Below, piece after piece: positions 1 to 64,000 of a DNA stretch of 64,000 nt. Positions within the stretch are counted from its first letter, which is position 1; every line of letters starts with the position of its first letter. A program made the position numbers and the translations under genes. A model generated the notes under the pieces. It did not search any database and was not told the origin of the DNA. It worked only from the letters and a program-made list of their open reading frames with translations. This DNA is from Nitrospirota bacterium (GTDB lineage Bacteria; Nitrospirota; Nitrospiria; Nitrospirales; Nitrospiraceae), in the NCBI GenBank assembly GCA_963701855.1, contig CAVPBK010000005.1:192001-256000 (forward strand). The letters are read 5' to 3'.

Positions 1-1962
1 GATCAAGGCCAGGCCATCGATAAGCTGGTGGCTGGGATTGCTGCTGGCCGGAGGCACCAAGCGCTGCTCGGTGTCACTGGATCCGGCAAGACTTTTACCA
101 TGGCCAATGTGGTTGCGCAGGTGCAGAAGCCCACGCTGGTTCTGGTCCATAACAAGACGTTGGCCGGTCAGCTTTATCAAGAGTTCAAGCAGTTCTTCCC
201 CCGCAATGCGGTGGAGTATTTCGTCAGTTACTACGATTACTACCAGCCGGAAGCCTATATTCCCCAAAGCAATACGTACATTGCCAAGGACGCATCCGTC
301 AACGATGCGATCGATCAGATGCGGCATGCGGCAACGGCCGCGTTGCTTCAACGGGATGATGTGCTGATCGTTTCGTCGGTCTCCTGTATTTACGGCTTGG
401 GGTCGCCTGAGGTCTATCACGAGATGGTGGTATTCCTCGAAGAGGGAATGGAGATTCGGCGGGAGAAGATACTGGCTAAACTGGTCGAGATTCAATATGC
501 CCGCAACGATATGGATTTCCACCGTGGAACCTTTCGTGCACGGGGCAACGTCATTGAGATTTTTCCAGCTTCGAATGACGCAGTGTCCGTGCGGATTGAG
601 TTATTCGGTGACGTGGTGGACGCGATTCACGAAATTGATCCACTCACAGGGAAGTCGCTCAAGAAGCTTCCGAAAGTCGCGGTATATCCAAACACGCACT
701 ATCTCATTGCGCCGGACCGGTATGAACGGGCGATTACAGGTATTGAGGAAGAATTAGATGAGCGTGTTGGCTATTTCAAGAAACAGAATCAGTTTGTGGA
801 GGCCCAGCGGATTGCGCAACGCACCAAGTTCGACCTTGAAATGATTCGGGCGATGGGATATTGCCATGGCATCGAGAATTACTCGCGGCATCTCAGTGGC
901 CGCGCCCCCGGTGAACAGCCTCCGACGCTCATCGACTATTTTCCCAAAGACTTTCTGCTGATCGTCGACGAGTCCCATGCGACGATTCCCCAGGTGGGTG
1001 GGATGTACGAGGGTGACTATTCGCGGAAGCGCACATTGGTCGAGTACGGGTTCCGGTTGCCCTCGGCGATTGATAACCGGCCGCTTAAATTCTCGGAATT
1101 TGAGCATTGTCTCACTCAGGCGGTGTATGTCTCTGCGACACCAGGCTCCTATGAGTTGGGGCATACGGTTGGAGAGGTGGTCGAGCAGATTCTCCGCCCG
1201 ACTGGCCTGATGGATCCGGTTATCGACGTGCGCCCGGCCAAAGGGCAGGTGGACCATCTCCTCGGCGAAGTGCGGGCCGAAGTGGCACAGGGGGGGCGTG
1301 TGCTGGTCACCACCTTGACTAAGAGGATGGCGGAAGACTTGAGCGAGTACTACCACGATCTTGGGATCAAGGTGCGATATCTGCACTCGGACATCAAGAC
1401 GCTGGAGCGGGCTGAGATCATACGCGATCTGCGGCGCGGGGTGTTTGATGTGCTGGTGGGGATCAACCTCCTGCGTGAAGGGCTGGATCTTCCCGAGGTC
1501 ACCCTGGTGGCGATTCTCGATGCGGATAAGGAAGGGTATCTTCGGTCCTATCGGTCGTTGATTCAAACTGCTGGACGGGCAGCGAGGAACGTGCGGGGCC
1601 ATGTGATTATGTACGGCGATGCCGTCACTGATTCTATGCAAATGGCACTCGCCGAAACTAGCCGCCGCCGCACGATTCAGGCTGACTATAACCTTAGACA
1701 TGGGATTGTGCCTACGAGCATCAAGAAGGACGTTCTGTCACTCGAATATCCCACGACGGAAGTGGACGATATGCAACTGGATTTGGCCGCGGAGTCGCCG
1801 GCCATCTACGGAGCAGAGGAAGCGACCAAACAAATTATCAATCGGCTGGAAACGGAAATGAAAGCTGCCGCCAAGGAGTTGAAGTTTGAACGGGCCGCAG
1901 TCCTACGGAACCGGATTCGAGCATTGAAGTTGAAAGAGTTAGAGTTGAAGCCGGAGGTTTAG
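1..1962 (+). CDS. uvrB: Excinuclease ABC subunit B (5' end lies outside the window)
   Basis: Frame is open from base 1 (DQGQAIDKL); Walker [19 protein letters not shown] beta-hairpin, DESH motif, C-terminal UVR coil ([11 protein letters not shown]). Confidence 0.97.
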
Positions 1963-2035
1963 GTCTCGGAAGGATTATTCCTGCATAGCAGCGTTTCAGT
2001 AGCCTGTATGTCTGAGGGAAGAGGAGAGTGTCTCG

Positions 2036-2160
2036 CAGGATGCTCAAAAAGACCGTTCAGCTAGGCCGCAACTGACGGAAGCACCGGAGGCGTACCCCCC
2101 TGGCTACGTTGAGGATGCTTTCGAGGCGAGAACGACGCTGGCGGATTTTTCAGCATCCTG
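2036..2160. mobile_element. MITE-like repeat, family A (CAGGATGCT...AGCATCCTG terminal inverted repeats)
   Basis: Ends CAGGATGCTCAAAAA / TTTTTCAGCATCCTG; related copies at 6068, 13121, 27216 and 35693; abuts the stop codon of the next gene. Confidence 0.75.
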
Positions 2161-2418
2161 CTACACGTTTTTGTACAGATAGATGCCCAGAAACATCCCA
2201 AGGAGACTGAGAAGGTTGATTTTTAGCTCGAAGCCCAGAGTGAACTTGAAGAGGATCAGATCAATGGTGAACGGGCTGATGCCTGGGCTAAAATTGGTGG
2301 CGAAGACCGATTGAATTGTGCCGTGAGGGGCCATGACCCGAAGGATCTCTCCCAGTACTCCGCCCAATAGTCCACCGATGAGAACGAAAATGAGTAGAAC
2401 CCAGTATGATTTTCTCAC
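2161..2418 (-). CDS. Small membrane protein, DUF4321-like
   Basis: Probable GTG start (VRKSYWVLLIF); hydrophobic helices with GGLLGGVLGEIL and a C-terminal INLLSLLGMFLGIYLYK; sigma70-like promoter upstream. Confidence 0.7.
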   Translation of the reverse strand: MRKSYWVLLIFVLIGGLLGGVLGEILRVMAPHGTIQSVFATNFSPGISPFTIDLILFKFTLGFELKINLLSLLGMFLGIYLYKNV

Positions 2419-2485
2419 GGCACCCGCCTTACAACTCTCATAACCCTCTGTGTAGTCTCGTAGAAACGATGGTAGGACTATCGGG

Positions 2486-2514
2486 ACCATAGCGAAAGGC
2501 CAGGGACATGTCAA
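2486..2514 (-). promoter_or_regulatory. Putative sigma70 promoter for the DUF4321-like gene
   Basis: Minus strand reads TTGACA-17 bp-TATGGT. Confidence 0.55.
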
Positions 2515-2537
2515 TAAAATGTGCGTCTCTCTTTCCC

Positions 2538-2567
2538 TTGACTTCATCTTGCTTCGTCCTTTAGACT
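2538..2567 (+). promoter_or_regulatory. Putative sigma70 promoter for the ffh operon (divergent)
   Basis: TTGACT-18 bp-TAGACT about 80 bp upstream of the ffh ATG. Confidence 0.45.
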
Positions 2568-2649
2568 CCCCGATGCTCTTTTGCTAGAATTTTCGAGGTG
2601 ATCGGAGATCTGAGGGTAAGGCTTCGATTGCCTTTTTCTTTGTGGCGCT

Positions 2650-3996
2650 ATGCTGGATTCTCTCAGCGAAAAATTCGAGAAGATTTTAAAGAAACTGCGC
2701 GGTTCCGGGGTTCTCACTGAACAGAACATCGCAGAGGCCTTGAAAGAGGTTCGTCTTGCGCTGCTCGAAGCCGACGTCAACTTCAAGATCGTCAAGGACT
2801 TCATAGAGCGGGTTCGCGAGAAAGCTGTTGGGCAGGAAGTCCTCCAGAGTTTGACCCCTGGGCATCAGGTCGTCAAGGTCGTGTGGGACGAGCTGCGGGA
2901 GATGATGGGCCGTGAGCGAGCCGGTTTGGCTCTGGCCTCGAATCCTCCTACCGTCGTCATGATGGTGGGACTCCAAGGTGCAGGAAAGACGACGACTTGC
3001 GGCAAGCTCGGGCGGTATTTCAAGGCGCAAGGGAAACGGGTTCTGTTAGTTGCGGCAGACCCTCGTCGTCCTGCAGCCGGTGACCAGTTATCGAGTCTAG
3101 GGCGCGATCTTGTGATCGACGTGTATCGAGCCGATCAGGTACAAGCGGTCCAGGCCGATGTTGTCCGCATCTGCCGGGCTGGTGTGGAGCGGGGTCGAGA
3201 CCAGGGGTACGATCTTGTCGTGCTGGACACCGGTGGACGTCTCCATATCGACGATGAGTTGATGGGAGAGTTGGTGGCGGTGAAAACCGCCGTGCAGCCG
3301 CACGAAATCCTCTTAGTGGCAGATGCCATGACGGGCCAAGATGCGGTCACGATGGCGAGCCAGTTCGATCAACGCATCGGACTGACTGGTGTCATTCTGA
3401 CCAAGGTTGAAGGTGATGCCCGGGGCGGGGCGGTGCTGTCTATCCGGGCGGTAACCGGCAAGCCGATCAAGTTTTTGGGCGTGGGTGAGAAGCTCGATGC
3501 GCTTGAGTTGTTTCATCCCGATCGGATGGCCTCGCGCATCCTCGGAATGGGCGATGTGCTCTCGCTGATCGAAAAGGCTCAAGAGACCTTTTCGCGTGAG
3601 CAGGCAGAGGAGACGCAAAAACGGCTGACCAGCAACACGCTCACGCTGGAGGATTTTCGTGCTCAGCTAGGGCAGGTCAACCGCCTGGGTTCGATGGACC
3701 AGATTTTAGGCATGCTGCCGGGCGGCCAGAAGCTCAAAGGGGCGATGGAAGGGCAGATGCCGGAGCGAGAAATGAAACGAGTGTTAGCCATGATCGATTC
3801 GATGACCGTACGCGAGCGGCGCGATCATACGCTCATCAATGGAAACCGAAAAAAGCGGATTGCCCGCGGAAGCGGGACTAAGGTTGAAGAGGTGAATCGG
3901 TTGATTAAACAGTTTCTGTCGGCGAGAAAAATCGCCAAAGTTATGGCAGGATCGGGGGGGCGCCGGCAGCTTGCGCAGCTTATGCGCTCCAGGTAA
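2650..3996 (+). CDS. ffh: Signal recognition particle protein
   Basis: ALLEADVN, GLQGAGKTT, DTGGR, TKVEGDARGG motifs; Met-rich M domain. Confidence 0.97.
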   Translation: MLDSLSEKFEKILKKLRGSGVLTEQNIAEALKEVRLALLEADVNFKIVKDFIERVREKAVGQEVLQSLTPGHQVVKVVWDELREMMGRERAGLALASNPPTVVMMVGLQGAGKTTTCGKLGRYFKAQGKRVLLVAADPRRPAAGDQLSSLGRDLVIDVYRADQVQAVQADVVRICRAGVERGRDQGYDLVVLDTGGRLHIDDELMGELVAVKTAVQPHEILLVADAMTGQDAVTMASQFDQRIGLTGVILTKVEGDARGGAVLSIRAVTGKPIKFLGVGEKLDALELFHPDRMASRILGMGDVLSLIEKAQETFSREQAEETQKRLTSNTLTLEDFRAQLGQVNRLGSMDQILGMLPGGQKLKGAMEGQMPEREMKRVLAMIDSMTVRERRDHTLINGNRKKRIARGSGTKVEEVNRLIKQFLSARKIAKVMAGSGGRRQLAQLMRSR

Positions 3997-4043
3997 GAGG
4001 CAAGAACTATCATCACGGGTGTGTACACAGGAGGAGGAATCTA

Positions 4044-4328
4044 GTGGCTGTTCATTTGAGATTGACGAGGACAGGACGACACAAGCGACCGCTCTACCGT
4101 GTCGTGGCAGCAGATTCCCGGAAGCCGCGCGACGGGCGGTTCCTGGAAATTCTCGGGATTTTCGATCCCTTGAAGGAGCCGGCTGTGCCGGAGTTGAAGC
4201 AGGAACGGGTGTTGAACTGGTTGCACCAGGGTGCCCAGCCGACCGTTACGGTCAGGACGTTGCTCCGCCGATGTGGCGTATGGAAACAGTTTGAGGCGGA
4301 GAAGGCTGCGAAGAAGAAGGGCGCTTAA
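4044..4328 (+). CDS. rpsP: 30S ribosomal protein S16
   Basis: RLTRTGRHKRPLYRVVAADSRKPRDGRFLE; GGAGG Shine-Dalgarno; synteny with ffh-rimM. Confidence 0.96.
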   Translation: MAVHLRLTRTGRHKRPLYRVVAADSRKPRDGRFLEILGIFDPLKEPAVPELKQERVLNWLHQGAQPTVTVRTLLRRCGVWKQFEAEKAAKKKGA

Positions 4329-4331
4329 GAC

Positions 4332-4868
4332 ATGACGACCGCGCAGACGGATTTGGTGACGATCGGCAAGATCGAGCGCCACTTTGGTGTACGAGGCGAG
4401 TTCAAAGTTCGGTCGCTGACCGATGTGCCAGGACGGTTGGATCATCTGAAGCAGGTGCAGGTCTTGGAGATGACGGGACAGATGGTTGAGAGGACCGTGA
4501 CGCATGTTCGGCGCGCCGGCTCGACCTATATCATGGGTCTTGCTGGTGTGACGACGCCGGAAGGAGCCGGCATGCTGCGCGGGGGCTTGATTCAAGTGCC
4601 GCGTGTTCCAGCGTCGGCGCTGTCTACGGACGTCTATTTCGAATATGACCTTATCGGGATGACGGTCGAGAACGAGCGGGGCGACGAGGTCGGAGTGTTG
4701 GAGGAAATTTGGGAGATACCGGACAATCGCGTTTTCGTCGTTCACAAGGGTACGGAGGAAGTTCTTATTCCGGCCGCGAAGAGCTTTGTGACCTCGGTGG
4801 ATCTCCAGCGTCGTCGGATGATGGTTCGCGGAATCGACGACTTGATTCAGGATCGCCATGCGCTGTGA
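4332..4868 (+). CDS. rimM: Ribosome maturation factor RimM
   Basis: [17 protein letters not shown]-terminus, PRC barrel with EVLIP; synteny. Confidence 0.93.
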
Positions 4869-5640
4869 CATTTTGACCCTGTTTCCTGACATGGTAGCGC
4901 CGGTGCTCGGCCAGAGTATTCTCAAGCGGGCGCAGGAAAAAGGCCTTTTAGCTATTAAGGTGCACAACTTGCGCGACTATACGCTTGATCGCCACAAGGT
5001 GGCGGATGATGTGCCTTATGGCGGAGGGGCAGGGATGGTAATGAAGGCCGAGCCAATTTTGCGCGCGGTGGAAGAGATTCAGGACGACTATGCGCGGGCG
5101 GGTGAACAGATTCGATTGCTGTTTCCCTCCCCGCACGGCCGTCCGTTCACGCAGGCCTATGCGAAAAATCTTGCGGCAGATCCACGTCGACTCGTTATCC
5201 TCTGTGGCCACTACGAGGGGGTTGATGAACGAGTACGGATTGCCTTGCACCCTGAAGAAATTTCCGTCGGGGATTATGTATTGACCGGAGGCGAGTTGCC
5301 GGCGCTGGTGCTCATCGATGCCGCAGCCCGTTTGGTTCCCGGCGTGTTGGGTGATCCGGAGTCGATCGTGGAAGAATCGTTCACGGATGGGCTGCTTGAA
5401 TATCCGCACTATACGAGACCGGCGGAGGTTCGAGGGGTGCCCGTGCCGGAGGTGTTGCTTTCAGGACATCACGAGGCCATTCGTCTGTGGCGTCGGAAGG
5501 AGGCCCTGCGAAGTACGTATCAGAGACGGCCGGATCTTTTGCAAGATCGGGCCTTGAGTCTCGAAGATCAACAATTGCTAGATGAACTTACTCGTGAAGG
5601 TGTGGCTGGCACGCCTGTTCGATGTGGGGAGGAGGGGTAG
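4858..5640 (+). CDS. trmD: tRNA (guanine37-N1)-methyltransferase
   Basis: [44 protein letters not shown]. Confidence 0.97.
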
Positions 5641-5644
5641 TCTC

Positions 5645-6067
5645 ATGAATCGGTTGGAACGTATTCAACAGTCTTTCACGAAGAAGGCGGCGCCTAGTTT
5701 TGAAATTGGAGACACCGTCCGAGTACATGTGAAAGTGGTCGAAGGGGAAAAAGAGCGCATTCAGGTCTTCGAAGGTGCGGTGATCGCTCGTAAAGGGTTG
5801 CTGAACACGGAGACCTTCACGGTGCGCAAAGTCTCCTACGGCGTCGGCGTAGAACGAATTTTCCCGCTCCATTCGCCGATCGTCACGCGCGTTGAGGTTA
5901 TGCGCCAAGGCAAGGTACGTCGGGCCAAGCTGTATTATCTCCGGGGGAAGAAGGGCAAGTTTGCCAAAGTCGAAGATCGGGAGTTCGTCGCGAGTGTGAA
6001 GGGGCAGTCGGGGGGATCCCGTAAGGCCGAAGAGCCGGTCGGAGCCGCCTCGGCTTCGAAGACATAA
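5645..6067 (+). CDS. rplS: 50S ribosomal protein L19
   Basis: [42 protein letters not shown]; start set at ATG 5645 after a GGAGG SD. Confidence 0.97.
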
Positions 6068-6223
6068 CAGGCTGCTGAAAAACCATCCCGCAGGATATCC
6101 GCTCGAGCCACGCGAGACTGGCGGGAAAGGCGAGACACTCGACATCAGGACATGCCGTCGCGCCTGTCTTGCTATTCGTGCCAGTCACGCGCTTGAGAAA
6201 CTGGCGGACTTTTTAGCACCCTG
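6068..6223. mobile_element. MITE-like repeat, family A variant
   Basis: CAGGCTGCTGAAAAA ... CTGGCGGACTTTTTAGCACCCTG, starting immediately after the rplS TAA. Confidence 0.65.
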
Positions 6224-6297
6224 CTAGTCTCATTCCCTGGTTCCGCCGACCATGGCTGTCGGGTGCCCTTTCAACGGACGCATCGCGGAGCCACATC

Positions 6298-6969
6298 GTG
6301 GGACCTACCGACGAATTTGAATTGGAAGCCCGGCGCCGTGGCTATCGCTGTATTGCCGGTCTGGATGAAGCCGGACGGGGCCCTCTGGCAGGCCCTGTCG
6401 TCGCAGCGGCGGTGATCCTGCCCACTCGGTGCCGTTTGGTCGGTGTCGATGATTCAAAAAAAGTCACTGCGCCTGAGCGAGCGCGCCTCTACGACGTTAT
6501 TGTTCGGCGGGCACGTGCGGTCGGTGTAGGGGTCGCTACAGAGCAGGAGATCGACCGCTTCAATGTATTAGAAGCGACCCGCCTGGCCATGCGTCGCGCG
6601 CTGGCATCGTTGACTCCCCCAGCAGACTGTCTCTTGATCGATGCGGTCACTTTGTCGCATCTCGCCATTCCTTCACGCTCTATTATTAAGGGTGATACAT
6701 TGTCGATATCGATTGCTGCCGCATCGATTGTGGCCAAAGTTACGCGCGATCGCATGATGGTGGTGTACCATCGGACCTACCCAGACTATAATTTTCTTTC
6801 CCATAAAGGGTATGGGACGGAAGAACATTTACAGCGGCTCGCTCAACATGGCCCCTGCGCGATTCATCGGCGCACGTTTGCTCCAGTCGCGCAGCTCTTG
6901 GGTGGAAGTAGCGGCAGGTGGCCGCTCTTGCATACTGGCCAGGACGAATCTTCACGGATGGATCAGTGA
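6298..6969 (+). CDS. rnhB: Ribonuclease HII
   Basis: GLDEAGRGPLAGPVVAAAV, DSKK, KGD..SIAAASIVAKV, HKGYGT. Confidence 0.96.
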   Translation: MGPTDEFELEARRRGYRCIAGLDEAGRGPLAGPVVAAAVILPTRCRLVGVDDSKKVTAPERARLYDVIVRRARAVGVGVATEQEIDRFNVLEATRLAMRRALASLTPPADCLLIDAVTLSHLAIPSRSIIKGDTLSISIAAASIVAKVTRDRMMVVYHRTYPDYNFLSHKGYGTEEHLQRLAQHGPCAIHRRTFAPVAQLLGGSSGRWPLLHTGQDESSRMDQ

Positions 6970-7358
6970 CCATTCTCGACCCCCGGAAGATTTTTGGTCA
7001 AGCAGGGGAATCGGTGGCAGAGGAGTATCTGCGGCATAAGGGGTATCGGATCGTGGCACGCAATCTGCGTTCGTCGGTCGGAGAGCTGGATTTAGTGGCT
7101 GAAGATGGCCAGATACTGGTCTTTGTCGAGGTGAAGGCGCGCCGGACCGACGCGTTCGGCGGAGCCATCCATGCCGTCCATCAACGGAAGCAGGAGAAGT
7201 TGATCCAATTAGCTGCTCAGTATTTGGCCCGCCACCACGTGAAAGATCGGCAATGCCGATTCGATGTTGTCTTGCTGCAAGGCACGGATGCCGTCGCCCC
7301 AAAGATTGAGCATATTCAGAATGCCTTTGAAGTGTCCGGAGACGATCTCCGCTGGTAG
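6966..7358 (+). CDS. yraN: YraN family (UPF0102) nuclease-like protein
   Basis: GE..AEEYL, GELDLVA, LVFVEVKAR, RFDVV; follows rnhB. Confidence 0.9.
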   Translation: MTILDPRKIFGQAGESVAEEYLRHKGYRIVARNLRSSVGELDLVAEDGQILVFVEVKARRTDAFGGAIHAVHQRKQEKLIQLAAQYLARHHVKDRQCRFDVVLLQGTDAVAPKIEHIQNAFEVSGDDLRW

Positions 7359-7365
7359 TGCGGCG

Positions 7366-8034
7366 ATGATTCAATTAATCCACGTTTCGAAACAGTACGA
7401 TCAGCGGCCGGCGCTCTCGGACGTTACGCTTGAGATCGGCAAGGGGGAATTTGTCCTTCTCATGGGGCCCAGTGGAGCGGGCAAATCGACGCTGTTGCGG
7501 ATGCTCATCGGGGCCGAACGACCCGATGAAGGGCAGATCTTCGTCCACCAGAAAAACGTGACGACGATCAAGTCGTCTGACGTTCCGTATCTGCGTCGCA
7601 AGGTGGGAACGGTGTTTCAAGACTTTCGGCTGTTGCCGAAGAAGTCCGTCTTCGACAATGTTTCGCTGCCTCTGTTGGTGCAAGGAATTTCCTCTGCTGA
7701 CATTCGTCGAAAAGTCACGGAGGCGTTACGGGCGGTCGGTGTCGAGCACAAGCGTGATCAGCTTCCTGCGGGCCTCTCGACAGGAGAGCAGCAGCGGGTG
7801 TGCATTGCACGCGCGATTGTGAATGGTCCGGTCGTCTTGTTGGCGGATGAGCCGACAGGAAATTTAGATCCTGCTCTGACGTCTGAGATCATCGAATTAT
7901 TTAAACTCATTAACGCGCGCGGCACCACTGTCGTGGTAGCGACGCATGATCCTTTGGTTATGGAACAGGTGAATCGGCGGGTACTCACCTTATCACAGGG
8001 CCGGTTGCTGCCGGAACAGCGGGTGAAAGGGTGA
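7366..8034 (+). CDS. ftsE: Cell division ATP-binding protein FtsE
   Basis: GPSGAGKST, VFQDFRLL, LLADEPTGNLD; directly upstream of ftsX. Confidence 0.93.
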   Translation: MIQLIHVSKQYDQRPALSDVTLEIGKGEFVLLMGPSGAGKSTLLRMLIGAERPDEGQIFVHQKNVTTIKSSDVPYLRRKVGTVFQDFRLLPKKSVFDNVSLPLLVQGISSADIRRKVTEALRAVGVEHKRDQLPAGLSTGEQQRVCIARAIVNGPVVLLADEPTGNLDPALTSEIIELFKLINARGTTVVVATHDPLVMEQVNRRVLTLSQGRLLPEQRVKG

Positions 8035-8930
8035 GGACGTTCTCGTATCTCCTCAGAGAATCCTGGGTCAATATGCGGACCAACCGGACGACGACGATGG
8101 TCGCCATCTTGACCACGGCCTTTACATTGGCTTGTGTCGGCATCTTCTTGCTGCTCTATGTCAATCTGCGGGCAGCGGCCGGATGGCTTCAAGACGATGT
8201 CAAGATCATGGTGTATCTCGATGATCGGCTTTCCTCCAATTCGGTCGCTGAGGTGGAGCAGCGGTTGCGGGGCGATCGTGCCGTCGCCTCGCTGCTGTTT
8301 ATCTCGAAAGAGCAGGCCCTGGGAGAGTTTAAAGCGCAATTTCCTTCAGAGTCTCACTTGCTCGAGGGGTTGGGTCAGAATCCTCTTCCGGCCTCCTTCG
8401 TTGTGGCACTCAGCCCATCATTCCGTTCGCCGGATGCGGTCAAGCAATGGGCGGAGCGGGTCAGGCAGGTCGCCGGCGTTTCCAAGGTCGACTATAATCA
8501 AGATTGGATCGACGCCCTGGCGACGGTGATTCGATCGATTGAGTTGGTCGCCATCGGCATCGGCGTCATTCTCTCGGCGGCTGCCGTGACCATTATCGCC
8601 AACACGATTCGCCTCACACTGTTTGCCCGGCGGGACGAGATTGCAATTTTGCGTCTCATCGGGGCTACGACCAGTTTCATCCGTATTCCATTTCTGCTGG
8701 AGGGCGCGGTGCTTGGCGCTTTGGGCAGTGCACTTTCACTGGTCATGCTCAAGTTCATGTATGAATTGTTTCGGCAGCAAATGCGGACAACGGGACGATT
8801 TGCCGGGCTCGACAACCTCATGGCATTCTTTCCCCCATCAGTCTGTTTTGCCTTAATTGCAGTGGGGATGGGGCTCGGGTTTGCAGGTAGTTTCGTGTCG
8901 ATACGGCGTTTTGGCGAGGCCAAAGCATGA
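8031..8930 (+). CDS. ftsX: Cell division permease FtsX
   Basis: NPLPAS, IANTIRLTLFARRDEIAILRLIGAT, IRIPFLLEG; four TM segments. Confidence 0.93.
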   Translation: MRTFSYLLRESWVNMRTNRTTTMVAILTTAFTLACVGIFLLLYVNLRAAAGWLQDDVKIMVYLDDRLSSNSVAEVEQRLRGDRAVASLLFISKEQALGEFKAQFPSESHLLEGLGQNPLPASFVVALSPSFRSPDAVKQWAERVRQVAGVSKVDYNQDWIDALATVIRSIELVAIGIGVILSAAAVTIIANTIRLTLFARRDEIAILRLIGATTSFIRIPFLLEGAVLGALGSALSLVMLKFMYELFRQQMRTTGRFAGLDNLMAFFPPSVCFALIAVGMGLGFAGSFVSIRRFGEAKA

Positions 8931-10114
8931 GGTATTGGACGGAGTTCCTGGTCGGAGTCGCGATCTGGGGGTTGCTGGGTCTTTCCTGGACGGCGTTTGC
9001 GGTTGCCGACCCGATTACCGACAAGATTGAGAAAGAACGTAAGGTCCTCGATCAACTCAAAGATCAGATCGAAGAGACACGCAAGCAGGCCGATGAAGCA
9101 GGGAAAAAACGAGAGTCTCTCCTGCAGGGGATTCAGACACTCGACGAACGAGTGGTGCACTATCGACAGGCGCATCAGGATATTAGCCGAAAACTGCGAA
9201 TGAAAGACCAAGAGATCGAGGTTATCAATACACAACTAACTGGTTTGCGTGGTAGTGTGCGAGAACGTCAGGACGCCATTCTTGCTCGGCTAAGGGTTCA
9301 GTATATGGAGGGCCGTTTTGGATATTGGAAAACCTTGCTGGCCTCTGACTCATATGGTGATTTCCAGCGCCGGCTCCAGTATCTCTCGGCCGTATCCGAA
9401 CGGGATTATGCCCTCATGGGCACATTCCGTGCCGATATGACTCGTATGGAGCAGGCGGAGCGGCTGAGGGAGGAGGCGCGAGTCGGGATGCTGTCGTACA
9501 AGCAAAGTACCGAGAAGCAGCTGGCTGAGATGAAATCGGTCAAAAAAGAAAAGAAGGTCTATCTCACCAAGATCACTCATCAAAAAGAGTCCTACGAACA
9601 TGCCCTCCAAGAGTTAGAACGATCCGCGTCGCGCATCGACAGTCTGCTGCGTGAATTGGAGCAGCGCCGTCGCGCAGCCGCGGTTCGACCTCCGACCGGG
9701 GCGATCGCCCCTCGTGGGGTGAAGGGTGCGCTGCCGTGGCCAGCTGATGGGAGTATCGTCTCCTTCTTCGGACGTCAGAAACATTCGACTTTCAACACCT
9801 ATGTGCAGCGCAGAGGTATCGAAATCAAGACAGCCGAAGGGAGCGCCATCCACGCGGTGATGCCAGGGTCAGTCGTCTATGCAGACTGGTTGAAAGGATA
9901 CGGACTCGTTATAATCCTTGACCACGCAAATGGGTTCTTTTCGCTATATGCTCATGCCTCGAAGATACTGGCAACGGTGGGAGCGCAGGTGGGAGCCGGG
10001 CAAGCGATCGGCGAAACCGGCGACACGGGCATGACGGGTGAAAATACTCTATACTTTGAGTTGCGCCAGGGAGCGGAGCCTCTTGATCCTCTCCAATGGT
10101 TGGCGAGGCGGTAG
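8927..10114 (+). CDS. envC: Murein hydrolase activator EnvC (coiled coil plus degenerate M23 domain)
   Basis: Signal peptide, long coiled coil, LPWP...GYGLVIILDH...LYFELR; follows ftsEX. Confidence 0.85.
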   Translation: MRYWTEFLVGVAIWGLLGLSWTAFAVADPITDKIEKERKVLDQLKDQIEETRKQADEAGKKRESLLQGIQTLDERVVHYRQAHQDISRKLRMKDQEIEVINTQLTGLRGSVRERQDAILARLRVQYMEGRFGYWKTLLASDSYGDFQRRLQYLSAVSERDYALMGTFRADMTRMEQAERLREEARVGMLSYKQSTEKQLAEMKSVKKEKKVYLTKITHQKESYEHALQELERSASRIDSLLRELEQRRRAAAVRPPTGAIAPRGVKGALPWPADGSIVSFFGRQKHSTFNTYVQRRGIEIKTAEGSAIHAVMPGSVVYADWLKGYGLVIILDHANGFFSLYAHASKILATVGAQVGAGQAIGETGDTGMTGENTLYFELRQGAEPLDPLQWLARR

Positions 10115-10140
10115 GGAACGGGAAGAGGAAAGGACATTCG

Positions 10141-11514
10141 ATGATGGAACAGAACCCCCAACGACGATTCTGGATGTTAGGCCCGATGGTGGTAGTGGCG
10201 TTGGTTTTTGGCGTGCTGCTCGGCAAGGGGTGGGAGCGGACAGGGCATGCCACGGAAACCTACGAAGAGTTGAAGACGTTCTCTGAAGTGTTGACTCAAG
10301 TTCAGAAGAGTTACGTCGACGAGACGAAGGTGAAGGATCTTGTCCAGGGGGCAATTCGTGGGATGCTCTCAACCCTCGATCCGCATTCGGCCTATATGAC
10401 GCCGGAGATGTATAAGGAAATGCAGGTTGAAACGAAGGGTGAGTTTGGGGGCGTGGGCATTCAGATCGGGGTGAAGGAGAACCGTTTGGCAGTGATTGCG
10501 CCCATTGAGGGTACGCCGGCCTATCGAGCTGGGGTCAAGGCAGGGGACTTCATTACCAAGGTGAACGACGAGACGACCAAAGACCTTACGTTGATGGATG
10601 CGGTTCAGAAGATGCGTGGACCCAAGGGCTCGAAGGTCAACTTAACGATTCAGCGGGAAGGGATTCCCGATCCGCTTCAATTTATACTGGTCCGCGATAC
10701 CATCAAGATCGAGAGTGTGAAGTCGAAAGTATTGGACAATATCGGCTACGTTCGGCTGACGCAATTTCAAGAATCGACGGGGCGGGATTTGAGCAAAGTG
10801 CTCAAACAGTTTAAAGAGCAGAAGCTGCAATCGACGATCCTCGATCTTCGCAACAATCCCGGTGGGCTGCTGACCGCGTCCGTTGAGGTCTCCGAGCAGT
10901 TTCTTCCCGGCGGCAAGCTGGTGGTCTATACGAAAGGACGTGAAAGTAAGAAGGATGAGTGGATTGCCAAGGGGAAAGATCAAATGGACGATTCACCCAT
11001 GATCGTACTGATCAATGAAGGATCGGCAAGTGCATCTGAGATCGTGGCCGGTGCCTTGCAAGACTACGGGCGAGCGGTGATCGTCGGCACGACCTCGTTC
11101 GGCAAGGGATCGGTGCAAACGATTCTCCCACTGGGGGATGGGTCAGGACTTCGTCTCACAACAGCCAAGTACTACACACCGAAAGGGCGCTCGATCCAGT
11201 CAACCGGCATTACACCTGATATCGTCGTGAAGGCCCAACCGCCGGTCACGGTCGCCAAGGCAGGTGAGACGAAGGCCGGTGAAAAAGAAGGGGAACCGAA
11301 GCAGGCCAAGCCTGCGGTCGTGCCGGGAAAAGATCAACCGGCTCAGAATGGCAAAGGACAGGAGGAGGGCACTCCAAAGAACGGCGTCATGCCTCAGCCT
11401 CCTTCTGTTGAAGCTTCTGGCGAGCCCTCGCTTGAGCAGGATGTGCAACTCCAAAAAGCGGTCGAGATGCTGAAGACCTGGAAGATCTTTAAGGAGCTTC
11501 CTCGGCCTTCCTAA
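10141..11514 (+). CDS. ctpA: Carboxyl-terminal processing protease, S41 family
   Basis: LDPHSAY, PDZ domain, DLRNNPGGLL, SASASEIVAGALQD, FGKGSVQ. Confidence 0.93.
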   Translation: MMEQNPQRRFWMLGPMVVVALVFGVLLGKGWERTGHATETYEELKTFSEVLTQVQKSYVDETKVKDLVQGAIRGMLSTLDPHSAYMTPEMYKEMQVETKGEFGGVGIQIGVKENRLAVIAPIEGTPAYRAGVKAGDFITKVNDETTKDLTLMDAVQKMRGPKGSKVNLTIQREGIPDPLQFILVRDTIKIESVKSKVLDNIGYVRLTQFQESTGRDLSKVLKQFKEQKLQSTILDLRNNPGGLLTASVEVSEQFLPGGKLVVYTKGRESKKDEWIAKGKDQMDDSPMIVLINEGSASASEIVAGALQDYGRAVIVGTTSFGKGSVQTILPLGDGSGLRLTTAKYYTPKGRSIQSTGITPDIVVKAQPPVTVAKAGETKAGEKEGEPKQAKPAVVPGKDQPAQNGKGQEEGTPKNGVMPQPPSVEASGEPSLEQDVQLQKAVEMLKTWKIFKELPRPS

Positions 11515-11989
11515 TTGAGGGTTGCTGCTGTGAGGCGGTGATCGCCTCCAGCAGCCGCTCTTCCGATCCCGTGAACCCTGGCACTGTGCGTAGGAGGTGC
11601 GATCGCACCAACTGTTCCAGATCGGTCAATGTGGTGATGCCGAGACGGGTATGGAGATAGGCTACGAGCGATTCGGACAGTCCGGGGAGCTGAGTCCAGG
11701 CCTGTACTGCTTCCGGAAGCGGCGTTCTCAAGGTTTCATAGGTTTGAATTGTTCCAGTTCTGAGAAATTCTTCGATTTTGTCCGCCAGGTCCCTGCCGAC
11801 CCCATCAATATCTTCCAGCGCCTGTCGTGAGGCGACGTCTGCAATATCTTCCTCCAAAGCTTCGATGGTATCGGCTGCCCTCCGATAGGCTCTGACCCGA
11901 TAGGGGTTTGCCCGCTGGGTGGACAATCGTTCGGCGATCGATCGAAAAATGGTCGCGACTTGCTGGTTGTGTTGTGGAATGGATATCAT
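11489..11989 (-). CDS. Stand-alone DNA polymerase X N-terminal (helix-hairpin-helix) domain protein
   Basis: NPYRVRAYRRAA..I, IDGVGRDLADKIEEFLRTG, LPGL..LGITTL resemble the PolX 8-kDa/HhH region; no polymerase core follows. Confidence 0.75.
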   Translation of the reverse strand: MISIPQHNQQVATIFRSIAERLSTQRANPYRVRAYRRAADTIEALEEDIADVASRQALEDIDGVGRDLADKIEEFLRTGTIQTYETLRTPLPEAVQAWTQLPGLSESLVAYLHTRLGITTLTDLEQLVRSHLLRTVPGFTGSEERLLEAITASQQQPSIRKAEEAP

Positions 11990-12058
11990 AAGCTGTGATG
12001 GCGCTATTCTGACGTGGTCATGGATGTGGAGGCAAGGGGATGGGTACGAGGGGGTTTA

Positions 12059-12088
12059 TTGACAATAGGAATTCTGCTCCCCTAGGAT
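12059..12088 (+). promoter_or_regulatory. Putative sigma70 promoter for thiS-thiG, nearly leaderless
   Basis: TTGACA-18 bp-TAGGAT ending 5 bp before the thiS ATG. Confidence 0.45.
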
Positions 12089-12093
12089 GACGA

Positions 12094-12357
12094 ATGATGG
12101 CGGAGATAATTCAGATTCAGGTGAACGGCGAACAGCGAGGTTGTCAGGCCGATGCCACCGTGGGAGACTTGTTGCGAGAACTTGCCATCAAGACCGAGCG
12201 CGTGGCGGTGGAGCTGAATTTGGAAATCGTGGATCGCAAGGACTTCGATCACCGAAGTCTAAAACAAGGGGATCGAGTGGAGATCTTGAGTTTTATCGGA
12301 GGCGGTGCGCAAATGGATGTTCAGGGCAAAGGGAGGGGTTGCGTCCATGCAGAATGA
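12094..12357 (+). CDS. thiS: Sulfur carrier protein ThiS with a C-terminal extension after GGG
   Basis: [29 protein letters not shown] followed by 16 extra residues; upstream of thiG. Confidence 0.9.
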
Positions 12358-13120
12358 TCGGTTGATCATTGCCGGTCGTGAGTTTACGTCTCGGTTGTTC
12401 GTGGGGACCGGGAAGTATAAGGATTTTGCCGAAACCAAAAAAGCCATTGAGGCGTCTGGGGCCGACGTGGTGACGGTGGCGGTTCGGCGGGTCAATATCA
12501 CCGATCGTTCCAAAGAGAACCTGCTCGATTATCTCGACCCGAAGAAGTACACCATTCTTCCCAACACCGCCGGCTGTTACAACGTGGAAGATGCCGTGCG
12601 CTATGCCCGCTTGGCTAGGGCTGCCGGCGTGTCGGATTTGATTAAGCTGGAAGTGCTTGGTGACGAGAGGACTCTCTTCCCCGATACGGTCGGATTATTG
12701 GAAGCGGCGAAGATTCTCGTCAAAGAAGGCTTCGTTGTGCTGCCCTATACGAACGACGACCCCATCGTGGCCCAGAAGCTTGTCGACATCGGGTGTCCCG
12801 CCGTTATGCCGTTGGCAGCGCCGATTGGGTCGGGACTCGGTATCCGCAATCCATACAACTTAAAAATCATCATGGAAATGATCAAGGTACCGATCATTGT
12901 CGATGCCGGTGTCGGGACCGCGTCTGATGCCGCCCTGGCAATGGAATTAGGGGCGGATGCTGTACTCATGAACACGGCCATCGCCGGGGCGCAAGATCCC
13001 ATTGCCATGGCCGAGGCGATGAAATACGCAATATATGCAGGCCGGCTTGCGTACAAGGCTGGACGAATTCCGCGAAAACTGTATGCGACGGCCAGCAGCC
13101 CCATCGAAGGTATGCTCTAG
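12347..13120 (+). CDS. thiG: Thiazole synthase
   Basis: [46 protein letters not shown]. Confidence 0.97.
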
Positions 13121-13245
13121 CAGGATGCTGAAAATGTCCGCCGGCGTCGTTCTCGGCTCATCGAAATCCTCAACGTACCCCTGAGGGTCCGCCTCCGGTT
13201 TCGATTCACCTGCGGCCTTGCTGGACGGTCATTTTGAGCATCCTG
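13121..13245. mobile_element. MITE-like repeat, family A (opposite orientation to the 2036 copy)
   Basis: CAGGATGCTGAAAATG ... ATTTTGAGCATCCTG directly after the thiG TAG. Confidence 0.75.
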
Positions 13246-13327
13246 CTTACCATGACAAGTGCTGAGCGTAGAGTGCTGAGATAGAAAACAGTATGAGTGG
13301 TGAACGCGTGTACTCAGCACTTCAGCG

Positions 13328-13960
13328 ATGCTGACACTCTCTAGCCGTCTTCTTATCGTCACAGATCGCCATCAGACCAACGGGCGTCCGTTGGTTTCCC
13401 TTCTGCAGCGGGTTCTCTCAGCCGCGGCGCCTGCGATTCAACTCCGTGAAAGGGATCTTTCAGCCAGGGAATTCGTGACGCTTGCGCGTGAGGTGCAGAC
13501 CCTGACGGTTTCGCGCGGGTCTCAACTCCTCATCAATGACCGGATCGATGTCGCATTGGCGATGGAAGGAGTCGGCGTCCATCTGCGCAGCAACAGTCTG
13601 CCTATTGTGGTCGCACGGGAGTTGCTGGGGGCACAGCGTCTTCTTGGTATTTCCGTGCATTCAGTAGAAGAGGGGCTGTTAGCACAGTCGCAGGGGGCAG
13701 ACTACATCGTGCTTGGCCCGATCTACGAGACTCCATCCAAACAAGTGTTTGGTCCGCCGCTCGGCATTCACACGCTTGAGAAAGCTTGTCGGCTGATCCG
13801 TATCCCGATTATCGGGATCGGTGGAGTCACTGCAGCGCGTGCGCGTGAGATGCAGTGTGCTGGAGCATTCGGTGCGGCGGTGATCACGGCGATTCTCGGT
13901 GCGGATGATATAGAATCGGCAACGCGCGAGTTACTCGATGCCGTGACGCTCTCCCCGTGA
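13328..13960 (+). CDS. thiE: Thiamine-phosphate synthase / TenI family protein
   Basis: IQLRERDL, LLINDRIDVA, GVHL, GISVHS, GPIYETPSK, GIGGV. Confidence 0.82.
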   Translation: MLTLSSRLLIVTDRHQTNGRPLVSLLQRVLSAAAPAIQLRERDLSAREFVTLAREVQTLTVSRGSQLLINDRIDVALAMEGVGVHLRSNSLPIVVARELLGAQRLLGISVHSVEEGLLAQSQGADYIVLGPIYETPSKQVFGPPLGIHTLEKACRLIRIPIIGIGGVTAARAREMQCAGAFGAAVITAILGADDIESATRELLDAVTLSP

Positions 13961-14091
13961 TATGCGCAATGCACGATCATCAGCTGTAACATCTCGTCGT
14001 CCGGTTGACCACCCTAGGAACGGGTGATAGAATCCGCGAAGACAAGGACTTCTCGATTCAGCAAGGTGTTTCGCATTCTTCGAGTAGCGCC

Positions 14092-15861
14092 ATGGACGGC
14101 AAGAAAGAAAGTCCGAGTCGATTCCGGTCTCTCCGAGATTCCGTCACGCAGATCACGAAGCGGTTGACCGAAGGAGAAACGGGCGTGGCACAACGCAACG
14201 ACGAACATGTTCGCGAAGTTGAAAAGCTTCGGGTGCAGATCCAGTCGATGGAAGAAGAAATCCGCCGGCTGTACCAGTCCCGCTACCAGCTCGACCAAGC
14301 CACTAAACAGAACGAAAAACTCGTCTCCACGCTCCAGGAAGCGAAGTCGCAGATCGAAGCGTTGCGTGGCGAAGTTGAGAAATTGACTGCGCCTCCTTCG
14401 GCTTATGCCATCTTTTCCAGCCTCAATGATGACGGAACCGGGATTGTCTATGTCTCCGGACGAAAAATGAAGGTCAGCGTGCATCCGTCGATCAATGGAA
14501 AGGCGATGCGTAAGGGGCAGGAAGTGATCCTGAACGAAGCATTGAATGTCATTGAGGTTAAAGGTTTCGACATTCAGGGCGAAGTTGTACGGCTCAAAGA
14601 CGTGCTGGAAGGTAACCGTGCCCTGGTGACGTTGCATTTCGACGAAGAAAAGGTGGCAGAACTCGGTGATCCGTTGCTGGCCGAACGATTGAGCGTCGGG
14701 GACCATCTGCTCTACGATCCTCGCTCCGGCTATGTTGTCGAAAAGTTGCCGAGGTCCGAGGCGGAAGAATTGGTATTGGAAGAAGTGCCCGATGTTGATT
14801 ATGAGCACATCGGCGGGTTGCAGCACGAGTTGGAGCAGGTCCGCGATGCGGTGGAGTTGCCGTTTCTTCATCCGACCCTATTTTCAGAGTATAAGTTAAG
14901 CGCGCCCAAGGGGGTCTTGCTCTATGGGCCGCCGGGCTGTGGGAAAACCTTGATCGCCAAGGCTGTCGCAAATTCGATTGCCAAGAAACTCGGGCACCTC
15001 ACCGGCAAAGAAGTGCGGAGTTACTTCTTGCATGTGAAGGGCCCTGAGTTGCTCAATAAGTATGTCGGTGAGTCTGAACGCCAAGTCCGCGAAGTCTTCA
15101 AGAAAGCGAAAGAGCGGGCGGAAGACGGTAATCCTGTCATCGTATTCTTTGACGAGATGGATGCGCTCTTTAGAACGAGAGGCACCGGGATCTCTTCCGA
15201 CATTGAATCGACAATCGTCCCACAGTTTCTCTCGGAAATCGACGGCATGGAACGGCTCCGCAATGTGATTGTGATCGGAGCCAGTAATCGCCAGGATCTC
15301 ATCGATCCGGCGGTCCTTCGCGCTGGACGGTTGGATGTGAAGGTCAAGGTGGGTCGTCCCGATGCAGTGGCGGCCAAGGATATTTTCTCCAAGTATCTGA
15401 GCATCGACCTGCCGTTTGCCGAGGAAGATTTGAAACACCATGGCGGAGACGCCAAGGCCCTAGTCGAGCAGATGACCGATCTCACGGTCGGAGCGATGTA
15501 TGCGTCCTCGGAGGAGAATAAGTTCATCGAGGTCACCTATGCGAACGGTGAAAAAGAAGTACTCTACTTCAAGGATTTCGCGAGCGGTGCCCTGATCGAA
15601 GGCATCGTGTCGCGCGCAAAGAAATTTGCCGTCAAGCGGGCGATTGCGAAGGAAGGCCGTGGCCTCCGGTCCGAGGACTTGATTCGCGCTATTCGGGAAG
15701 AGTTTAAGGAACACGAAGACCTGCCCAATACGACCAATCCTGACGACTGGGCAAAGATTTCCGGGAAGAAAGGCGAGAAGATCGTGCATCTTCGGACGAT
15801 CAGCGGAGGCCCGGGCGAGTCGCGTCAGATCGAAACCGTTACGACAGGGCACTATCTCTAA
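14092..15861 (+). CDS. arc: Proteasome-associated AAA+ ATPase (ARC/Mpa)
   Basis: Coiled coil plus OB domains, GPPGCGKT, VFFDEMD, PNTTNPDDWAKISG, C-terminal GHYL (compare Mpa GQYL); start approximate. Confidence 0.93.
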   Translation: MDGKKESPSRFRSLRDSVTQITKRLTEGETGVAQRNDEHVREVEKLRVQIQSMEEEIRRLYQSRYQLDQATKQNEKLVSTLQEAKSQIEALRGEVEKLTAPPSAYAIFSSLNDDGTGIVYVSGRKMKVSVHPSINGKAMRKGQEVILNEALNVIEVKGFDIQGEVVRLKDVLEGNRALVTLHFDEEKVAELGDPLLAERLSVGDHLLYDPRSGYVVEKLPRSEAEELVLEEVPDVDYEHIGGLQHELEQVRDAVELPFLHPTLFSEYKLSAPKGVLLYGPPGCGKTLIAKAVANSIAKKLGHLTGKEVRSYFLHVKGPELLNKYVGESERQVREVFKKAKERAEDGNPVIVFFDEMDALFRTRGTGISSDIESTIVPQFLSEIDGMERLRNVIVIGASNRQDLIDPAVLRAGRLDVKVKVGRPDAVAAKDIFSKYLSIDLPFAEEDLKHHGGDAKALVEQMTDLTVGAMYASSEENKFIEVTYANGEKEVLYFKDFASGALIEGIVSRAKKFAVKRAIAKEGRGLRSEDLIRAIREEFKEHEDLPNTTNPDDWAKISGKKGEKIVHLRTISGGPGESRQIETVTTGHYL

Positions 15862-15873
15862 GACGTCATACCC

Positions 15874-17373
15874 ATGCAGGAACCTACCTCGCCGCCGAGT
15901 CCCCGCGTCCTAGGAACAGAAACGGAATTCGGTATCGCGTCACGCGATCCTGCCGCCGCAGACCCTGTTTCTAACTCCATCTCCGTCATCGGGCACTATC
16001 CAGGCCTGTCGGCCCCGTTGGCTATCTGGGACTATGAAAATGAGAACCCGCTGCTCGATGCGCGTGGCTTCGAGGTTGAAGGGGAACGGGAGCGGCCCAA
16101 TGTTGAGTACAATCGTCAGCTGAATAAGGTGCTGGCAAATGGGGGACGTCTCTACGTCGATGGCGCCCATCCTGAATACTCCACGCCCGAGTGTACCAAT
16201 CCGCGTGAAATAGTGGCCTTCGAACGAGCCGGCGAGCGAATCCTTGCCCAGTGCCTCGAACAAATGGCACGCGCTACCGGGAGGGATCATTGTGTGCTGT
16301 ACAAGAACAACTCGGACGGCAAGGGGAACAGCTACGGCTATCACGAAAGCTATCTCATGTCGCGCGCAGTTCCCTTCGAGCGCATCGTGAAAGTTTTAGC
16401 GCCGTTCTTTGTGACGCGGCCAATTTTTGCAGGGGCCGGAAAAGTTGGCGCAGAGAATCAGACTAGCCCAACGGAGTATCAGATTTCGCAGCGTGCGGAT
16501 TTCTTCGAGTGCCTCGTCGATCTCAATACAATGGTGCGGCGCCCTATCGTCAACTCACGCGATGAGCCGCATGCGGAGTATGGCAAGTATCGGCGGTTGC
16601 ACGTGATTGTCGGAGACGCCAATATGGCGGAACTGTCGACTTACCTCAAGGTAGGCACGTTGGCCCTTGTTCTGGATCTCATCGACGCTGGGGCAGATCT
16701 TCCGCAGTTCGAATTGGACGATCCGGTCCGAAGCATCAAGCAAGTGTCGCGCGACTTGGGCATGAAGGAGACACTCAAATTGGCGGGGGGGCGCTCGACG
16801 ACGGCTGTGGCGATTCAACGCGCCTATTTGAAGGCCGTCATGGGATACTATGCCTGCCACGATCTCTCCCAAGTCACAAAAGATATTCTCGTCCGTTGGG
16901 AAGACGTGCTGGATAAGTTGGAGCAAGATCCTCGGCTTTTGGTGCGTGAGCTAGATTGGGTGGCGAAGCGCCAGATGATGGAATCCTATATGGAGCGAAA
17001 AGGCTGTGGGTGGGACGACCCTCGCGTACGGCTGATGGACCTGCAGTATCACGATGTCCGTTCCGACAAAGGTCTCTACTTTACACTCGAACGAAGCCAT
17101 CTGATTGAGCGAGTTGTGCAGGACGTTGAGATCGTGCGAGCGGAATTCACCCCGCCTCCTGGGACGCGCGCCTATTTCCGTGGACGATGTGTCAGCAAGT
17201 TTGCGAAGTCGCTTTATGGGGTCAGCTGGACCTCGGTCCTCTTCGACGTTGGCAATAATCAGGTCAAACGAGTTCCCTTAATGGACCCGCTCCGAGGCAC
17301 GGCATCGCTGACAAGCGACCTCCTTGATCAGGTCGAGACCGTCGACGCATTGCTGGAAAAGCTCAAGGCCTGA
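15874..17373 (+). CDS. dop: Pup deamidase/depupylase Dop
   Basis: GTETEFGI, NGGRLYVDGAHPEYSTPEC, KNNSDGKGNSYGYHE, RRLHVIVGDAN. Confidence 0.88.
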   Translation: MQEPTSPPSPRVLGTETEFGIASRDPAAADPVSNSISVIGHYPGLSAPLAIWDYENENPLLDARGFEVEGERERPNVEYNRQLNKVLANGGRLYVDGAHPEYSTPECTNPREIVAFERAGERILAQCLEQMARATGRDHCVLYKNNSDGKGNSYGYHESYLMSRAVPFERIVKVLAPFFVTRPIFAGAGKVGAENQTSPTEYQISQRADFFECLVDLNTMVRRPIVNSRDEPHAEYGKYRRLHVIVGDANMAELSTYLKVGTLALVLDLIDAGADLPQFELDDPVRSIKQVSRDLGMKETLKLAGGRSTTAVAIQRAYLKAVMGYYACHDLSQVTKDILVRWEDVLDKLEQDPRLLVRELDWVAKRQMMESYMERKGCGWDDPRVRLMDLQYHDVRSDKGLYFTLERSHLIERVVQDVEIVRAEFTPPPGTRAYFRGRCVSKFAKSLYGVSWTSVLFDVGNNQVKRVPLMDPLRGTASLTSDLLDQVETVDALLEKLKA

Positions 17374-17399
17374 TATCAACTCCCCACGCGATTGACATT

Positions 17400-18227
17400 A
17401 TGAAATTGCCATTTCTCCCCAACCACGACGACCCGAGTTTCTTCGACTTTTTGACCCAGCATCATCCGGCTCTGACTCCGACCGGCCGCAGTGGATTTCT
17501 GCAGGCTCAAGCCACGACCGAGCCGATGCGCGGGGCCGGCTCGATGAGTGTGCCCCATGCCACCACCGTGCTGGCGATCAAGTATCAACAGGGCGTGGTA
17601 ATTGCCGGAGATCGTCGAGCGACGGAAGGGTTTCAAATCGCCGAACGCCGGATCGAGAAAGTCTTCAAGATCGACGAGTTTTCAGCGATGGCAATCGCCG
17701 GCGCAGCCGGACCCTGCATCGAAATGGCCAAGTTGTTCCAAGTCGAGCTGGAGCATTATGAAAAGTTAGAGGGTGTGCAACTGTCTTGTGAAGGGAAGGC
17801 CAACAAGCTGGGTCAGATGGTTAAGGCCAATCTGCCGATGGTGTTTCAAGGGCTGGTCGTCATGCCGCTCTATGTCGGCTACGACCTGAAGCGCGCAGAA
17901 GGCCGCATCTTCAAGTACGATCTCGCCGGGGGCCGGTACGAAGAATCAGACTACCATGCCATAGGGTCAGGAGGAAAAGATGCGCGCAATACGATGCGTG
18001 AGCATTTCCTCAAAGGATTGGCTGAGCCGGACGCGCTGAAGTTGGCCCTGCTGGCTCTATACAATGCAGCAGACGATGATGTCGGCACCGGGGGGCCGGA
18101 TCTCGTGCGGGGCATCTACCCCACCGCGAAGATCGTCAACGCAACCGGCATTACCGATGTCTCGGAACAGCAGATCCGTGGCATCTATGATGGGTTGATT
18201 GCAACCCGCCGGTCCAAGGAGAACTAA
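17400..18227 (+). CDS. prcB: 20S proteasome beta subunit
   Basis: Propeptide then HA|TTVLA (Thr1 nucleophile), AGDRRAT, IGSGG, DDVGTGGPD. Confidence 0.93.
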   Translation: MKLPFLPNHDDPSFFDFLTQHHPALTPTGRSGFLQAQATTEPMRGAGSMSVPHATTVLAIKYQQGVVIAGDRRATEGFQIAERRIEKVFKIDEFSAMAIAGAAGPCIEMAKLFQVELEHYEKLEGVQLSCEGKANKLGQMVKANLPMVFQGLVVMPLYVGYDLKRAEGRIFKYDLAGGRYEESDYHAIGSGGKDARNTMREHFLKGLAEPDALKLALLALYNAADDDVGTGGPDLVRGIYPTAKIVNATGITDVSEQQIRGIYDGLIATRRSKEN

Positions 18228-18229
18228 GT

Positions 18230-18916
18230 ATGCCGATGCCCTATTACGTCTCGCCCGAGCAGATGATGCAGGACAAGGCGGAGTATGCCAAGAAAGGCAT
18301 TGCCAAAGGCCGCTCCATCATCGCGATCGAATATGTGAACGGGATACTGCTCGTCGCGGAAAACCCCAGCGCCTCACTCTATAAAATTTCAGAGATCTAC
18401 GACAGCATCGCCTTTGCGGGGGCCGGCAAGTACAGTGAGTTTGAAAATCTCAGGAAAGCCGGCATCAGACACGCGGATCTCAAAGGATTCATGTACAGCC
18501 GGGAAGATGTGACAGCCCGCTCTCTTGCGAACGGCTATTCTCAAAGCCTCGGCACTATTTTCAGTCAGGAGCTGAAGCCGCTGGAGGTGGAAATCCTGGT
18601 GGTGCAGGTCGGGCACAACGGCCAGGCCAATGAGATGTATCGTATTTCTTTCGACGGCAGCATCATCGACGAACGTGCCTTTGCAGTCATCGGAGGCAAG
18701 TCAGAGGCCGTGCAGGCCCTGCTCAAGGAGAAAGGGTTGACGCAACTCCAGGAACTTCAGGCTGCTCTCACCCTTTGTATCACCGCACTTGAACAAATCG
18801 GAAACCAGAAGCTCTCGCTGGAGAGCCTGGAAGTGGCGATTCTTGATCGCACCCGCGACGGCAGAAGGTTCCGTCGTCTTGCTCCCGCCGATACCAAGCA
18901 GCTCCTCGCTTCCTAA
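18230..18916 (+). CDS. prcA: 20S proteasome alpha subunit
   Basis: PYYVSPEQMMQDKAEYAKKGIAKGRS, KISEIYD, KPLEVEI. Confidence 0.93.
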   Translation: MPMPYYVSPEQMMQDKAEYAKKGIAKGRSIIAIEYVNGILLVAENPSASLYKISEIYDSIAFAGAGKYSEFENLRKAGIRHADLKGFMYSREDVTARSLANGYSQSLGTIFSQELKPLEVEILVVQVGHNGQANEMYRISFDGSIIDERAFAVIGGKSEAVQALLKEKGLTQLQELQAALTLCITALEQIGNQKLSLESLEVAILDRTRDGRRFRRLAPADTKQLLAS

Positions 18917-19040
18917 CAGGATGCTGAAAAAGCCCGCCAGTGTAAGAAGACCGTTATTTGGTTTGTTTGGTCTGTCTCGTTTGTTTGGTTGAACGAAACT
19001 AACCAGATAAACAAAACAAACAAGATGAACAAGACAGACC
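18917..19040. repeat. Half family-A MITE end fused to a 9-bp periodic inverted repeat
   Basis: CAGGATGCTGAAAAAGCCCGCCAG, then (TTTGGTTTG/TCTG)n and (AACCAGATA/AACAAGACAGACC)n. Confidence 0.7.
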
Positions 19041-19104
19041 GCATCGGCGGATCGTGTCATTCTGTTGAAGAAGACGGAGCTGGCTGGTATTCTGTCCTAC
19101 ACGC

Positions 19105-20499
19105 ATGTTGCAACCCAGTCCCCTGAGACGACGAATCTTCGGTTTGGAGAATGAGTACGGCCTCATTTTTTCTCCGAACGGACGCGTCTATCTGCCGATG
19201 GAGAAGGTGCTAGGGTATATTTTTGAAGGTCTCATTCCGAACAGCTGGCCTTCCAATGCTTTCCTGGTGAACGGCGCTCGGTTTTACCAGGACACCGGCT
19301 GCCATCCTGAGTATTCCACCCCCGAGTGTGACAACATTCTTGATCTCGTCATCCACGACAAAGCCGGTGAGCGACTGCTTGAAGCCTGCTTGCCTGCGGC
19401 TGAAGAACGATTACGGGAAGAGGGTTTGTCCGGGGAAATCTACATTTTCAAGAACAATACAGATTCGCTCGGCAATACCTACGGGTGCCATGAAAACTTC
19501 CTTATGCGCCGCGATGTTGATTTTTGGAAAGTCACGGAACAACTCATTCCCTTTTTCGTCACCCGGCAGATCTATAGTGGAGCGGGAAAGGTTCTAAAAG
19601 TATCGGGCAAACCGCAGTACTTTATCTCGCAACGGGCACAACACATTCACGAGAAGACCTCCTCCTCGACCACCTCCTCGCGCAGCATCATCAATACTAG
19701 AGACGAACCGCACTCTGATGCGGAACGCTACCGGCGGCTCCATATCATCGTCGGGGATTCCAACATGTCGGAGTTTGTAACCTATTTGAAGGTCGGCACG
19801 GCGACGTTGGTGCTGTCCATGATTGAGGAAGGGTATGCAGTCCAAGGGATGGAGTTCGAGGACCCAGTCAAAGCCATTCGGGAGGTGTCGCGTGATCCCA
19901 CCTTGAAGCGCAAGATTAAGCTGGACGATGGTCGTCAAATGACGGCGATCGAAGTTCAGCGGGTCTATCTGGATCGAGCGCAGGAGTATTTGGCCCAACA
20001 GGAGCACGATCCGACCCTCGACGATGTGTGGCAGCGATGGGCCATGGTGCTGGATAAACTTGAAGAGGATCCGATGCAGCTCGTGCGTGAAATCGATTGG
20101 GTGACCAAGCGCCATCTGATCCAGTCCTATATCGACAAGAAGGGTTGCGGTTGGGACGACCCACGGGTGTTCCTGCTCGATCTCCAATTTCATGACGTCA
20201 AACGGACGCGCGGATTGTACTATCTGATGGAGTCCCGTGGGCTGATCGAACGGGTGGTGGAGGAGGAAGCGGTGCAACGGGCCATGTCGACTCCGCCACA
20301 GACCACGAGGGCGAAGGTGCGCGGCGATTTCATTCGGTTTGCCCGCGCGAAGAATCGCTCCTACACGGTCGACTGGACCTATCTGAAACTCAATGGCTAC
20401 TGGGAAGAAACGATTCTCTGTATGGACCCTTTCAGCGCCGTGAATCGGCGTGTGGATGAATTGCTCTCGCAGGTGGCGGGGCTACGGTTTTACCGATAA
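19105..20499 (+). CDS. pafA: Pup--protein ligase
   Basis: RRIFGLENEYG, NGARFYQDTGCHPEYSTPECD, KNNTDSLGNTYGCHEN, TTRAKVRGDF, VDWTYLK. Confidence 0.9.
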   Translation: MLQPSPLRRRIFGLENEYGLIFSPNGRVYLPMEKVLGYIFEGLIPNSWPSNAFLVNGARFYQDTGCHPEYSTPECDNILDLVIHDKAGERLLEACLPAAEERLREEGLSGEIYIFKNNTDSLGNTYGCHENFLMRRDVDFWKVTEQLIPFFVTRQIYSGAGKVLKVSGKPQYFISQRAQHIHEKTSSSTTSSRSIINTRDEPHSDAERYRRLHIIVGDSNMSEFVTYLKVGTATLVLSMIEEGYAVQGMEFEDPVKAIREVSRDPTLKRKIKLDDGRQMTAIEVQRVYLDRAQEYLAQQEHDPTLDDVWQRWAMVLDKLEEDPMQLVREIDWVTKRHLIQSYIDKKGCGWDDPRVFLLDLQFHDVKRTRGLYYLMESRGLIERVVEEEAVQRAMSTPPQTTRAKVRGDFIRFARAKNRSYTVDWTYLKLNGYWEETILCMDPFSAVNRRVDELLSQVAGLRFYR

Positions 20500-21506
20500 T
20501 GATGACTGCTCTCAAACAGACGCGTTCGCGGATCTCGCAGCTGGACCGAACGCTGATCACGGCCGTCTTGTTGCTATCCAGCGTCTTTCCCGTCGAGTTG
20601 TTCTCCAATACGCCTCCAGCGCCGATGGGGCACGATGGGCAATATAGCGGCAGGCAGGGGCAAGTGCTGGTGATCAAAGTGAAGGGTGAAGAGCAGGCGA
20701 CGGAAGTGAAGGGGACGTTTCTGAAACGGACGATTCCATTTTTCCGAGAGTTCAGGCCTGGGGAGCCGACTGGCTATATTGGGCTGCTCGGGATCGACAT
20801 GCAGGATGAGCCGGGGACCTATGAACTTGTCGTTGAAGTAAAGCAGGGCGAACAGGCGAAGCAGTTGAGCTTCAATATCCTCGTGGCCAAAGAGAAGTTT
20901 ATCGTCGAGCATCTGAAGCTGCCGAAAGAGAAGGTCGATCTGGATGAGAAGAGCACGGCACGTTGGAAATCCGAACAAGAGCAAGTCAAGCAGGCGCTTG
21001 CAGAGAACTCGCGTCTGAAGTTATGGCACAGCAACTTCGTGGAACCGGTGAATGGCAAACGTACCGGTATCTTCGGCAGCGTGCGGATTATGAACGGCCA
21101 GCCGCGCAATCCACATAACGGAGAAGATATCGGTGCGCCGCTGGGGACTGATGTAGCCGCGACGAATGATGGGATCGTCCGCATCACGGTCGATCATATT
21201 TTCTCCGGCAAAGGCGTCTTCGTCGATCACGGCCTGGGGTTCTATACGATGTATTTTCACCTGTCGGAGATTCTGGTCAAAGACGGAGACTTGGTCACGG
21301 CGGGGCAAATCATCGGTAAAGTGGGAGCAACCGGCCGCGCCACCGGCCCGCATCTCCATTGGGGTGTCAAACTCAACGGCGCCCGTGTGAATCCTTATTC
21401 ACTGCTCGATCTACCGTTCAAGAATGGAATGACACCAGCGGCGACGGTTGCCACGCCGGCTCCTGAAGCCCCGCCGAACCAACAAGCCGTACCCGTCAAA
21501 GAATAG
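20499..21506 (+). CDS. M23 family metallopeptidase
   Basis: HNGED, YFHL, TGRATGPHLHW zinc motifs; overlaps the pafA stop (TAATG). Confidence 0.88.
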   Translation: MMTALKQTRSRISQLDRTLITAVLLLSSVFPVELFSNTPPAPMGHDGQYSGRQGQVLVIKVKGEEQATEVKGTFLKRTIPFFREFRPGEPTGYIGLLGIDMQDEPGTYELVVEVKQGEQAKQLSFNILVAKEKFIVEHLKLPKEKVDLDEKSTARWKSEQEQVKQALAENSRLKLWHSNFVEPVNGKRTGIFGSVRIMNGQPRNPHNGEDIGAPLGTDVAATNDGIVRITVDHIFSGKGVFVDHGLGFYTMYFHLSEILVKDGDLVTAGQIIGKVGATGRATGPHLHWGVKLNGARVNPYSLLDLPFKNGMTPAATVATPAPEAPPNQQAVPVKE

Positions 21507-21511
21507 AAAAG

Positions 21512-21719
21512 TAGGGCTGGTGGGTTCTGCCCTGCTCACGCGCTCCGGCTCGACCGCACTAAGCCTCCCATCTGCTCGCCTGCGCAACTTGTTCCGTTCA
21601 GAGCTGCGCTCGAACGGAGTTTCGAACAGTGCTCGTCGTCGCTTACGCGATCGCAGCTGTTCGACAAGTGCGGTTCCCGAGCCTCCGCGCAAGTCGCGAT
21701 GAAGGTCCCACCAGCCCTA
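21512..21719. mobile_element. MITE-like element, family B
   Basis: Perfect 13-bp terminal inverted repeat TAGGGCTGGTGGG/CCCACCAGCCCTA; about 208 bp with no credible ORF. Confidence 0.7.
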
Positions 21720-22076
21720 ATGAAATGGTGGAAAACGTCGGCGATGCCCGCTCTGAACCCTGGCACACCTTTCTGATGGAATTTGACTATGCTCGTGCAA
21801 AAAAGTAGCCTGCCCCAGTATTTTCTTCCAAGCGAAAGCGAAGCGAGATTGTGCGAGATGCGCTTCGTCATCAGCTCTCATTGATGACATTTGAGCAGCT
21901 TTGCCACAAAGTCATGCTTTTTCGGAAGCGTGCGGCTTCTGGAATCATGCCAAGAAACGACCAAGAAAGTAAGTGCTCCTTCTTGCGGGTGAGGCGGGTC
22001 GACGAAAAGACTCCCGACACCGTTTTCCCTTTTGGATAGGCTCCTAGTACGATAATTTACTAATGCCGGATGAAGC

Positions 22077-22310
22077 ATGGGTTACTGGAAACAAAAGATG
22101 CTAGAGGAGCAAGAGCACGGATGGTCATCGTTAGGTAGTAAGTGTGTATGTGCAAAATGCTTCGAAGATGCAGCCCTCGCAGCTTTTGCTTCTGAGAATG
22201 CAGTCGAACACGAGTGTGATTATTGTGGGAGAAAATCTAGAAAGAGGTCCATCGCAGTAGGAATTAATGAGGTTATGGAGGTGATCGATGAAGGCATTCG
22301 AAGTGAATGA
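22077..22310 (+). pseudogene. Truncated Cys-rich N-terminal domain of a HEPN/RES-associated protein
   Basis: KCVCAKCFED..L and ECDYCG resemble the N-terminal Zn-binding domain of RES-domain proteins; AT-rich; stops 19 bp before an IS3. Confidence 0.55.
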
Positions 22311-22359
22311 CAAACGAACTGGGACATTCTGAGCTGCCCCGGGTTTCGTGGACACCAGG

Positions 22360-23259
22360 TTAAGAGTCACTGCTCCGTCGCTCGAACTCCAGCGGACTGA
22401 GATACCTCAGGCTCTGATGCAGCCGCTGGCGATTGTAGAACCCCTCGATAAACGCAAAGATCTCCCGGCTCGCCTCGTCCCGCGTGTGATACGTCTGGTG
22501 ATGGACCAATTCATTCTTGAGCGTGCTGAAGAAGCTCTCTGCCACGGCATTGTCATAACAGTTGCCCTTCCGACTCATGCTCGGGACTATGCCGAGACTT
22601 ACGAGCTGCCGTTGATAGGCCAGACAGCTATATTGAGCGCCTTGATCGGAATGATGAATCAGGCCTGGCCGGACGCGTCGTTGATGCACCGCCATGGCCA
22701 GGGCGTCGAGCGTCAGCTGTTGATCGGGCCGGGCACTCATCGCCCAGCCGATCGCGCGTCGTGAATACAAATCCAGCAGCACCGCCACATAGAGCCAGCC
22801 AGCTCGTGTCGGCACGTGAGTCATGTCACCGACCCACACCCGATTCAGTTCCGTCGTCACAAAGCGTTGCTGGAGCCGGTTGGGTGCCGGTGGGGGAAGT
22901 TGATGGTGTTCGACGATGACGCGGAAGCGCCGGGCTCGCCGGGCTTCGAGCCCCGCGAGTTTCCGCAGCCGGGCTACCCGATGGCGGCCACAGCGAATGC
23001 CACGGGCAGTCAGCACCCGCCAGAGTTTCAATGCGCCGTACCCTTCGCGCGTCTGCTGATGCAGGTCCCGCAGGACTGGGAGGAGCTGGTGATCCTCTGC
23101 GGCCCGCGCACTCACCGGGCGATCCCGCCAGGCATAGTAGCCGCTCCGACTGACGGCGAGGGCCGCGCACAAGCGACTGACGCGATGAGTCTGTGCCTGA
23201 GTCCGGATAAACGCGTATCTCACGTGGACTCCCTCGCAAAGAACGCGGCGGCTTTTTTT
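22360..23259 (-). CDS. IS3 transposase OrfB (DDE integrase core), joined to OrfA by -1 frameshift
   Basis: WVGDMTHV, HHSDQGAQY, SRKGNCYDNAVAESFFSTLK; A7G slippery site at about 23252-23259. Confidence 0.93.
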   Translation of the reverse strand, partial: KKSRRVLCEGVHVRYAFIRTQAQTHRVSRLCAALAVSRSGYYAWRDRPVSARAAEDHQLLPVLRDLHQQTREGYGALKLWRVLTARGIRCGRHRVARLRKLAGLEARRARRFRVIVEHHQLPPPAPNRLQQRFVTTELNRVWVGDMTHVPTRAGWLYVAVLLDLYSRRAIGWAMSARPDQQLTLDALAMAVHQRRVRPGLIHHSDQGAQYSCLAYQRQLVSLGIVPSMSRKGNCYDNAVAESFFSTLKNELVHHQTYHTRDEASREIFAFIEGFYNRQRLHQSLRYLSPLEFERRSSDS

Positions 23260-23510
23260 AAAATGTCGCGCTCCTCCGTCACTCGGGCCAACTCCCGCTT
23301 GAGCCGGGCCAGTTCGGCCGCGGGTTCGGCTTGCCGCCCGGAGCCCGGGAATGCCCCGCCATGCGTGGCCACGTCCTTCTGCCATTTATAGAGACGATTG
23401 CGTGGGACGCCGAGCTCCCGGGCAATCTCGGCCGCGGGCCGTTGGCCCGCGTTCAGCAGCAGCACGGCTTGTCGCTTAAACTCAGGGGTGAACCGTCGTC
23501 GTTGGCCCAT
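23220..23510 (-). CDS. IS3 transposase OrfA (HTH plus leucine zipper)
   Basis: RRRFTPEFKRQAV, IARELGV, EERDILKKAAAFF. Confidence 0.93.
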   Translation of the reverse strand: MGQRRRFTPEFKRQAVLLLNAGQRPAAEIARELGVPRNRLYKWQKDVATHGGAFPGSGRQAEPAAELARLKRELARVTEERDILKKAAAFFAREST

Positions 23511-23658
23511 GTCGCACCTCCTCGGGGGCTATCGTGCCCCCATTTGAGGTGTCCGTCAAACCCGGGCTAGCTCATTCTGCTTTTTTTGAATGTCACGAGG
23601 TGACAAGTTTCGTAATTTTACACTGCGTGAAAGGGCGGGTGGCACAGCACTCCTCTTG

Positions 23659-24027
23659 TTACTGTGGTCGCCCGGTCATCCCGCCGAGGAGGTCTGGGAG
23701 ATTTTCGGTGTTGGGACTATTCTTCATGGAGGCGTTGATGTCGTCGAGTAGTTGGCCGGCTTCCGGGTTCATGGATTTGATGGTCTGCTGAAGATTGCCG
23801 GACATCAATTCTCGTTGAATTTGAGCGTCGGTGATTTTCCCTTCCTTGATGTTCTGCTGTAGCATCAGGCCAAGTTGATGCATCTTGGTCTGAACATCGG
23901 ATGGTAGGGCATCCATGATGCCTTCCGCGCTCTGTGACGGGTGGCCTCCGGGGGCGATTTGTGCGTCGGCTTCTGCAGCGAGAAATACACAGCATGCGAT
24001 TGTCAGTATGGGGCTCCATCTTGTCAT
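23659..24027 (-). CDS. Hypothetical exported protein
   Basis: Signal peptide (…FLAAEADA-Q), GGAGG SD, helical Gln/Met-rich mature part. Confidence 0.65.
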   Translation of the reverse strand: MTRWSPILTIACCVFLAAEADAQIAPGGHPSQSAEGIMDALPSDVQTKMHQLGLMLQQNIKEGKITDAQIQRELMSGNLQQTIKSMNPEAGQLLDDINASMKNSPNTENLPDLLGGMTGRPQ

Positions 24028-24039
24028 AGCCTGCCTCCG

Positions 24040-24131
24040 TATCTGTCTTGTTTATTTGGTTGAGCCAGACTTACCAAATAAACCAAATCAACCAGATAGA
24101 CCAGACAAACCAGATAACCAGACAGACCGGA
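24040..24131. repeat. 9-bp periodic inverted repeat
   Basis: TCTGTCTTGTTTATTTGG ... (ACCAAATAA, ACCAAATCA, ACCAGATAG, ACCAGACAA, ACCAGATA) next to the HD gene stop. Confidence 0.8.
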
Positions 24132-25553
24132 CTAGTCGTTCGATTCGAGGCTCGACGGGGTTTTGTTGAGTACTGTGGCGGTGGCGCGAGAGAGGGCTTC
24201 GTCATGCGCGTGGTCGAGGGTATAGACGCGGAATTGGACTAAGCGCGTCGGTAGCAGGTCGAGGAATTCTTCTAGTGGGTCGGTTGAGATGCCTTTGGTG
24301 CCGGGGTCATACACATAGAGGGGGCTGCCTCGTCGGTCTTTCGGGTCTGGCCGTGGGTCGAGCGGCGCCATGTCGACACGGAACTCAACTTTTTGGAGGC
24401 GCGTCGGTAATTCCTTCCTGATCTGCTCTTGGAAGTGCTCGTGGCTGGGAAAGTCCATGCCGCGCTCCTGGCCCTTTTCCTTGAGCACGGCGCTGTAGGC
24501 CATCTTCCATTTGACATCACGCCCAAGAATCCGCTGCCACTCTGCACCGAGGCGACGCTCGGCGGCATGGCGCGAGGTCTTCCACCCCCGTACCTGTTCA
24601 AGTAGGGACCAGTCAGTCAGTGTCAGGTACTCGTCCATCTTCTTGCGAGGATCGTGGGGAAACAGAAGCTTCATGCTGTCGCCGAAGATGTCGCGAAGGT
24701 GGATGTCGATCGCTCGAGTGGTTCGGTGATAGTAGACATTGGAATAGAGATACATGCGGGTATTCAGGAACATCTGCAGGGCAGGAAGGCCCGTCTTATG
24801 AATCGTAAATCCCTTATCCGTGATGATCGTGTAGTGAATGAGTCTGGAGAGATCGACCGGGCCGACGGCGACGCCGCACATATAGGAGTCGCGCAGGACA
24901 TAGTCAAGATTGTCCGCAGTATAGCTGCCGGAGATAACCGGCTGGAGCATGTTGAGCCATGGCGGAATGCGGGAGTTGTCTTTGCCTTTTTCCTTGAGAA
25001 TCACATGCGCGATTTGATCGGGGTTGAGTTCCTCGCCTTTGGCGAAGGGGCCGGACGGACTGCGCCGGATCTTGCGGATGATCGGGCCGAGATAGTCGCG
25101 GATGATGATCTGCCCGAGTTTTTCGTGACTGGCATGGAAGGCGTGCAAGTAATTGTCGTCGAAGAAATGGCAGAAGGGACCGTGGCCGATGTCGTGCACG
25201 AGCGCCGTGACGCGGAGAAGCTCCTCGACATAGTTCGCCGAGGGGACATCCTTGACCGCTTTCTTGAGGAACGGATAGAGGTGCTGTGCAAAGCGGCCTG
25301 CCACATGCATGGTGCCGAGCGAGTGGACGAAGCGGGTGTGTTCCGCTGAGGGGTATACCCAACGGGCGCTTTGGAGTTGATAGATGTACCGGAGGCGTTG
25401 GACCCAGGGGGAGTCGATGAGGTCTTTTTCCGTCCGTTCGTGTTGGTCCGCAGTGGAGAAGGGTACGGTGAAGGAGACGTACTGGTGGATCGGATCTGCG
25501 ATCAGCGCCGACCCATCATAGGGAGCATTGGATTGATGGCTGGATTGAGACAT
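24132..25553 (-). CDS. HD-domain phosphohydrolase (dNTPase/SAMHD1-like)
   Basis: QRLRYIYQL, HTRFVHSLG, HDIGHGPFCH, ADNLDYVLRD, VYYH. Confidence 0.88.
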   Translation of the reverse strand: MSQSSHQSNAPYDGSALIADPIHQYVSFTVPFSTADQHERTEKDLIDSPWVQRLRYIYQLQSARWVYPSAEHTRFVHSLGTMHVAGRFAQHLYPFLKKAVKDVPSANYVEELLRVTALVHDIGHGPFCHFFDDNYLHAFHASHEKLGQIIIRDYLGPIIRKIRRSPSGPFAKGEELNPDQIAHVILKEKGKDNSRIPPWLNMLQPVISGSYTADNLDYVLRDSYMCGVAVGPVDLSRLIHYTIITDKGFTIHKTGLPALQMFLNTRMYLYSNVYYHRTTRAIDIHLRDIFGDSMKLLFPHDPRKKMDEYLTLTDWSLLEQVRGWKTSRHAAERRLGAEWQRILGRDVKWKMAYSAVLKEKGQERGMDFPSHEHFQEQIRKELPTRLQKVEFRVDMAPLDPRPDPKDRRGSPLYVYDPGTKGISTDPLEEFLDLLPTRLVQFRVYTLDHAHDEALSRATATVLNKTPSSLESND

Positions 25554-25567
25554 AACGAGCGATCATC

Positions 25568-26056
25568 TTAGCGTACATCTTGAGGGGGCGGCAATGGCTC
25601 GGTCTGCTCGAGTGGGTGTGACTGCCGATATCTGGCCACGAAATAGTAGGCGAGTGGATAGGCCAATGCCGCACCGAGGAGGCTCAAGACCAAACCGCCA
25701 ACGATAAAGGGCATGGCATAGGGCATGACCTGTGCGTAGATCGCGCCAAAACTCATATCCCGCCAGTCGAAGGCTGGGCTGTCCGATCGTCCGAGCAAGA
25801 GTGCGCCAACCCAGTAGGTGGCACCGAGGATGGGGACCACGGTCCAGGGGTTGTTGAGAAAGGCGCCTGCAAGGAGTGCGAGAACGTTGAGACCCAATGC
25901 CCAGGAGAAGAAGAACACCATGACGGTGTGTAATCCGTAGGCCGGGGAGAAACAAATGAAGACTCCGATGGCGAAGGCCAGTGCGGTTCGCTGCGGCGAT
26001 TCGTGTAAATGAAGAGCTTGTTTCAGCAGCGATCGAAATGAAGGAATCTTGGCCAT
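25568..26056 (-). CDS. DUF2062 family membrane protein
   Basis: SPQRTALAFAIGVFI.FSP..GLHT, NNPWT, PFIVGGLV. Confidence 0.8.
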   Translation of the reverse strand: MAKIPSFRSLLKQALHLHESPQRTALAFAIGVFICFSPAYGLHTVMVFFFSWALGLNVLALLAGAFLNNPWTVVPILGATYWVGALLLGRSDSPAFDWRDMSFGAIYAQVMPYAMPFIVGGLVLSLLGAALAYPLAYYFVARYRQSHPLEQTEPLPPPQDVR

Positions 26057-26077
26057 GACTGTCGTGGAGGAGGTTGG

Positions 26078-27133
26078 TTAGGTGAAATGTTCATAACTGC
26101 GGTTTGCCAACTGGTGACGCGTACCGTGAGGGGACAGGGCCTGCATCCCGAAGCGATGGGGGTGAATTTTTCCAATGCAGGTCAGGGAGAATCCCTGCTT
26201 GAAGGCTGTCCGTTCGAATCGTGGACGTTGTCGTGGCGATACGGTAAAGAGCAATTCATAATCCTCGCCTCCGGTCAGCGCGAGGTCCACCGGATCGAGT
26301 TTGCAAGAGGCTGCATAAGCGCGGCAGGCCGGCGATAACGGGAGCGCGCCGAGGTCCAACTCCAACCCAACATGGCTTTCCTCGCAGATGTGGCGGAGGT
26401 CGCCTGAGAGGCCGTCTGAAATATCGATTGCGGAGGTGGCAAAGCGATGGGCACTGAGCCACCGACCTTCTGCGATGCGCGCGGTTGGACGCAGGTGCCG
26501 CCTGATCAGAAATTGTCGGTGTTTCGTTGAGAGTGCCGAAGTGCGGGGACGGCGGCTCGCATGTGGCGGCGGTTCGTTCAAGAGTCTCAGGCCGGCCAAT
26601 GCGTCTCCGATTGTGCCGGTCACATAGAGGCCATCGCCGATTTGTGCGCCGCTTCGAAAGAGGGCCTTGCGGGGAGGGACCATTCCGACCAGTGTCAGAC
26701 TGAGAAACCATCCGCTGCTTGAAGCTGATGTATCTCCGCCGATGAGCCGTACGCGATGCGGGCGGCATGCGGCCATCATCCCTCGGTACAACTGAAGCAC
26801 ATGTTGTCTGGTGCCGGTACGGGGAATGGCCAAGGATACGAGCAGATATTGAGGGGTCGCTCCCATTGCCGCGATGTCGCTAAGATTCGCGGTTGCAGCG
26901 CGGAAGCCGATATCAGCCATCGTGGCGGTTCGGAGGTCGAAGTGGACCCCTTCTGTTAAGAGGTCGGTTGTCAACACAGTCCATTGGCCGGCCTGTGATG
27001 TGATGACAGCGGCATCGTCTCCGATCCCTCGAATTACCGAGGGAGTGCGGCGGCTGTACTGTTGATGGAGTGTGTGAATGAGATCGAATTCGTGGATCGT
27101 GGAGCTGGCTTTCGCGCGGACCGTAAACGCCAT
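26078..27133 (-). CDS. thiL: Thiamine-monophosphate kinase
   Basis: EFDLI, GIGDDAA, NLSDIAAMG, GGDT, IDISDGL, GGEDYEL. Confidence 0.95.
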   Translation of the reverse strand: MAFTVRAKASSTIHEFDLIHTLHQQYSRRTPSVIRGIGDDAAVITSQAGQWTVLTTDLLTEGVHFDLRTATMADIGFRAATANLSDIAAMGATPQYLLVSLAIPRTGTRQHVLQLYRGMMAACRPHRVRLIGGDTSASSSGWFLSLTLVGMVPPRKALFRSGAQIGDGLYVTGTIGDALAGLRLLNEPPPHASRRPRTSALSTKHRQFLIRRHLRPTARIAEGRWLSAHRFATSAIDISDGLSGDLRHICEESHVGLELDLGALPLSPACRAYAASCKLDPVDLALTGGEDYELLFTVSPRQRPRFERTAFKQGFSLTCIGKIHPHRFGMQALSPHGTRHQLANRSYEHFT

Positions 27134-27215
27134 GCTAGCAGGTTCCTGAAAAACCATTGTGGGTTATTGGGGGATCATCGACTAGCATGCCCAAGATGAT
27201 GAGGACATGCCACCG

Positions 27216-27289
27216 CAGGATGCTCAAAATGTTCAGACTTCTCACCCGCCAAACCCTGGCGCGTTGCTGGCGGACTTTTCAGCATCCTG
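27216..27289. mobile_element. Short MITE-like repeat, family A
   Basis: CAGGATGCTCAAAATG ... GCTGGCGGACTTTTCAGCATCCTG. Confidence 0.7.
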
Positions 27290-27313
27290 CTGGTGGAGTT
27301 GTCGGGCCCACAC

Positions 27314-27499
27314 TATTCATGAGCGGTTCTGCTGCAATCGTGGATTAGCCGCTGCAACAAGCCTGGATGCAGCGCCACGGCAGGGAGGCTCGCCGCTTGG
27401 TCGGTCAACATACTGTTCAAGTATGCATCCCTCCCTCGCGGCTCCGCGCGCCTGTCTCGCCTGGCGACTGCGCGATTTCGCGACGAACCGTCATGAATA
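27314..27499. mobile_element. MITE-like element, family C, overlapping the lon stop
   Basis: Near-perfect IR TATTCATGAGCGGTTC / GAACCGTCATGAATA. Confidence 0.6.
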
Positions 27500-29998
27500 A
27501 TGTGGGCTAGGAGGCGCTGTCGTGCTGGCAGCATGCACCGGCAGCGAGCGAGCGGCTTGCCCTGTCTTTACGCGTGCGGCGTGTCTTTTTGAGCGCGGTT
27601 GCGGCGGGTTGAGTTTGCCTGTCTGGCGTGTAGGTTTCGATTCCCGCCGGAGTGCCACCTTCATCACGTCATCCATCGTGTCGGCAAAGACGAGGTGGAT
27701 GCCCTTCAAGATGTGCTTGGGAATCTCGTCGAGATCCTTCTTGTTCCGTTTAGGAAGAATCACAGTCGTGAGCTTGGCCCGTTTAGCCGCCAAAATTTTC
27801 TCTTTCAATCCTCCGATGGGGAGCACTCGGCCTCGGAGGGTGATCTCGCCTGTCATGGCCAGGTCCCGGCGTACCGGGATTTGCGACAACGTCGAGGCAA
27901 TGGCGATGGCCATGGTAATGCCCGCCGACGGCCCGTCCTTGGGAATCGCTCCGGCCGGCACATGGATATGGAGATCTTGAGTGGTGAACACATCGGGATT
28001 GATGCCGAGGGTGCGTTCGCGCGACCGGACGTAGCTCAAGGCTGCTTGCGCGGATTCCTTCATGACGTCGCCCAGTTGGCCTGTGAGAGTCAATTGTCCC
28101 TTGCCCTTCATCGCTGTGGCCTCGATGTAGAGCACATCGCCGCCAGCCTCTGTCCAGGCTAATCCCGTTGCCACGCCGACTTCGTCCATCTTCAATTCTT
28201 CTTCGGGCACGAACTTAGGGACGCCGAGATACTTGTGCAGGTTGGCGGGATCGACGGGGAACCCCACACCTTTGCCTTCCGCCACTTTCTTCGCCACCTT
28301 GCGCATGACGTTGGCGATCTCTCGCTCAAGGTTCCTGACACCGGCTTCACGCGTATAGTTGGCGATGATTTGACGCACCGCCGTCTCGGCGATGCGGACA
28401 TGTTTCTCGGTGATGCCATGTTCGTTGAGTTGCCGAGGGATCAGGTATTTCTGGGCGATGCCCAACTTTTCCTCTTCGGTATAGCCGGGGATCCCTATCA
28501 CTTCCATCCGGTCGCGTAGGGCAGGCAAAATGGGATCGATCAGATTCGCCGTCGTAATGAACATCACTTCGGTCAGGTCGAAGGGCACGCCCAGGTAGTG
28601 GTCCGTGAACGAGTTGTTCTGCTCCGGATCGAGCACTTCGAGCAAGGCTGCGGAGGGGTCGCCGCGAAAATCCATCCCGACCTTGTCGACTTCGTCCAGC
28701 ATGAAGACCGGGTTGTTGGTGCCGGCTTGTTTCATGCCTTGAATGATGCGACCGGGGAGCGCGCCGACATAGGTGCGTCGATGGCCGCGGATCTCGGCTT
28801 CATCGCGGACGCCGCCGAGACTGATGCGGACAAATTCACGTCCAAGGGCGCGGGCGATCGACTTCCCGAGCGAGGTTTTCCCGACGCCCGGGGGGCCGAC
28901 GAAACAGAGAATTGGGCCCTTCATTTTGTCTTTGAGTTTCCGCACGGCGAGATATTCAAGGATTCGTTCCTTCACTTTCTCCAGATCGTAGTGATCCTCG
29001 TTGAGCACTTTGGCGGCAGCCTTGAGGTCGAGATTGTCCTTAGATCTCTTGGACCAGGGCAGTTCCACGATCCACTCGATATAGGTTCTGACGGTCGCAG
29101 ACTCGGCGGTGTCCGGGTGCATTTTTTCAAGACGTTTGAGCTGCTTTTCAGTTTCCTTCAGCACCTTTTCCGGCATCTTGAGTTCTAGTATCCGCTTGCG
29201 AAACTCGGTGATTTCCTCCGCGCGTTCGTCGAGTTCTCCCAGCTCTTTTTGGATTGCCTTGAGCTGCTCGCGCAGGAAGTATTCGCGCTGAGTTTTGTCC
29301 ATCTCTCCCTTGGCTTGCGCTTGAATCTTCTGTTGCATGGAGAGGACTTCGATCTCTTTACCGAGGATCTCGCTGACATGCCTGAGGCGTTTGATCGGAT
29401 CGATGACTTCCAGGACTGCCTGGGTGACATCGACTTTGAGGCCAAGATTGGACGCGACCATATCGGCAAGACGTCCGGGGTCTTCGAGGTTTTCGATGAC
29501 GATCATCACGTCCGGGATCAAGATTTTGCCGAGACTCACGATCCGCTCGATCTGTTCCTTGACCGTCCGCATGGCGGCTTCGGTTTCAAGGGCGGCACTC
29601 GCCGACTTGTGTTCGCTGAGTTTGTCGATGCGCACGGAGTAATAGGGCTCCGTCTGAATGTAGCCTGCAATCTTGGCTTTCGAGAGCCCCTGCACGAGTA
29701 TTTTGATGCGTTCGTCGGGCAGTTTCAGCATTCGCATGATGATGCCGACCGTGCCGATGGTATGGATATCATCCGGTGAAGGATTCTCGACGTCCAAGGC
29801 CTTTTGGGTCGAGAGGAAGATCATTCGATTACCGGCTAACGCGGCTTCAATCGCTTTGATCGACATCTCTCGTCCGACAAACAAGGGGAGGACCATGTAG
29901 GGGAAGACGACGATGTCTCGGACCGGCAACAACGGAAGCTGGTCGGGGATTTCGACGTTCTGGGGTGGCTGCAAGTCTTGCTCGATCGGGTCGTTCAT
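27491..29998 (-). CDS. lon: ATP-dependent Lon protease
   Basis: [40 protein letters not shown]. Confidence 0.97.
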
Positions 29999-30067
29999 CG
30001 GTGTGGTCTCACTGTTGCGTTCAATGCTGAAGGAGACATATGAAGTCGTGCCTTCACTGAGAACATG

Positions 30068-30979
30068 TCAGGATTTTCGTGGCCGTGTCGTGCGGCGCTC
30101 TCCGGAAGGCCGCATCCGGTTCCGGAGATAGTCGCCGAACTCCGGTCCCAGGGATGGGTTTTTGAGTGCGAACTCGACGGTCGCAATGAGAAACCCCAAC
30201 TTGTCCCCGGCATCGTACCGTTGTCCCTGTATCTCCAGCGCAAACATTGGGGACTTCTTTGCCAATTCCAATAGCGCATCGGTCAATTGGATCTCGCCGT
30301 TTTTACCGGGCTTGGTTTTTCGCAGGATAGAGAAAATTTCCGGTGGCAGGACGTAGCGGCCGATGACCGCCAGATTGGATGGAGCTTCGGCCGGTGTCGG
30401 CTTCTCAATGAGGCCTTCGACTCGATGCAGTCCCGCTGAGATGGTTTGAGGCGACACGATTCCATAGCGGTTGACTTCATGGTGGGGCACTTCCTGAACG
30501 CCGAGGACTGCACCGTGCCGTTTCTTGTAGGCATGAATGAGTTGTGCGAGTCCAGGGACTGGGGCATCGATGATTTCATCGCCGAGAATGACGGCAAAGG
30601 GTTCGTCGCCGATCAGGTGTTGGGCGCAGAGGACTGCATGGCCGAGTCCAAGGGCCGCCGACTGACGGACGTAGCAGAAATTTGCAAGTGTGGAGATGTG
30701 CCGCATTTGGCTCAGGAGCTGCGTCTTGCCGCTGTCCCTGAGATTTTCCTCCAACTCAACGGATCGGTCGAAATGGTCCTCGATCGCGCGTTTGCCCCGC
30801 CCAGTGATGATGATAATGTCTTCGATTCCTGAGGCGACCGCTTCTTCCACTGCATATTGAATCAGCGGCTTGTCGACCAGCGGCAACATTTCTTTGGGAG
30901 AGGCTTTCGTCGCGGGAAGGAAGCGGGTGCCAAGGCCTGCGGCGGGAATCACGGCTTTGCGCACTTCGAAGCGTGACAT
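30068..30979 (-). CDS. galU: UTP--glucose-1-phosphate uridylyltransferase
   Basis: KAVIPAAGLGTRFLPATKASPKEMLP, GLGHAV, GEIQLTDA. Confidence 0.96.
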   Translation of the reverse strand: MSRFEVRKAVIPAAGLGTRFLPATKASPKEMLPLVDKPLIQYAVEEAVASGIEDIIIITGRGKRAIEDHFDRSVELEENLRDSGKTQLLSQMRHISTLANFCYVRQSAALGLGHAVLCAQHLIGDEPFAVILGDEIIDAPVPGLAQLIHAYKKRHGAVLGVQEVPHHEVNRYGIVSPQTISAGLHRVEGLIEKPTPAEAPSNLAVIGRYVLPPEIFSILRKTKPGKNGEIQLTDALLELAKKSPMFALEIQGQRYDAGDKLGFLIATVEFALKNPSLGPEFGDYLRNRMRPSGERRTTRPRKS

Positions 30980-31131
30980 GGCTCGATACTATGTGTTGCA
31001 GAAGACGATGTCAAGGAATGCAGAAGCGTATCCTGCGTTGTGCTGAAGGTTTCTGCAGCAATCGCGGATTCCCCTGCTCTTGTGCGTGAATCGTGAGCGA
31101 GACAAGCAAGACGTGCGCGACAGGCGCGACG

Positions 31132-31203
31132 GGTTGATCTGGTTTATCTGGTTTATTTTGTTCATCTGGTTAGGCTAGTTTAACCAAACAAACCAAATAG
31201 CCC
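31132..31203. repeat. 9-bp periodic inverted repeat in the galU/bamA divergent region
   Basis: GGTTGATCT GGTTTATCT GGTTTATTT TGTTCATCT GG ... AACCAAACA AACCAAATA. Confidence 0.75.
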
Positions 31204-31524
31204 AGCCGCTCTTCGCGCTTGACACGCGCTACCCTGCCAGTTTTCGAGGACTCTGCCTAAATAATGTGCGCCTTCATCTTTACATTCAAATACTTGCCCA
31301 ATATAATCCATGAGCTTTGCACGCATGTTGCCGCGATCGATATGTGTGCGAGGACGGTGTGAACTTCCCACGCCAGCAACCTTCGCTGCCGCCATCGTCA
31401 TACGCGCTCTGGATGCGTCGAGCATGAGTGTGGATAGAGGCGCAGTTGTACGGTCATGGCCAAAGTTAAGGTTGCCCATGATGCCGGTATTATCTTCCCC
31501 TACTTCCTATGGGGCGCAGAACCA

Positions 31525-33855
31525 GTGAGGGGAGTTTGCTGTTCAGCCGGGAGTCGCTGGCTTTTTGTCATGGTGCTCGTTGCCTTGGTTTTCGGGGTGC
31601 TGCCGGTATGTACAGTTGCCGCTGCTGCTGAGCAGGCCGGAGTCAAAGTGACGGCGATTGAGATTCGAGGGAATAAGCGAATCGAGTTGCCGGCGATTGT
31701 CGGCCGATTGACTTTGAAGCCCGGCGATCCCTATACCCCTGAAAATGTCCGTGGACAGATCAAGATACTCTACGAAACCGGGTTCTTTGAAGAGGTGCGG
31801 GTGGAAACGGAATCGGGCGCGGGCGGGATGATGCTGGCCTTTCTGATTCGCGAGAAACCGTTTATCACCGAAATCGTGTTCGATGGGAATACAGCGCTCA
31901 GCGACGACAAGCTCAAAGAGAAAATCACGATTAAGAGCCAAGCCTTTCTCGATCAGCCGCAGGCGAAAGAAAGTGCGGAAAAGATTCGCTTAGCGTATCA
32001 GGGGGACGGGTATTTCAATTGTGCGGTGATCCCGGTCGTGCAGACCATGGACGAGGATCGGAAACGCCTGACGTTTTTCATAAAAGAAGGGGAGAAGGCG
32101 CGTGTCAGAACGGTTATCTTTGACGGCTTGCACGCAGCGACGAAAGACGAGATGTTCAAGGTGATGTCGACGCGGGAATGGATTGCCTGGTACGGGATGA
32201 TTACCCAATTGAAGTTACCGTCTTTTGTCTCGGATGCCGGCGTCTTGAAGCGGGAGGAAATGAACAACGACATCGAACGGATCAAAGAGGTCTTGCTTAA
32301 CAAGGGTTACTTAAACGTCCGGGTTGGGCTGCCGACGGTGGAGCTCGACGACGCGAAGAAATGGTTCGTCGTGACATTCCCTGTGATAGAAGGGGAGCCG
32401 TTCACCATCGGCGAAATCGGATTCCGCGGGAATACAGTGTTCGAAGATCCGGAGCTTCGCCAGGGGCTCAAGATGAAGGAAGGGGAGATTTTCCAGCGCC
32501 AGAAACTTCGCGACGAGATTACACGGTTGAACGACCTCTACGGGGGCAGGGGCTATTCGTTTGCCGAGGTTTCGCCCAATGTGATTCCGAACACGGAGGA
32601 GAAGACCGCAGCCGTTATTCTGACTATTAAGGAAGGGGAGTTGATGCGGATCCGTCAGATCAACATCCATGGAAACGAGAAGACCAAGGATAATGTGATT
32701 CGTCGTGAAATCCGTCTCGATGAACAGGACGTGATCGATACCCCTGCGCTGAAGCGGAGCTTTCAGCGGCTTAACAACTTAAACTTTTTCGAGACGGTGG
32801 AAATTCTTCCTGCGCAGGTAGGTCCGGATAAGGTCGATCTGAATGTCCGCGTGAAAGAAAAGCCGACCGGCCAGTTCAGTATCGGCGGCGGGTTCAGCAC
32901 GTTGGATCAGTTGGTCGCAATCGCCGATATTACAGAAGGTAATATCGGCGGGAATGGCTGGATGGGGCGAATCAGAGGTCAGTTGGGACAGCAGCGGACA
33001 CTAGGGTTGATCACGTTTCGCAACCCCTATTTGAACGACTCCTTGACTTCGATGCAGGTGGACGTCTTTAAGAGCGCGACGAACTACTTCACCTACTATG
33101 AGAGAAAGACCGGGGCCAGCGTGACCTTCGGCCGGTGGTTCTCCGAGTATGTATCGGGGACTATCAGCCCGGTTGCAGAAGATATCGAATACAGCAGTCC
33201 ATCGGCCACGGCGCCGCCGATCATTTTGAATCAAATCGGGCATCAGTCAACCACGGGATTTCGGGGCACGTTGACTCGCGACTCGAGAGACTACTTTCAG
33301 GATCCCCGCACCGGTTGGCGAACTTCTGTCGCACTTGGTCTCGGCACGTCCTATCTGGGGGGCACCAACGACTTCGTTAAATACACCTTCGATGTCAACA
33401 AGTATACCCCGCTCCCGTGGGATACGCGGCTCTCGGTCCGAGCGCGCTATGGTGTTGTAGAGGGCCTCAATACCAACGGCGAGCATAAACCGGTTCCTCT
33501 TACCGAACTCTACTTCGTTGGAGGCATTAATACCATGCGCGGCTTTGTCTTCGGCAAAGCGGGACCAGTGACGGTAAATAACACGCTCCTCGGCGCGGCA
33601 AGTGAGCTGATCTTCAACTTCGATTATATTTTTACGATCTCTGCCGAAGCGAAACTCAACGGCGTAATTTTCTTCGACTATGGGAAAGGGTTCTCCGGTA
33701 GTAGCGTCTCAACCCCCTTGCGGTCGGCGGCCGGTTTGGAGGGGCGATGGGTCTCACCCTTTGGCCCACTCCGTGCTGCGTATGGGATTAATCTGGACCC
33801 CAACCCAAACGAACGCAAAGGTGTCTTTGAGTTCACGATCGGTACTGTATTCTAA
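31525..33855 (+). CDS. bamA: Outer membrane protein assembly factor BamA
   Basis: POTRA repeats, TKDNVIRRE, MRGF motif, SPFGPLR, C-terminal Phe; start uncertain (31525 or 31570). Confidence 0.95.
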   Translation: MRGVCCSAGSRWLFVMVLVALVFGVLPVCTVAAAAEQAGVKVTAIEIRGNKRIELPAIVGRLTLKPGDPYTPENVRGQIKILYETGFFEEVRVETESGAGGMMLAFLIREKPFITEIVFDGNTALSDDKLKEKITIKSQAFLDQPQAKESAEKIRLAYQGDGYFNCAVIPVVQTMDEDRKRLTFFIKEGEKARVRTVIFDGLHAATKDEMFKVMSTREWIAWYGMITQLKLPSFVSDAGVLKREEMNNDIERIKEVLLNKGYLNVRVGLPTVELDDAKKWFVVTFPVIEGEPFTIGEIGFRGNTVFEDPELRQGLKMKEGEIFQRQKLRDEITRLNDLYGGRGYSFAEVSPNVIPNTEEKTAAVILTIKEGELMRIRQINIHGNEKTKDNVIRREIRLDEQDVIDTPALKRSFQRLNNLNFFETVEILPAQVGPDKVDLNVRVKEKPTGQFSIGGGFSTLDQLVAIADITEGNIGGNGWMGRIRGQLGQQRTLGLITFRNPYLNDSLTSMQVDVFKSATNYFTYYERKTGASVTFGRWFSEYVSGTISPVAEDIEYSSPSATAPPIILNQIGHQSTTGFRGTLTRDSRDYFQDPRTGWRTSVALGLGTSYLGGTNDFVKYTFDVNKYTPLPWDTRLSVRARYGVVEGLNTNGEHKPVPLTELYFVGGINTMRGFVFGKAGPVTVNNTLLGAASELIFNFDYIFTISAEAKLNGVIFFDYGKGFSGSSVSTPLRSAAGLEGRWVSPFGPLRAAYGINLDPNPNERKGVFEFTIGTVF

Positions 33856-33903
33856 TCTATGCCATGAATGAGAGGTAGCGATGTGATCCAGATTGATATT
33901 GTC

Positions 33904-34437
33904 ATGCGGAGAATGTTCTGCGCAGGAGGTCTGTTGATAGCGCTCCTCGCTGTCTCAGGCTGTGCTGCCGGCGGGACCAAAATCGAAGGAAAGGTGGGAG
34001 TCGTCGATCCAGCCCGTGTCCTCAACGAGACGAGCACCGGCAAGAAGGCCAAGGATTCCTTGAGCGTATTTTCCAAGAATCGCCAGGCGCTGATCGAGAT
34101 GGATGAAAAAGAGCTGCGCCGTATGGAAGAAGATTTTGGGAGACAGGCCAGTGTGTTGAGTTCGGCTGCGAAACGGGAGCGCGAAGATCAGTTTCGACGT
34201 CGGATGGCGGAGTATCAGCAGAAAGCGGGCGAGATGAACCGGGAGGTTCAGGAAAAGCAAAAAGACGTGCTCGAAGGGTTCCGTGAGAAGGTGGGACTCA
34301 TCGTGGGGAAAGTAGCGAAGCGCCTCGGGTTACAGGTCGTCATAGATAAGGGGAAAGGCGGTCCCACGTTATATAGCGAGGAGGAGCTTGATATCACAGG
34401 TCAGGTCATCGATGAATTTAATCGGGAATATCCCTAG
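33904..34437 (+). CDS. skp: OmpH/Skp periplasmic chaperone (possible lipoprotein)
   Basis: KVGVVD..RVL, coiled coil, DITGQVI; LAVSGC lipobox-like; follows bamA. Confidence 0.85.
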   Translation: MRRMFCAGGLLIALLAVSGCAAGGTKIEGKVGVVDPARVLNETSTGKKAKDSLSVFSKNRQALIEMDEKELRRMEEDFGRQASVLSSAAKREREDQFRRRMAEYQQKAGEMNREVQEKQKDVLEGFREKVGLIVGKVAKRLGLQVVIDKGKGGPTLYSEEELDITGQVIDEFNREYP

Positions 34438-34591
34438 CCTGGTCTGTCTGGTTTCTCTGGTCTATCTGGTTTGTTTTGTCGCTTGATCCGGAGAACCCAG
34501 ATACACAAGACAGACCAGACAGACGAGTAGACCAGACAGACCGAATTGACCGAATGAACAAGCCCAGCTGGGGGGATTTTTCAGCATCCTG
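34438..34591. repeat. 9-bp periodic inverted repeat followed by a half family-A MITE end
   Basis: (GGTCTGTCT, GGTTTCTCT, GGTCTATCT) ... (AGACAGACC, AGACAGACG, AGTAGACC, AGACAGACC), then TTTTTCAGCATCCTG. Confidence 0.8.
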
Positions 34592-34629
34592 CTAGGATAT
34601 GGTGCTTGTGAGAAGCAGAGGAGGATTCG

Positions 34630-35166
34630 ATGGAACGAGCAGGGGTGACTAGTCTGATTGGTGCAGTGACATTATGGCTGGCGATGGTGTCGCCGGGGTT
34701 GTCGGCTGAAACCTTCCAGGTTGCGGTGATGGACCAACAAGTGGTCATCGCGCAGTCGAAGGCCGGCAAGCGGGCTTTGGAAGAACTCAAGGCCTACTCT
34801 GTAACTAGGCAAAAGATCATCAATGCCGACGATCAAGAACTGAAAGACTTGCAACAGGCGATTCAAGATGGGAAGTCGACTGACAGTGTAAAGCAAGAGA
34901 AGCAAGGTCAGTTTCAGGCCAAGTTGGATGCCTATCAACGCCGCCTTACTGACTTCAATCGCGAGATTCAACAGAAGCAGCGTGAAATGGTGGCGGAATA
35001 CTCGAAGAAGGTGCAGGCGGCCGCGCAAGCTGTGGGAGAAAAGAACGGGTATGCTGCGGTCATCGACAAGGGAAGCGAGGCGGCGATCAAGATCGTGCTC
35101 TATCATCAGCCCGCGTTGGATGTGACCGATCAAGTGGTGAAGGAGTTCGATCGACAAAATAAGTAG
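34630..35166 (+). CDS. skp: Second OmpH/Skp paralog
   Basis: Signal peptide, VAVMDQQVVIAQSKAGK, DVTDQVVKEF. Confidence 0.85.
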   Translation: MERAGVTSLIGAVTLWLAMVSPGLSAETFQVAVMDQQVVIAQSKAGKRALEELKAYSVTRQKIINADDQELKDLQQAIQDGKSTDSVKQEKQGQFQAKLDAYQRRLTDFNREIQQKQREMVAEYSKKVQAAAQAVGEKNGYAAVIDKGSEAAIKIVLYHQPALDVTDQVVKEFDRQNK

Positions 35167-35692
35167 CGAGGAGGGGATGGAGCTTGATGCGCTTCTGTGC
35201 TCGCGCAACGCGCGGTCTCAGAAGGGTGGATAGGGAGCCGCCAGACCATCCTTCTTGCTCGCAGAACGCGTACGATGAAACGCTGCTCGTCCGATGCGCG
35301 CAGTGAAGGACAGTCCGGCGACTCCCTTGGGCGAGAAGGTGTGATGGTGCAAAGAAGGAAACAAGAGGCCCTCGCCCTGGGATAATGGCACGTCTCGGCG
35401 TGCCATTGGGTGGGCGGGTGAGAAAGTTGCGTGCCGTGGAAGATCAATCAGCTCCCATCCCTAAGAGAGAACGAGCAAGCTTGGAAGGACTATTGGACGT
35501 GCGCAGTAGGGGGCCAAACCAGACCGCTCCCGCAGAAGTAAAGCGAGCTTGGAGGGAGCGTTCGTAGTGTCGCCGCAACCTTAGAATGTACCTAATTGCC
35601 GATTGGCCTATAGTATTTTGTGAAGCACGTAGTTTATACACGAAACACCGTTAAAACTTTACATACATAATGGTGTCGATGTCACTGAGCAT

Positions 35693-35814
35693 CAGAATGC
35701 TCAAAGAGGCCGTCCAGCAAGGCCGCAGCGAGCGAAGAGGCCAGGCGTACGCTTCGGTACGTTGAACCTCTGAGCGATGCGAGAACGATGCTGGCGGACT
35801 TTTTCAGCATTCTG
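35693..35814. mobile_element. MITE-like repeat, family A
   Basis: CAGAATGCTCAAAGAGGCCGTCCAGCAAGGCCGCAG ... GCTGGCGGACTTTTTCAGCATTCTG; interior aligns with the 2036 copy. Confidence 0.75.
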
Positions 35815-35832
35815 ATAGAGGAGGTTCTGCCG

Positions 35833-36291
35833 ATGTCCGTCATGGAGCAAGCTGAAATTCAGTCCATTCTGCCTCACCGGTATCCCTTTCTCCTGGTCGA
35901 TCGAGTGCAGGAGCTGGTTCCCGATCGGCGGATCGTAGGAGTCAAGAACGTGACGATCAATGAACCCTTCTTTCAAGGGCATTTTCCCGGGCGCCCTGTC
36001 ATGCCGGGGGTGTTGATTCTCGAAGCCATGTCTCAAGTCGGTGCGATTCTGGCGTTTAAGTCGCTAGGGAACGCAACACGTCCAGTGGTCTACCTGACCG
36101 GTGTCGATGGCGCGAAGTTCCGAAAACCGGTCGTGCCAGGCGATCGGCTGCGGTTTGAAATCGATGTCGTCAAGAAGCGGGCACCGTTCTGGAAGATGCA
36201 GGGCAAGGCGTTTGTCGAGGAAGACCTTGTCTGTGAAGCCGTAGTGACTGCGATGGTAACCGAGGAGAAAGACGTGAAGCGTGAAGCGTGA
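35833..36291 (+). CDS. fabZ: 3-hydroxyacyl-ACP dehydratase
   Basis: LPHRYPFLLVDRV, FFQGHFP..PVMPGVLILEAM. Confidence 0.96.
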   Translation: MSVMEQAEIQSILPHRYPFLLVDRVQELVPDRRIVGVKNVTINEPFFQGHFPGRPVMPGVLILEAMSQVGAILAFKSLGNATRPVVYLTGVDGAKFRKPVVPGDRLRFEIDVVKKRAPFWKMQGKAFVEEDLVCEAVVTAMVTEEKDVKREA

Positions 36292-36372
36292 AACGAAAAG
36301 AAATGTGGTCGGCATCCGTATGTGCGGTTCACGAATAACGATTCACAATGTGCGTCTCACTGGAGGTTCAGA

Positions 36373-37179
36373 GTGCAGATTCATTCATCAGCGATAGTTC
36401 ATCCTAAGGCGTGTCTTGCCGATGATGTGGAGGTCGGGCCGTTCTGCTTGATCGGTGAGCATGTCACGATTGGAACGGGAACCAGATTGTTGTCTCATGT
36501 GACGGTCGACGGATGGACGGAGATTGGCGAGCGGAATGAGGTGCATCCATTTGTCTCGATCGGCGGACCGCCTCAGCACCTCGGATATAAGGGGGAACCG
36601 ACCAAGGTCATCATCGGCCATGATAATATCCTTCGCGAGTATGTCACGGTCAACCGCGCGACGGTACAAGGCGGTGGGGTGACATCGCTCGGGTCAAAGA
36701 ATTTTCTGATGGCGTATGTTCATGTGGCGCACGATTGCCGGCTCGGCAACTATCTCATCATGGCCAATGCCGCCAGTTTAGCCGGCCACATTGCCATCGG
36801 TGACCATGCCATCATCGGGGGACTGACCGGTATCCATCAACATGTGCGGGTCGGGGCGTATTCCATGGTCGGCGGCTGTTGTGCCCTCGGGCAGGACCTC
36901 CCGCCGTTCATGCGGGCTGCGGGTGGCTATCGTGCGCGGATGTATGGTCTCAACTCGGTGGGGTTGCGCCGACAGGGATTTTCGACCGATCGGATTTCGG
37001 TACTGAAGCGGGCCTATGAAATGCTCTTCCGATCGGGGCATCGAACCGGTGAAGCAGCCAGGCTTGCCAAGGCTGAGTTCGGAGATCAACCTGACGTCAT
37101 GGCGATTGTGAGTTTCCTGGAGGGGACGAAGCGTGGCATCTGCCGATCGGTCGGCAAAGATCAAGAGGATGAGGAGTAA
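36373..37179 (+). CDS. lpxA: UDP-N-acetylglucosamine acyltransferase
   Basis: Hexapeptide repeats, MAYVHVAHDC, LAGH, GLNSVGLRR. Confidence 0.95.
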   Translation: MQIHSSAIVHPKACLADDVEVGPFCLIGEHVTIGTGTRLLSHVTVDGWTEIGERNEVHPFVSIGGPPQHLGYKGEPTKVIIGHDNILREYVTVNRATVQGGGVTSLGSKNFLMAYVHVAHDCRLGNYLIMANAASLAGHIAIGDHAIIGGLTGIHQHVRVGAYSMVGGCCALGQDLPPFMRAAGGYRARMYGLNSVGLRRQGFSTDRISVLKRAYEMLFRSGHRTGEAARLAKAEFGDQPDVMAIVSFLEGTKRGICRSVGKDQEDEE

Positions 37180-37184
37180 GCACC

Positions 37185-38042
37185 ATGGCATCGCCACCTC
37201 ACGTCACCAATGGTGAGCGGATTGGGCTCATTGCCGGCAACGGCCGGTTCCCGATCATCTTCGCGGATAATGCCAGGAAGCTCGGCTATCACGTGTCGGC
37301 TGTGGCGCATGAAGGTGAGACGGAACCGGAGTTGGCCGGCCATGTGGATCGGATCCATTGGATCAAGATTGGCCAGCTCAACAAGCTGATCAAGGCGTTT
37401 AAGGAAGACAAAGTCCACCAGGCCGTTATGCTGGGCGGAATCAAGAAGACCCATGTCTTTACCACCGTGCGGCCTGATTTTCGCACATTGGCGATGGCGA
37501 CACGTTTGGCGCTATGGAAAGACGACGACATTCTGCGCGAATTCGCGAAGGAGCTTGAGCGGGAAGGTATTGCCATCTGTGAATCGACTTTTGGGCTCGA
37601 GGGGATTCTTGTGGAAGAAGGGACGTTAACCGCGCGGGCTCCATCGGAGAAAGAGTGGGAGGACATCCGTTACGGGTGGGATGTGGCGCATGAGATTGGG
37701 CGTCTCGATATTGGGCAGTGTGTCGTGATCAAAGATCGCGTGGTCGTGGCCGTCGAGGCGGTCGAAGGTACCGACGGAGCCATCAAGCGCGGTGGCGATT
37801 TGGCCAAGGAGGGCGCGGTTGTGGTCAAGCGATCGAAGCCGCAGCAGGACATGCGGTTCGACCTCCCGGCTGTGGGACCTCGGACCATCGAAGTGATGGC
37901 ATCAGTCAAGGCCTCGGTGTTGGCGATCGAAGCCGGCCGAACCATCCTATTGGATCGCGAAATCATGTTGGAGAAGGCCAAGTCTGCCCGCATTGCCATT
38001 GTCGGGATCAAGCAGGAGCAAGGGGTGAATAGTGACGCGTGA
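37185..38042 (+). CDS. lpxI: UDP-2,3-diacylglucosamine pyrophosphatase LpxI
   Basis: GLIAGNGRFP, DIGQCVV, AVEAVEGTD, KPQQDMRFDLPAVG. Confidence 0.92.
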   Translation: MASPPHVTNGERIGLIAGNGRFPIIFADNARKLGYHVSAVAHEGETEPELAGHVDRIHWIKIGQLNKLIKAFKEDKVHQAVMLGGIKKTHVFTTVRPDFRTLAMATRLALWKDDDILREFAKELEREGIAICESTFGLEGILVEEGTLTARAPSEKEWEDIRYGWDVAHEIGRLDIGQCVVIKDRVVVAVEAVEGTDGAIKRGGDLAKEGAVVVKRSKPQQDMRFDLPAVGPRTIEVMASVKASVLAIEAGRTILLDREIMLEKAKSARIAIVGIKQEQGVNSDA

Positions 38043-38114
38043 TGAGTTTCTGACAAAGAAGCGCGCCGGTGCGCCTGTTCTCCTCCCATCGTCTCATCAC
38101 TCTCGGGTTATCCT

Positions 38115-39104
38115 ATGAAGCCTGTCCGTGCCGGCGTCATCGGCGTCGGACATCTCGGGCAGCACCATGCGCGTCTCTATGCCGCCTTGCCGGGGGCGCA
38201 GCTCATCGGCGTGGTGGATCAGTCGATCGAGCGAGCGCGGACGGTCGCAGATCGACATGGCGCGCGCGTCTTTCGTACGACCGATGAGTTGTTGCCGCAC
38301 GTTGATGTCGTCAGCGTAGCGGTGCCCACGTCAGACCACTATGCCGTTGCAAAAATCTGTCTGCTGGCGGGCAAGCATGTGTTGGTCGAAAAGCCGATTG
38401 CCGTGACGCCGGCAGAGGCGCAGGAGTTGGTGCAGTTGGCCAAGCAGCAGGGCTGTTGTGTACAGGTGGGGCACAGTGAACGGTTCAATCCGGTGATGGC
38501 GTTGATGCGTCCTCATATCGGGCAACCTGTGTTCATCGAATGTCACCGTCTCAGCAGTTTCAGTGAACGGGGGACGGACGTGGATGTGGTGTTGGACCTG
38601 ATGATTCACGATATAGATCTTGTGCTGTCCTTGAATCCCGGTCCCGTTGAAGAGGTGCGCGCCGCGGGGGTATCGGTATTGTCTCCCTCGATCGATATTG
38701 CCAATGCCCGCATTCAGTTTCGAAGCGGCTGTGTGGCTAACCTGACCTCCAGTCGTGTGTCGATGAATAAGATGCGTCGGCTGCGCCTTTTTCAGCGAGA
38801 CAATTATCTGTCGATCGATTTTCAGACCAGGCAAGGGATGATTTGCCGACGCAACGCTAAGGCAGGGGAACGGCCAGCTGTCGAAGTTGAGCAGTTTCAG
38901 GGTGGAGATGAAGAACCGTTGAAGCTCCAACTTGCATCGTTTCTTCACGCCATCGGCACGAGCACGAGGCCGGTGGTATCGGGCGAAGATGGCGCGGCGG
39001 CAGTAGGTGTAGCGTATCAAGTCTTGCAGGCCATTGCGGCCTTTGCAGCTCGCCATGAAGAAGGGGGTAGCAGGGATACGGAGGTGGCGGGGCAGGAGGG
39101 ATAA
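38115..39104 (+). CDS. Gfo/Idh/MocA oxidoreductase (GnnA-like)
   Basis: GVGHLGQHH, EKP, GHSERFNP, DVVLDLMIHDID; lies between lpxI and lpxB. Confidence 0.85.
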   Translation: MKPVRAGVIGVGHLGQHHARLYAALPGAQLIGVVDQSIERARTVADRHGARVFRTTDELLPHVDVVSVAVPTSDHYAVAKICLLAGKHVLVEKPIAVTPAEAQELVQLAKQQGCCVQVGHSERFNPVMALMRPHIGQPVFIECHRLSSFSERGTDVDVVLDLMIHDIDLVLSLNPGPVEEVRAAGVSVLSPSIDIANARIQFRSGCVANLTSSRVSMNKMRRLRLFQRDNYLSIDFQTRQGMICRRNAKAGERPAVEVEQFQGGDEEPLKLQLASFLHAIGTSTRPVVSGEDGAAAVGVAYQVLQAIAAFAARHEEGGSRDTEVAGQEG

Positions 39105-39185
39105 AAAAGGGGTAACGGGATAAAAGGCGCAGGCTGTTCCCCCGACCACGTTTTTCCCCTACCCCATTACCTCGTCCCCGAAGCC

Positions 39186-40313
39186 ATGAGGATTCTGATC
39201 GTAACAGGCGAAGCCTCGGGTGATCTCCACGGGGCTCATTTAGCCAAGGCGATCTTGGCACTCGATCCGATGGCCCAGCTGGTCGGTATTGGTGGATCTG
39301 GGATGCGGGCTGCTGGTGTCAGCCTTGTGCCGGGTGTCCCACAGCTGGATGTCATGGGATTGATCGGGCTGTCTGCGATCCGAGCCATGATCCAGCGCGT
39401 GCGCGCCATCCGGCGGGTGCTGAAGGCAGAGGCCTGGGATCTTGTCGTGCTGATCGATAACCCAGGGCTGAACTTTCATTTTGCCCGGGTGGCCAAAGCT
39501 GCCGGCCGACGCGTGCTCTACTACATTGCCCCTCAAGTGTGGGCCTGGCGGCCGGGGCGCATGAAGTGGATTCAGCGCCGGGTCGATCATGTCGTCGTCA
39601 TCCTCCCATTCGAACCGGAGCTCTATCGACGGGCAGGAGTTCGGTGCACGTTTGTCGGCCATCCACTACTTGATTCGGTAGCGCCGCAGTATGATCGTGC
39701 GACGCTTCGGAAGGAGTTCGGCTTTGATGACTCTGCCCGCGTGGTTGGATTGTTGCCGGGAAGTCGAAGGAGCGAAGTCGAAATGCTCCTGCCGGTACTC
39801 CTCAAGGCGGCAGCTCAATTGGTCGCGGCCGAGCCGGGAACGCATTTTATCCTGGCGCAGGCCTCCTCAATTGACGATAATCTGATCCAGGCATTGCTCC
39901 AGCACAGCCCTGTGCCGGTTCAAGTGGCGCATGACCGAGCCAGTGAGGTGATGGCCCTGTCCGATGTGTTGTTCATTGCGTCAGGGACCGCGACCTTGCA
40001 GGCGGCGGTGGTGGGGACTCCCATGGTGCTGCTCTACAAGACGTCGCCGTTGACCTATCGGCTTGCGCGTTGGCTGATCAATGTCAAATGGATCGGGCTT
40101 GTGAATTTGGTGGCTGGTCGATCGATCGTGCCGGAGATCATTCAAGATGAGGCGACGGACGAGCGGTTGTGCCAGGAAGTCTTGCACCTCTTGCGCGATC
40201 CGTCGGCGTATAATGACATGAAAGAAGGACTACGGCAGGTTCGGCAATCGTTGGGAGAACCAGGCGCATCCCGCCGGGCCGCGCAGGTGGTATTGTCTGA
40301 ATGTCGACTCTAG
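39186..40313 (+). CDS. lpxB: Lipid-A-disaccharide synthase
   Basis: GEASGDLHGA, YYIAPQVWAWR, FVGHPL, LLPGSRRSE, SGTATL. Confidence 0.95.
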   Translation: MRILIVTGEASGDLHGAHLAKAILALDPMAQLVGIGGSGMRAAGVSLVPGVPQLDVMGLIGLSAIRAMIQRVRAIRRVLKAEAWDLVVLIDNPGLNFHFARVAKAAGRRVLYYIAPQVWAWRPGRMKWIQRRVDHVVVILPFEPELYRRAGVRCTFVGHPLLDSVAPQYDRATLRKEFGFDDSARVVGLLPGSRRSEVEMLLPVLLKAAAQLVAAEPGTHFILAQASSIDDNLIQALLQHSPVPVQVAHDRASEVMALSDVLFIASGTATLQAAVVGTPMVLLYKTSPLTYRLARWLINVKWIGLVNLVAGRSIVPEIIQDEATDERLCQEVLHLLRDPSAYNDMKEGLRQVRQSLGEPGASRRAAQVVLSECRL

Positions 40314-42046
40314 ATCGCCTGATACGATTGGTCCGCTACCTCAAACCCTATCGGGTTCGGCTAGGTGCGGCGTTTGCGTGCTCGGGGTTGGTGGCGGCCT
40401 TCTCCGGCGCTTACGCCTGGCTCGTCAAACCGGTCCTCGACGAGATTTTCATCAACAAAAATGAAAGCCTCCTGCTGGTGCTCCCGCTTGCGCTCTTTGC
40501 CGTGGCGTTACTCAAGAGCATCTTCAACTATGGACAAAACTATCTCATGAACTATGTCGGGAATCAGGTGATCACCGACATTCGGCAAGAGCTGTTCGGC
40601 AAGCTCATTCGGCTGCCCGTTCCCTATCACGATGTGAATACTTCGGGGCGATTGGTGTCCCGTGTGGTGAGCGACGTCACGTTGATGGCCAACGCGGTGG
40701 CGGGGGTATTGAAAGATATTTTTCAACAGGGACTCACGTTTTTGGCCATGATGGGCGTGATCTTCTATCAGAACTGGCGGCTGGGCGGTCTCTCGGTGAT
40801 CGTTATCCCCTTGGCCGTATTCACGATGGTGCGGATGGGGAAGCGGCTGCGGTCATTAGCCGCAAGTGGCCAGGAGCGGATGGGGGATATGGCTTCCACG
40901 CTTCAGGAAACGTTATCAGGCATTCGCATGGTAAAGGCCTATGGGCGTGAAGAGTCGGAGGCGGCGCGATTTCAACAGAGCAACCGCTTGTTTCTCAGTA
41001 CGACGATGAAGGCGATTCAGGTCTCCTCCCTCGGATCATCGCATATGGAAGTGATCGGTGTCGTGGGGGTTGCCGCGATTATTTGGTATGGCGGATTTCT
41101 CGTGATCAACGGTTCGATGACGCCGGGAGAGTTTTTCTCATTTCTGACGGCGATGTTTATGGCCTATGCGCCGATTCGCAAACTGTCCGGTTCCAATAAT
41201 GCGATTCAACAAGCGCTGGCCGCGGCGGAACGGGTCTTTGGCGTGTTGGACCTCAAGACCGAGCAGGATGCGGAAAAGGGCCGGTTGGAGTTGCCGAGGA
41301 TTGCGCAGTCGGTGACGTTCGACGATGTGACGTTTCATTATGAGAGCCAATCAGTACCGGCGCTCAACGATATCAATCTGACGATTCGTGCCGGAGAAAT
41401 GGTGGCCCTTGTAGGCAGCAGCGGCAGTGGAAAGACGACGCTGGTCAATCTGATTCCGCGCTTTTACGAGCCGATAGCCGGCCGCATTCTCATCGATGGA
41501 GTCGATATTCAGTCGTACACCCTCCGCTCGCTTCGATCGCAGATCGGCATGGTATCGCAAGATGTGGTCTTGTTCGACGACAGTATTCGTAACAACATCG
41601 CATTTGGACGGGAAGATGCAACCGACGAAGATATTATCCAGGCGGCGCGACTGGCCTATGCCCATGATTTTGTCGAACGCCTTCCGCAGGGGTACCAGAC
41701 AGTCGTGGGAGAGAAAGGGGTAAAACTCTCCGGCGGGGAACGGCAGCGTGTGGCCATCGCCCGTGCGATTTTACGCGACCCTCCCTTGCTCATTCTTGAT
41801 GAAGCGACGTCGGCGTTGGACACCGAGTCTGAGCGTGTCGTTCAGCTGGCCCTCGCCAATTTGATGAAGAATCGAACGACCGTCGTGATCGCCCATCGGT
41901 TGTCCACGATTCAACGGGCTGATCGAATCATGGTGTTGGCCCGAGGGTCGATCGTTGAAGTGGGGACACACGACGAGCTGCTTTGCCGTGACGGACAGTA
42001 TAAGCGGCTCCATGCGATGCAGTTCCAGGATGTGCCCGATGCATAA
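40301..42046 (+). CDS. msbA: Lipid A export ABC transporter
   Basis: Six-TM domain plus NBD (GSSGSGKTT, LSGGERQR, LDEATSALD); lpx cluster context. Confidence 0.9.
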   Translation: MSTLDRLIRLVRYLKPYRVRLGAAFACSGLVAAFSGAYAWLVKPVLDEIFINKNESLLLVLPLALFAVALLKSIFNYGQNYLMNYVGNQVITDIRQELFGKLIRLPVPYHDVNTSGRLVSRVVSDVTLMANAVAGVLKDIFQQGLTFLAMMGVIFYQNWRLGGLSVIVIPLAVFTMVRMGKRLRSLAASGQERMGDMASTLQETLSGIRMVKAYGREESEAARFQQSNRLFLSTTMKAIQVSSLGSSHMEVIGVVGVAAIIWYGGFLVINGSMTPGEFFSFLTAMFMAYAPIRKLSGSNNAIQQALAAAERVFGVLDLKTEQDAEKGRLELPRIAQSVTFDDVTFHYESQSVPALNDINLTIRAGEMVALVGSSGSGKTTLVNLIPRFYEPIAGRILIDGVDIQSYTLRSLRSQIGMVSQDVVLFDDSIRNNIAFGREDATDEDIIQAARLAYAHDFVERLPQGYQTVVGEKGVKLSGGERQRVAIARAILRDPPLLILDEATSALDTESERVVQLALANLMKNRTTVVIAHRLSTIQRADRIMVLARGSIVEVGTHDELLCRDGQYKRLHAMQFQDVPDA

Positions 42047-42718
42047 ACCCGCCATGAAGCAAGTCGAGAAGTGGCTGAAGCTTTCTGTGCTCCCTCCAAT
42101 CGGGGCTGCGGTGATTCGAGGGCTGGGGCGGTCTATGCAGATGGATTCGCAAGGCCACGAGCAGGTGGATGCGTTGTATCGTCAGGGCAGGCATATCATC
42201 CTTGCGTTTTGGCATGCGCAGCAACTCATGGTCCCGACAGGCTATCGTGGAACAGGGGCTAACGTGTTGATCAGCCAGCATCAGGATGGTGAGATTATTG
42301 CGCGCATCATCTCTCGATTCGGGCATCGGGCGGTTCGTGGGTCGAGCACCAGGGGCGGAGCCCTTGCATTACGGGAGCTGATCCGCCTTGGGCGATCCGG
42401 AGCTGATCTGGTGGTGACTCCCGATGGACCCAAGGGGCCTCGCCAGGTTGCGAAACTCGGCGTGGTTCAGCTGGCAAAGGCGACCGGGCTTCCGATTGTG
42501 CCCCTGGCCTTTAGTTGCTCAAAAAAAAAATCTTCGCAAGCTGGGATCGGTTCATGGTCCCGTATCCATGGTCCCGAGGTCTCTATCTCTGGGGCGCTCC
42601 CATCTGTGTTCCACGAGATGCTGATGAGCAGGCGTTGGAGGCGGCATGCCTGGAGCTTGAGACGGTCCTGAATCGACTGACGGATCAAGCGGAAGAGGCC
42701 GTGAAACGTGAAACGTGA
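42039..42718 (+). CDS. DUF374 / lysophospholipid acyltransferase-like protein, split by a -1 frameshift at an A10 tract
   Basis: FWH, ISQHQDGE, RGSSTRGG, TPDGPKGP in the first frame; SWDRFMVPYPWS in the -1 frame after A10 at 42521-42530. Confidence 0.8.
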
Positions 42719-42784
42719 AACGTTAAACGTAAGGAGTCCAGGGGCGTCGTTTTACCTTTCACCTTTCCCGTCTCACGTTTAACG
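42700..42784. repeat. 7-bp periodic inverted repeat (CGTGAAA)n ... (TTTCAC)n
   Basis: CGTGAAA x3 + CGTTAAA + CGTAAG, then TTTTACC TTTCACC TTTCCCG TCTCACG TTTAACG; contains the DUF374 stop. Confidence 0.8.
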
Positions 42785-42791
42785 CGCAGCC

Positions 42792-44219
42792 ATGTGGCGT
42801 CTCTTCTACAACATTCTGTTGCTGGTTGTTTCGCCGCTCATCGTGGCGGTCCTGCTGGCCAAGCGACGGTGCCGTCCCGGACTGCTTCAACGTCTGGGAA
42901 TAGGAAATAGTCTATCTGGGCTGTCTGGTCTATCTCGTCGACCGGATCAACCAGATAGACCAAACGAACCAGACAGACCTGATAGACCATCCCAACCAGT
43001 CATCTGGATTCACGCCGTTTCTCTTGGTGAAGTGGTGGCGGTGACACCCCTCGTCCACGAGCTCCATCGCCGTCATCCTGCGTACCTCCTGGTGGTCTCG
43101 ACGGTGACCGAGACCGGGCGGGAAGCAGTGGAGCAGCGGTTGGCCGGCGTGGCAGAACACTGTTATGCGCCGCTCGATTTCCCTTGGGTTGTTTCTCTGT
43201 TCATCGAACGATTGCAACCCTGCCTCTATCTGTTCGTCGAGACCGAACTCTGGCCGAATCTCTTGTGGCATCTGCGTCAGCGTGGAGTACCGACCGCTCT
43301 TGTGAACGGCCGGCTCTCGACCAGGTCTTTTGCACGGCAGCGGTGGGCGCCCGTGCGATCGTTCTATCGGACGATGTTGCAGACGCTCAGCCTCTGCCTG
43401 ATGCAGTCGGACCGGGACGTTGATCGTATCGTTGCGCTGGGAGCAGAGGCGTCGCGGGTCAGGCGAACAGGGAATATCAAGTTTGACCAGCCGATACCGG
43501 TTGTCGCGGAGGGTGCGACGACCAGGGCTCATCTTGGGCTTCAGGATACGGAACAGCTGTTTGTGGCAGGCAGTACCCATCCCGGCGAAGAAGAAATCCT
43601 CGTGGAATGCTATCGGGCGCTCGTGGCACGCTATTCCTCAGCGGTCTTATTGCTGGCACCTCGACACATTGAGCGAGCGGAATCGGTAGAGGCGATGATT
43701 CGGGCGCGCGGGCTCGCGGTGCAGCGACGCAGCACTATTGGGCAGGCCGGCGCGCGGAGGTCTACTGGTCCTCGTGTGGTGGTGCTCGATTCACGGGGGG
43801 AATTGGCTGCGATCTACCGGGAAGCGGTGGTGGCGTTTGTCGGAGGCACACTCGTTCCGATTGGTGGACACAATTTGCTGGAGCCGGCTCAGTGGGCAAA
43901 ACCGGTGTTATTCGGTCTCTACACTGACCATTGTGCGGAGATAGCAGATTTATTGATCCAGGCGGGAGGGGGCCGCATGGTTCTTCATGCGGAGGATCTC
44001 ACGCAACAAGTCATGGCCCTCTTTTCCGATGACAAGGAACGGGAGCGGATGGGCCGGTCGGCTCGTCAGGTGGTCGAACAGAATCAGGGAGCCTTGCAAC
44101 GGACGATGGAGGCCATCGATAGATTGCTGATACCGAATCAAGGCACCAGTGGGTCTCTTCTTGCAGACCGGTCGCTTTCCCTCACGGCTGAGAAAAGTGG
44201 CACCTACTCAGGTAGATAA
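42792..44219 (+). CDS. waaA: Kdo transferase WaaA with an in-frame repeat insertion
   Basis: IWIHAVSLGE, ETELWPN, GNIKFD, GSTHPGEE, APRH.ER, GGHNLLEP. Confidence 0.93.
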   Translation: MWRLFYNILLLVVSPLIVAVLLAKRRCRPGLLQRLGIGNSLSGLSGLSRRPDQPDRPNEPDRPDRPSQPVIWIHAVSLGEVVAVTPLVHELHRRHPAYLLVVSTVTETGREAVEQRLAGVAEHCYAPLDFPWVVSLFIERLQPCLYLFVETELWPNLLWHLRQRGVPTALVNGRLSTRSFARQRWAPVRSFYRTMLQTLSLCLMQSDRDVDRIVALGAEASRVRRTGNIKFDQPIPVVAEGATTRAHLGLQDTEQLFVAGSTHPGEEEILVECYRALVARYSSAVLLLAPRHIERAESVEAMIRARGLAVQRRSTIGQAGARRSTGPRVVVLDSRGELAAIYREAVVAFVGGTLVPIGGHNLLEPAQWAKPVLFGLYTDHCAEIADLLIQAGGGRMVLHAEDLTQQVMALFSDDKERERMGRSARQVVEQNQGALQRTMEAIDRLLIPNQGTSGSLLADRSLSLTAEKSGTYSGR

Positions 44220-44346
44220 GCTGAAGGCTGTTAGGGGTCAATCATGCGTGATCACACACAGCATCGGGAATTTGAGTCGGCTGATCGTAATCACTCGGGC
44301 AGATAGACTGAAGGTTTCAGCCTTCAGCCTTCGGCTTGAACACCTG
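44214..44346 (+). pseudogene. Internally deleted four-helix-bundle cassette remnant
   Basis: ATG at 44244 gives MRDHTQHREFESAD, 35/42 nt identical to the gene start at 47175; both flanks also match the 47143-47560 cassette. Confidence 0.8.
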
Positions 44347-44360
44347 AGTCGGTACGAAAC

Positions 44361-45443
44361 GTGTTAACTCCTGGGGAAAAAGTCAGAAGATGGCTGATGT
44401 GGGCCGCAATCCCCTATGGGGTGGTTGCGCGGTTGCGCGCACTCCTGTACGACTGGGGCTGGTTCGCCCAGCGGCGATTGCCGGTCCCCGTGCTGAGTGT
44501 CGGGAATCTCACGCTGGGAGGGACAGGGAAAACGCCGGTAGTTATTATGCTGGTCGATTGGCTTCTGGCGCAGGGGAAACGGGTGGCGATTCTCAGCCGG
44601 GGCTATCGACGGACAAGTACGGCCTCGTATCTGCTGGTGTCGAATGGCGAGCACCTGTTGGTCGGCCCGAGTGAGGCCGGTGATGAACCATTCTTGATGG
44701 CGCAGCGTTGCCCCAAAGCAATCGTGGCTGTCGGCGCTGATCGCTATGAGCTCGGTAACTGGGTCTTGAAGCGATTTCCGATCGATTATTTAGTGCTCGA
44801 CGATGGATTTCAGCACCTAGGACTCGCGCGCGACGTCAATCTCTTGCTGGTCGATGCCACGGATGCGGAGGGACTCGCGGCTCTGGTGCCGGCCGGTCGG
44901 CTCCGGGAACCGCTACGGGCGGCGGCGCGCGCGACTGCGATCGTCGTTACGAGGGCAGACGTGCCGGCTCAGGTGACAGAGGTCTGTCGCAGACTGCGGG
45001 CCACGCTCGGTTCGATGTCGGACCCAATCCAGGCGGTCTTTCGTCCGGAGAGTCTCGTATCGGTGGTGACCGGTGCTTCGCAGCCGCTCTCCTGGTCCAA
45101 GGGGAAAACGGCGCTGCTCTGCAGCGGCGTGGGTCATGCCGGATCGTTTCGCTCTCTCGTCGAGCGAATAGGGATCAGGATTCTTGATGAAATGGTCTAT
45201 GCCGATCACCATGCCTATACGAACCAGGATGTCGAACGACTGAGTGCCAGAGCAGTTGAGCTTCAGGCTGAGATGGTTGTGACGACGGAGAAAGATGCCA
45301 GCAAGTTGGCTGCGCTGCTCCAACCCACCGATAGCTGGTGGGCAGTCCGATTGAGCACCTATGTGATTGTGGGGGAAGATCGGCTGCGGCGGTTAGTTCT
45401 CGATAGGCTGAAAGCTGAAGGCATATCTTTCGGAGGGTTGTGA
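44361..45443 (+). CDS. lpxK: Tetraacyldisaccharide 4'-kinase
   Basis: SVGNLTLGGTGKTP, LSRGY, GDEP, LDDGFQH, PAGRLRE, TTEKD. Confidence 0.95.
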   Translation: MLTPGEKVRRWLMWAAIPYGVVARLRALLYDWGWFAQRRLPVPVLSVGNLTLGGTGKTPVVIMLVDWLLAQGKRVAILSRGYRRTSTASYLLVSNGEHLLVGPSEAGDEPFLMAQRCPKAIVAVGADRYELGNWVLKRFPIDYLVLDDGFQHLGLARDVNLLLVDATDAEGLAALVPAGRLREPLRAAARATAIVVTRADVPAQVTEVCRRLRATLGSMSDPIQAVFRPESLVSVVTGASQPLSWSKGKTALLCSGVGHAGSFRSLVERIGIRILDEMVYADHHAYTNQDVERLSARAVELQAEMVVTTEKDASKLAALLQPTDSWWAVRLSTYVIVGEDRLRRLVLDRLKAEGISFGGL

Positions 45444-47146
45444 ATAAAGACTCAATAAAGAGAATTCTTGTGCGTGGACCTAACTGGCTTGGCGATGCGG
45501 TGATGTGTGAGCCCGCGCTCCGTGGATTGCGGAGGCTATTCCCCGACGCTCAGATTGCGCTGTTGGTCAAGCCGGCTGTAGCCGATTTGTTCGCAGGCCA
45601 TCCGTCATTGACGCGCGTGTTGACCTACGACACCAAGGGGCACCATGCGGGACTCTCCGGTAAGTGGGGTCTGGCTGGGCAGTTGCGTCGGCAAGGCTTC
45701 GACCTGGCGGTGTTGTTTCAGAATGCGTTTGAGGCGGCGTTTCTGACGTTCCTGGCCGGCGTGCCTCGGCGCTATGGGTATGCAACAGACGGACGAAGTC
45801 TGCTGCTGTCAGATCCAGTTGTTACGCCGGATCGCCGCTCGCTAGTCCATCAGGTTCGCTATTATTGGGACATGCTGGAACCGCTGGGCCTCAAGGGCGA
45901 CCCTTCTGCACCAGAACTCGCCGTTTTTCCTGAGGAGGAACAGGCGATGGCGGGGAGATTTGCCCAGGGCGGATTGTCCGCCACGGATGTCGTCGTCGGG
46001 GTCAATCCAGGTTCGACCTACGGTGGGGCCAAACGCTGGTTGCCTGAACGGTTTGCCGAGGTCACGGAACGACTCTGCAGCACAATTCGCGAATCTCGCG
46101 GACAACAAGCCAGCGTGGTCATTTTTGGAGCCAAGGGAGAAGAGCGTTTGGGTCAGGAGATTGCTGAGCGTCTGACGTCCCCATCTCTGGTCTTGTCCGG
46201 GGCAACGACGATCCGGGAACTCATGGCAGCGGTGAAACGGTGTGCCATGCTCCTTACGAATGATACCGGTCCCATGCACATCGCGTCTGCGTTTCAGGTG
46301 CCGGTCGTCGCGATTTTCGGGCCGACCGATTGGCGCACCACGTCGCCCTTTGGGAGCGCCCATGCCATTGTGCGTCAGCCGGTCGATTGCGCACCCTGCC
46401 TATTGCGTGAATGTCCTATCGACCATAGGTGCATGACGCGGGTGACGGTGGATCAAGTCTATGAAGTGGGTCTGTCTAGCCTTTCTAGTCTGTCTGGTCG
46501 AAAAGCTCTATCTGGTCTATCTCGTCCGAACCAGACAAACAAGACAGACCTCTCCCACCAGATAGACCAGACAAACATTCTCGATGGTGTCACTGTGTTT
46601 CTGGATCGAGATGGAACATTGAACTACGATCCAGGCTATTTGAAAATCGCCGCTGATCTGAAGTTGTTGGCGGGGGTTGGGCCGGCTCTCGCGCGGTTGA
46701 AAGGGGCCGGTGCGAAATTAGTGGTCGTGACCAACCAATCCGGTGTTGGCCGTGGAATTGTGACCCTCAAGGATCTGGAAGCGATTCATGCCCGCCTACA
46801 AGGTATTTTGGAACAGGAGGACGCGGCGCTGGATGCGATCTATTTTTGCCCGCACCATCCTGACGATGGCTGCCGCTGCCGCAAACCGAATGTCGGAATG
46901 GTGGAACGGGCTGTGTCAGAGTTGCAACTGGATCTCCGACGTTCCTATTTGATTGGCGATCACGCGCGCGATATACAATTGGCACACAAGGTTGGAGCCA
47001 AGGCTATTTTGATTACGACCACGCAGGTGGACGCGCAGTCGATGGATAGGCTTAAGGTTGAACAGGCCATGCCTGATGCCGTGGCGAAGTCTATGACTGA
47101 GGCAGTTGACTGGATCCTGAATGACGTGAAGACACTACTCAGATAG
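45440..47146 (+). CDS. waaF: Fused heptosyltransferase II (WaaF) and heptose-1,7-bisphosphate phosphatase (GmhB)
   Basis: PNWLGDAVM, NPGSTYGGAKRW, TNDTGPMH; then FLDRDGTL, VTNQSG, CPHHP..C.CRKP; linker is a 9-bp repeat. Confidence 0.9.
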   Translation: MNKDSIKRILVRGPNWLGDAVMCEPALRGLRRLFPDAQIALLVKPAVADLFAGHPSLTRVLTYDTKGHHAGLSGKWGLAGQLRRQGFDLAVLFQNAFEAAFLTFLAGVPRRYGYATDGRSLLLSDPVVTPDRRSLVHQVRYYWDMLEPLGLKGDPSAPELAVFPEEEQAMAGRFAQGGLSATDVVVGVNPGSTYGGAKRWLPERFAEVTERLCSTIRESRGQQASVVIFGAKGEERLGQEIAERLTSPSLVLSGATTIRELMAAVKRCAMLLTNDTGPMHIASAFQVPVVAIFGPTDWRTTSPFGSAHAIVRQPVDCAPCLLRECPIDHRCMTRVTVDQVYEVGLSSLSSLSGRKALSGLSRPNQTNKTDLSHQIDQTNILDGVTVFLDRDGTLNYDPGYLKIAADLKLLAGVGPALARLKGAGAKLVVVTNQSGVGRGIVTLKDLEAIHARLQGILEQEDAALDAIYFCPHHPDDGCRCRKPNVGMVERAVSELQLDLRRSYLIGDHARDIQLAHKVGAKAILITTTQVDAQSMDRLKVEQAMPDAVAKSMTEAVDWILNDVKTLLR

Positions 47147-47174
47147 ATAGGCTGAAGGCGTTTATGGGTTAAGC

Positions 47175-47534
47175 ATGCGGGATGACACACAGCTTCGGGC
47201 ATTTGAGCTGGCAGATGAAGTGGTCATGTTAGCGTATCGGACAACCGCAGGGCTTCCAAAGGAAGAGATGTTTGGACTGACTTCTCAGATACGGCGGGCA
47301 GCAGGTTCAGTTCCTTCTAATATCGTGGAAGGTTGCGCTCGTGACAGTGAGACAGAGTAGCTCAGATTTCTCAATATCGCCTTCGGGTCGTTGAGGGAGC
47401 TACACTATCAAATAAATTTGTCGAAGCGCCTGGGCTTCTTGCCCCGGGAGAATTCATCTCTGCTTGAACCAAAGATCGTAGAAACCGAGAAGGTATTGAA
47501 TGGCTTGATTCGTGCTCTGCGAGATAATTCATAG
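47175..47534 (+). pseudogene. Four-helix-bundle protein (TIGR02436 / 23S-IVP / Avd-like) with an in-frame TAG
   Basis: [33 protein letters not shown] at 47358-47360, then LRFLNIAFGSLRELHYQ...LNGLIRAL in the same frame. Confidence 0.88.
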
Positions 47535-47565
47535 CCTTCAGTCTTCAGCCTGAACACCTAACCGT

Positions 47566-48600
47566 ATGTCAGACTATCGCCACATTTTATTGATCAAGCC
47601 GAGTTCACTGGGCGACATCGTGCATACGATGCCGACCTGTGCGGCAATTCGCCGAGCCTATCCCAAGGCTCGACTCACCTGGTTGGTCAAGCGCCAATGG
47701 GCGGACCTAGTCGAGCGCATTGACGGGGTAGACCGGGTTTGGCCAGTGAAATCGACGCTCAAGGGGTGGCTCTCTCAGGTGCCCGCTCTTCGTACGGAGC
47801 GCTTCGATCTTGTCGTGGACCTTCAAGGTCTCTTTCGGAGCGCCGTCATCGGGTGGCTCGGAGGATCTCCTCTGCTTGTGGGATTTGCCAATGGGAGAGA
47901 GGGGAGTCCCTGGTTCTATTCGAGGTGCGTGCCGGTCCCACAATCGGAGATGCACGCGGTCGATCGTTACCTGCTTGTGGCCAAGGCAGTGGGGGCTGCG
48001 GAGTCCGGTGCGCCGGAGTTCCGTTTCCGCATTCCGCAGACCGATTATGAAGAGGTTGATGGTCTCTTGATCCGATCCGGCGTAACGCCTGGAACGAGTT
48101 GGGTGGCGATGAATGTCTCTGCTCGGTGGCCGACCAAGCGGTGGCCGGCTGCGTCGTTTGCCGAAGTCGCAGACCGGCTGCGGCAAGAAGAATGTGGCGC
48201 GGTGGTGATGATCGGTGGCCCTGACGAACGAGAGGATGTTGCCGCAGTGAACGGGATGATGAAGGCTCCTGCTATCGATCTGACCGGAGCCACGGCAGTG
48301 GGGTTGCTGCCGGCGCTCCTGAGCAGGGCGTCGCTGCTGATTACGAACGATTCAGGTCCGATGCATATTGCAGCAGCGGTTGGCACACCAGTGGTGGCCC
48401 TGTTCGGGCCGACGAGTGCGGTTCGAACCGGCCCCTATGGGATGGGTCACCACGTTTTGACGGGAAAGGTACCCTGTAGCCCCTGCTTCAGTCGAACTTG
48501 CCATAATACTCTGCAGTTGGAGTGTTTGAGAACGGTCTCGCCACAACAAGTACTGGCGGCGGCGCGAGCACAGCTGTCTCTTCGGGTGACTCCCCGATGA
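47566..48600 (+). CDS. LPS heptosyltransferase, GT9 (WaaC/WaaF-like)
   Basis: IKPSSLGDIVH, DLQGLFRS, TKRWP, TNDSGPMH, LFGPT. Confidence 0.88.
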   Translation: MSDYRHILLIKPSSLGDIVHTMPTCAAIRRAYPKARLTWLVKRQWADLVERIDGVDRVWPVKSTLKGWLSQVPALRTERFDLVVDLQGLFRSAVIGWLGGSPLLVGFANGREGSPWFYSRCVPVPQSEMHAVDRYLLVAKAVGAAESGAPEFRFRIPQTDYEEVDGLLIRSGVTPGTSWVAMNVSARWPTKRWPAASFAEVADRLRQEECGAVVMIGGPDEREDVAAVNGMMKAPAIDLTGATAVGLLPALLSRASLLITNDSGPMHIAAAVGTPVVALFGPTSAVRTGPYGMGHHVLTGKVPCSPCFSRTCHNTLQLECLRTVSPQQVLAAARAQLSLRVTPR

Positions 48601-49616
48601 ATGTCCTCTTAGTCCGCCCAGACGGGATCGGCGATGAAATTTTGTGTCTGCCGGTCGCTTCCGCGCTGCGCAGGCTCTTGCCGGAGGCGCGGATCACGTT
48701 TCTGTCCAGTGAGTATGCAGCCCCGCTGTTGGCTCATCATCCGGATCTTGACGAAGTCTGGACGGTCACGGGCCGGGAATCCCTGCGCGAGCTGATGGCG
48801 TTGTTTCACCGGGACGTTGATGCGGTGGTATTTCTCAAGCCGTTCAAGCAGTTGATGTGGGCGGCGTTCCTGGCGCGAGTTCCGATTCGAGTGGCGACAG
48901 GCTACCGCTGGTATAGTGTATTGGCGAATCGCCGAATCTATGAACATCGGAAAGATTTCTCCAAGCATGAAGCCGCGTATAACGTCGGTATGCTTGCGGG
49001 GCTTGGATTGAATCCCGGTAACATTTCTCCTCCAAGTCTCGTGTTGACCGATACAGAGCGCGCGTGGGGGCAAGAGCGGTTGCGCGGTATGCCCACACCC
49101 AAGGTGGTGCTCCATCCTGGCGGGTTTGCGGCCAGGCGCTGGCGCGTCGAGCAGTATCATGCGCTCACGCGCGAGTTGGACCGGAAGGGAGCGGGGGTGG
49201 TGCTGACCGGAAGCCAGGCAGAAGCGGACATGTTCAACCAGCACATGGACAGTGGCGCGCCGCTTCTTGCCTCGGTCTTGAATCTTATGGGGCAGTTGTC
49301 CCTGCGCGAGCTGATGGCCGTAATCGCGGCGAGTCATGCGGTGGTCTCAGGAGCCACAGGCCCGGCCCATATTGCCGCAGCCTGCGGGGTTCCGAATGTC
49401 AGTCTGTTCGATCCTCGGCGCAACAATCTTCCGACGCGGTGGCAGCCGCTCGGCAAGGGAGTCGTTTTGCGTCCTGATGTGCCGACTTGCGAAAAATGCA
49501 TATACGAGGCTTGTCCCTATTGGGACTGTCTCGACCGGCTGACGGTGGAAGCGGTTGCGCAGCATGTAATCCAGGCAGCCGGAGATCCGTCGCCGTTGAG
49601 AGTAGTCCATGTCTAA
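48597..49616 (+). CDS. Glycosyltransferase family 9
   Basis: VRPDGIGDEIL, LHPGG, TGPAHIAAA. Confidence 0.85.
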   Translation: MNVLLVRPDGIGDEILCLPVASALRRLLPEARITFLSSEYAAPLLAHHPDLDEVWTVTGRESLRELMALFHRDVDAVVFLKPFKQLMWAAFLARVPIRVATGYRWYSVLANRRIYEHRKDFSKHEAAYNVGMLAGLGLNPGNISPPSLVLTDTERAWGQERLRGMPTPKVVLHPGGFAARRWRVEQYHALTRELDRKGAGVVLTGSQAEADMFNQHMDSGAPLLASVLNLMGQLSLRELMAVIAASHAVVSGATGPAHIAAACGVPNVSLFDPRRNNLPTRWQPLGKGVVLRPDVPTCEKCIYEACPYWDCLDRLTVEAVAQHVIQAAGDPSPLRVVHV

Positions 49617-50373
49617 GCTCTCGGTCTACGTGATCGCATACAACGACGAGCCTAATATGCGGGCCTGCCTTGAGTCTGTGGCAAGCTGGGGCGATGAATT
49701 GATCGTCGTGGATTCCCACAGTACGGACCAGACGGCCGCAATCAGTCGTGAGTTCACGGAGAAGGTCCATCAAGTCGACTTCAAAGGATTCGGCAATCTG
49801 CGCAATCAGGCAGTCGCCCTCACGACCCATGAGTGGGTCTTTAGTCTGGACAGCGATGAGAGGATGACGCCCGAGTTGCGGGAAGAGATTCAACTGCTGC
49901 TCGACCGGGAACCCGAGGCGGATGCCTACTTCGTCCCAAGAAAGAACTATTTTTTAGGCCGGTGGATCAAACATTGCGGCTGGTATCCCGACTATCGGCA
50001 ACCGCAGTTGTTTAGAAAGGGACGGTTTCGGTATCGCGAAGAACTGGTCCATGAGAGTTTCGACTGCGATGGGCAAGTCGGCTTTCTCAAGAGCCCCGCG
50101 CTGCAGTATCCCTTTCGGGACATCGATCATTACGTAGCGAAGCAGAATCGCTACTCGGAACTGATGGCCCGTCGCATGGTGGAGCAGGGCCGGCGGTTCT
50201 CTCCCCCTCAACTGATCACCCATCCGCTCGGCGCGTTTTTCAAGATGTATGTGCAGCGCACCGGCTTCCTTGACGGCATGCCCGGCTTGATTCTTTCCGG
50301 ACTCTATGCCTATTACACCGTCATGAAGTATGCGAAATTCTGGGAACTCACGAAAGACAAGATGTCTGCCTAG
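49609..50373 (+). CDS. Glycosyltransferase family 2 (WaaE/KdtX-like)
   Basis: VVDSHSTD.T, LDSDE, GWYPD, VHE, GFLDG..G. Confidence 0.88.
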   Translation: MSKLSVYVIAYNDEPNMRACLESVASWGDELIVVDSHSTDQTAAISREFTEKVHQVDFKGFGNLRNQAVALTTHEWVFSLDSDERMTPELREEIQLLLDREPEADAYFVPRKNYFLGRWIKHCGWYPDYRQPQLFRKGRFRYREELVHESFDCDGQVGFLKSPALQYPFRDIDHYVAKQNRYSELMARRMVEQGRRFSPPQLITHPLGAFFKMYVQRTGFLDGMPGLILSGLYAYYTVMKYAKFWELTKDKMSA

Positions 50374-50465
50374 TCTGTCTGGTCTATCCGGTCTGTTTGG
50401 TCCTTAAAATGTAAAGGCTTGATACTCGATAGACCAGATAGACCGAACAGACCAAAGAGACACCA
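50372..50465. repeat. 9-bp periodic inverted repeat
   Basis: AGTCTGTCT GGTCTATCC GGTCTGTTT GG ... ATAGACCAG ATAGACCGA ACAGACCAA. Confidence 0.8.
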
Positions 50466-50468
50466 ACT

Positions 50469-51317
50469 ATGAAAGTCAGCGGATTTACATTCGTGCGGAA
50501 CGTGGTGAAGTACGACTATCCGGTCGTGGAGTCGATCCGATCCATTTTGCCGGTGGTCGATGAATTTATCGTGAACGTCGGGCGGTGCGATGACGGCACG
50601 CTTGAGCTGATTCGCTCGATCGGTGATCCGAAGATCAGGATCGTGGAGTCGGTCTGGGATGAGACGCTGCGAAAAGACGGACTGATCTATGCCCAGCAGA
50701 CCAACATTGCGTTGTCACACTGTACCGGCGATTGGGCATTCTACATCCAAGCCGACGAGGTGGTGCACGAAGACGATTTGCCGATCATTCAGGAGGCCAT
50801 GCACCGCCATCTCGGCAATCCCGAAGTGAAAGGGCTTCTGTTCCGGTATCTGCATTTTATCGCGGACTATTGGTCGACGAATCCCTGGTTCTACCACAAA
50901 GCCGTGCGAATCATCAGGAACAGCGGCGAAGTGGAGTCTTGCGGCGATGCCGTGGGATTTCATCTCAAGGCGACGCAGCAGTATCTCCAGAGTGGACCGA
51001 AGGAATGGATTACTCCATCGAACGGGCGAATCTTTCACTATGGGTGGGTGAAAGACCCGAAAACGATGCTGGAAAAAAAGCGGGAGCAAGTGGCGGTCTA
51101 TCATGGAGGAGGCCATATTCCTGCCGCAGAGGCTAAACAACTGGCTCACGACAGCTTTCAGTTTGAAGACTATGCCATGTTGAAAGAATTCGGCGGATCG
51201 CATCCAACGGTGATGGCGGAACGTCTCCAATCCTCTCGGCGCTGGGCTGCCCGCCGCAATCGTTGGCTGAATCTCCAGTTTTATCGGGAAGTCTTTCGCC
51301 GTGGCTTTCGGGGATAA
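50469..51317 (+). CDS. Glycosyltransferase, GT-A fold (family 2-like)
   Basis: SGFTFVRN..KYDYP, DDGT, IQADE, FHYGWVK. Confidence 0.82.
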   Translation: MKVSGFTFVRNVVKYDYPVVESIRSILPVVDEFIVNVGRCDDGTLELIRSIGDPKIRIVESVWDETLRKDGLIYAQQTNIALSHCTGDWAFYIQADEVVHEDDLPIIQEAMHRHLGNPEVKGLLFRYLHFIADYWSTNPWFYHKAVRIIRNSGEVESCGDAVGFHLKATQQYLQSGPKEWITPSNGRIFHYGWVKDPKTMLEKKREQVAVYHGGGHIPAAEAKQLAHDSFQFEDYAMLKEFGGSHPTVMAERLQSSRRWAARRNRWLNLQFYREVFRRGFRG

Positions 51318-51344
51318 TATGACAGGCCGGCCAAGCGGCACATC

Positions 51345-52349
51345 ATGCTGAGTGTCATTGTCGCGGTTCATAATCAGCTGGGGCACAACCAGCTCTTTCT
51401 AGCGGGGATACAGCGCTATACAACCGGCCCATATGAAGTGATAGTGATCGACAATCATTCGACAGACGGGTCAGCGGAGTTTTTTGAAGCGAACGGGTGC
51501 CGGGTGATTCGAAACGATCGAAATCTCTGTTACCCGGAATCGATGAATCTCGGATCCGAATTGGCGAGCGGAGAGTTTCTGTGCCACATCAATAACGATT
51601 TGTATGTTGCGCCGAATTGGAACGGGTCCTTGATCGAGGCGATGGAGCGCCATCGTCTCGATGCTGTGTCGCCATTGGGGTTGGAAATGATGCCGACTGC
51701 TCCGTTGACCGATTGGATGCAGGGACGTTGGGCGGCGATTGGGCAAGGGCGGCTCTCCAGTGGAAAGGGCATCGAGCAACTGAGAGCGATGATTCAGGCA
51801 ATGTACGGCGATTGGGAGCGCTATTGCGGGGAAGCGCACCGTGCATTCGCCGGAACGATGTTCGAAGGGATCGTCGGGTCCTGCGTCATGATCAGGCATT
51901 CAACTTATGACGTACTCGGGGGGTTGGACGAACGGATTCAGTCCGCTGACTGGGACTTGTACTATACCCTGCGTAAGCGCGAACAGGTGGTCGGGGATAT
52001 GAAGCGATGCATGGTTGTGGGGGCGTCGTTCGTGCATCATTTCATCCGGGCGACGATGAAGAGCAAGCGGGAGCCGTTTGCCTGCACCCATGAACGATTG
52101 ACAATCGACAAGAAGTGGAGCCAGTCCGAACAAACCGAGCTGTGGTGTAAGCCGGCTGAATTCGCCTCATCGTCCGCTGGGCTGCGATTCGTTCGGCGCG
52201 TGGTAAAGCCTGTGAAGAAGTTGGTGCAGGAGCTGGATCGCGCCTCGGCTTGGCGCCGACTCTGGATCAGCCCTGATCGCGTAGTCGATCAGTACCGCCG
52301 GAAGTTTGAGCAGGCGGCAACTGTGTTGTCCAGAGAAGTGCCATCATGA
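51345..52349 (+). CDS. Glycosyltransferase family 2
   Basis: SVIVAVHN, VIDNHSTDGS, INND. Confidence 0.8.
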   Translation: MLSVIVAVHNQLGHNQLFLAGIQRYTTGPYEVIVIDNHSTDGSAEFFEANGCRVIRNDRNLCYPESMNLGSELASGEFLCHINNDLYVAPNWNGSLIEAMERHRLDAVSPLGLEMMPTAPLTDWMQGRWAAIGQGRLSSGKGIEQLRAMIQAMYGDWERYCGEAHRAFAGTMFEGIVGSCVMIRHSTYDVLGGLDERIQSADWDLYYTLRKREQVVGDMKRCMVVGASFVHHFIRATMKSKREPFACTHERLTIDKKWSQSEQTELWCKPAEFASSSAGLRFVRRVVKPVKKLVQELDRASAWRRLWISPDRVVDQYRRKFEQAATVLSREVPS

Positions 52350-52400
52350 TTAATGCAGGCTTGAGACGTTCCCTGATAACATTTTCCTGAAGGAACCGAT

Positions 52401-53180
52401 ATGCGTCAAACGATTTCCTGCGCGATTGTCGTGTTCAATGAAGAACGGAACATTCGTGAAGCTCTCGACTCGGTAACGTGGATGGATGAAATCATCGCAG
52501 TCGATTCCTACAGCACCGACAAGACCGTGGAGATTTGCCGGGAGTTTACGCCGCATGTATTCCAGCGCAAATGGAATGGTTTTGGTGAGCAAAAAAATTC
52601 TGCGATCGATCGTGCAACGTCAGATTGGGTGTTTATTCTGGATGCCGATGAGCGCGTCAGTGACGATCTTCGTGCAGAGATGCAACGAGTATTGGAGACC
52701 TCCACTCCGGCAGGTCCAGTGGCTTATTCGCTTCCGAGGAAGAATTATTATTATGGGGAGTGGATTCGATGGGGAGGGGTGTATCCGGATTATCAACTGA
52801 GATTGTTTCGACGTGGGGTCGGTCGGTTAGATGATAGCGAGCCTCATAACCGGTTTGTGTTTGAGGGGCTGCACGGAGATTTGAGCAATGCGCTCGATCA
52901 TTACACGGAACGGACGATCGAAGACCACTTCAAGAAGTTCAATAACTTTACGACATTGGCAGCGCGAGAGCGCGGAAAAACGAAGAAGACGGTTCGCTGG
53001 ACCGACCTGACAATGCGTCCGTTGTTTACTTTTTGGAAGTACTATTTCAGACGGCAAGGGTTTCGCGATGGAGTGCGCGGGCTCATTATCAGTGTGTTTG
53101 CCAGCATGTACACATTTGTGAAGTATGCCAAGCTGTGGGATGCAACCAGGCCGGACGTCTCTCACCCGGACGCCAAGTAG
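52401..53180 (+). CDS. Glycosyltransferase family 2 (WaaE/KdtX-like)
   Basis: NEERNI, DSYSTDKT, LDADE, YPDYQLRLF, GFRDG. Confidence 0.88.
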   Translation: MRQTISCAIVVFNEERNIREALDSVTWMDEIIAVDSYSTDKTVEICREFTPHVFQRKWNGFGEQKNSAIDRATSDWVFILDADERVSDDLRAEMQRVLETSTPAGPVAYSLPRKNYYYGEWIRWGGVYPDYQLRLFRRGVGRLDDSEPHNRFVFEGLHGDLSNALDHYTERTIEDHFKKFNNFTTLAARERGKTKKTVRWTDLTMRPLFTFWKYYFRRQGFRDGVRGLIISVFASMYTFVKYAKLWDATRPDVSHPDAK

Positions 53181-54316
53181 TGGGTACGCGAGTTCTCTAT
53201 GTGCATGGCATTGAAGCGATCGGCGGGGCAGAGCGAGACCTGATCGCACTGCTGAATACACTCGATCGTCACAAGTGGGAGCCGCATGTAGTCTGTCCGG
53301 GAACGGGCCCTTTCCGAGAGCAGCTCCATGCGATCGCCGTTCCCACTCATGCGCTGAGCCTTCCCCCCTGGAGAAAACCCCTCGAACTGTTTCAGCGCCG
53401 ATCGGCGGTCGGGCGTCTGGGGGCTCTCGTGAATCAACTCGATCCAGCCATGATTCATGTGAACGACATCTGGTGGGTGCCGCATACCGTGAGGGCGATC
53501 GCGAGCCGCACGTCCAATCCCGTGCCGATCGTGGCCCATGTGAGGCAGGAAATCGAGCCGGCAAAGGTACGACGGTACGAGCTTGATCGGGTAGAGTCCG
53601 TCATTGCGATCTCTCGGCAGATTGAACAGTCGCTGATTGCCGGCGGGGTATCGGCAAGAAATGTCCGGACCCTCTACAGCGGCATCGACCTTTCCGAGAG
53701 ACGGCTCACTCACGATGACCAGGCGATTCGTCGGATGATCGGGCTTCCGAACGGGGCCGTCTTATTAGGTACCGTCGCCAACCTGTTCCCGCGAAAAGGC
53801 TATGAGATCATGCTTCGGGCCCTTCCGGCTATCGTCCGTGCGGTACCCAAGGCGCATTACGTGATTGTGGGCAGTGACGATCACCGTTATGCCGATCGAT
53901 TGAAGAGTCTCGCGCATGAGCTGAAGATTGCCGATCGCGTCCATCTCGTTGGCTTTCAGGACCCAGTTCAACCGTTCCTGGCTTCCCTTGATCTGTATGT
54001 ACACCCGGCACTCATGGAGGGGTTTGGGATTGCGGTAGTCGAAGCGATGGCGATGGGAAAGGCTGTAGTCGCGACGACGACAGGGGGGCTTCCCGAAGTT
54101 GTGGCGCAGGGAGAGACTGGCTTGCTTGTTCCCCCTGGCGATGCCGAATCATTGGCCGCAACCGTGGTCTTGCTCCTGGAAGACAAAGTCCGACGTGAGC
54201 AGATGGGACTCTGTGGGAAGATGCGTGCGCAAGAGAGATTTAGTCTCGCTGCGTCTGTCATACATATGGAACAACTCTATGGTGAGGTGTTGGGAGTACA
54301 GAAGGGGCGAGGATGA
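53180..54316 (+). CDS. Glycosyltransferase family 4
   Basis: GGAER, KGY, EGFGIAVVEAMAMG, GETGLLVPP. Confidence 0.88.
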   Translation: MGTRVLYVHGIEAIGGAERDLIALLNTLDRHKWEPHVVCPGTGPFREQLHAIAVPTHALSLPPWRKPLELFQRRSAVGRLGALVNQLDPAMIHVNDIWWVPHTVRAIASRTSNPVPIVAHVRQEIEPAKVRRYELDRVESVIAISRQIEQSLIAGGVSARNVRTLYSGIDLSERRLTHDDQAIRRMIGLPNGAVLLGTVANLFPRKGYEIMLRALPAIVRAVPKAHYVIVGSDDHRYADRLKSLAHELKIADRVHLVGFQDPVQPFLASLDLYVHPALMEGFGIAVVEAMAMGKAVVATTTGGLPEVVAQGETGLLVPPGDAESLAATVVLLLEDKVRREQMGLCGKMRAQERFSLAASVIHMEQLYGEVLGVQKGRG

Positions 54317-55425
54317 GAATCGGTTTCGATGCCAATCCTATGGTGGGCGATATGGGTGGGGTGGGGTGGCACAGCTACCATCTGCTCCGTACGATGCTGG
54401 CGCAGCAGGCAGGAATCGACTTTCTGGCCTATGCCAAACCGGGCGCTAAGCAGCCTGACGCTGCGAAAGCGTGGACGGGCGTTGAGCGACTCCAGTGGAT
54501 GAATGCGAACCGCTGGGGGATGGGGAAGCGGGGCTCGTCCGATCAGTTGGATCTCTATCATGGGACCAACTTCAAAATGCAAACCATCGGGCGCTATGGC
54601 GGGGTTGTGACTATTCATGACCTCTGGCTGGACCGCCATCCCGAGTACTCGAAGAAGATGTTGGGCCAATGGCCCTCGTCGTTTAAGACGAGGCAGACTG
54701 CGCTGCGAGCCAGGAAAGCCATCACGGTGTCAGAATTTTCCGCGCGAGAACTCGTGGAACTGTATGGTTTGAAACGCGAACACATCAGGGTAATTCCCAA
54801 CGGAGTGTCGGAGGATTTTGTGCCACGCCGGGATGATCAGGCGATGGCGGAGTTGCGGAAACGGATCGGTCTGAAGGCCGAGCACTATGTTTTGTTTATT
54901 GGAGGGGCAGACCCGCGAAAGAATCATCAGGTATTTGTTGAAGCGGCGGAGATGGTGCGGAAGAAACTGGGATCGAGAATGTTGGTTCTTGTCGGCTCGC
55001 CGGTTCACCCGTTCGGGAACTATGAGGAGACGGCTCGAAGACGCAGCTTGACAGAGAAGGTGCTGTGCCCGGGACGGTTGTCCACGAACGATCTGCAGTT
55101 GCTGTATTCCTCCACCGATCTGTTCGTCTTTCCCTCGTTGTACGAAGGGTTTGGGATGCCCGTGTTGGAAGCGATGGCCTGTGGGGCGCCGGTGCTTACG
55201 TCCAATTCAACCGCGTTGGCGGAAGTTGCGGGTGATGCGGCCTTGTTGGCAGATCCACAAGATGCGCGGGCGCTCGGAGAGGCCATGATCCGTGCGCTTG
55301 ATGATGAGCCGCTTCGAGCCGCCTTAAAAGTCAAAGGATTCGATCGCGTCAAGCAGTTCTCCTGGGAGCAGGCGGCGACTAAGACCGTCGCGCTTTACAG
55401 AGAGCTGTGCCGCGTTGACCGTTAA
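54313..55425 (+). CDS. Glycosyltransferase family 4 (WbpY-like)
   Basis: TIHDL, TVSEFS, PRKN, FVFPSLYEGFGMPVLEAMACG. Confidence 0.9.
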   Translation: MRIGFDANPMVGDMGGVGWHSYHLLRTMLAQQAGIDFLAYAKPGAKQPDAAKAWTGVERLQWMNANRWGMGKRGSSDQLDLYHGTNFKMQTIGRYGGVVTIHDLWLDRHPEYSKKMLGQWPSSFKTRQTALRARKAITVSEFSARELVELYGLKREHIRVIPNGVSEDFVPRRDDQAMAELRKRIGLKAEHYVLFIGGADPRKNHQVFVEAAEMVRKKLGSRMLVLVGSPVHPFGNYEETARRRSLTEKVLCPGRLSTNDLQLLYSSTDLFVFPSLYEGFGMPVLEAMACGAPVLTSNSTALAEVAGDAALLADPQDARALGEAMIRALDDEPLRAALKVKGFDRVKQFSWEQAATKTVALYRELCRVDR

Positions 55426-55502
55426 ACGTTAGTCGTTAAGTGTTCAACGAGAGGAACGCAAACTGGCCGGTTCTTGCGATTCAAGATTTACGATTACCGA
55501 GC

Positions 55503-56528
55503 ATGCGCAATATCCTCATCATTAAACTCCGCTACATCGGTGATGTTTTGCTGGCGACGCCGACTATCCGCGCCATTAAAGCGGCATGGTCGGATGTCCG
55601 AGTCACGATGATGGTGAATCGAGGGACAGAAGACGTGTTATCAGGAAATCCTGATGTGGACGAGATATTGGCCCTCGATAAAGGATCTCTGGAGGCGCAA
55701 GGGCGGCTCATCGCAGGTCTGCGCCGTCGGCGATTCGATACGGTGATCGATTTGACCGATGGAGATCGGTCTGCGTTTCTGAGCTGGGTCAGCGGGGCGC
55801 CGGTTCGGATTGGGTTCAATGATGAGCACCGTTGGAGAGGGAAGTGGTATACACGTGTGGTCCAGTCTCTGTCCGGTATACAGCACCGGATTGACCGGGA
55901 TCTGGAAGCCCTTGAGCCTCTAAGCATCCAAGCCAGATCAAAGGATCTTCAACTTCGGCTGACGCCGGAAGAGGCGAACAGTGCGGATGAACTCTTGGGT
56001 CAGCTCGGCGTTCAACGATCGCAGTCGATGGTGATACTGCAGCCAGGCGCCCGGTACTGGTTCAAGGCCTGGCCTCCGGAGCGGTTCGCAGAGCTGGCCG
56101 ACCGGCTCACATCCCAGTATGGTTGCCAAGTGTTGATCGGAGGCAGCGATCAAGACATTGATCTGGCGCAACAGATTCGGCAGATGGCGAAGAGTAGCCT
56201 CGTCATCATGGCAGGCCGTACAACCATTAAACAGTTCGCGGCTGTCGCCAAAAAGTCAGCGCTCTTTGTGGGAAGCGATAGCGGTGCGATGCACATTGCT
56301 GCGGCAGTGGGCGCTCCCGTAGTGGCGTTATTCGGCCCGTCGAACCCTGCTGAATGGGGCCCGCGTGGAGAGGCGACCGAAGTGATCTACAAAGGACTGG
56401 ATTGCCGAGTATGTTTCCATCCCACCTGCCAGCGTGGAGAACAAAACTGCATGAAGTTGATTTCGGTCGGTGAAGTAGAGACAGCGTCGAAGCGTCTGAT
56501 TGCTTGTGTGAACCATGTCACGCAATAA
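55503..56528 (+). CDS. Heptosyltransferase III-like, GT9 (WaaQ/RfaQ)
   Basis: ILIIKLRYIGDVLLATP, LTDGDRSA, FKAWP, DSGAMH, LFGPS. Confidence 0.82.
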   Translation: MRNILIIKLRYIGDVLLATPTIRAIKAAWSDVRVTMMVNRGTEDVLSGNPDVDEILALDKGSLEAQGRLIAGLRRRRFDTVIDLTDGDRSAFLSWVSGAPVRIGFNDEHRWRGKWYTRVVQSLSGIQHRIDRDLEALEPLSIQARSKDLQLRLTPEEANSADELLGQLGVQRSQSMVILQPGARYWFKAWPPERFAELADRLTSQYGCQVLIGGSDQDIDLAQQIRQMAKSSLVIMAGRTTIKQFAAVAKKSALFVGSDSGAMHIAAAVGAPVVALFGPSNPAEWGPRGEATEVIYKGLDCRVCFHPTCQRGEQNCMKLISVGEVETASKRLIACVNHVTQ

Positions 56529-56589
56529 CCTCCCAAGGCATCTGCTCGACCTACTCAGGTTCATTGAGGCCCTGTAACTTCTTTCTCCT

Positions 56590-57918
56590 ATGGAGAGACA
56601 ACAATTACAAGATGCACGCACTCGGATCCCTTATCGAATCGGATTTGTCTTGCTGGGACTCCTTGGTTCAGCGGCCTTATATGCTGAAGGAGTCCTGAAA
56701 AGTGGTTGGCTAGAAGTACTTCTGTTGATCCCTCCTCTGTGGGTCATGGTCTCACGTTCTTTTGGGCTCCGCCAAAAAGGTACGATGGTGGCCATGTTCA
56801 TGACCTGCATTGCATTGGTGGTGTGCGATCTTGCAGGGAGGACGTTTGCCGATTCCTACTTGCATTTCAACCCCGCAAATATGTTTTCTCGCAAGCTTCC
56901 AAACCTTTCGATCCTTGGACGTTGGGATACAAACGTCAACTATAGAGGCCAGGCGTATGGAGATCTAGCGGCAATGAAAGGCGAAAAGGAGTGGCGAGAG
57001 ATCAGGGAGGTGGTGTTTCAAACCGATCATCTGGGGTTCCGGAACGATCAAGTACATGAGCCTATCGATCTGATCGTCCTGGGCGATTCATTTACTGCCG
57101 GAACTGGCACCAGCCAAGACAAGATCTTCTCGCGAGTACTGGAGAGTTCGTATGGACGGTCCGTCTATAACATGGGGTACCCCGGAGGTCCATATGACGA
57201 GTACCTGAACTTTGCCATTGAATCGCCGAAGCTCGCGGTACGCCCTCAGGCTGAGGTCATTTGGGTATTTTATGAGGGAAATGATCTTGATGATCCAGGC
57301 GGAGAGACGTGGGATCTCTCTTCCCTTCCTTGGAACAGCGGCGTTGGCGCAACGCTCGTACGATATCGTACGTTTCGCAATCGGTCGCCGATCAATCAGA
57401 TTATGGAAGGAATGAGGAAGAGGTTGTGGGGTAAGACCGATGATGTGATCGTGAGGACACTTCCCGATGGTCGTCCATTTCTTTTTGCCGGCTGGCAAGA
57501 GTTGTGGGGCACTCGTTCGCAAAGCGAGATCGAAGCACATCCGAACTTTACGCGCTTGGATACCACCATGAAGGCGATGCAGCGTCTGGCAATTGAGCGA
57601 AATGTCCGTGTGTCCGTACTGATTGTGCCGACAAAGGGCGAGGTCTATCGTTGGGTTTTGGACCAACGTCCGGCGATGCCAGCAGATGCGCTATCTTCAG
57701 GCTTCGCACTCGCGGTGCTTGAAGAATGCCATCGAATTCAACTTCGGTGTTTCGACATCAAGGGATTTCTTGCAGCTGAAGCTATCCGTCTGTATCGGTC
57801 TTCGGAAGAAGTGCTCTGGTGGCGAGACGATACGCATCTGAGCGATCGTGGGCACGAAGCGGTGGCCGAGTTTATTGCCCATGAAATTCTTATGGCTGAA
57901 TCACGCCGAGCGCAGTAA
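56590..57918 (+). CDS. Membrane-anchored SGNH/AlgJ-like protein (possible polysaccharide O-acyltransferase)
   Basis: Three N-terminal TM helices; LGDSFT, FYEGND, DTHLS..GH. Confidence 0.7.
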   Translation: MERQQLQDARTRIPYRIGFVLLGLLGSAALYAEGVLKSGWLEVLLLIPPLWVMVSRSFGLRQKGTMVAMFMTCIALVVCDLAGRTFADSYLHFNPANMFSRKLPNLSILGRWDTNVNYRGQAYGDLAAMKGEKEWREIREVVFQTDHLGFRNDQVHEPIDLIVLGDSFTAGTGTSQDKIFSRVLESSYGRSVYNMGYPGGPYDEYLNFAIESPKLAVRPQAEVIWVFYEGNDLDDPGGETWDLSSLPWNSGVGATLVRYRTFRNRSPINQIMEGMRKRLWGKTDDVIVRTLPDGRPFLFAGWQELWGTRSQSEIEAHPNFTRLDTTMKAMQRLAIERNVRVSVLIVPTKGEVYRWVLDQRPAMPADALSSGFALAVLEECHRIQLRCFDIKGFLAAEAIRLYRSSEEVLWWRDDTHLSDRGHEAVAEFIAHEILMAESRRAQ

Positions 57919-58049
57919 ACGGGCACGTGCCCAAACCATGGGTGAGATCCGGAGAAAGTGCCTTTCGATCGGATGAGACCAGTTGGCCACCCTAACCCAT
58001 CGCAATAATGTCTAAGACAGAGAGAGTAATGATGACCTTCCCCCATTTG

Positions 58050-58922
58050 TTACGCCACGGCCAACGAAGTTGACTCCTGTGCTGTTTGGGGCTGGTTGTG
58101 CTGGTGGTTGATGAACTCCATGGGTGTCAGATCCCCGATGGCACTGTGTGTCCGCTCTTCATTGTACTCTCGTCGCCAGGCTTCAATCACGAGCTGCGCT
58201 TCCTGTAGCGTCAGAAACCAGTGTTCATTGAGACATTCATCCCGAAACTTGCCGTTGAAGCTTTCGATAAACGCATTCTGGACGGGTTTTCCCGGCTGAA
58301 TAAAATGCAGATGCACGCCGTGGTGGGCGGCCCAGGCATCCAAGGCCGTCCCGGCGAATTCGGGACCGTTGTCCAGAATCAAGGTCTCCGGCAGCGGGCG
58401 AGTCAGAAACAGTCGATCCAGAATCCGACACACCCGCGCACCGCCGATCGAGACATCGACCTCAATCACCGGCACCTCTTTGGAGCAGGGATCCGTCATC
58501 GTCAAACACTTGAACCGCCGGCTCGTCACGAGCCGGTCATGCACAAAATCCATCGCGTAACAGTGTCCTGGTTGCGTGGGCTTCGGTAAGGTGACTCGTG
58601 GAACCGCCGCTGCTTCCTTCCGTCGCCGCCGAAGCGAGAGCCCTTCGTCGCGATAATACAGCCGTTCGACCTTCTTATGGTTCACAGCCCATCCCTCTCG
58701 GCGCAACCGTACATAAATCCGGGGACACCCATCGCGTCGCTTGCTCTCGGCAATCTCCCGGATCCGTGTCCGCAGAGCCGCATCGTCCTGACGTCAACTG
58801 CGATACCGCAGTGTGTTCCGATCGAGGGCCAGGACGTGGCACACCCGACGCTGACTGAGCCCGACGCGCTCGGCCATCCACTGCGCCGCCGCTCGCTTCG
58901 CCTTGGGCCCTACCAGTTTTTT
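58050..58922 (-). pseudogene. IS3 OrfB transposase with an in-frame TGA
   Basis: [39 protein letters not shown] at 58794-58796 interrupts ..[13 protein letters not shown].. Confidence 0.85.
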
Positions 58923-59176
58923 GTGGTGACCGCTATCAGCGCCTGAATGTCCAGCGCTTGCTCCGCCACCATCTGCGTCAATCGCCGATTTTCGTCTTCC
59001 AGCTGGCGGAGCTTCTTCACGTCGCTGACTTCCAGTCCCGCATACTTGGTCCGCCACTTATAAAACGTGGCGTCCGAGATGCCGTGCTTGCGGCAGAGCT
59101 CTGAGACCCCGATGCCCGCTTGGGCATCCTTGAGCACTGCGATGATCTGTTCCTCCGTGTGCCGTTTCCGTGTCAT
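58910..59176 (-). CDS. IS3 transposase OrfA
   Basis: RKRHTEEQII, CRKHGISDATFYKWR, LEDENRRL; A6C slip site near its end. Confidence 0.9.
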   Translation of the reverse strand: MTRKRHTEEQIIAVLKDAQAGIGVSELCRKHGISDATFYKWRTKYAGLEVSDVKKLRQLEDENRRLTQMVAEQALDIQALIAVTTKNW

Positions 59177-59343
59177 GGGCCCCTCCTATGGGCCCCATCT
59201 CAGCACAGTTGAACTTCCTAGCCAATGGTCTAGTTTCCGGGGGGAAGGTCAATGGCACAATCGCAAATCTTCCCAGCGCAAGAAATGACTATTGGTCAAC
59301 AGTGAGAGCGTCTCCGTCCCTGGCTCCTCGCTGAAAAATTTCC

Positions 59344-59378
59344 TTGACTACGCTAATCGTGCTGTTCATATTGTGAAC
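59344..59378 (+). promoter_or_regulatory. Putative sigma70 promoter with an overlapping palindromic operator
   Basis: TTGACT-17 bp-CATATT; GTTCA-N5-TGAAC (59364-59378) covers the -10 element. Confidence 0.6.
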
Positions 59379-59404
59379 GTCTGCTAAATTTATCCGTTTA
59401 ATTC

Positions 59405-59993
59405 ATGGATTTACAAGGTCAGCGAGACCTTCTTCTCCTCAGCGAACTCGATCGAGATGGCGGGGCCACTCAGCGCACCCTTGCCACTCAAACTTGGTGT
59501 CGCGCTTGGTCTGACCAATCTCTATCTCAAGCGTCTGGCCCGTAAGGGCTGCATCAAGATCACGACCATCCCGCGCAATCGAATCAGGTATCTCCTGACG
59601 CCACAGGGCTTTACGGAAAAGTCACGCTTGACCTATCTCTACATGCAGTATTCCCTCTCGTACTACCGAGACATGCGTACTCGGCTAAAAGAAATGATGG
59701 CGACGTTCGACGGCACTCATGGCCAGCGGGTTGTGATCTACGGGACGACCGAGTTAGCCGAATTGGCCTATCTGTCGCTTCGAGAGATGAATATCGACTG
59801 TGTGGGATTCATTGATGGAAGCTCGCGTGAGTCATTTCTATCTTGCCCGGTTTCTTCGCCGGATGGGATCGCTGGCTGGCAGTTTGATCGGGTGTTGATT
59901 GCGGATCTCGAGCATGCGGCAGCCTGTGAAGAACAGTTGGTGCAGTCGGGAGTGCCACGGGAAAAGGTACTGAGACTCGGCCTGCCTGAATAA
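59405..59993 (+). CDS. MarR-like winged-helix regulator, EPS-associated type (frameshift near 59488)
   Basis: MDLQGQRDLLLLSELDRDGGATQRTLAT, then +1 shift to KLGVALGLTNLYLKRL..YLLTPQGFTEKSRLT. Confidence 0.8.
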
Positions 59994-60081
59994 GGCGTGG
60001 CGCTTCCGCTCGTGGTCGACATTGTGTGTGGTGCGTGCGATGTCGGATCTGTAAGTGAAAGGGCGGAGCTGTGTCCAAAGC

Positions 60082-60180
60082 GGTCTATCTGGTTGATGAG
60101 GTCTGTCTTGTCTATCTTGTGCGGGACCGGATCGATTGATGAGATAGACCTGATAGGACCGAACAGACGAGACAGACCTG
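60082..60180. repeat. 9-bp periodic inverted repeat upstream of the four-helix-bundle gene
   Basis: GGTCTATCT GGTTGATGA GGTCTGTCT TGTCTATCT ... GAGATAGAC CTGATAGGAC CGAACAGAC GAGACAGAC. Confidence 0.8.
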
Positions 60181-60184
60181 TCTT

Positions 60185-60565
60185 ATGAAAGTCAGCCGTT
60201 TTGAAGATTTGGATTGCTGGAAGGAAGCTCGCCAACTTACCCGACAGGTTTATGAAGCAATAGGGCGAAATCCCCTCTGGCAGAAGGATGTTCGGCTATG
60301 CGGGCAGATTCAAGCAGCATCTGTATCGGTGCTGTCGAACGTAGCTGAAGGATTCGTTCGGCATTCCGATAAAGAATTTGTGCAGTTCTTGTTTATAGCC
60401 ATGTCTTCAGCGGCAGAGACTCAGAGTCATGCCTATGTGGCTCTGGATCAAAAATATCTCTCCCAAGAGAGTTTTGATGCCATCTATGCACAAGCTGGGA
60501 AAACAAGTCGAATCATTTCAGGCCTCATTAAGTATCTCCGAAACAAGGCTGGCAAGACCAGATAG
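60185..60565 (+). CDS. Four-helix-bundle protein (TIGR02436 / 23S-IVP / Avd-like), intact
   Basis: RFEDLDCWKEARQL, QIQAASVSVLSNVAEGF, KEFVQFLFIA..SAAE. Confidence 0.9.
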   Translation: MKVSRFEDLDCWKEARQLTRQVYEAIGRNPLWQKDVRLCGQIQAASVSVLSNVAEGFVRHSDKEFVQFLFIAMSSAAETQSHAYVALDQKYLSQESFDAIYAQAGKTSRIISGLIKYLRNKAGKTR

Positions 60566-60595
60566 ACCAGATAGACCAGATGGACCAGACAGACC
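60556..60595 (+). repeat. (GACCAGATA)n tandem repeat spanning the four-helix stop and the UpxY start
   Basis: GACCAGATA GACCAGATA GACCAGATG GACCAGACA GACC. Confidence 0.85.
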
Positions 60596-61087
60596 ATTCA
60601 CTGCGTTGGTATGCGTTACGGACGCGGTCGCGTCACGAAAAGATGGTGCGCGACCAGCTTGCGAATCAAGGCATTGAGCCGTTATTGCCGACGGTCAAGC
60701 GAATGAGTCAATGGAAGGATCGGAAGAAAGAAATCGAAGTTCCGCTCTTTTCAGGATACTGCTTCGTCCGCTTTGCATCGGAGCAAAAGTTGCCGGTGCT
60801 CAAGACGATCGGAGTGGTCGACATTGTGGGCAGCCGGCCATTGCCCGGAGGCGATCCCGGACGAGGAGATTGCGGCGATCAAGACCCTGATGACCAGTGT
60901 GCTGCCCTACGATCCACATCCGTATCTGCACGAAGGCATGCAAGTGGAAGTGGTCCGAGGTCCGTTGCAAGGAGTGCACGGGATTCTCTTGCGCAAAGAA
61001 AAACACCATCGCCTCGTGTTGGGAGTCCGACTCATTCAGCAAGCCGCAGCCGTGGAGATCGATGTGAATGATGTGGTGCCGGTGTGA
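60580..61087 (+). CDS. UpxY/NusG-paralog transcription antiterminator (frameshift near 60835)
   Basis: WYALRTRSRHEK, PLFSGYCFV (NGN domain); after a +1 shift PEAIPDEEI and EGMQVEVVRGPLQG (KOW domain). Confidence 0.85.
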
Positions 61088-61140
61088 TGGGAATGAAGTT
61101 TGGCGGGGAAATTCCTGTATCATGTAGCTAAGAGGCAGGT

Positions 61141-61545
61141 ATGCAGAAGCAAGACGAGAATCTTACACGATCGATCCTGGCCGTCCTCAACACACAGTCT
61201 GGGATCAGACTAGCCATTCTGTTCGGCTCGCTGGCCGCTGGTCGGGAGCAGGCAGACAGCGATGTGGACCTGGCAGTAGACGCCGGTCACCGCCTCACAG
61301 TCGGAGAGAAGCTGGCTCTGGTGACTGAGCTGGCGGAACGGACGGGTCGCCCGGTTGATCTGGTCGATCTCCACGCCGTTGGGGAACCACTTCTAGGCCA
61401 GATCCTCCGGCATGGGAAAAGATTGTTGGGGAGCGAGACGTGCTACGCCGACCTCATCCGCAGACACCTCTTCGATCAGGCGGACTACCTGCCATACCGC
61501 ACAAGAATCCTTGCTGAAAGGAGGCGGGCATGGATCGGGAAGTAA
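61141..61545 (+). CDS. Minimal nucleotidyltransferase (MNT/MntA-type antitoxin)
   Basis: LFGSLAAG...SDVDLAV, RPVDLVDL. Confidence 0.85.
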   Translation: MQKQDENLTRSILAVLNTQSGIRLAILFGSLAAGREQADSDVDLAVDAGHRLTVGEKLALVTELAERTGRPVDLVDLHAVGEPLLGQILRHGKRLLGSETCYADLIRRHLFDQADYLPYRTRILAERRRAWIGK

Positions 61546-61660
61546 TCGAGCAGAAGCTCGAATCCTTGCGTCGCTGTCTTCATCGTGTCGCGGAGAAATG
61601 TCCATCCGATCCGGTCACCCTGGGTCGTGACCTTGATCTTCAGGATATCGTTACCCTACC
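61530..61660 (+). pseudogene. Truncated HEPN (DUF86/HepT) toxin
   Basis: MDREVIEQKLESLRRCL.R...DLQDIVTL, then similarity is lost; no RxxxxH motif. Confidence 0.7.
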
Positions 61661-61899
61661 AAGATGCCGGCTGCTCCGTGTCTTCAACACGAGCCGAAAA
61701 ACAATAGTCATGGCAGCCACAATTTTGTAGACCCGAGACGCGTGCAGCGGCCGCCTGTAACCAACGGCGCCCGTCTGTACACAACACAATTCCGGAAGCA
61801 AAGACATCTTTCCACAGGGTCGCCGCCGCAAACATGCGCCGGGGCTCAATAAGACTCCCGACACCATTTCCTCTCCCTCTCGTCAGAACGGATTCGCGA

Positions 61900-63162
61900 A
61901 TGTCATCTTCCGGTGTCTGTGCGCCATCAATTTTTCATAACCGATTCTGGGCTCTGCAGTCAGCGGGATTAGTGCTTGTCGGTTTCGCGAGCTTGTTCCC
62001 ACCCCTCTACCACCTACAAGAGTATGTCTTTCTAGTACTCATGGCGGCAACTGTCCTCATGAGTCTTGGGCAGAAGACCGCACTGTGGATTCGGACACCT
62101 GTCGATCTCCCTCTGGGGTGTTTTCTTCTGTGGGTACTGTGTACCGTTCCGTTTGCAACGGATGTGTCGTACAGTTTCGCGGAGTGGAGGAAATTCCTCA
62201 CCCATGCACTGGTGTTCTACTGGGCGCTCCTCGTTCTCCATCGCTCAGGCCGTGAGTCCTTGCCGAAATATGTGTTGGTGGCTATCGCAGTCGGTGGAAC
62301 CCTGCTTGCGGGATACGCGCTAGTTGATTTTTTCGCGGCGGGAGGAACATGGAGAGATCGGTTGATTCGTGCACGAGCGATTGGATCCGATTATAATTGG
62401 CTTTCCACCTACATGGTCATTGCCATCCCGGTGCTAGGAGGTTTGTGGATCATATCTTATGCTCCATGGGTGCGGGTCACGCAGGTCCTGGCTCTGGTGC
62501 TGACGGGGTTGGCCCAGATATTTTCCTATACGCGCGCGGGGTGGGTAGCCCATGTTGTGCAAGGAGTTGTTCTGACGGTTGTCACGGGGCAGCGCCGTCT
62601 TGCGTTGGCGGTTCTAGGGGTTGGTACGGTCGCTGGATTAGTTTTGGTTCTGGCATTTTTCGCCGGATTTCAAGGAGACACGGTGAACGCGACAACCGTC
62701 GATAGCAGATTGACGGTATGGCGCATCGGGCTGCGAGAGATTCTTGCCCATCCTGTAGTGGGGATCGGCTATGGGAACGATTCATTTGTGAAGAAGTACC
62801 CTGAATACTCACCCCAGGCACAAAGTCACCTTCCTGTACCTGCTCAAGTCCTTCCTGCCATGCACAGTGCATTTCTCATGGTGTCGCTAGGAAGCGGCCT
62901 ACCTGCTCTCGTATGTTTCGTCTGGATCTTTGTGGCCCTACTGTGGCACTTGCTCTCGATTCGGTCTGCTGCTGGTGACAGCAAAGCATGGTCGCTGCTG
63001 GCAGTGGGAATCGGGATTGCGCTTGTGGGGTTTTCCGTGCGCAATATGTTTGATTACATGTTCACGGGCGGTCTGGCGCATTTATTCTGGCTCTTGGCTG
63101 CGGTGGGAGTGACGATCAAGACCTATAATCGTAATCTTAACGTCAGTGTTGTGGAGCAGTAG
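61900..63162 (+). CDS. O-antigen ligase / Wzy_C family membrane protein
   Basis: Multiple TM helices; SYTRAGW, RLTVW, HPVVGIGYG, MHSAFL. Confidence 0.8.
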   Translation: MSSSGVCAPSIFHNRFWALQSAGLVLVGFASLFPPLYHLQEYVFLVLMAATVLMSLGQKTALWIRTPVDLPLGCFLLWVLCTVPFATDVSYSFAEWRKFLTHALVFYWALLVLHRSGRESLPKYVLVAIAVGGTLLAGYALVDFFAAGGTWRDRLIRARAIGSDYNWLSTYMVIAIPVLGGLWIISYAPWVRVTQVLALVLTGLAQIFSYTRAGWVAHVVQGVVLTVVTGQRRLALAVLGVGTVAGLVLVLAFFAGFQGDTVNATTVDSRLTVWRIGLREILAHPVVGIGYGNDSFVKKYPEYSPQAQSHLPVPAQVLPAMHSAFLMVSLGSGLPALVCFVWIFVALLWHLLSIRSAAGDSKAWSLLAVGIGIALVGFSVRNMFDYMFTGGLAHLFWLLAAVGVTIKTYNRNLNVSVVEQ

Positions 63163-63339
63163 CATTCGACTCGTGCCGTTCTATCGAATTCTTCGGCTCC
63201 CGATATCAGCCGCACAGCGCAGCACATTGAGTTCCGAGGCGCTATCAGGTTCCAGAGAGGAAATTCCTGACACTGGAACTTGATCACGTCAGTGGTGGGT
63301 GACCGGACCATTCGACTCGTGCCGTTCCCTCCTATGGTC

Positions 63340-63495
63340 TTCGTCGAAGGCATGATGGTAAAAGTGAGATGGCCGCTGCAAGGAGTGCATGGGATTCTTT
63401 CCCACGAAGTAAGACTACATCAGCTGATGATCGCGGTAAGGCTGATCCAGCAAGCAGCTGCTGTTCGAATAGATCTGAATGATGTCGTGCAGTTT
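63340..63495 (+). pseudogene. Degenerate second UpxY C-terminal (KOW) fragment
   Basis: EGMMVKVRWPLQGVHGIL...VRLIQQAAAVRIDLNDVV aligns with EGMQVEVVRGPLQGVHGIL...VRLIQQAAAVEIDVNDVV at 60930-61080. Confidence 0.75.
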
Positions 63496-63631
63496 AGTCT
63501 GCGGTCAGTTCCTGGACTGCGATGCTGTGAACGCCTCCTTGAGCACCTCAACATTTTCAATAGTCACAATCTGTGCGAAACGATGCTGATGCAAGAGGCG
63601 GGGTTGAGTATTTAATGATTGGGCATACCGG

Positions 63632-64000
63632 ATGAGTCTCACGCCTGCAAGCTGGTTGCGTTATCTGCCCGCCCCTTTTCGGGTCAGAATCGAGCACCGT
63701 CTCAACCTGCAAAAGATTCTCGTCAATATCGGCTGGCTGTTTGGTGACAAAATTTTGCGAATGGGCGTCGGGTTGTTGGTGGGGGGATGGGTTGCCCGCT
63801 ACCTAGGCCCTGAGCAATTCGGGCTGATGAGCTACGCTATGGCACTATTGTCACCCGGGTTAGTTCAGTGGGCAACCTGGGACTTTATACTATTGTTGTG
63901 CGCGATCTAGCAAGGAACCGGATACTTCAGATGTCATCCTGGGCACTGCTTTCCTATTACAGGTCATTGGCGGCGTTTTTGTTTTTGTTCTTGCCGTGAT
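63632..64000 (+). CDS. wzx: Polysaccharide flippase Wzx (partial, frameshifted near the window end)
   Basis: NIGWLFGDKILRMGVGLLVG.WVARYLGPEQFG; LGLYTIVVRDL and ILGTAF continue in other frames. Confidence 0.8.

Follow-up and report, generated by a model that had tools for sequence, protein, structure and literature searches.

An IS66-type cassette with a self-bracketed four-helix-bundle gene in a Nitrospirota lipopolysaccharide gene cluster

The junction between the waaF-gmhB fusion gene and the next heptosyltransferase gene in a 64-kb stretch of Nitrospirota DNA (hereafter, the window), the setting of which is an LPS/EPS gene cluster, is occupied by a real mobile element, an IS66-type cassette with an unusual passenger that is bracketed by repeats of its own. 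The copy found at this junction is dead and stems from an old rather than a recent insertion. It is probably a broken representative of a two-layer element, in which a four-helix-bundle gene and its own heptamer arms lie inside IS66-type ends, a transposase supplied in trans does the moving, and the encoded protein likely binds its own arms and would aid the spread of the cassette. To our knowledge, proteins of the TIGR02436/S23p family are common but have no assigned function, and we know of no accepted origin for intergenic heptamer arrays. The heptamer cassette links the two, in that each protein clade can be matched with a repeat unit.

The focal copy and its host genes comprise the following features.

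45440..47146, + strand: host waaF-gmhB fusion gene
47131..47158, + strand: left end, an IS66-type 12-bp terminus with 2 mismatches against GTAACTACTCAG, then the heptamer arm
47159..47174, + strand: spacer with a decayed Shine-Dalgarno-like run (ATGGG here versus AGGGG in relatives)
47175..47534, + strand: four-helix-bundle gene (TIGR02436/PF05635), 119 codons, with TAG at codon 62 (47358-47360)
47533..47559, + strand: right heptamer arm, CTTCAGC units and a final ACACCT, which pairs with the left arm
47560..47569, + strand: position of the right IS66-type end, eroded (8/12 mismatches)
47566..48600, + strand: host heptosyltransferase gene downstream of the cassette, start ATG at 47566

As proposed in the initial annotation, the four-helix gene sits between the waaF-gmhB stop and the next heptosyltransferase, and the inverted 7-bp arms include both stop codons: the left arm holds that of gmhB (TAG, 47144-47146), the last codons and stop of waaF-gmhB being provided by the left end of the cassette, and the right arm holds that of the four-helix gene itself. 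The gene and arms described there are thus real; the premature TAG at 47358, the 12-bp ends, and a further copy at 44200-44355 had been missed. The focal arms carry only about 2-3 heptamer units, are complementary save for a 3-4-base internal mismatch, and pair in the predicted fold of the cassette, which is no better than the folds of shuffled sequences (z -1.46). The internal mismatch recurs across loci, but as all of these were picked by their match to the consensus, it was given no weight. A terminator or promoter role of the cassette was considered and rejected, as the 46900-47700 region contained no promoter-like or terminator sites.

The closest relatives of the four-helix protein come from Nitrospira and Nitrospirota records, and in a profile search both halves of the broken gene pass the TIGR02436 cut-off. 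The codon-62 TAG letter is repeated in contigs of two runs from two studies, one of which is possibly the source sample. In the closest relative genome, this codon is TAT, and the protein differs from the focal one at four further residues, one of which may be peculiar to the focal assembly. No target duplication was found in the flanks of 47131-47569. Because the focal copy lacks both the right outer end and a duplication, its insertion by IS66 is inferred from its sister copies.

A nucleotide search with the cassette, together with a motif search, recovered numerous partial copies in this genome; when both inner anchors were required, 24 elements remained, the focal one included, with lengths of 62-439 bp, and 23 of them are internally deleted. 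Their consensus reaches 10 bases past the arms, as far as GTAACTACTC on the left side, with the complement of this sequence on the other. Identity between the two flanks is maximal at a length of 8 bp, where it is 0.49 over the 24 copies versus 0.20-0.38 for lengths of 3-7 and 9-13 bp, and rises to 0.68 in the subset of 12 whose ends are good; the observed 8-bp identity sum was reached by 0 of 5000 permutations. Duplications of at least 7/8 were seen in 6 of the 22 non-redundant copies (24 minus two from a duplicated segment, with a one-base slip allowed), and the permutation maximum was 1. For the heptamer cassette family, a duplication of 8 bp suggests a DDE enzyme rather than the Y1 (HUH) transposase of REP/REPIN arrays with RAYT.

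Copies decay by stops, frameshifts, and internal deletion. One deletion is common to six of the genome copies, and the others retain different parts of the gene. Gene-less remnants in this genome share sites with full cassettes in relatives, so some of the gutted copies were made by decay in place, and counting copies exaggerates how mobile these forms are. Of 85 genus genomes, 66 contain the left-end pattern, with as many as 31 occurrences in one, and the reversed control had no hits in any; among 30 genus loci from this search, 18 had both ends, and only 2 of these had duplications of at least 7/8 in exact register. A preference for operon junctions, also suggested earlier, was not supported: 24 of 30 gene-less copies lie between co-directional genes, compared to a background of 2764/3709, with crude gene calls and three duplicated copies in the 30-copy set. 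The orientations of these 30 copies (17 same/same, 7 opposite/opposite, and 6 mixed) likewise show no clear departure from the background.

The missed copy in the window lies at the waaA/lpxK junction and is flanked by a target duplication.

44192..44199, + strand: left 8-bp target duplication of the deleted copy, GAAAAGTG
44200..44355, + strand: internally deleted copy, consisting of a left end, the first 14 gene codons, a second left end, and a right end
44356..44363, + strand: right duplication, 7/8, GAAACGTG, which includes the lpxK start codon

This copy provides the waaA stop and has a fold z of -4.98. A search of plasmids with it returned only two chance 20-bp matches. The waaA/lpxK junction is filled in 9 of 17 genus loci and empty in the other 8; in all eight empty alleles, a word matching the duplication precedes lpxK, albeit not base for base.

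Intact copies of 432-453 bp, with both ends and with duplications, are found in other genomes at sites unrelated to this one. Three such copies are among the 30 best genus loci (L187 and L200, each with a 7/8 duplication, and L191, with 6/8), and in two further loci (L337 and L345) perfect ends are accompanied by 8/8 duplications. A wider set comprised the 80 closest genes (the best 80 of at least 481 genome-contig matches, with 70-98% identity, partially overlapping the genus set), which represent 53 neighborhoods and at least seven phylum labels. The perfect end and duplication cases among these best 80 loci were a Nitrospira and a Desulfobacterales record. Both IS66 ends were present at 8 of the 80 loci and at least one end at 19; duplications of at least 7/8 were seen at 4 of the 8.

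Arms of the GCTGAAG type are more often retained: both were found at 64 of the 80 genes and at least one at 77, compared to 0 of 63 far-flank controls. Such flanks are therefore enriched around these genes, and, together with the 24 genome copies, this contrast speaks against chance at the level of the family, not of the focal copy. The earlier proposal that the gene and its own repeats behave as a mobile unit that leaves gene-less arms behind is supported. Repeat type tracks protein clade, a check that the initial annotation had proposed. In a quick tree of 141 proteins (118 columns, no bootstrap), the loci with GCTGAAG-type arms formed one clade (SH-aLRT 96), and none of the other 61 four-helix genes on the tree had such arms. 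These 61 (60 lower-identity loci hand-picked out of 150 that were listed among 290 genus matches, with the copies from this genome added) consist for the most part of orthologous groups rather than independent cases. Each four-helix group has its own 6-9-base repeat unit, and end-bearing copies are scattered through the heptamer clade. The inner layer, i.e., the gene with its own arms, travels as a unit. In two loci (L033 and L035), a 9-bp hairpin is nested in the loop of the heptamer family. Since only 8 of the 80 loci keep both IS66 ends, a second route may exist.

These data also bear on the simplest alternative, that the repeats arose by local slippage around a vertically inherited and now decaying gene, with no movement at all. 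The focal junction, which is filled across much of the genus and where alleles decay in place, would fit such a scenario. However, slippage is refuted by the duplicated-target copies at unrelated sites and is at odds with the recurrence of a single gene clade and its single repeat type at 53 neighborhoods in several phyla, with a 62-bp copy located inside another four-helix gene of this genome, and with the empty waaA/lpxK alleles, so that it can be regarded as extremely improbable.

The sole open reading frame in the cassette is the PF05635 gene, and no transposase is encoded there. The owner of the 12-bp termini, GTAACTA(C/T)TCAG, was recognized through an 1833-bp single-ORF element (L110), which codes for an IS66 transposase by both Pfam and NCBIfam (NF033517), has an 8/8 duplication, and has 16 terminal bases in common with the cassette family. 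It came from a 14-base scan of viral contigs that gave 122 stretches, 80 of which were examined and most of which were apparently due to chance. We take ISBst12 to be the group name of such single-ORF IS66-family elements. With L110 as a query, 18 IS66 loci were found in 251 genomes of the phylum, and 8 of them had GTAACTA(C/T)TCAG at both ends with at most two mismatches; two of these 8 had 8/8 duplications, and another group of IS66 loci had different GTAAC ends. None of the 8 matching loci is from the family of the window, the complete cognate elements belonging to other families of the phylum. Within the genus, 19 of 85 genomes gave PF03050 matches, but a single matching end was observed, and the search for a complete element bounded by these ends was negative. 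The present genome, which is 97% complete, yielded neither an IS66 transposase nor an autonomous element beside its four lone end matches; it has 4 matches to PF01797 (Y1/HUH transposase). The only weak IS66-transposase match in the genome was rejected as an IS256-like element with other ends. Searches for viral-contig relatives of two IS66 proteins yielded the query's own contig alone in one case and nothing in the other.

A metagenome scan for both ends placed 404-434 bases apart gave 78 elements, 18 with duplications of at least 7/8. The four-helix profile was matched by 15 of the 78, 8 from the focal clade and the others with other heptamer arms, and 7 resembled GxxExxY genes with periodic arms of their own (3 were checked by Pfam); PF03050 was recognized in 4 of 8 suspected transposase fragments. 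The same ends thus carry other cargo, e.g., GxxExxY and GIY-YIG genes, and the common use of these ends by four-helix genes, GxxExxY genes, and transposase fragments identifies them as a general IS66 shell. The outer layer is accordingly an IS66-type mobile insertion cassette that is likely moved in trans: a transposase encoded elsewhere would act on the 12-bp ends and mobilize everything between them. There is little doubt that the insertions with duplicated targets were made by an IS66 transposase in this way. The earlier suggestion of mobility in trans thus stands in that the cassette has no mobility enzyme of its own; the demonstrable vehicle of the heptamer family, however, is an IS66-family transposase working on ordinary terminal repeats, i.e., a known kind of mobility.

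The focal gmhB/waaC junction was recovered in 21 genus loci, of which 18 were informative; the comparison, which the initial annotation had called for, showed a variety of alleles: 4 intact, 5 broken, 2 with heptamer arms in which no gene was seen (one of them interrupted in the assembly by a gap), 6 whose arms belong to two other repeat families, and 1 array-free. Outside the family, the four-helix gene was absent from the junction in all 9 loci, 4 of which have gaps of 4-5 bp. Neither of the two outcomes that would have told against the initial annotation, unenriched flanks or a cassette present in all relatives, was therefore observed. The allele types are scattered on the host tree (6 changes versus a shuffled mean of 6.8, with some labels based on partial views); as they are no more clustered than shuffles, one old insertion followed by replacements is indistinguishable from repeated exchange.

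The second four-helix gene of the window was correctly described as bracketed by a different, 9-bp repeat family, and it belongs to another clade.

60085..60180, strand not assigned: 9-bp-repeat hairpin preceding the second gene, with TCTATCTGG units followed by CCAGATAGA units
60185..60565, + strand: second four-helix-bundle gene, intact, between a MarR-EPS-like gene and a frameshifted upxY
60549..60596, + strand: right 9-bp arm of the second cassette, which provides the upxY start codon

No IS66-type end was found at the 60085-60180 hairpin. Among 30 loci representing the marR/upxY site, 19 have a gene of the second-gene clade with CCAGA-type arms, and at 5 the four-helix gene is another one (32-36% identity), with 9-base arms that differ as well but begin at the same point; in the remainder, 5 have gene-less arms of either type and 1 is cut off, none being empty. 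Gene and repeat type are swapped together at this site, in the absence of IS66 ends, which makes it the clearest example of their joint travel.

This swap has to be weighed against the possibility that IS66 transposases are the sole vehicle, the four-helix protein being a host-beneficial cargo, such as an arm-binding regulator of polysaccharide operons or a defense protein, and the copies without ends having lost them. Such a scenario would account for the selection acting on the gene (see below), for the several copies in LPS/EPS operons, for the scatter of end-bearing copies through the clade, which is what erosion would give, and for the other cargo carried by the same ends. Nevertheless, it appears rather unlikely, given that 4 of the 6 four-helix loci in this genome and 5 of the 9 gene-bearing alleles at the focal junction are broken, that the gene-less waaA/lpxK arms are tolerated and no intact cognate gene was found in the genome, that the four-helix protein had no PADLOC match, and that none of the 64 other-clade loci has both IS66 ends, yet genes and arms are exchanged at one site.

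The four-helix gene is under purifying selection, with a median dN/dS of 0.09-0.15 for 76 intact genes (in pairwise comparisons that are not independent), even though many copies in genomes are decaying. At 58 of the 64 loci scored, it shares the strand of the ORF that precedes it, and it is likely to be expressed via read-through from the upstream host gene. The protein from an intact relative matches TIGR02436/PF05635 with 113 bits and PDB entry 2GSC with an E value of 1e-24. According to the available text of PMC4990558, a solved member of the family forms a pentamer; the family is described as akin to Avd (PMC10053308), whose own pentamer is reported to engage an RNA stem-loop through each of its five protomers (bioRxiv 2023.10.23.563531, accessible portion). 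The match of the intact relative to the Avd model is weak (E value of 1.8e-6, 28 bits versus a cut-off of 80), and the intact protein is near neutral (16 K+R, 16 D+E, pI 6.7), whereas Avd is described as positively charged.

These similarities invite an RNA-level route like that of the 23S rRNA intervening sequences, in which the arms would pair, RNase III would excise the cassette, and the Avd-like pentamer with a host reverse transcriptase would copy it into stem-loops. The intervening sequence of Coxiella, as presented in the available text of PMC4990558, offers a precedent, as it has heptamer repeats and a 28-bp terminal stem, is cleaved by RNase III, and takes the place of a tetraloop; the weak Avd match, the co-orientation with the upstream ORF, and the 4 reverse transcriptase gene matches in this genome point the same way. 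However, the arms show no excess of G-U over A-C on the sense strand (24:22 and 29:33), so that selection on the RNA strand is not supported. The link to reverse transcriptases fares no better, as no such motif was found within 1.5 kb at any of the 80 loci. In addition, the focal copy folds no better than shuffles, and the 8-bp duplications are already accounted for by IS66. The RNA route is therefore considered improbable.

Returning to the two-layer element, nothing separates the arms from the 12-13-bp end, and two loci (L436 and L469) show a hairpin of 31 bp made of the ends alone, which together suggest landing in such a hairpin. The composite would have arisen from a cassette landing at the tip of a minimal IS66 hairpin of this kind, just as cassettes land in other hairpins, and we consider this origin somewhat more probable than not. 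The predicted pentamer would recognize its own periodic arms and thereby favor its own cassette, and a second, IS66-independent route would put cassettes into hairpin tips and replace the resident ones. That the pentamer reads the arms sequence-specifically and favors its own cassette by this route is a tentative proposal, which we rate slightly short of even; the near-neutral charge of the protein, the lack of a reverse transcriptase motif close by, and the strand symmetry of the arms weigh against it. A still broader possibility, which for now seems doubtful, is that four-helix genes with clade-specific arms are widespread selfish cassettes, each pentamer reading its own 6-9-base repeat and steering its cassette into hairpin tips. 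Landing in rRNA helices would then produce intervening sequences, landing in other cassettes would produce same-site replacement, and landing in minimal IS66 hairpins would produce transposase-mobile composites.

Among known systems, the cassette is similar to mobile insertion cassettes (MICs) and MITEs, which, as far as the available text of PMC3129680 and PMC3281130 goes, have no transposase of their own, IS-family terminal inverted repeats, target duplications, an unrelated passenger, and gutted derivatives. It differs from the Bacillus cereus MICs of those accessible texts in having ends of the IS66 family, and from MICs and MITEs generally in that its passenger brings its own periodic arms and occurs also without IS ends. 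With the single-ORF IS66 insertion sequences (NF033517/PF03050) it shares the 12-bp terminus and the 8-bp duplication, the latter listed for two IS66 elements in the available part of PMC3281130; in contrast to these 1.6-2.4-kb elements, it spans 62-450 bp without a transposase gene. The ORF-bearing 23S rRNA intervening sequences (S23p) of Coxiella and Leptospira, in the available text of PMC4990558, have a protein of the same family, complementary ends, a similar size (428-444 nt), heptamer repeats beside the ORF, a patchy distribution, and a decaying ORF, but the cassette is located in protein-coding operons rather than rRNA, has a different heptamer, and has IS66 ends in part of the family. 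It resembles the Avd of diversity-generating retroelements (DGRs) in encoding a related four-helix bundle, predicted to be pentameric, with weak NF033474 and PF22296 matches (accessible portions of PMC10053308 and bioRxiv 2023.10.23.563531), and is unlike it in falling below both family cut-offs, lacking a nearby reverse transcriptase motif, and having a near-neutral net charge. Unexplained intergenic heptamer repeats have been described in other bacteria, e.g., TAACTGA in Beggiatoaceae; the available text of PMC4679880 names no four-helix gene, whereas the repeats described here come as inverted pairs that can be traced back to one particular gene cassette. A literature search of main texts, with few subscription journals, found no report of four-helix cassettes that carry clade-specific arms or have ends of the IS66 type.

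The IS66 layer is an ordinary mechanism; what makes the element interesting is the inner cassette, together with replacement at the same site. If the selfish-cassette reading is true, gutted cassettes would explain many bacterial intergenic heptamer and nonamer arrays. In this genome, hairpins of the 9-base family occur 74 times in one order and 0 times in the reverse, with 0 and 12 in the reversed-genome control. As blastn found no remnants of other four-helix clades in the gene-less hairpins of this genome, a gene-cassette origin of these 74 is a candidate explanation only. In the LPS operons, the cassettes rewrite the ends of host genes, providing stops (gmhB and waaA), a start (upxY), and an in-frame linker: the waaF-gmhB linker (about 46450-46580) is itself an in-frame 9-bp-repeat hairpin, and in different species this linker contains different repeat families, again in frame.

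The cassette design of the focal family, a four-helix-bundle gene within inverted repeat arms, appears from sequence comparison to be common to a second gene family, GxxExxY (PD-(D/E)XK-like), because genes of that family have inverted periodic arms of their own and the same IS66-type ends as the focal cassette. These genes are seven of the 78 metagenome elements with both ends (L410, L416, L426, L430, L433, L444, and L472), all assigned to GxxExxY by the look of the gene and three of them checked by Pfam.

Among the best 80 of the 481 genes related to the focal one, four loci (L365, L381, L382, and L401, around 1450-1900) have the cassette in place of the middle part of a recombinase-like gene, which, judging from its motifs, is presumably an integron-type tyrosine recombinase. 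In the source genome itself, a four-helix gene with CGTGAAA-type arms (contig C5, 275105-275385) is shortened at a 62-bp focal-family copy.

Upstream of the upxY-like antiterminator gene (window 60580-61087), which is split by a frameshift, lies the conserved word GTAAGTGAAAGGGCGGAGCTG (window about 60053-60073), and the cassettes at this site are inserted immediately past it. This word, which we take to resemble ops/JUMPstart, may by analogy be a candidate loading site of the antiterminator.

Periodic hairpins occur both in frame within genes and, without a gene, at gene junctions:

window about 42915-42990, 9-bp-repeat hairpin, in frame in waaA
window 46450-46580, 9-bp-repeat hairpin, in frame in waaF-gmhB (linker)
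window 18955, 24044, 31130, 34439, 36263, 42700, and 50364, gene-less hairpins at gene junctions, belonging to the 9-bp and CGTGAAA families

The waaF-gmhB linker of relatives draws on four different repeat families, or on none. Genome-wide, gene-less hairpins number 74 in the 9-bp family and 11 in the CGTGAAA family, and within each of these families the arms always come in one order.

Other genes in the window and on other contigs of the genome include the following:

window about 14005-20499, ORFs presumed from their appearance to be a Pup-proteasome cluster (ATPase, Dop, proteasome subunits, PafA)
window 22360-23385 and 58050-59176, ORFs presumed, likewise by appearance, to be IS3-family transposases
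window 61141-61545, MntA-type adenylyltransferase antitoxin gene
contig C9, 1091-1719, and contig C14, 43955-44362 and 115868-116614, reverse-transcriptase domain genes

Contig C3 carries an inverted duplication of several kilobases (2365-10057 and 58516-66029), which may be either real or an assembly effect.
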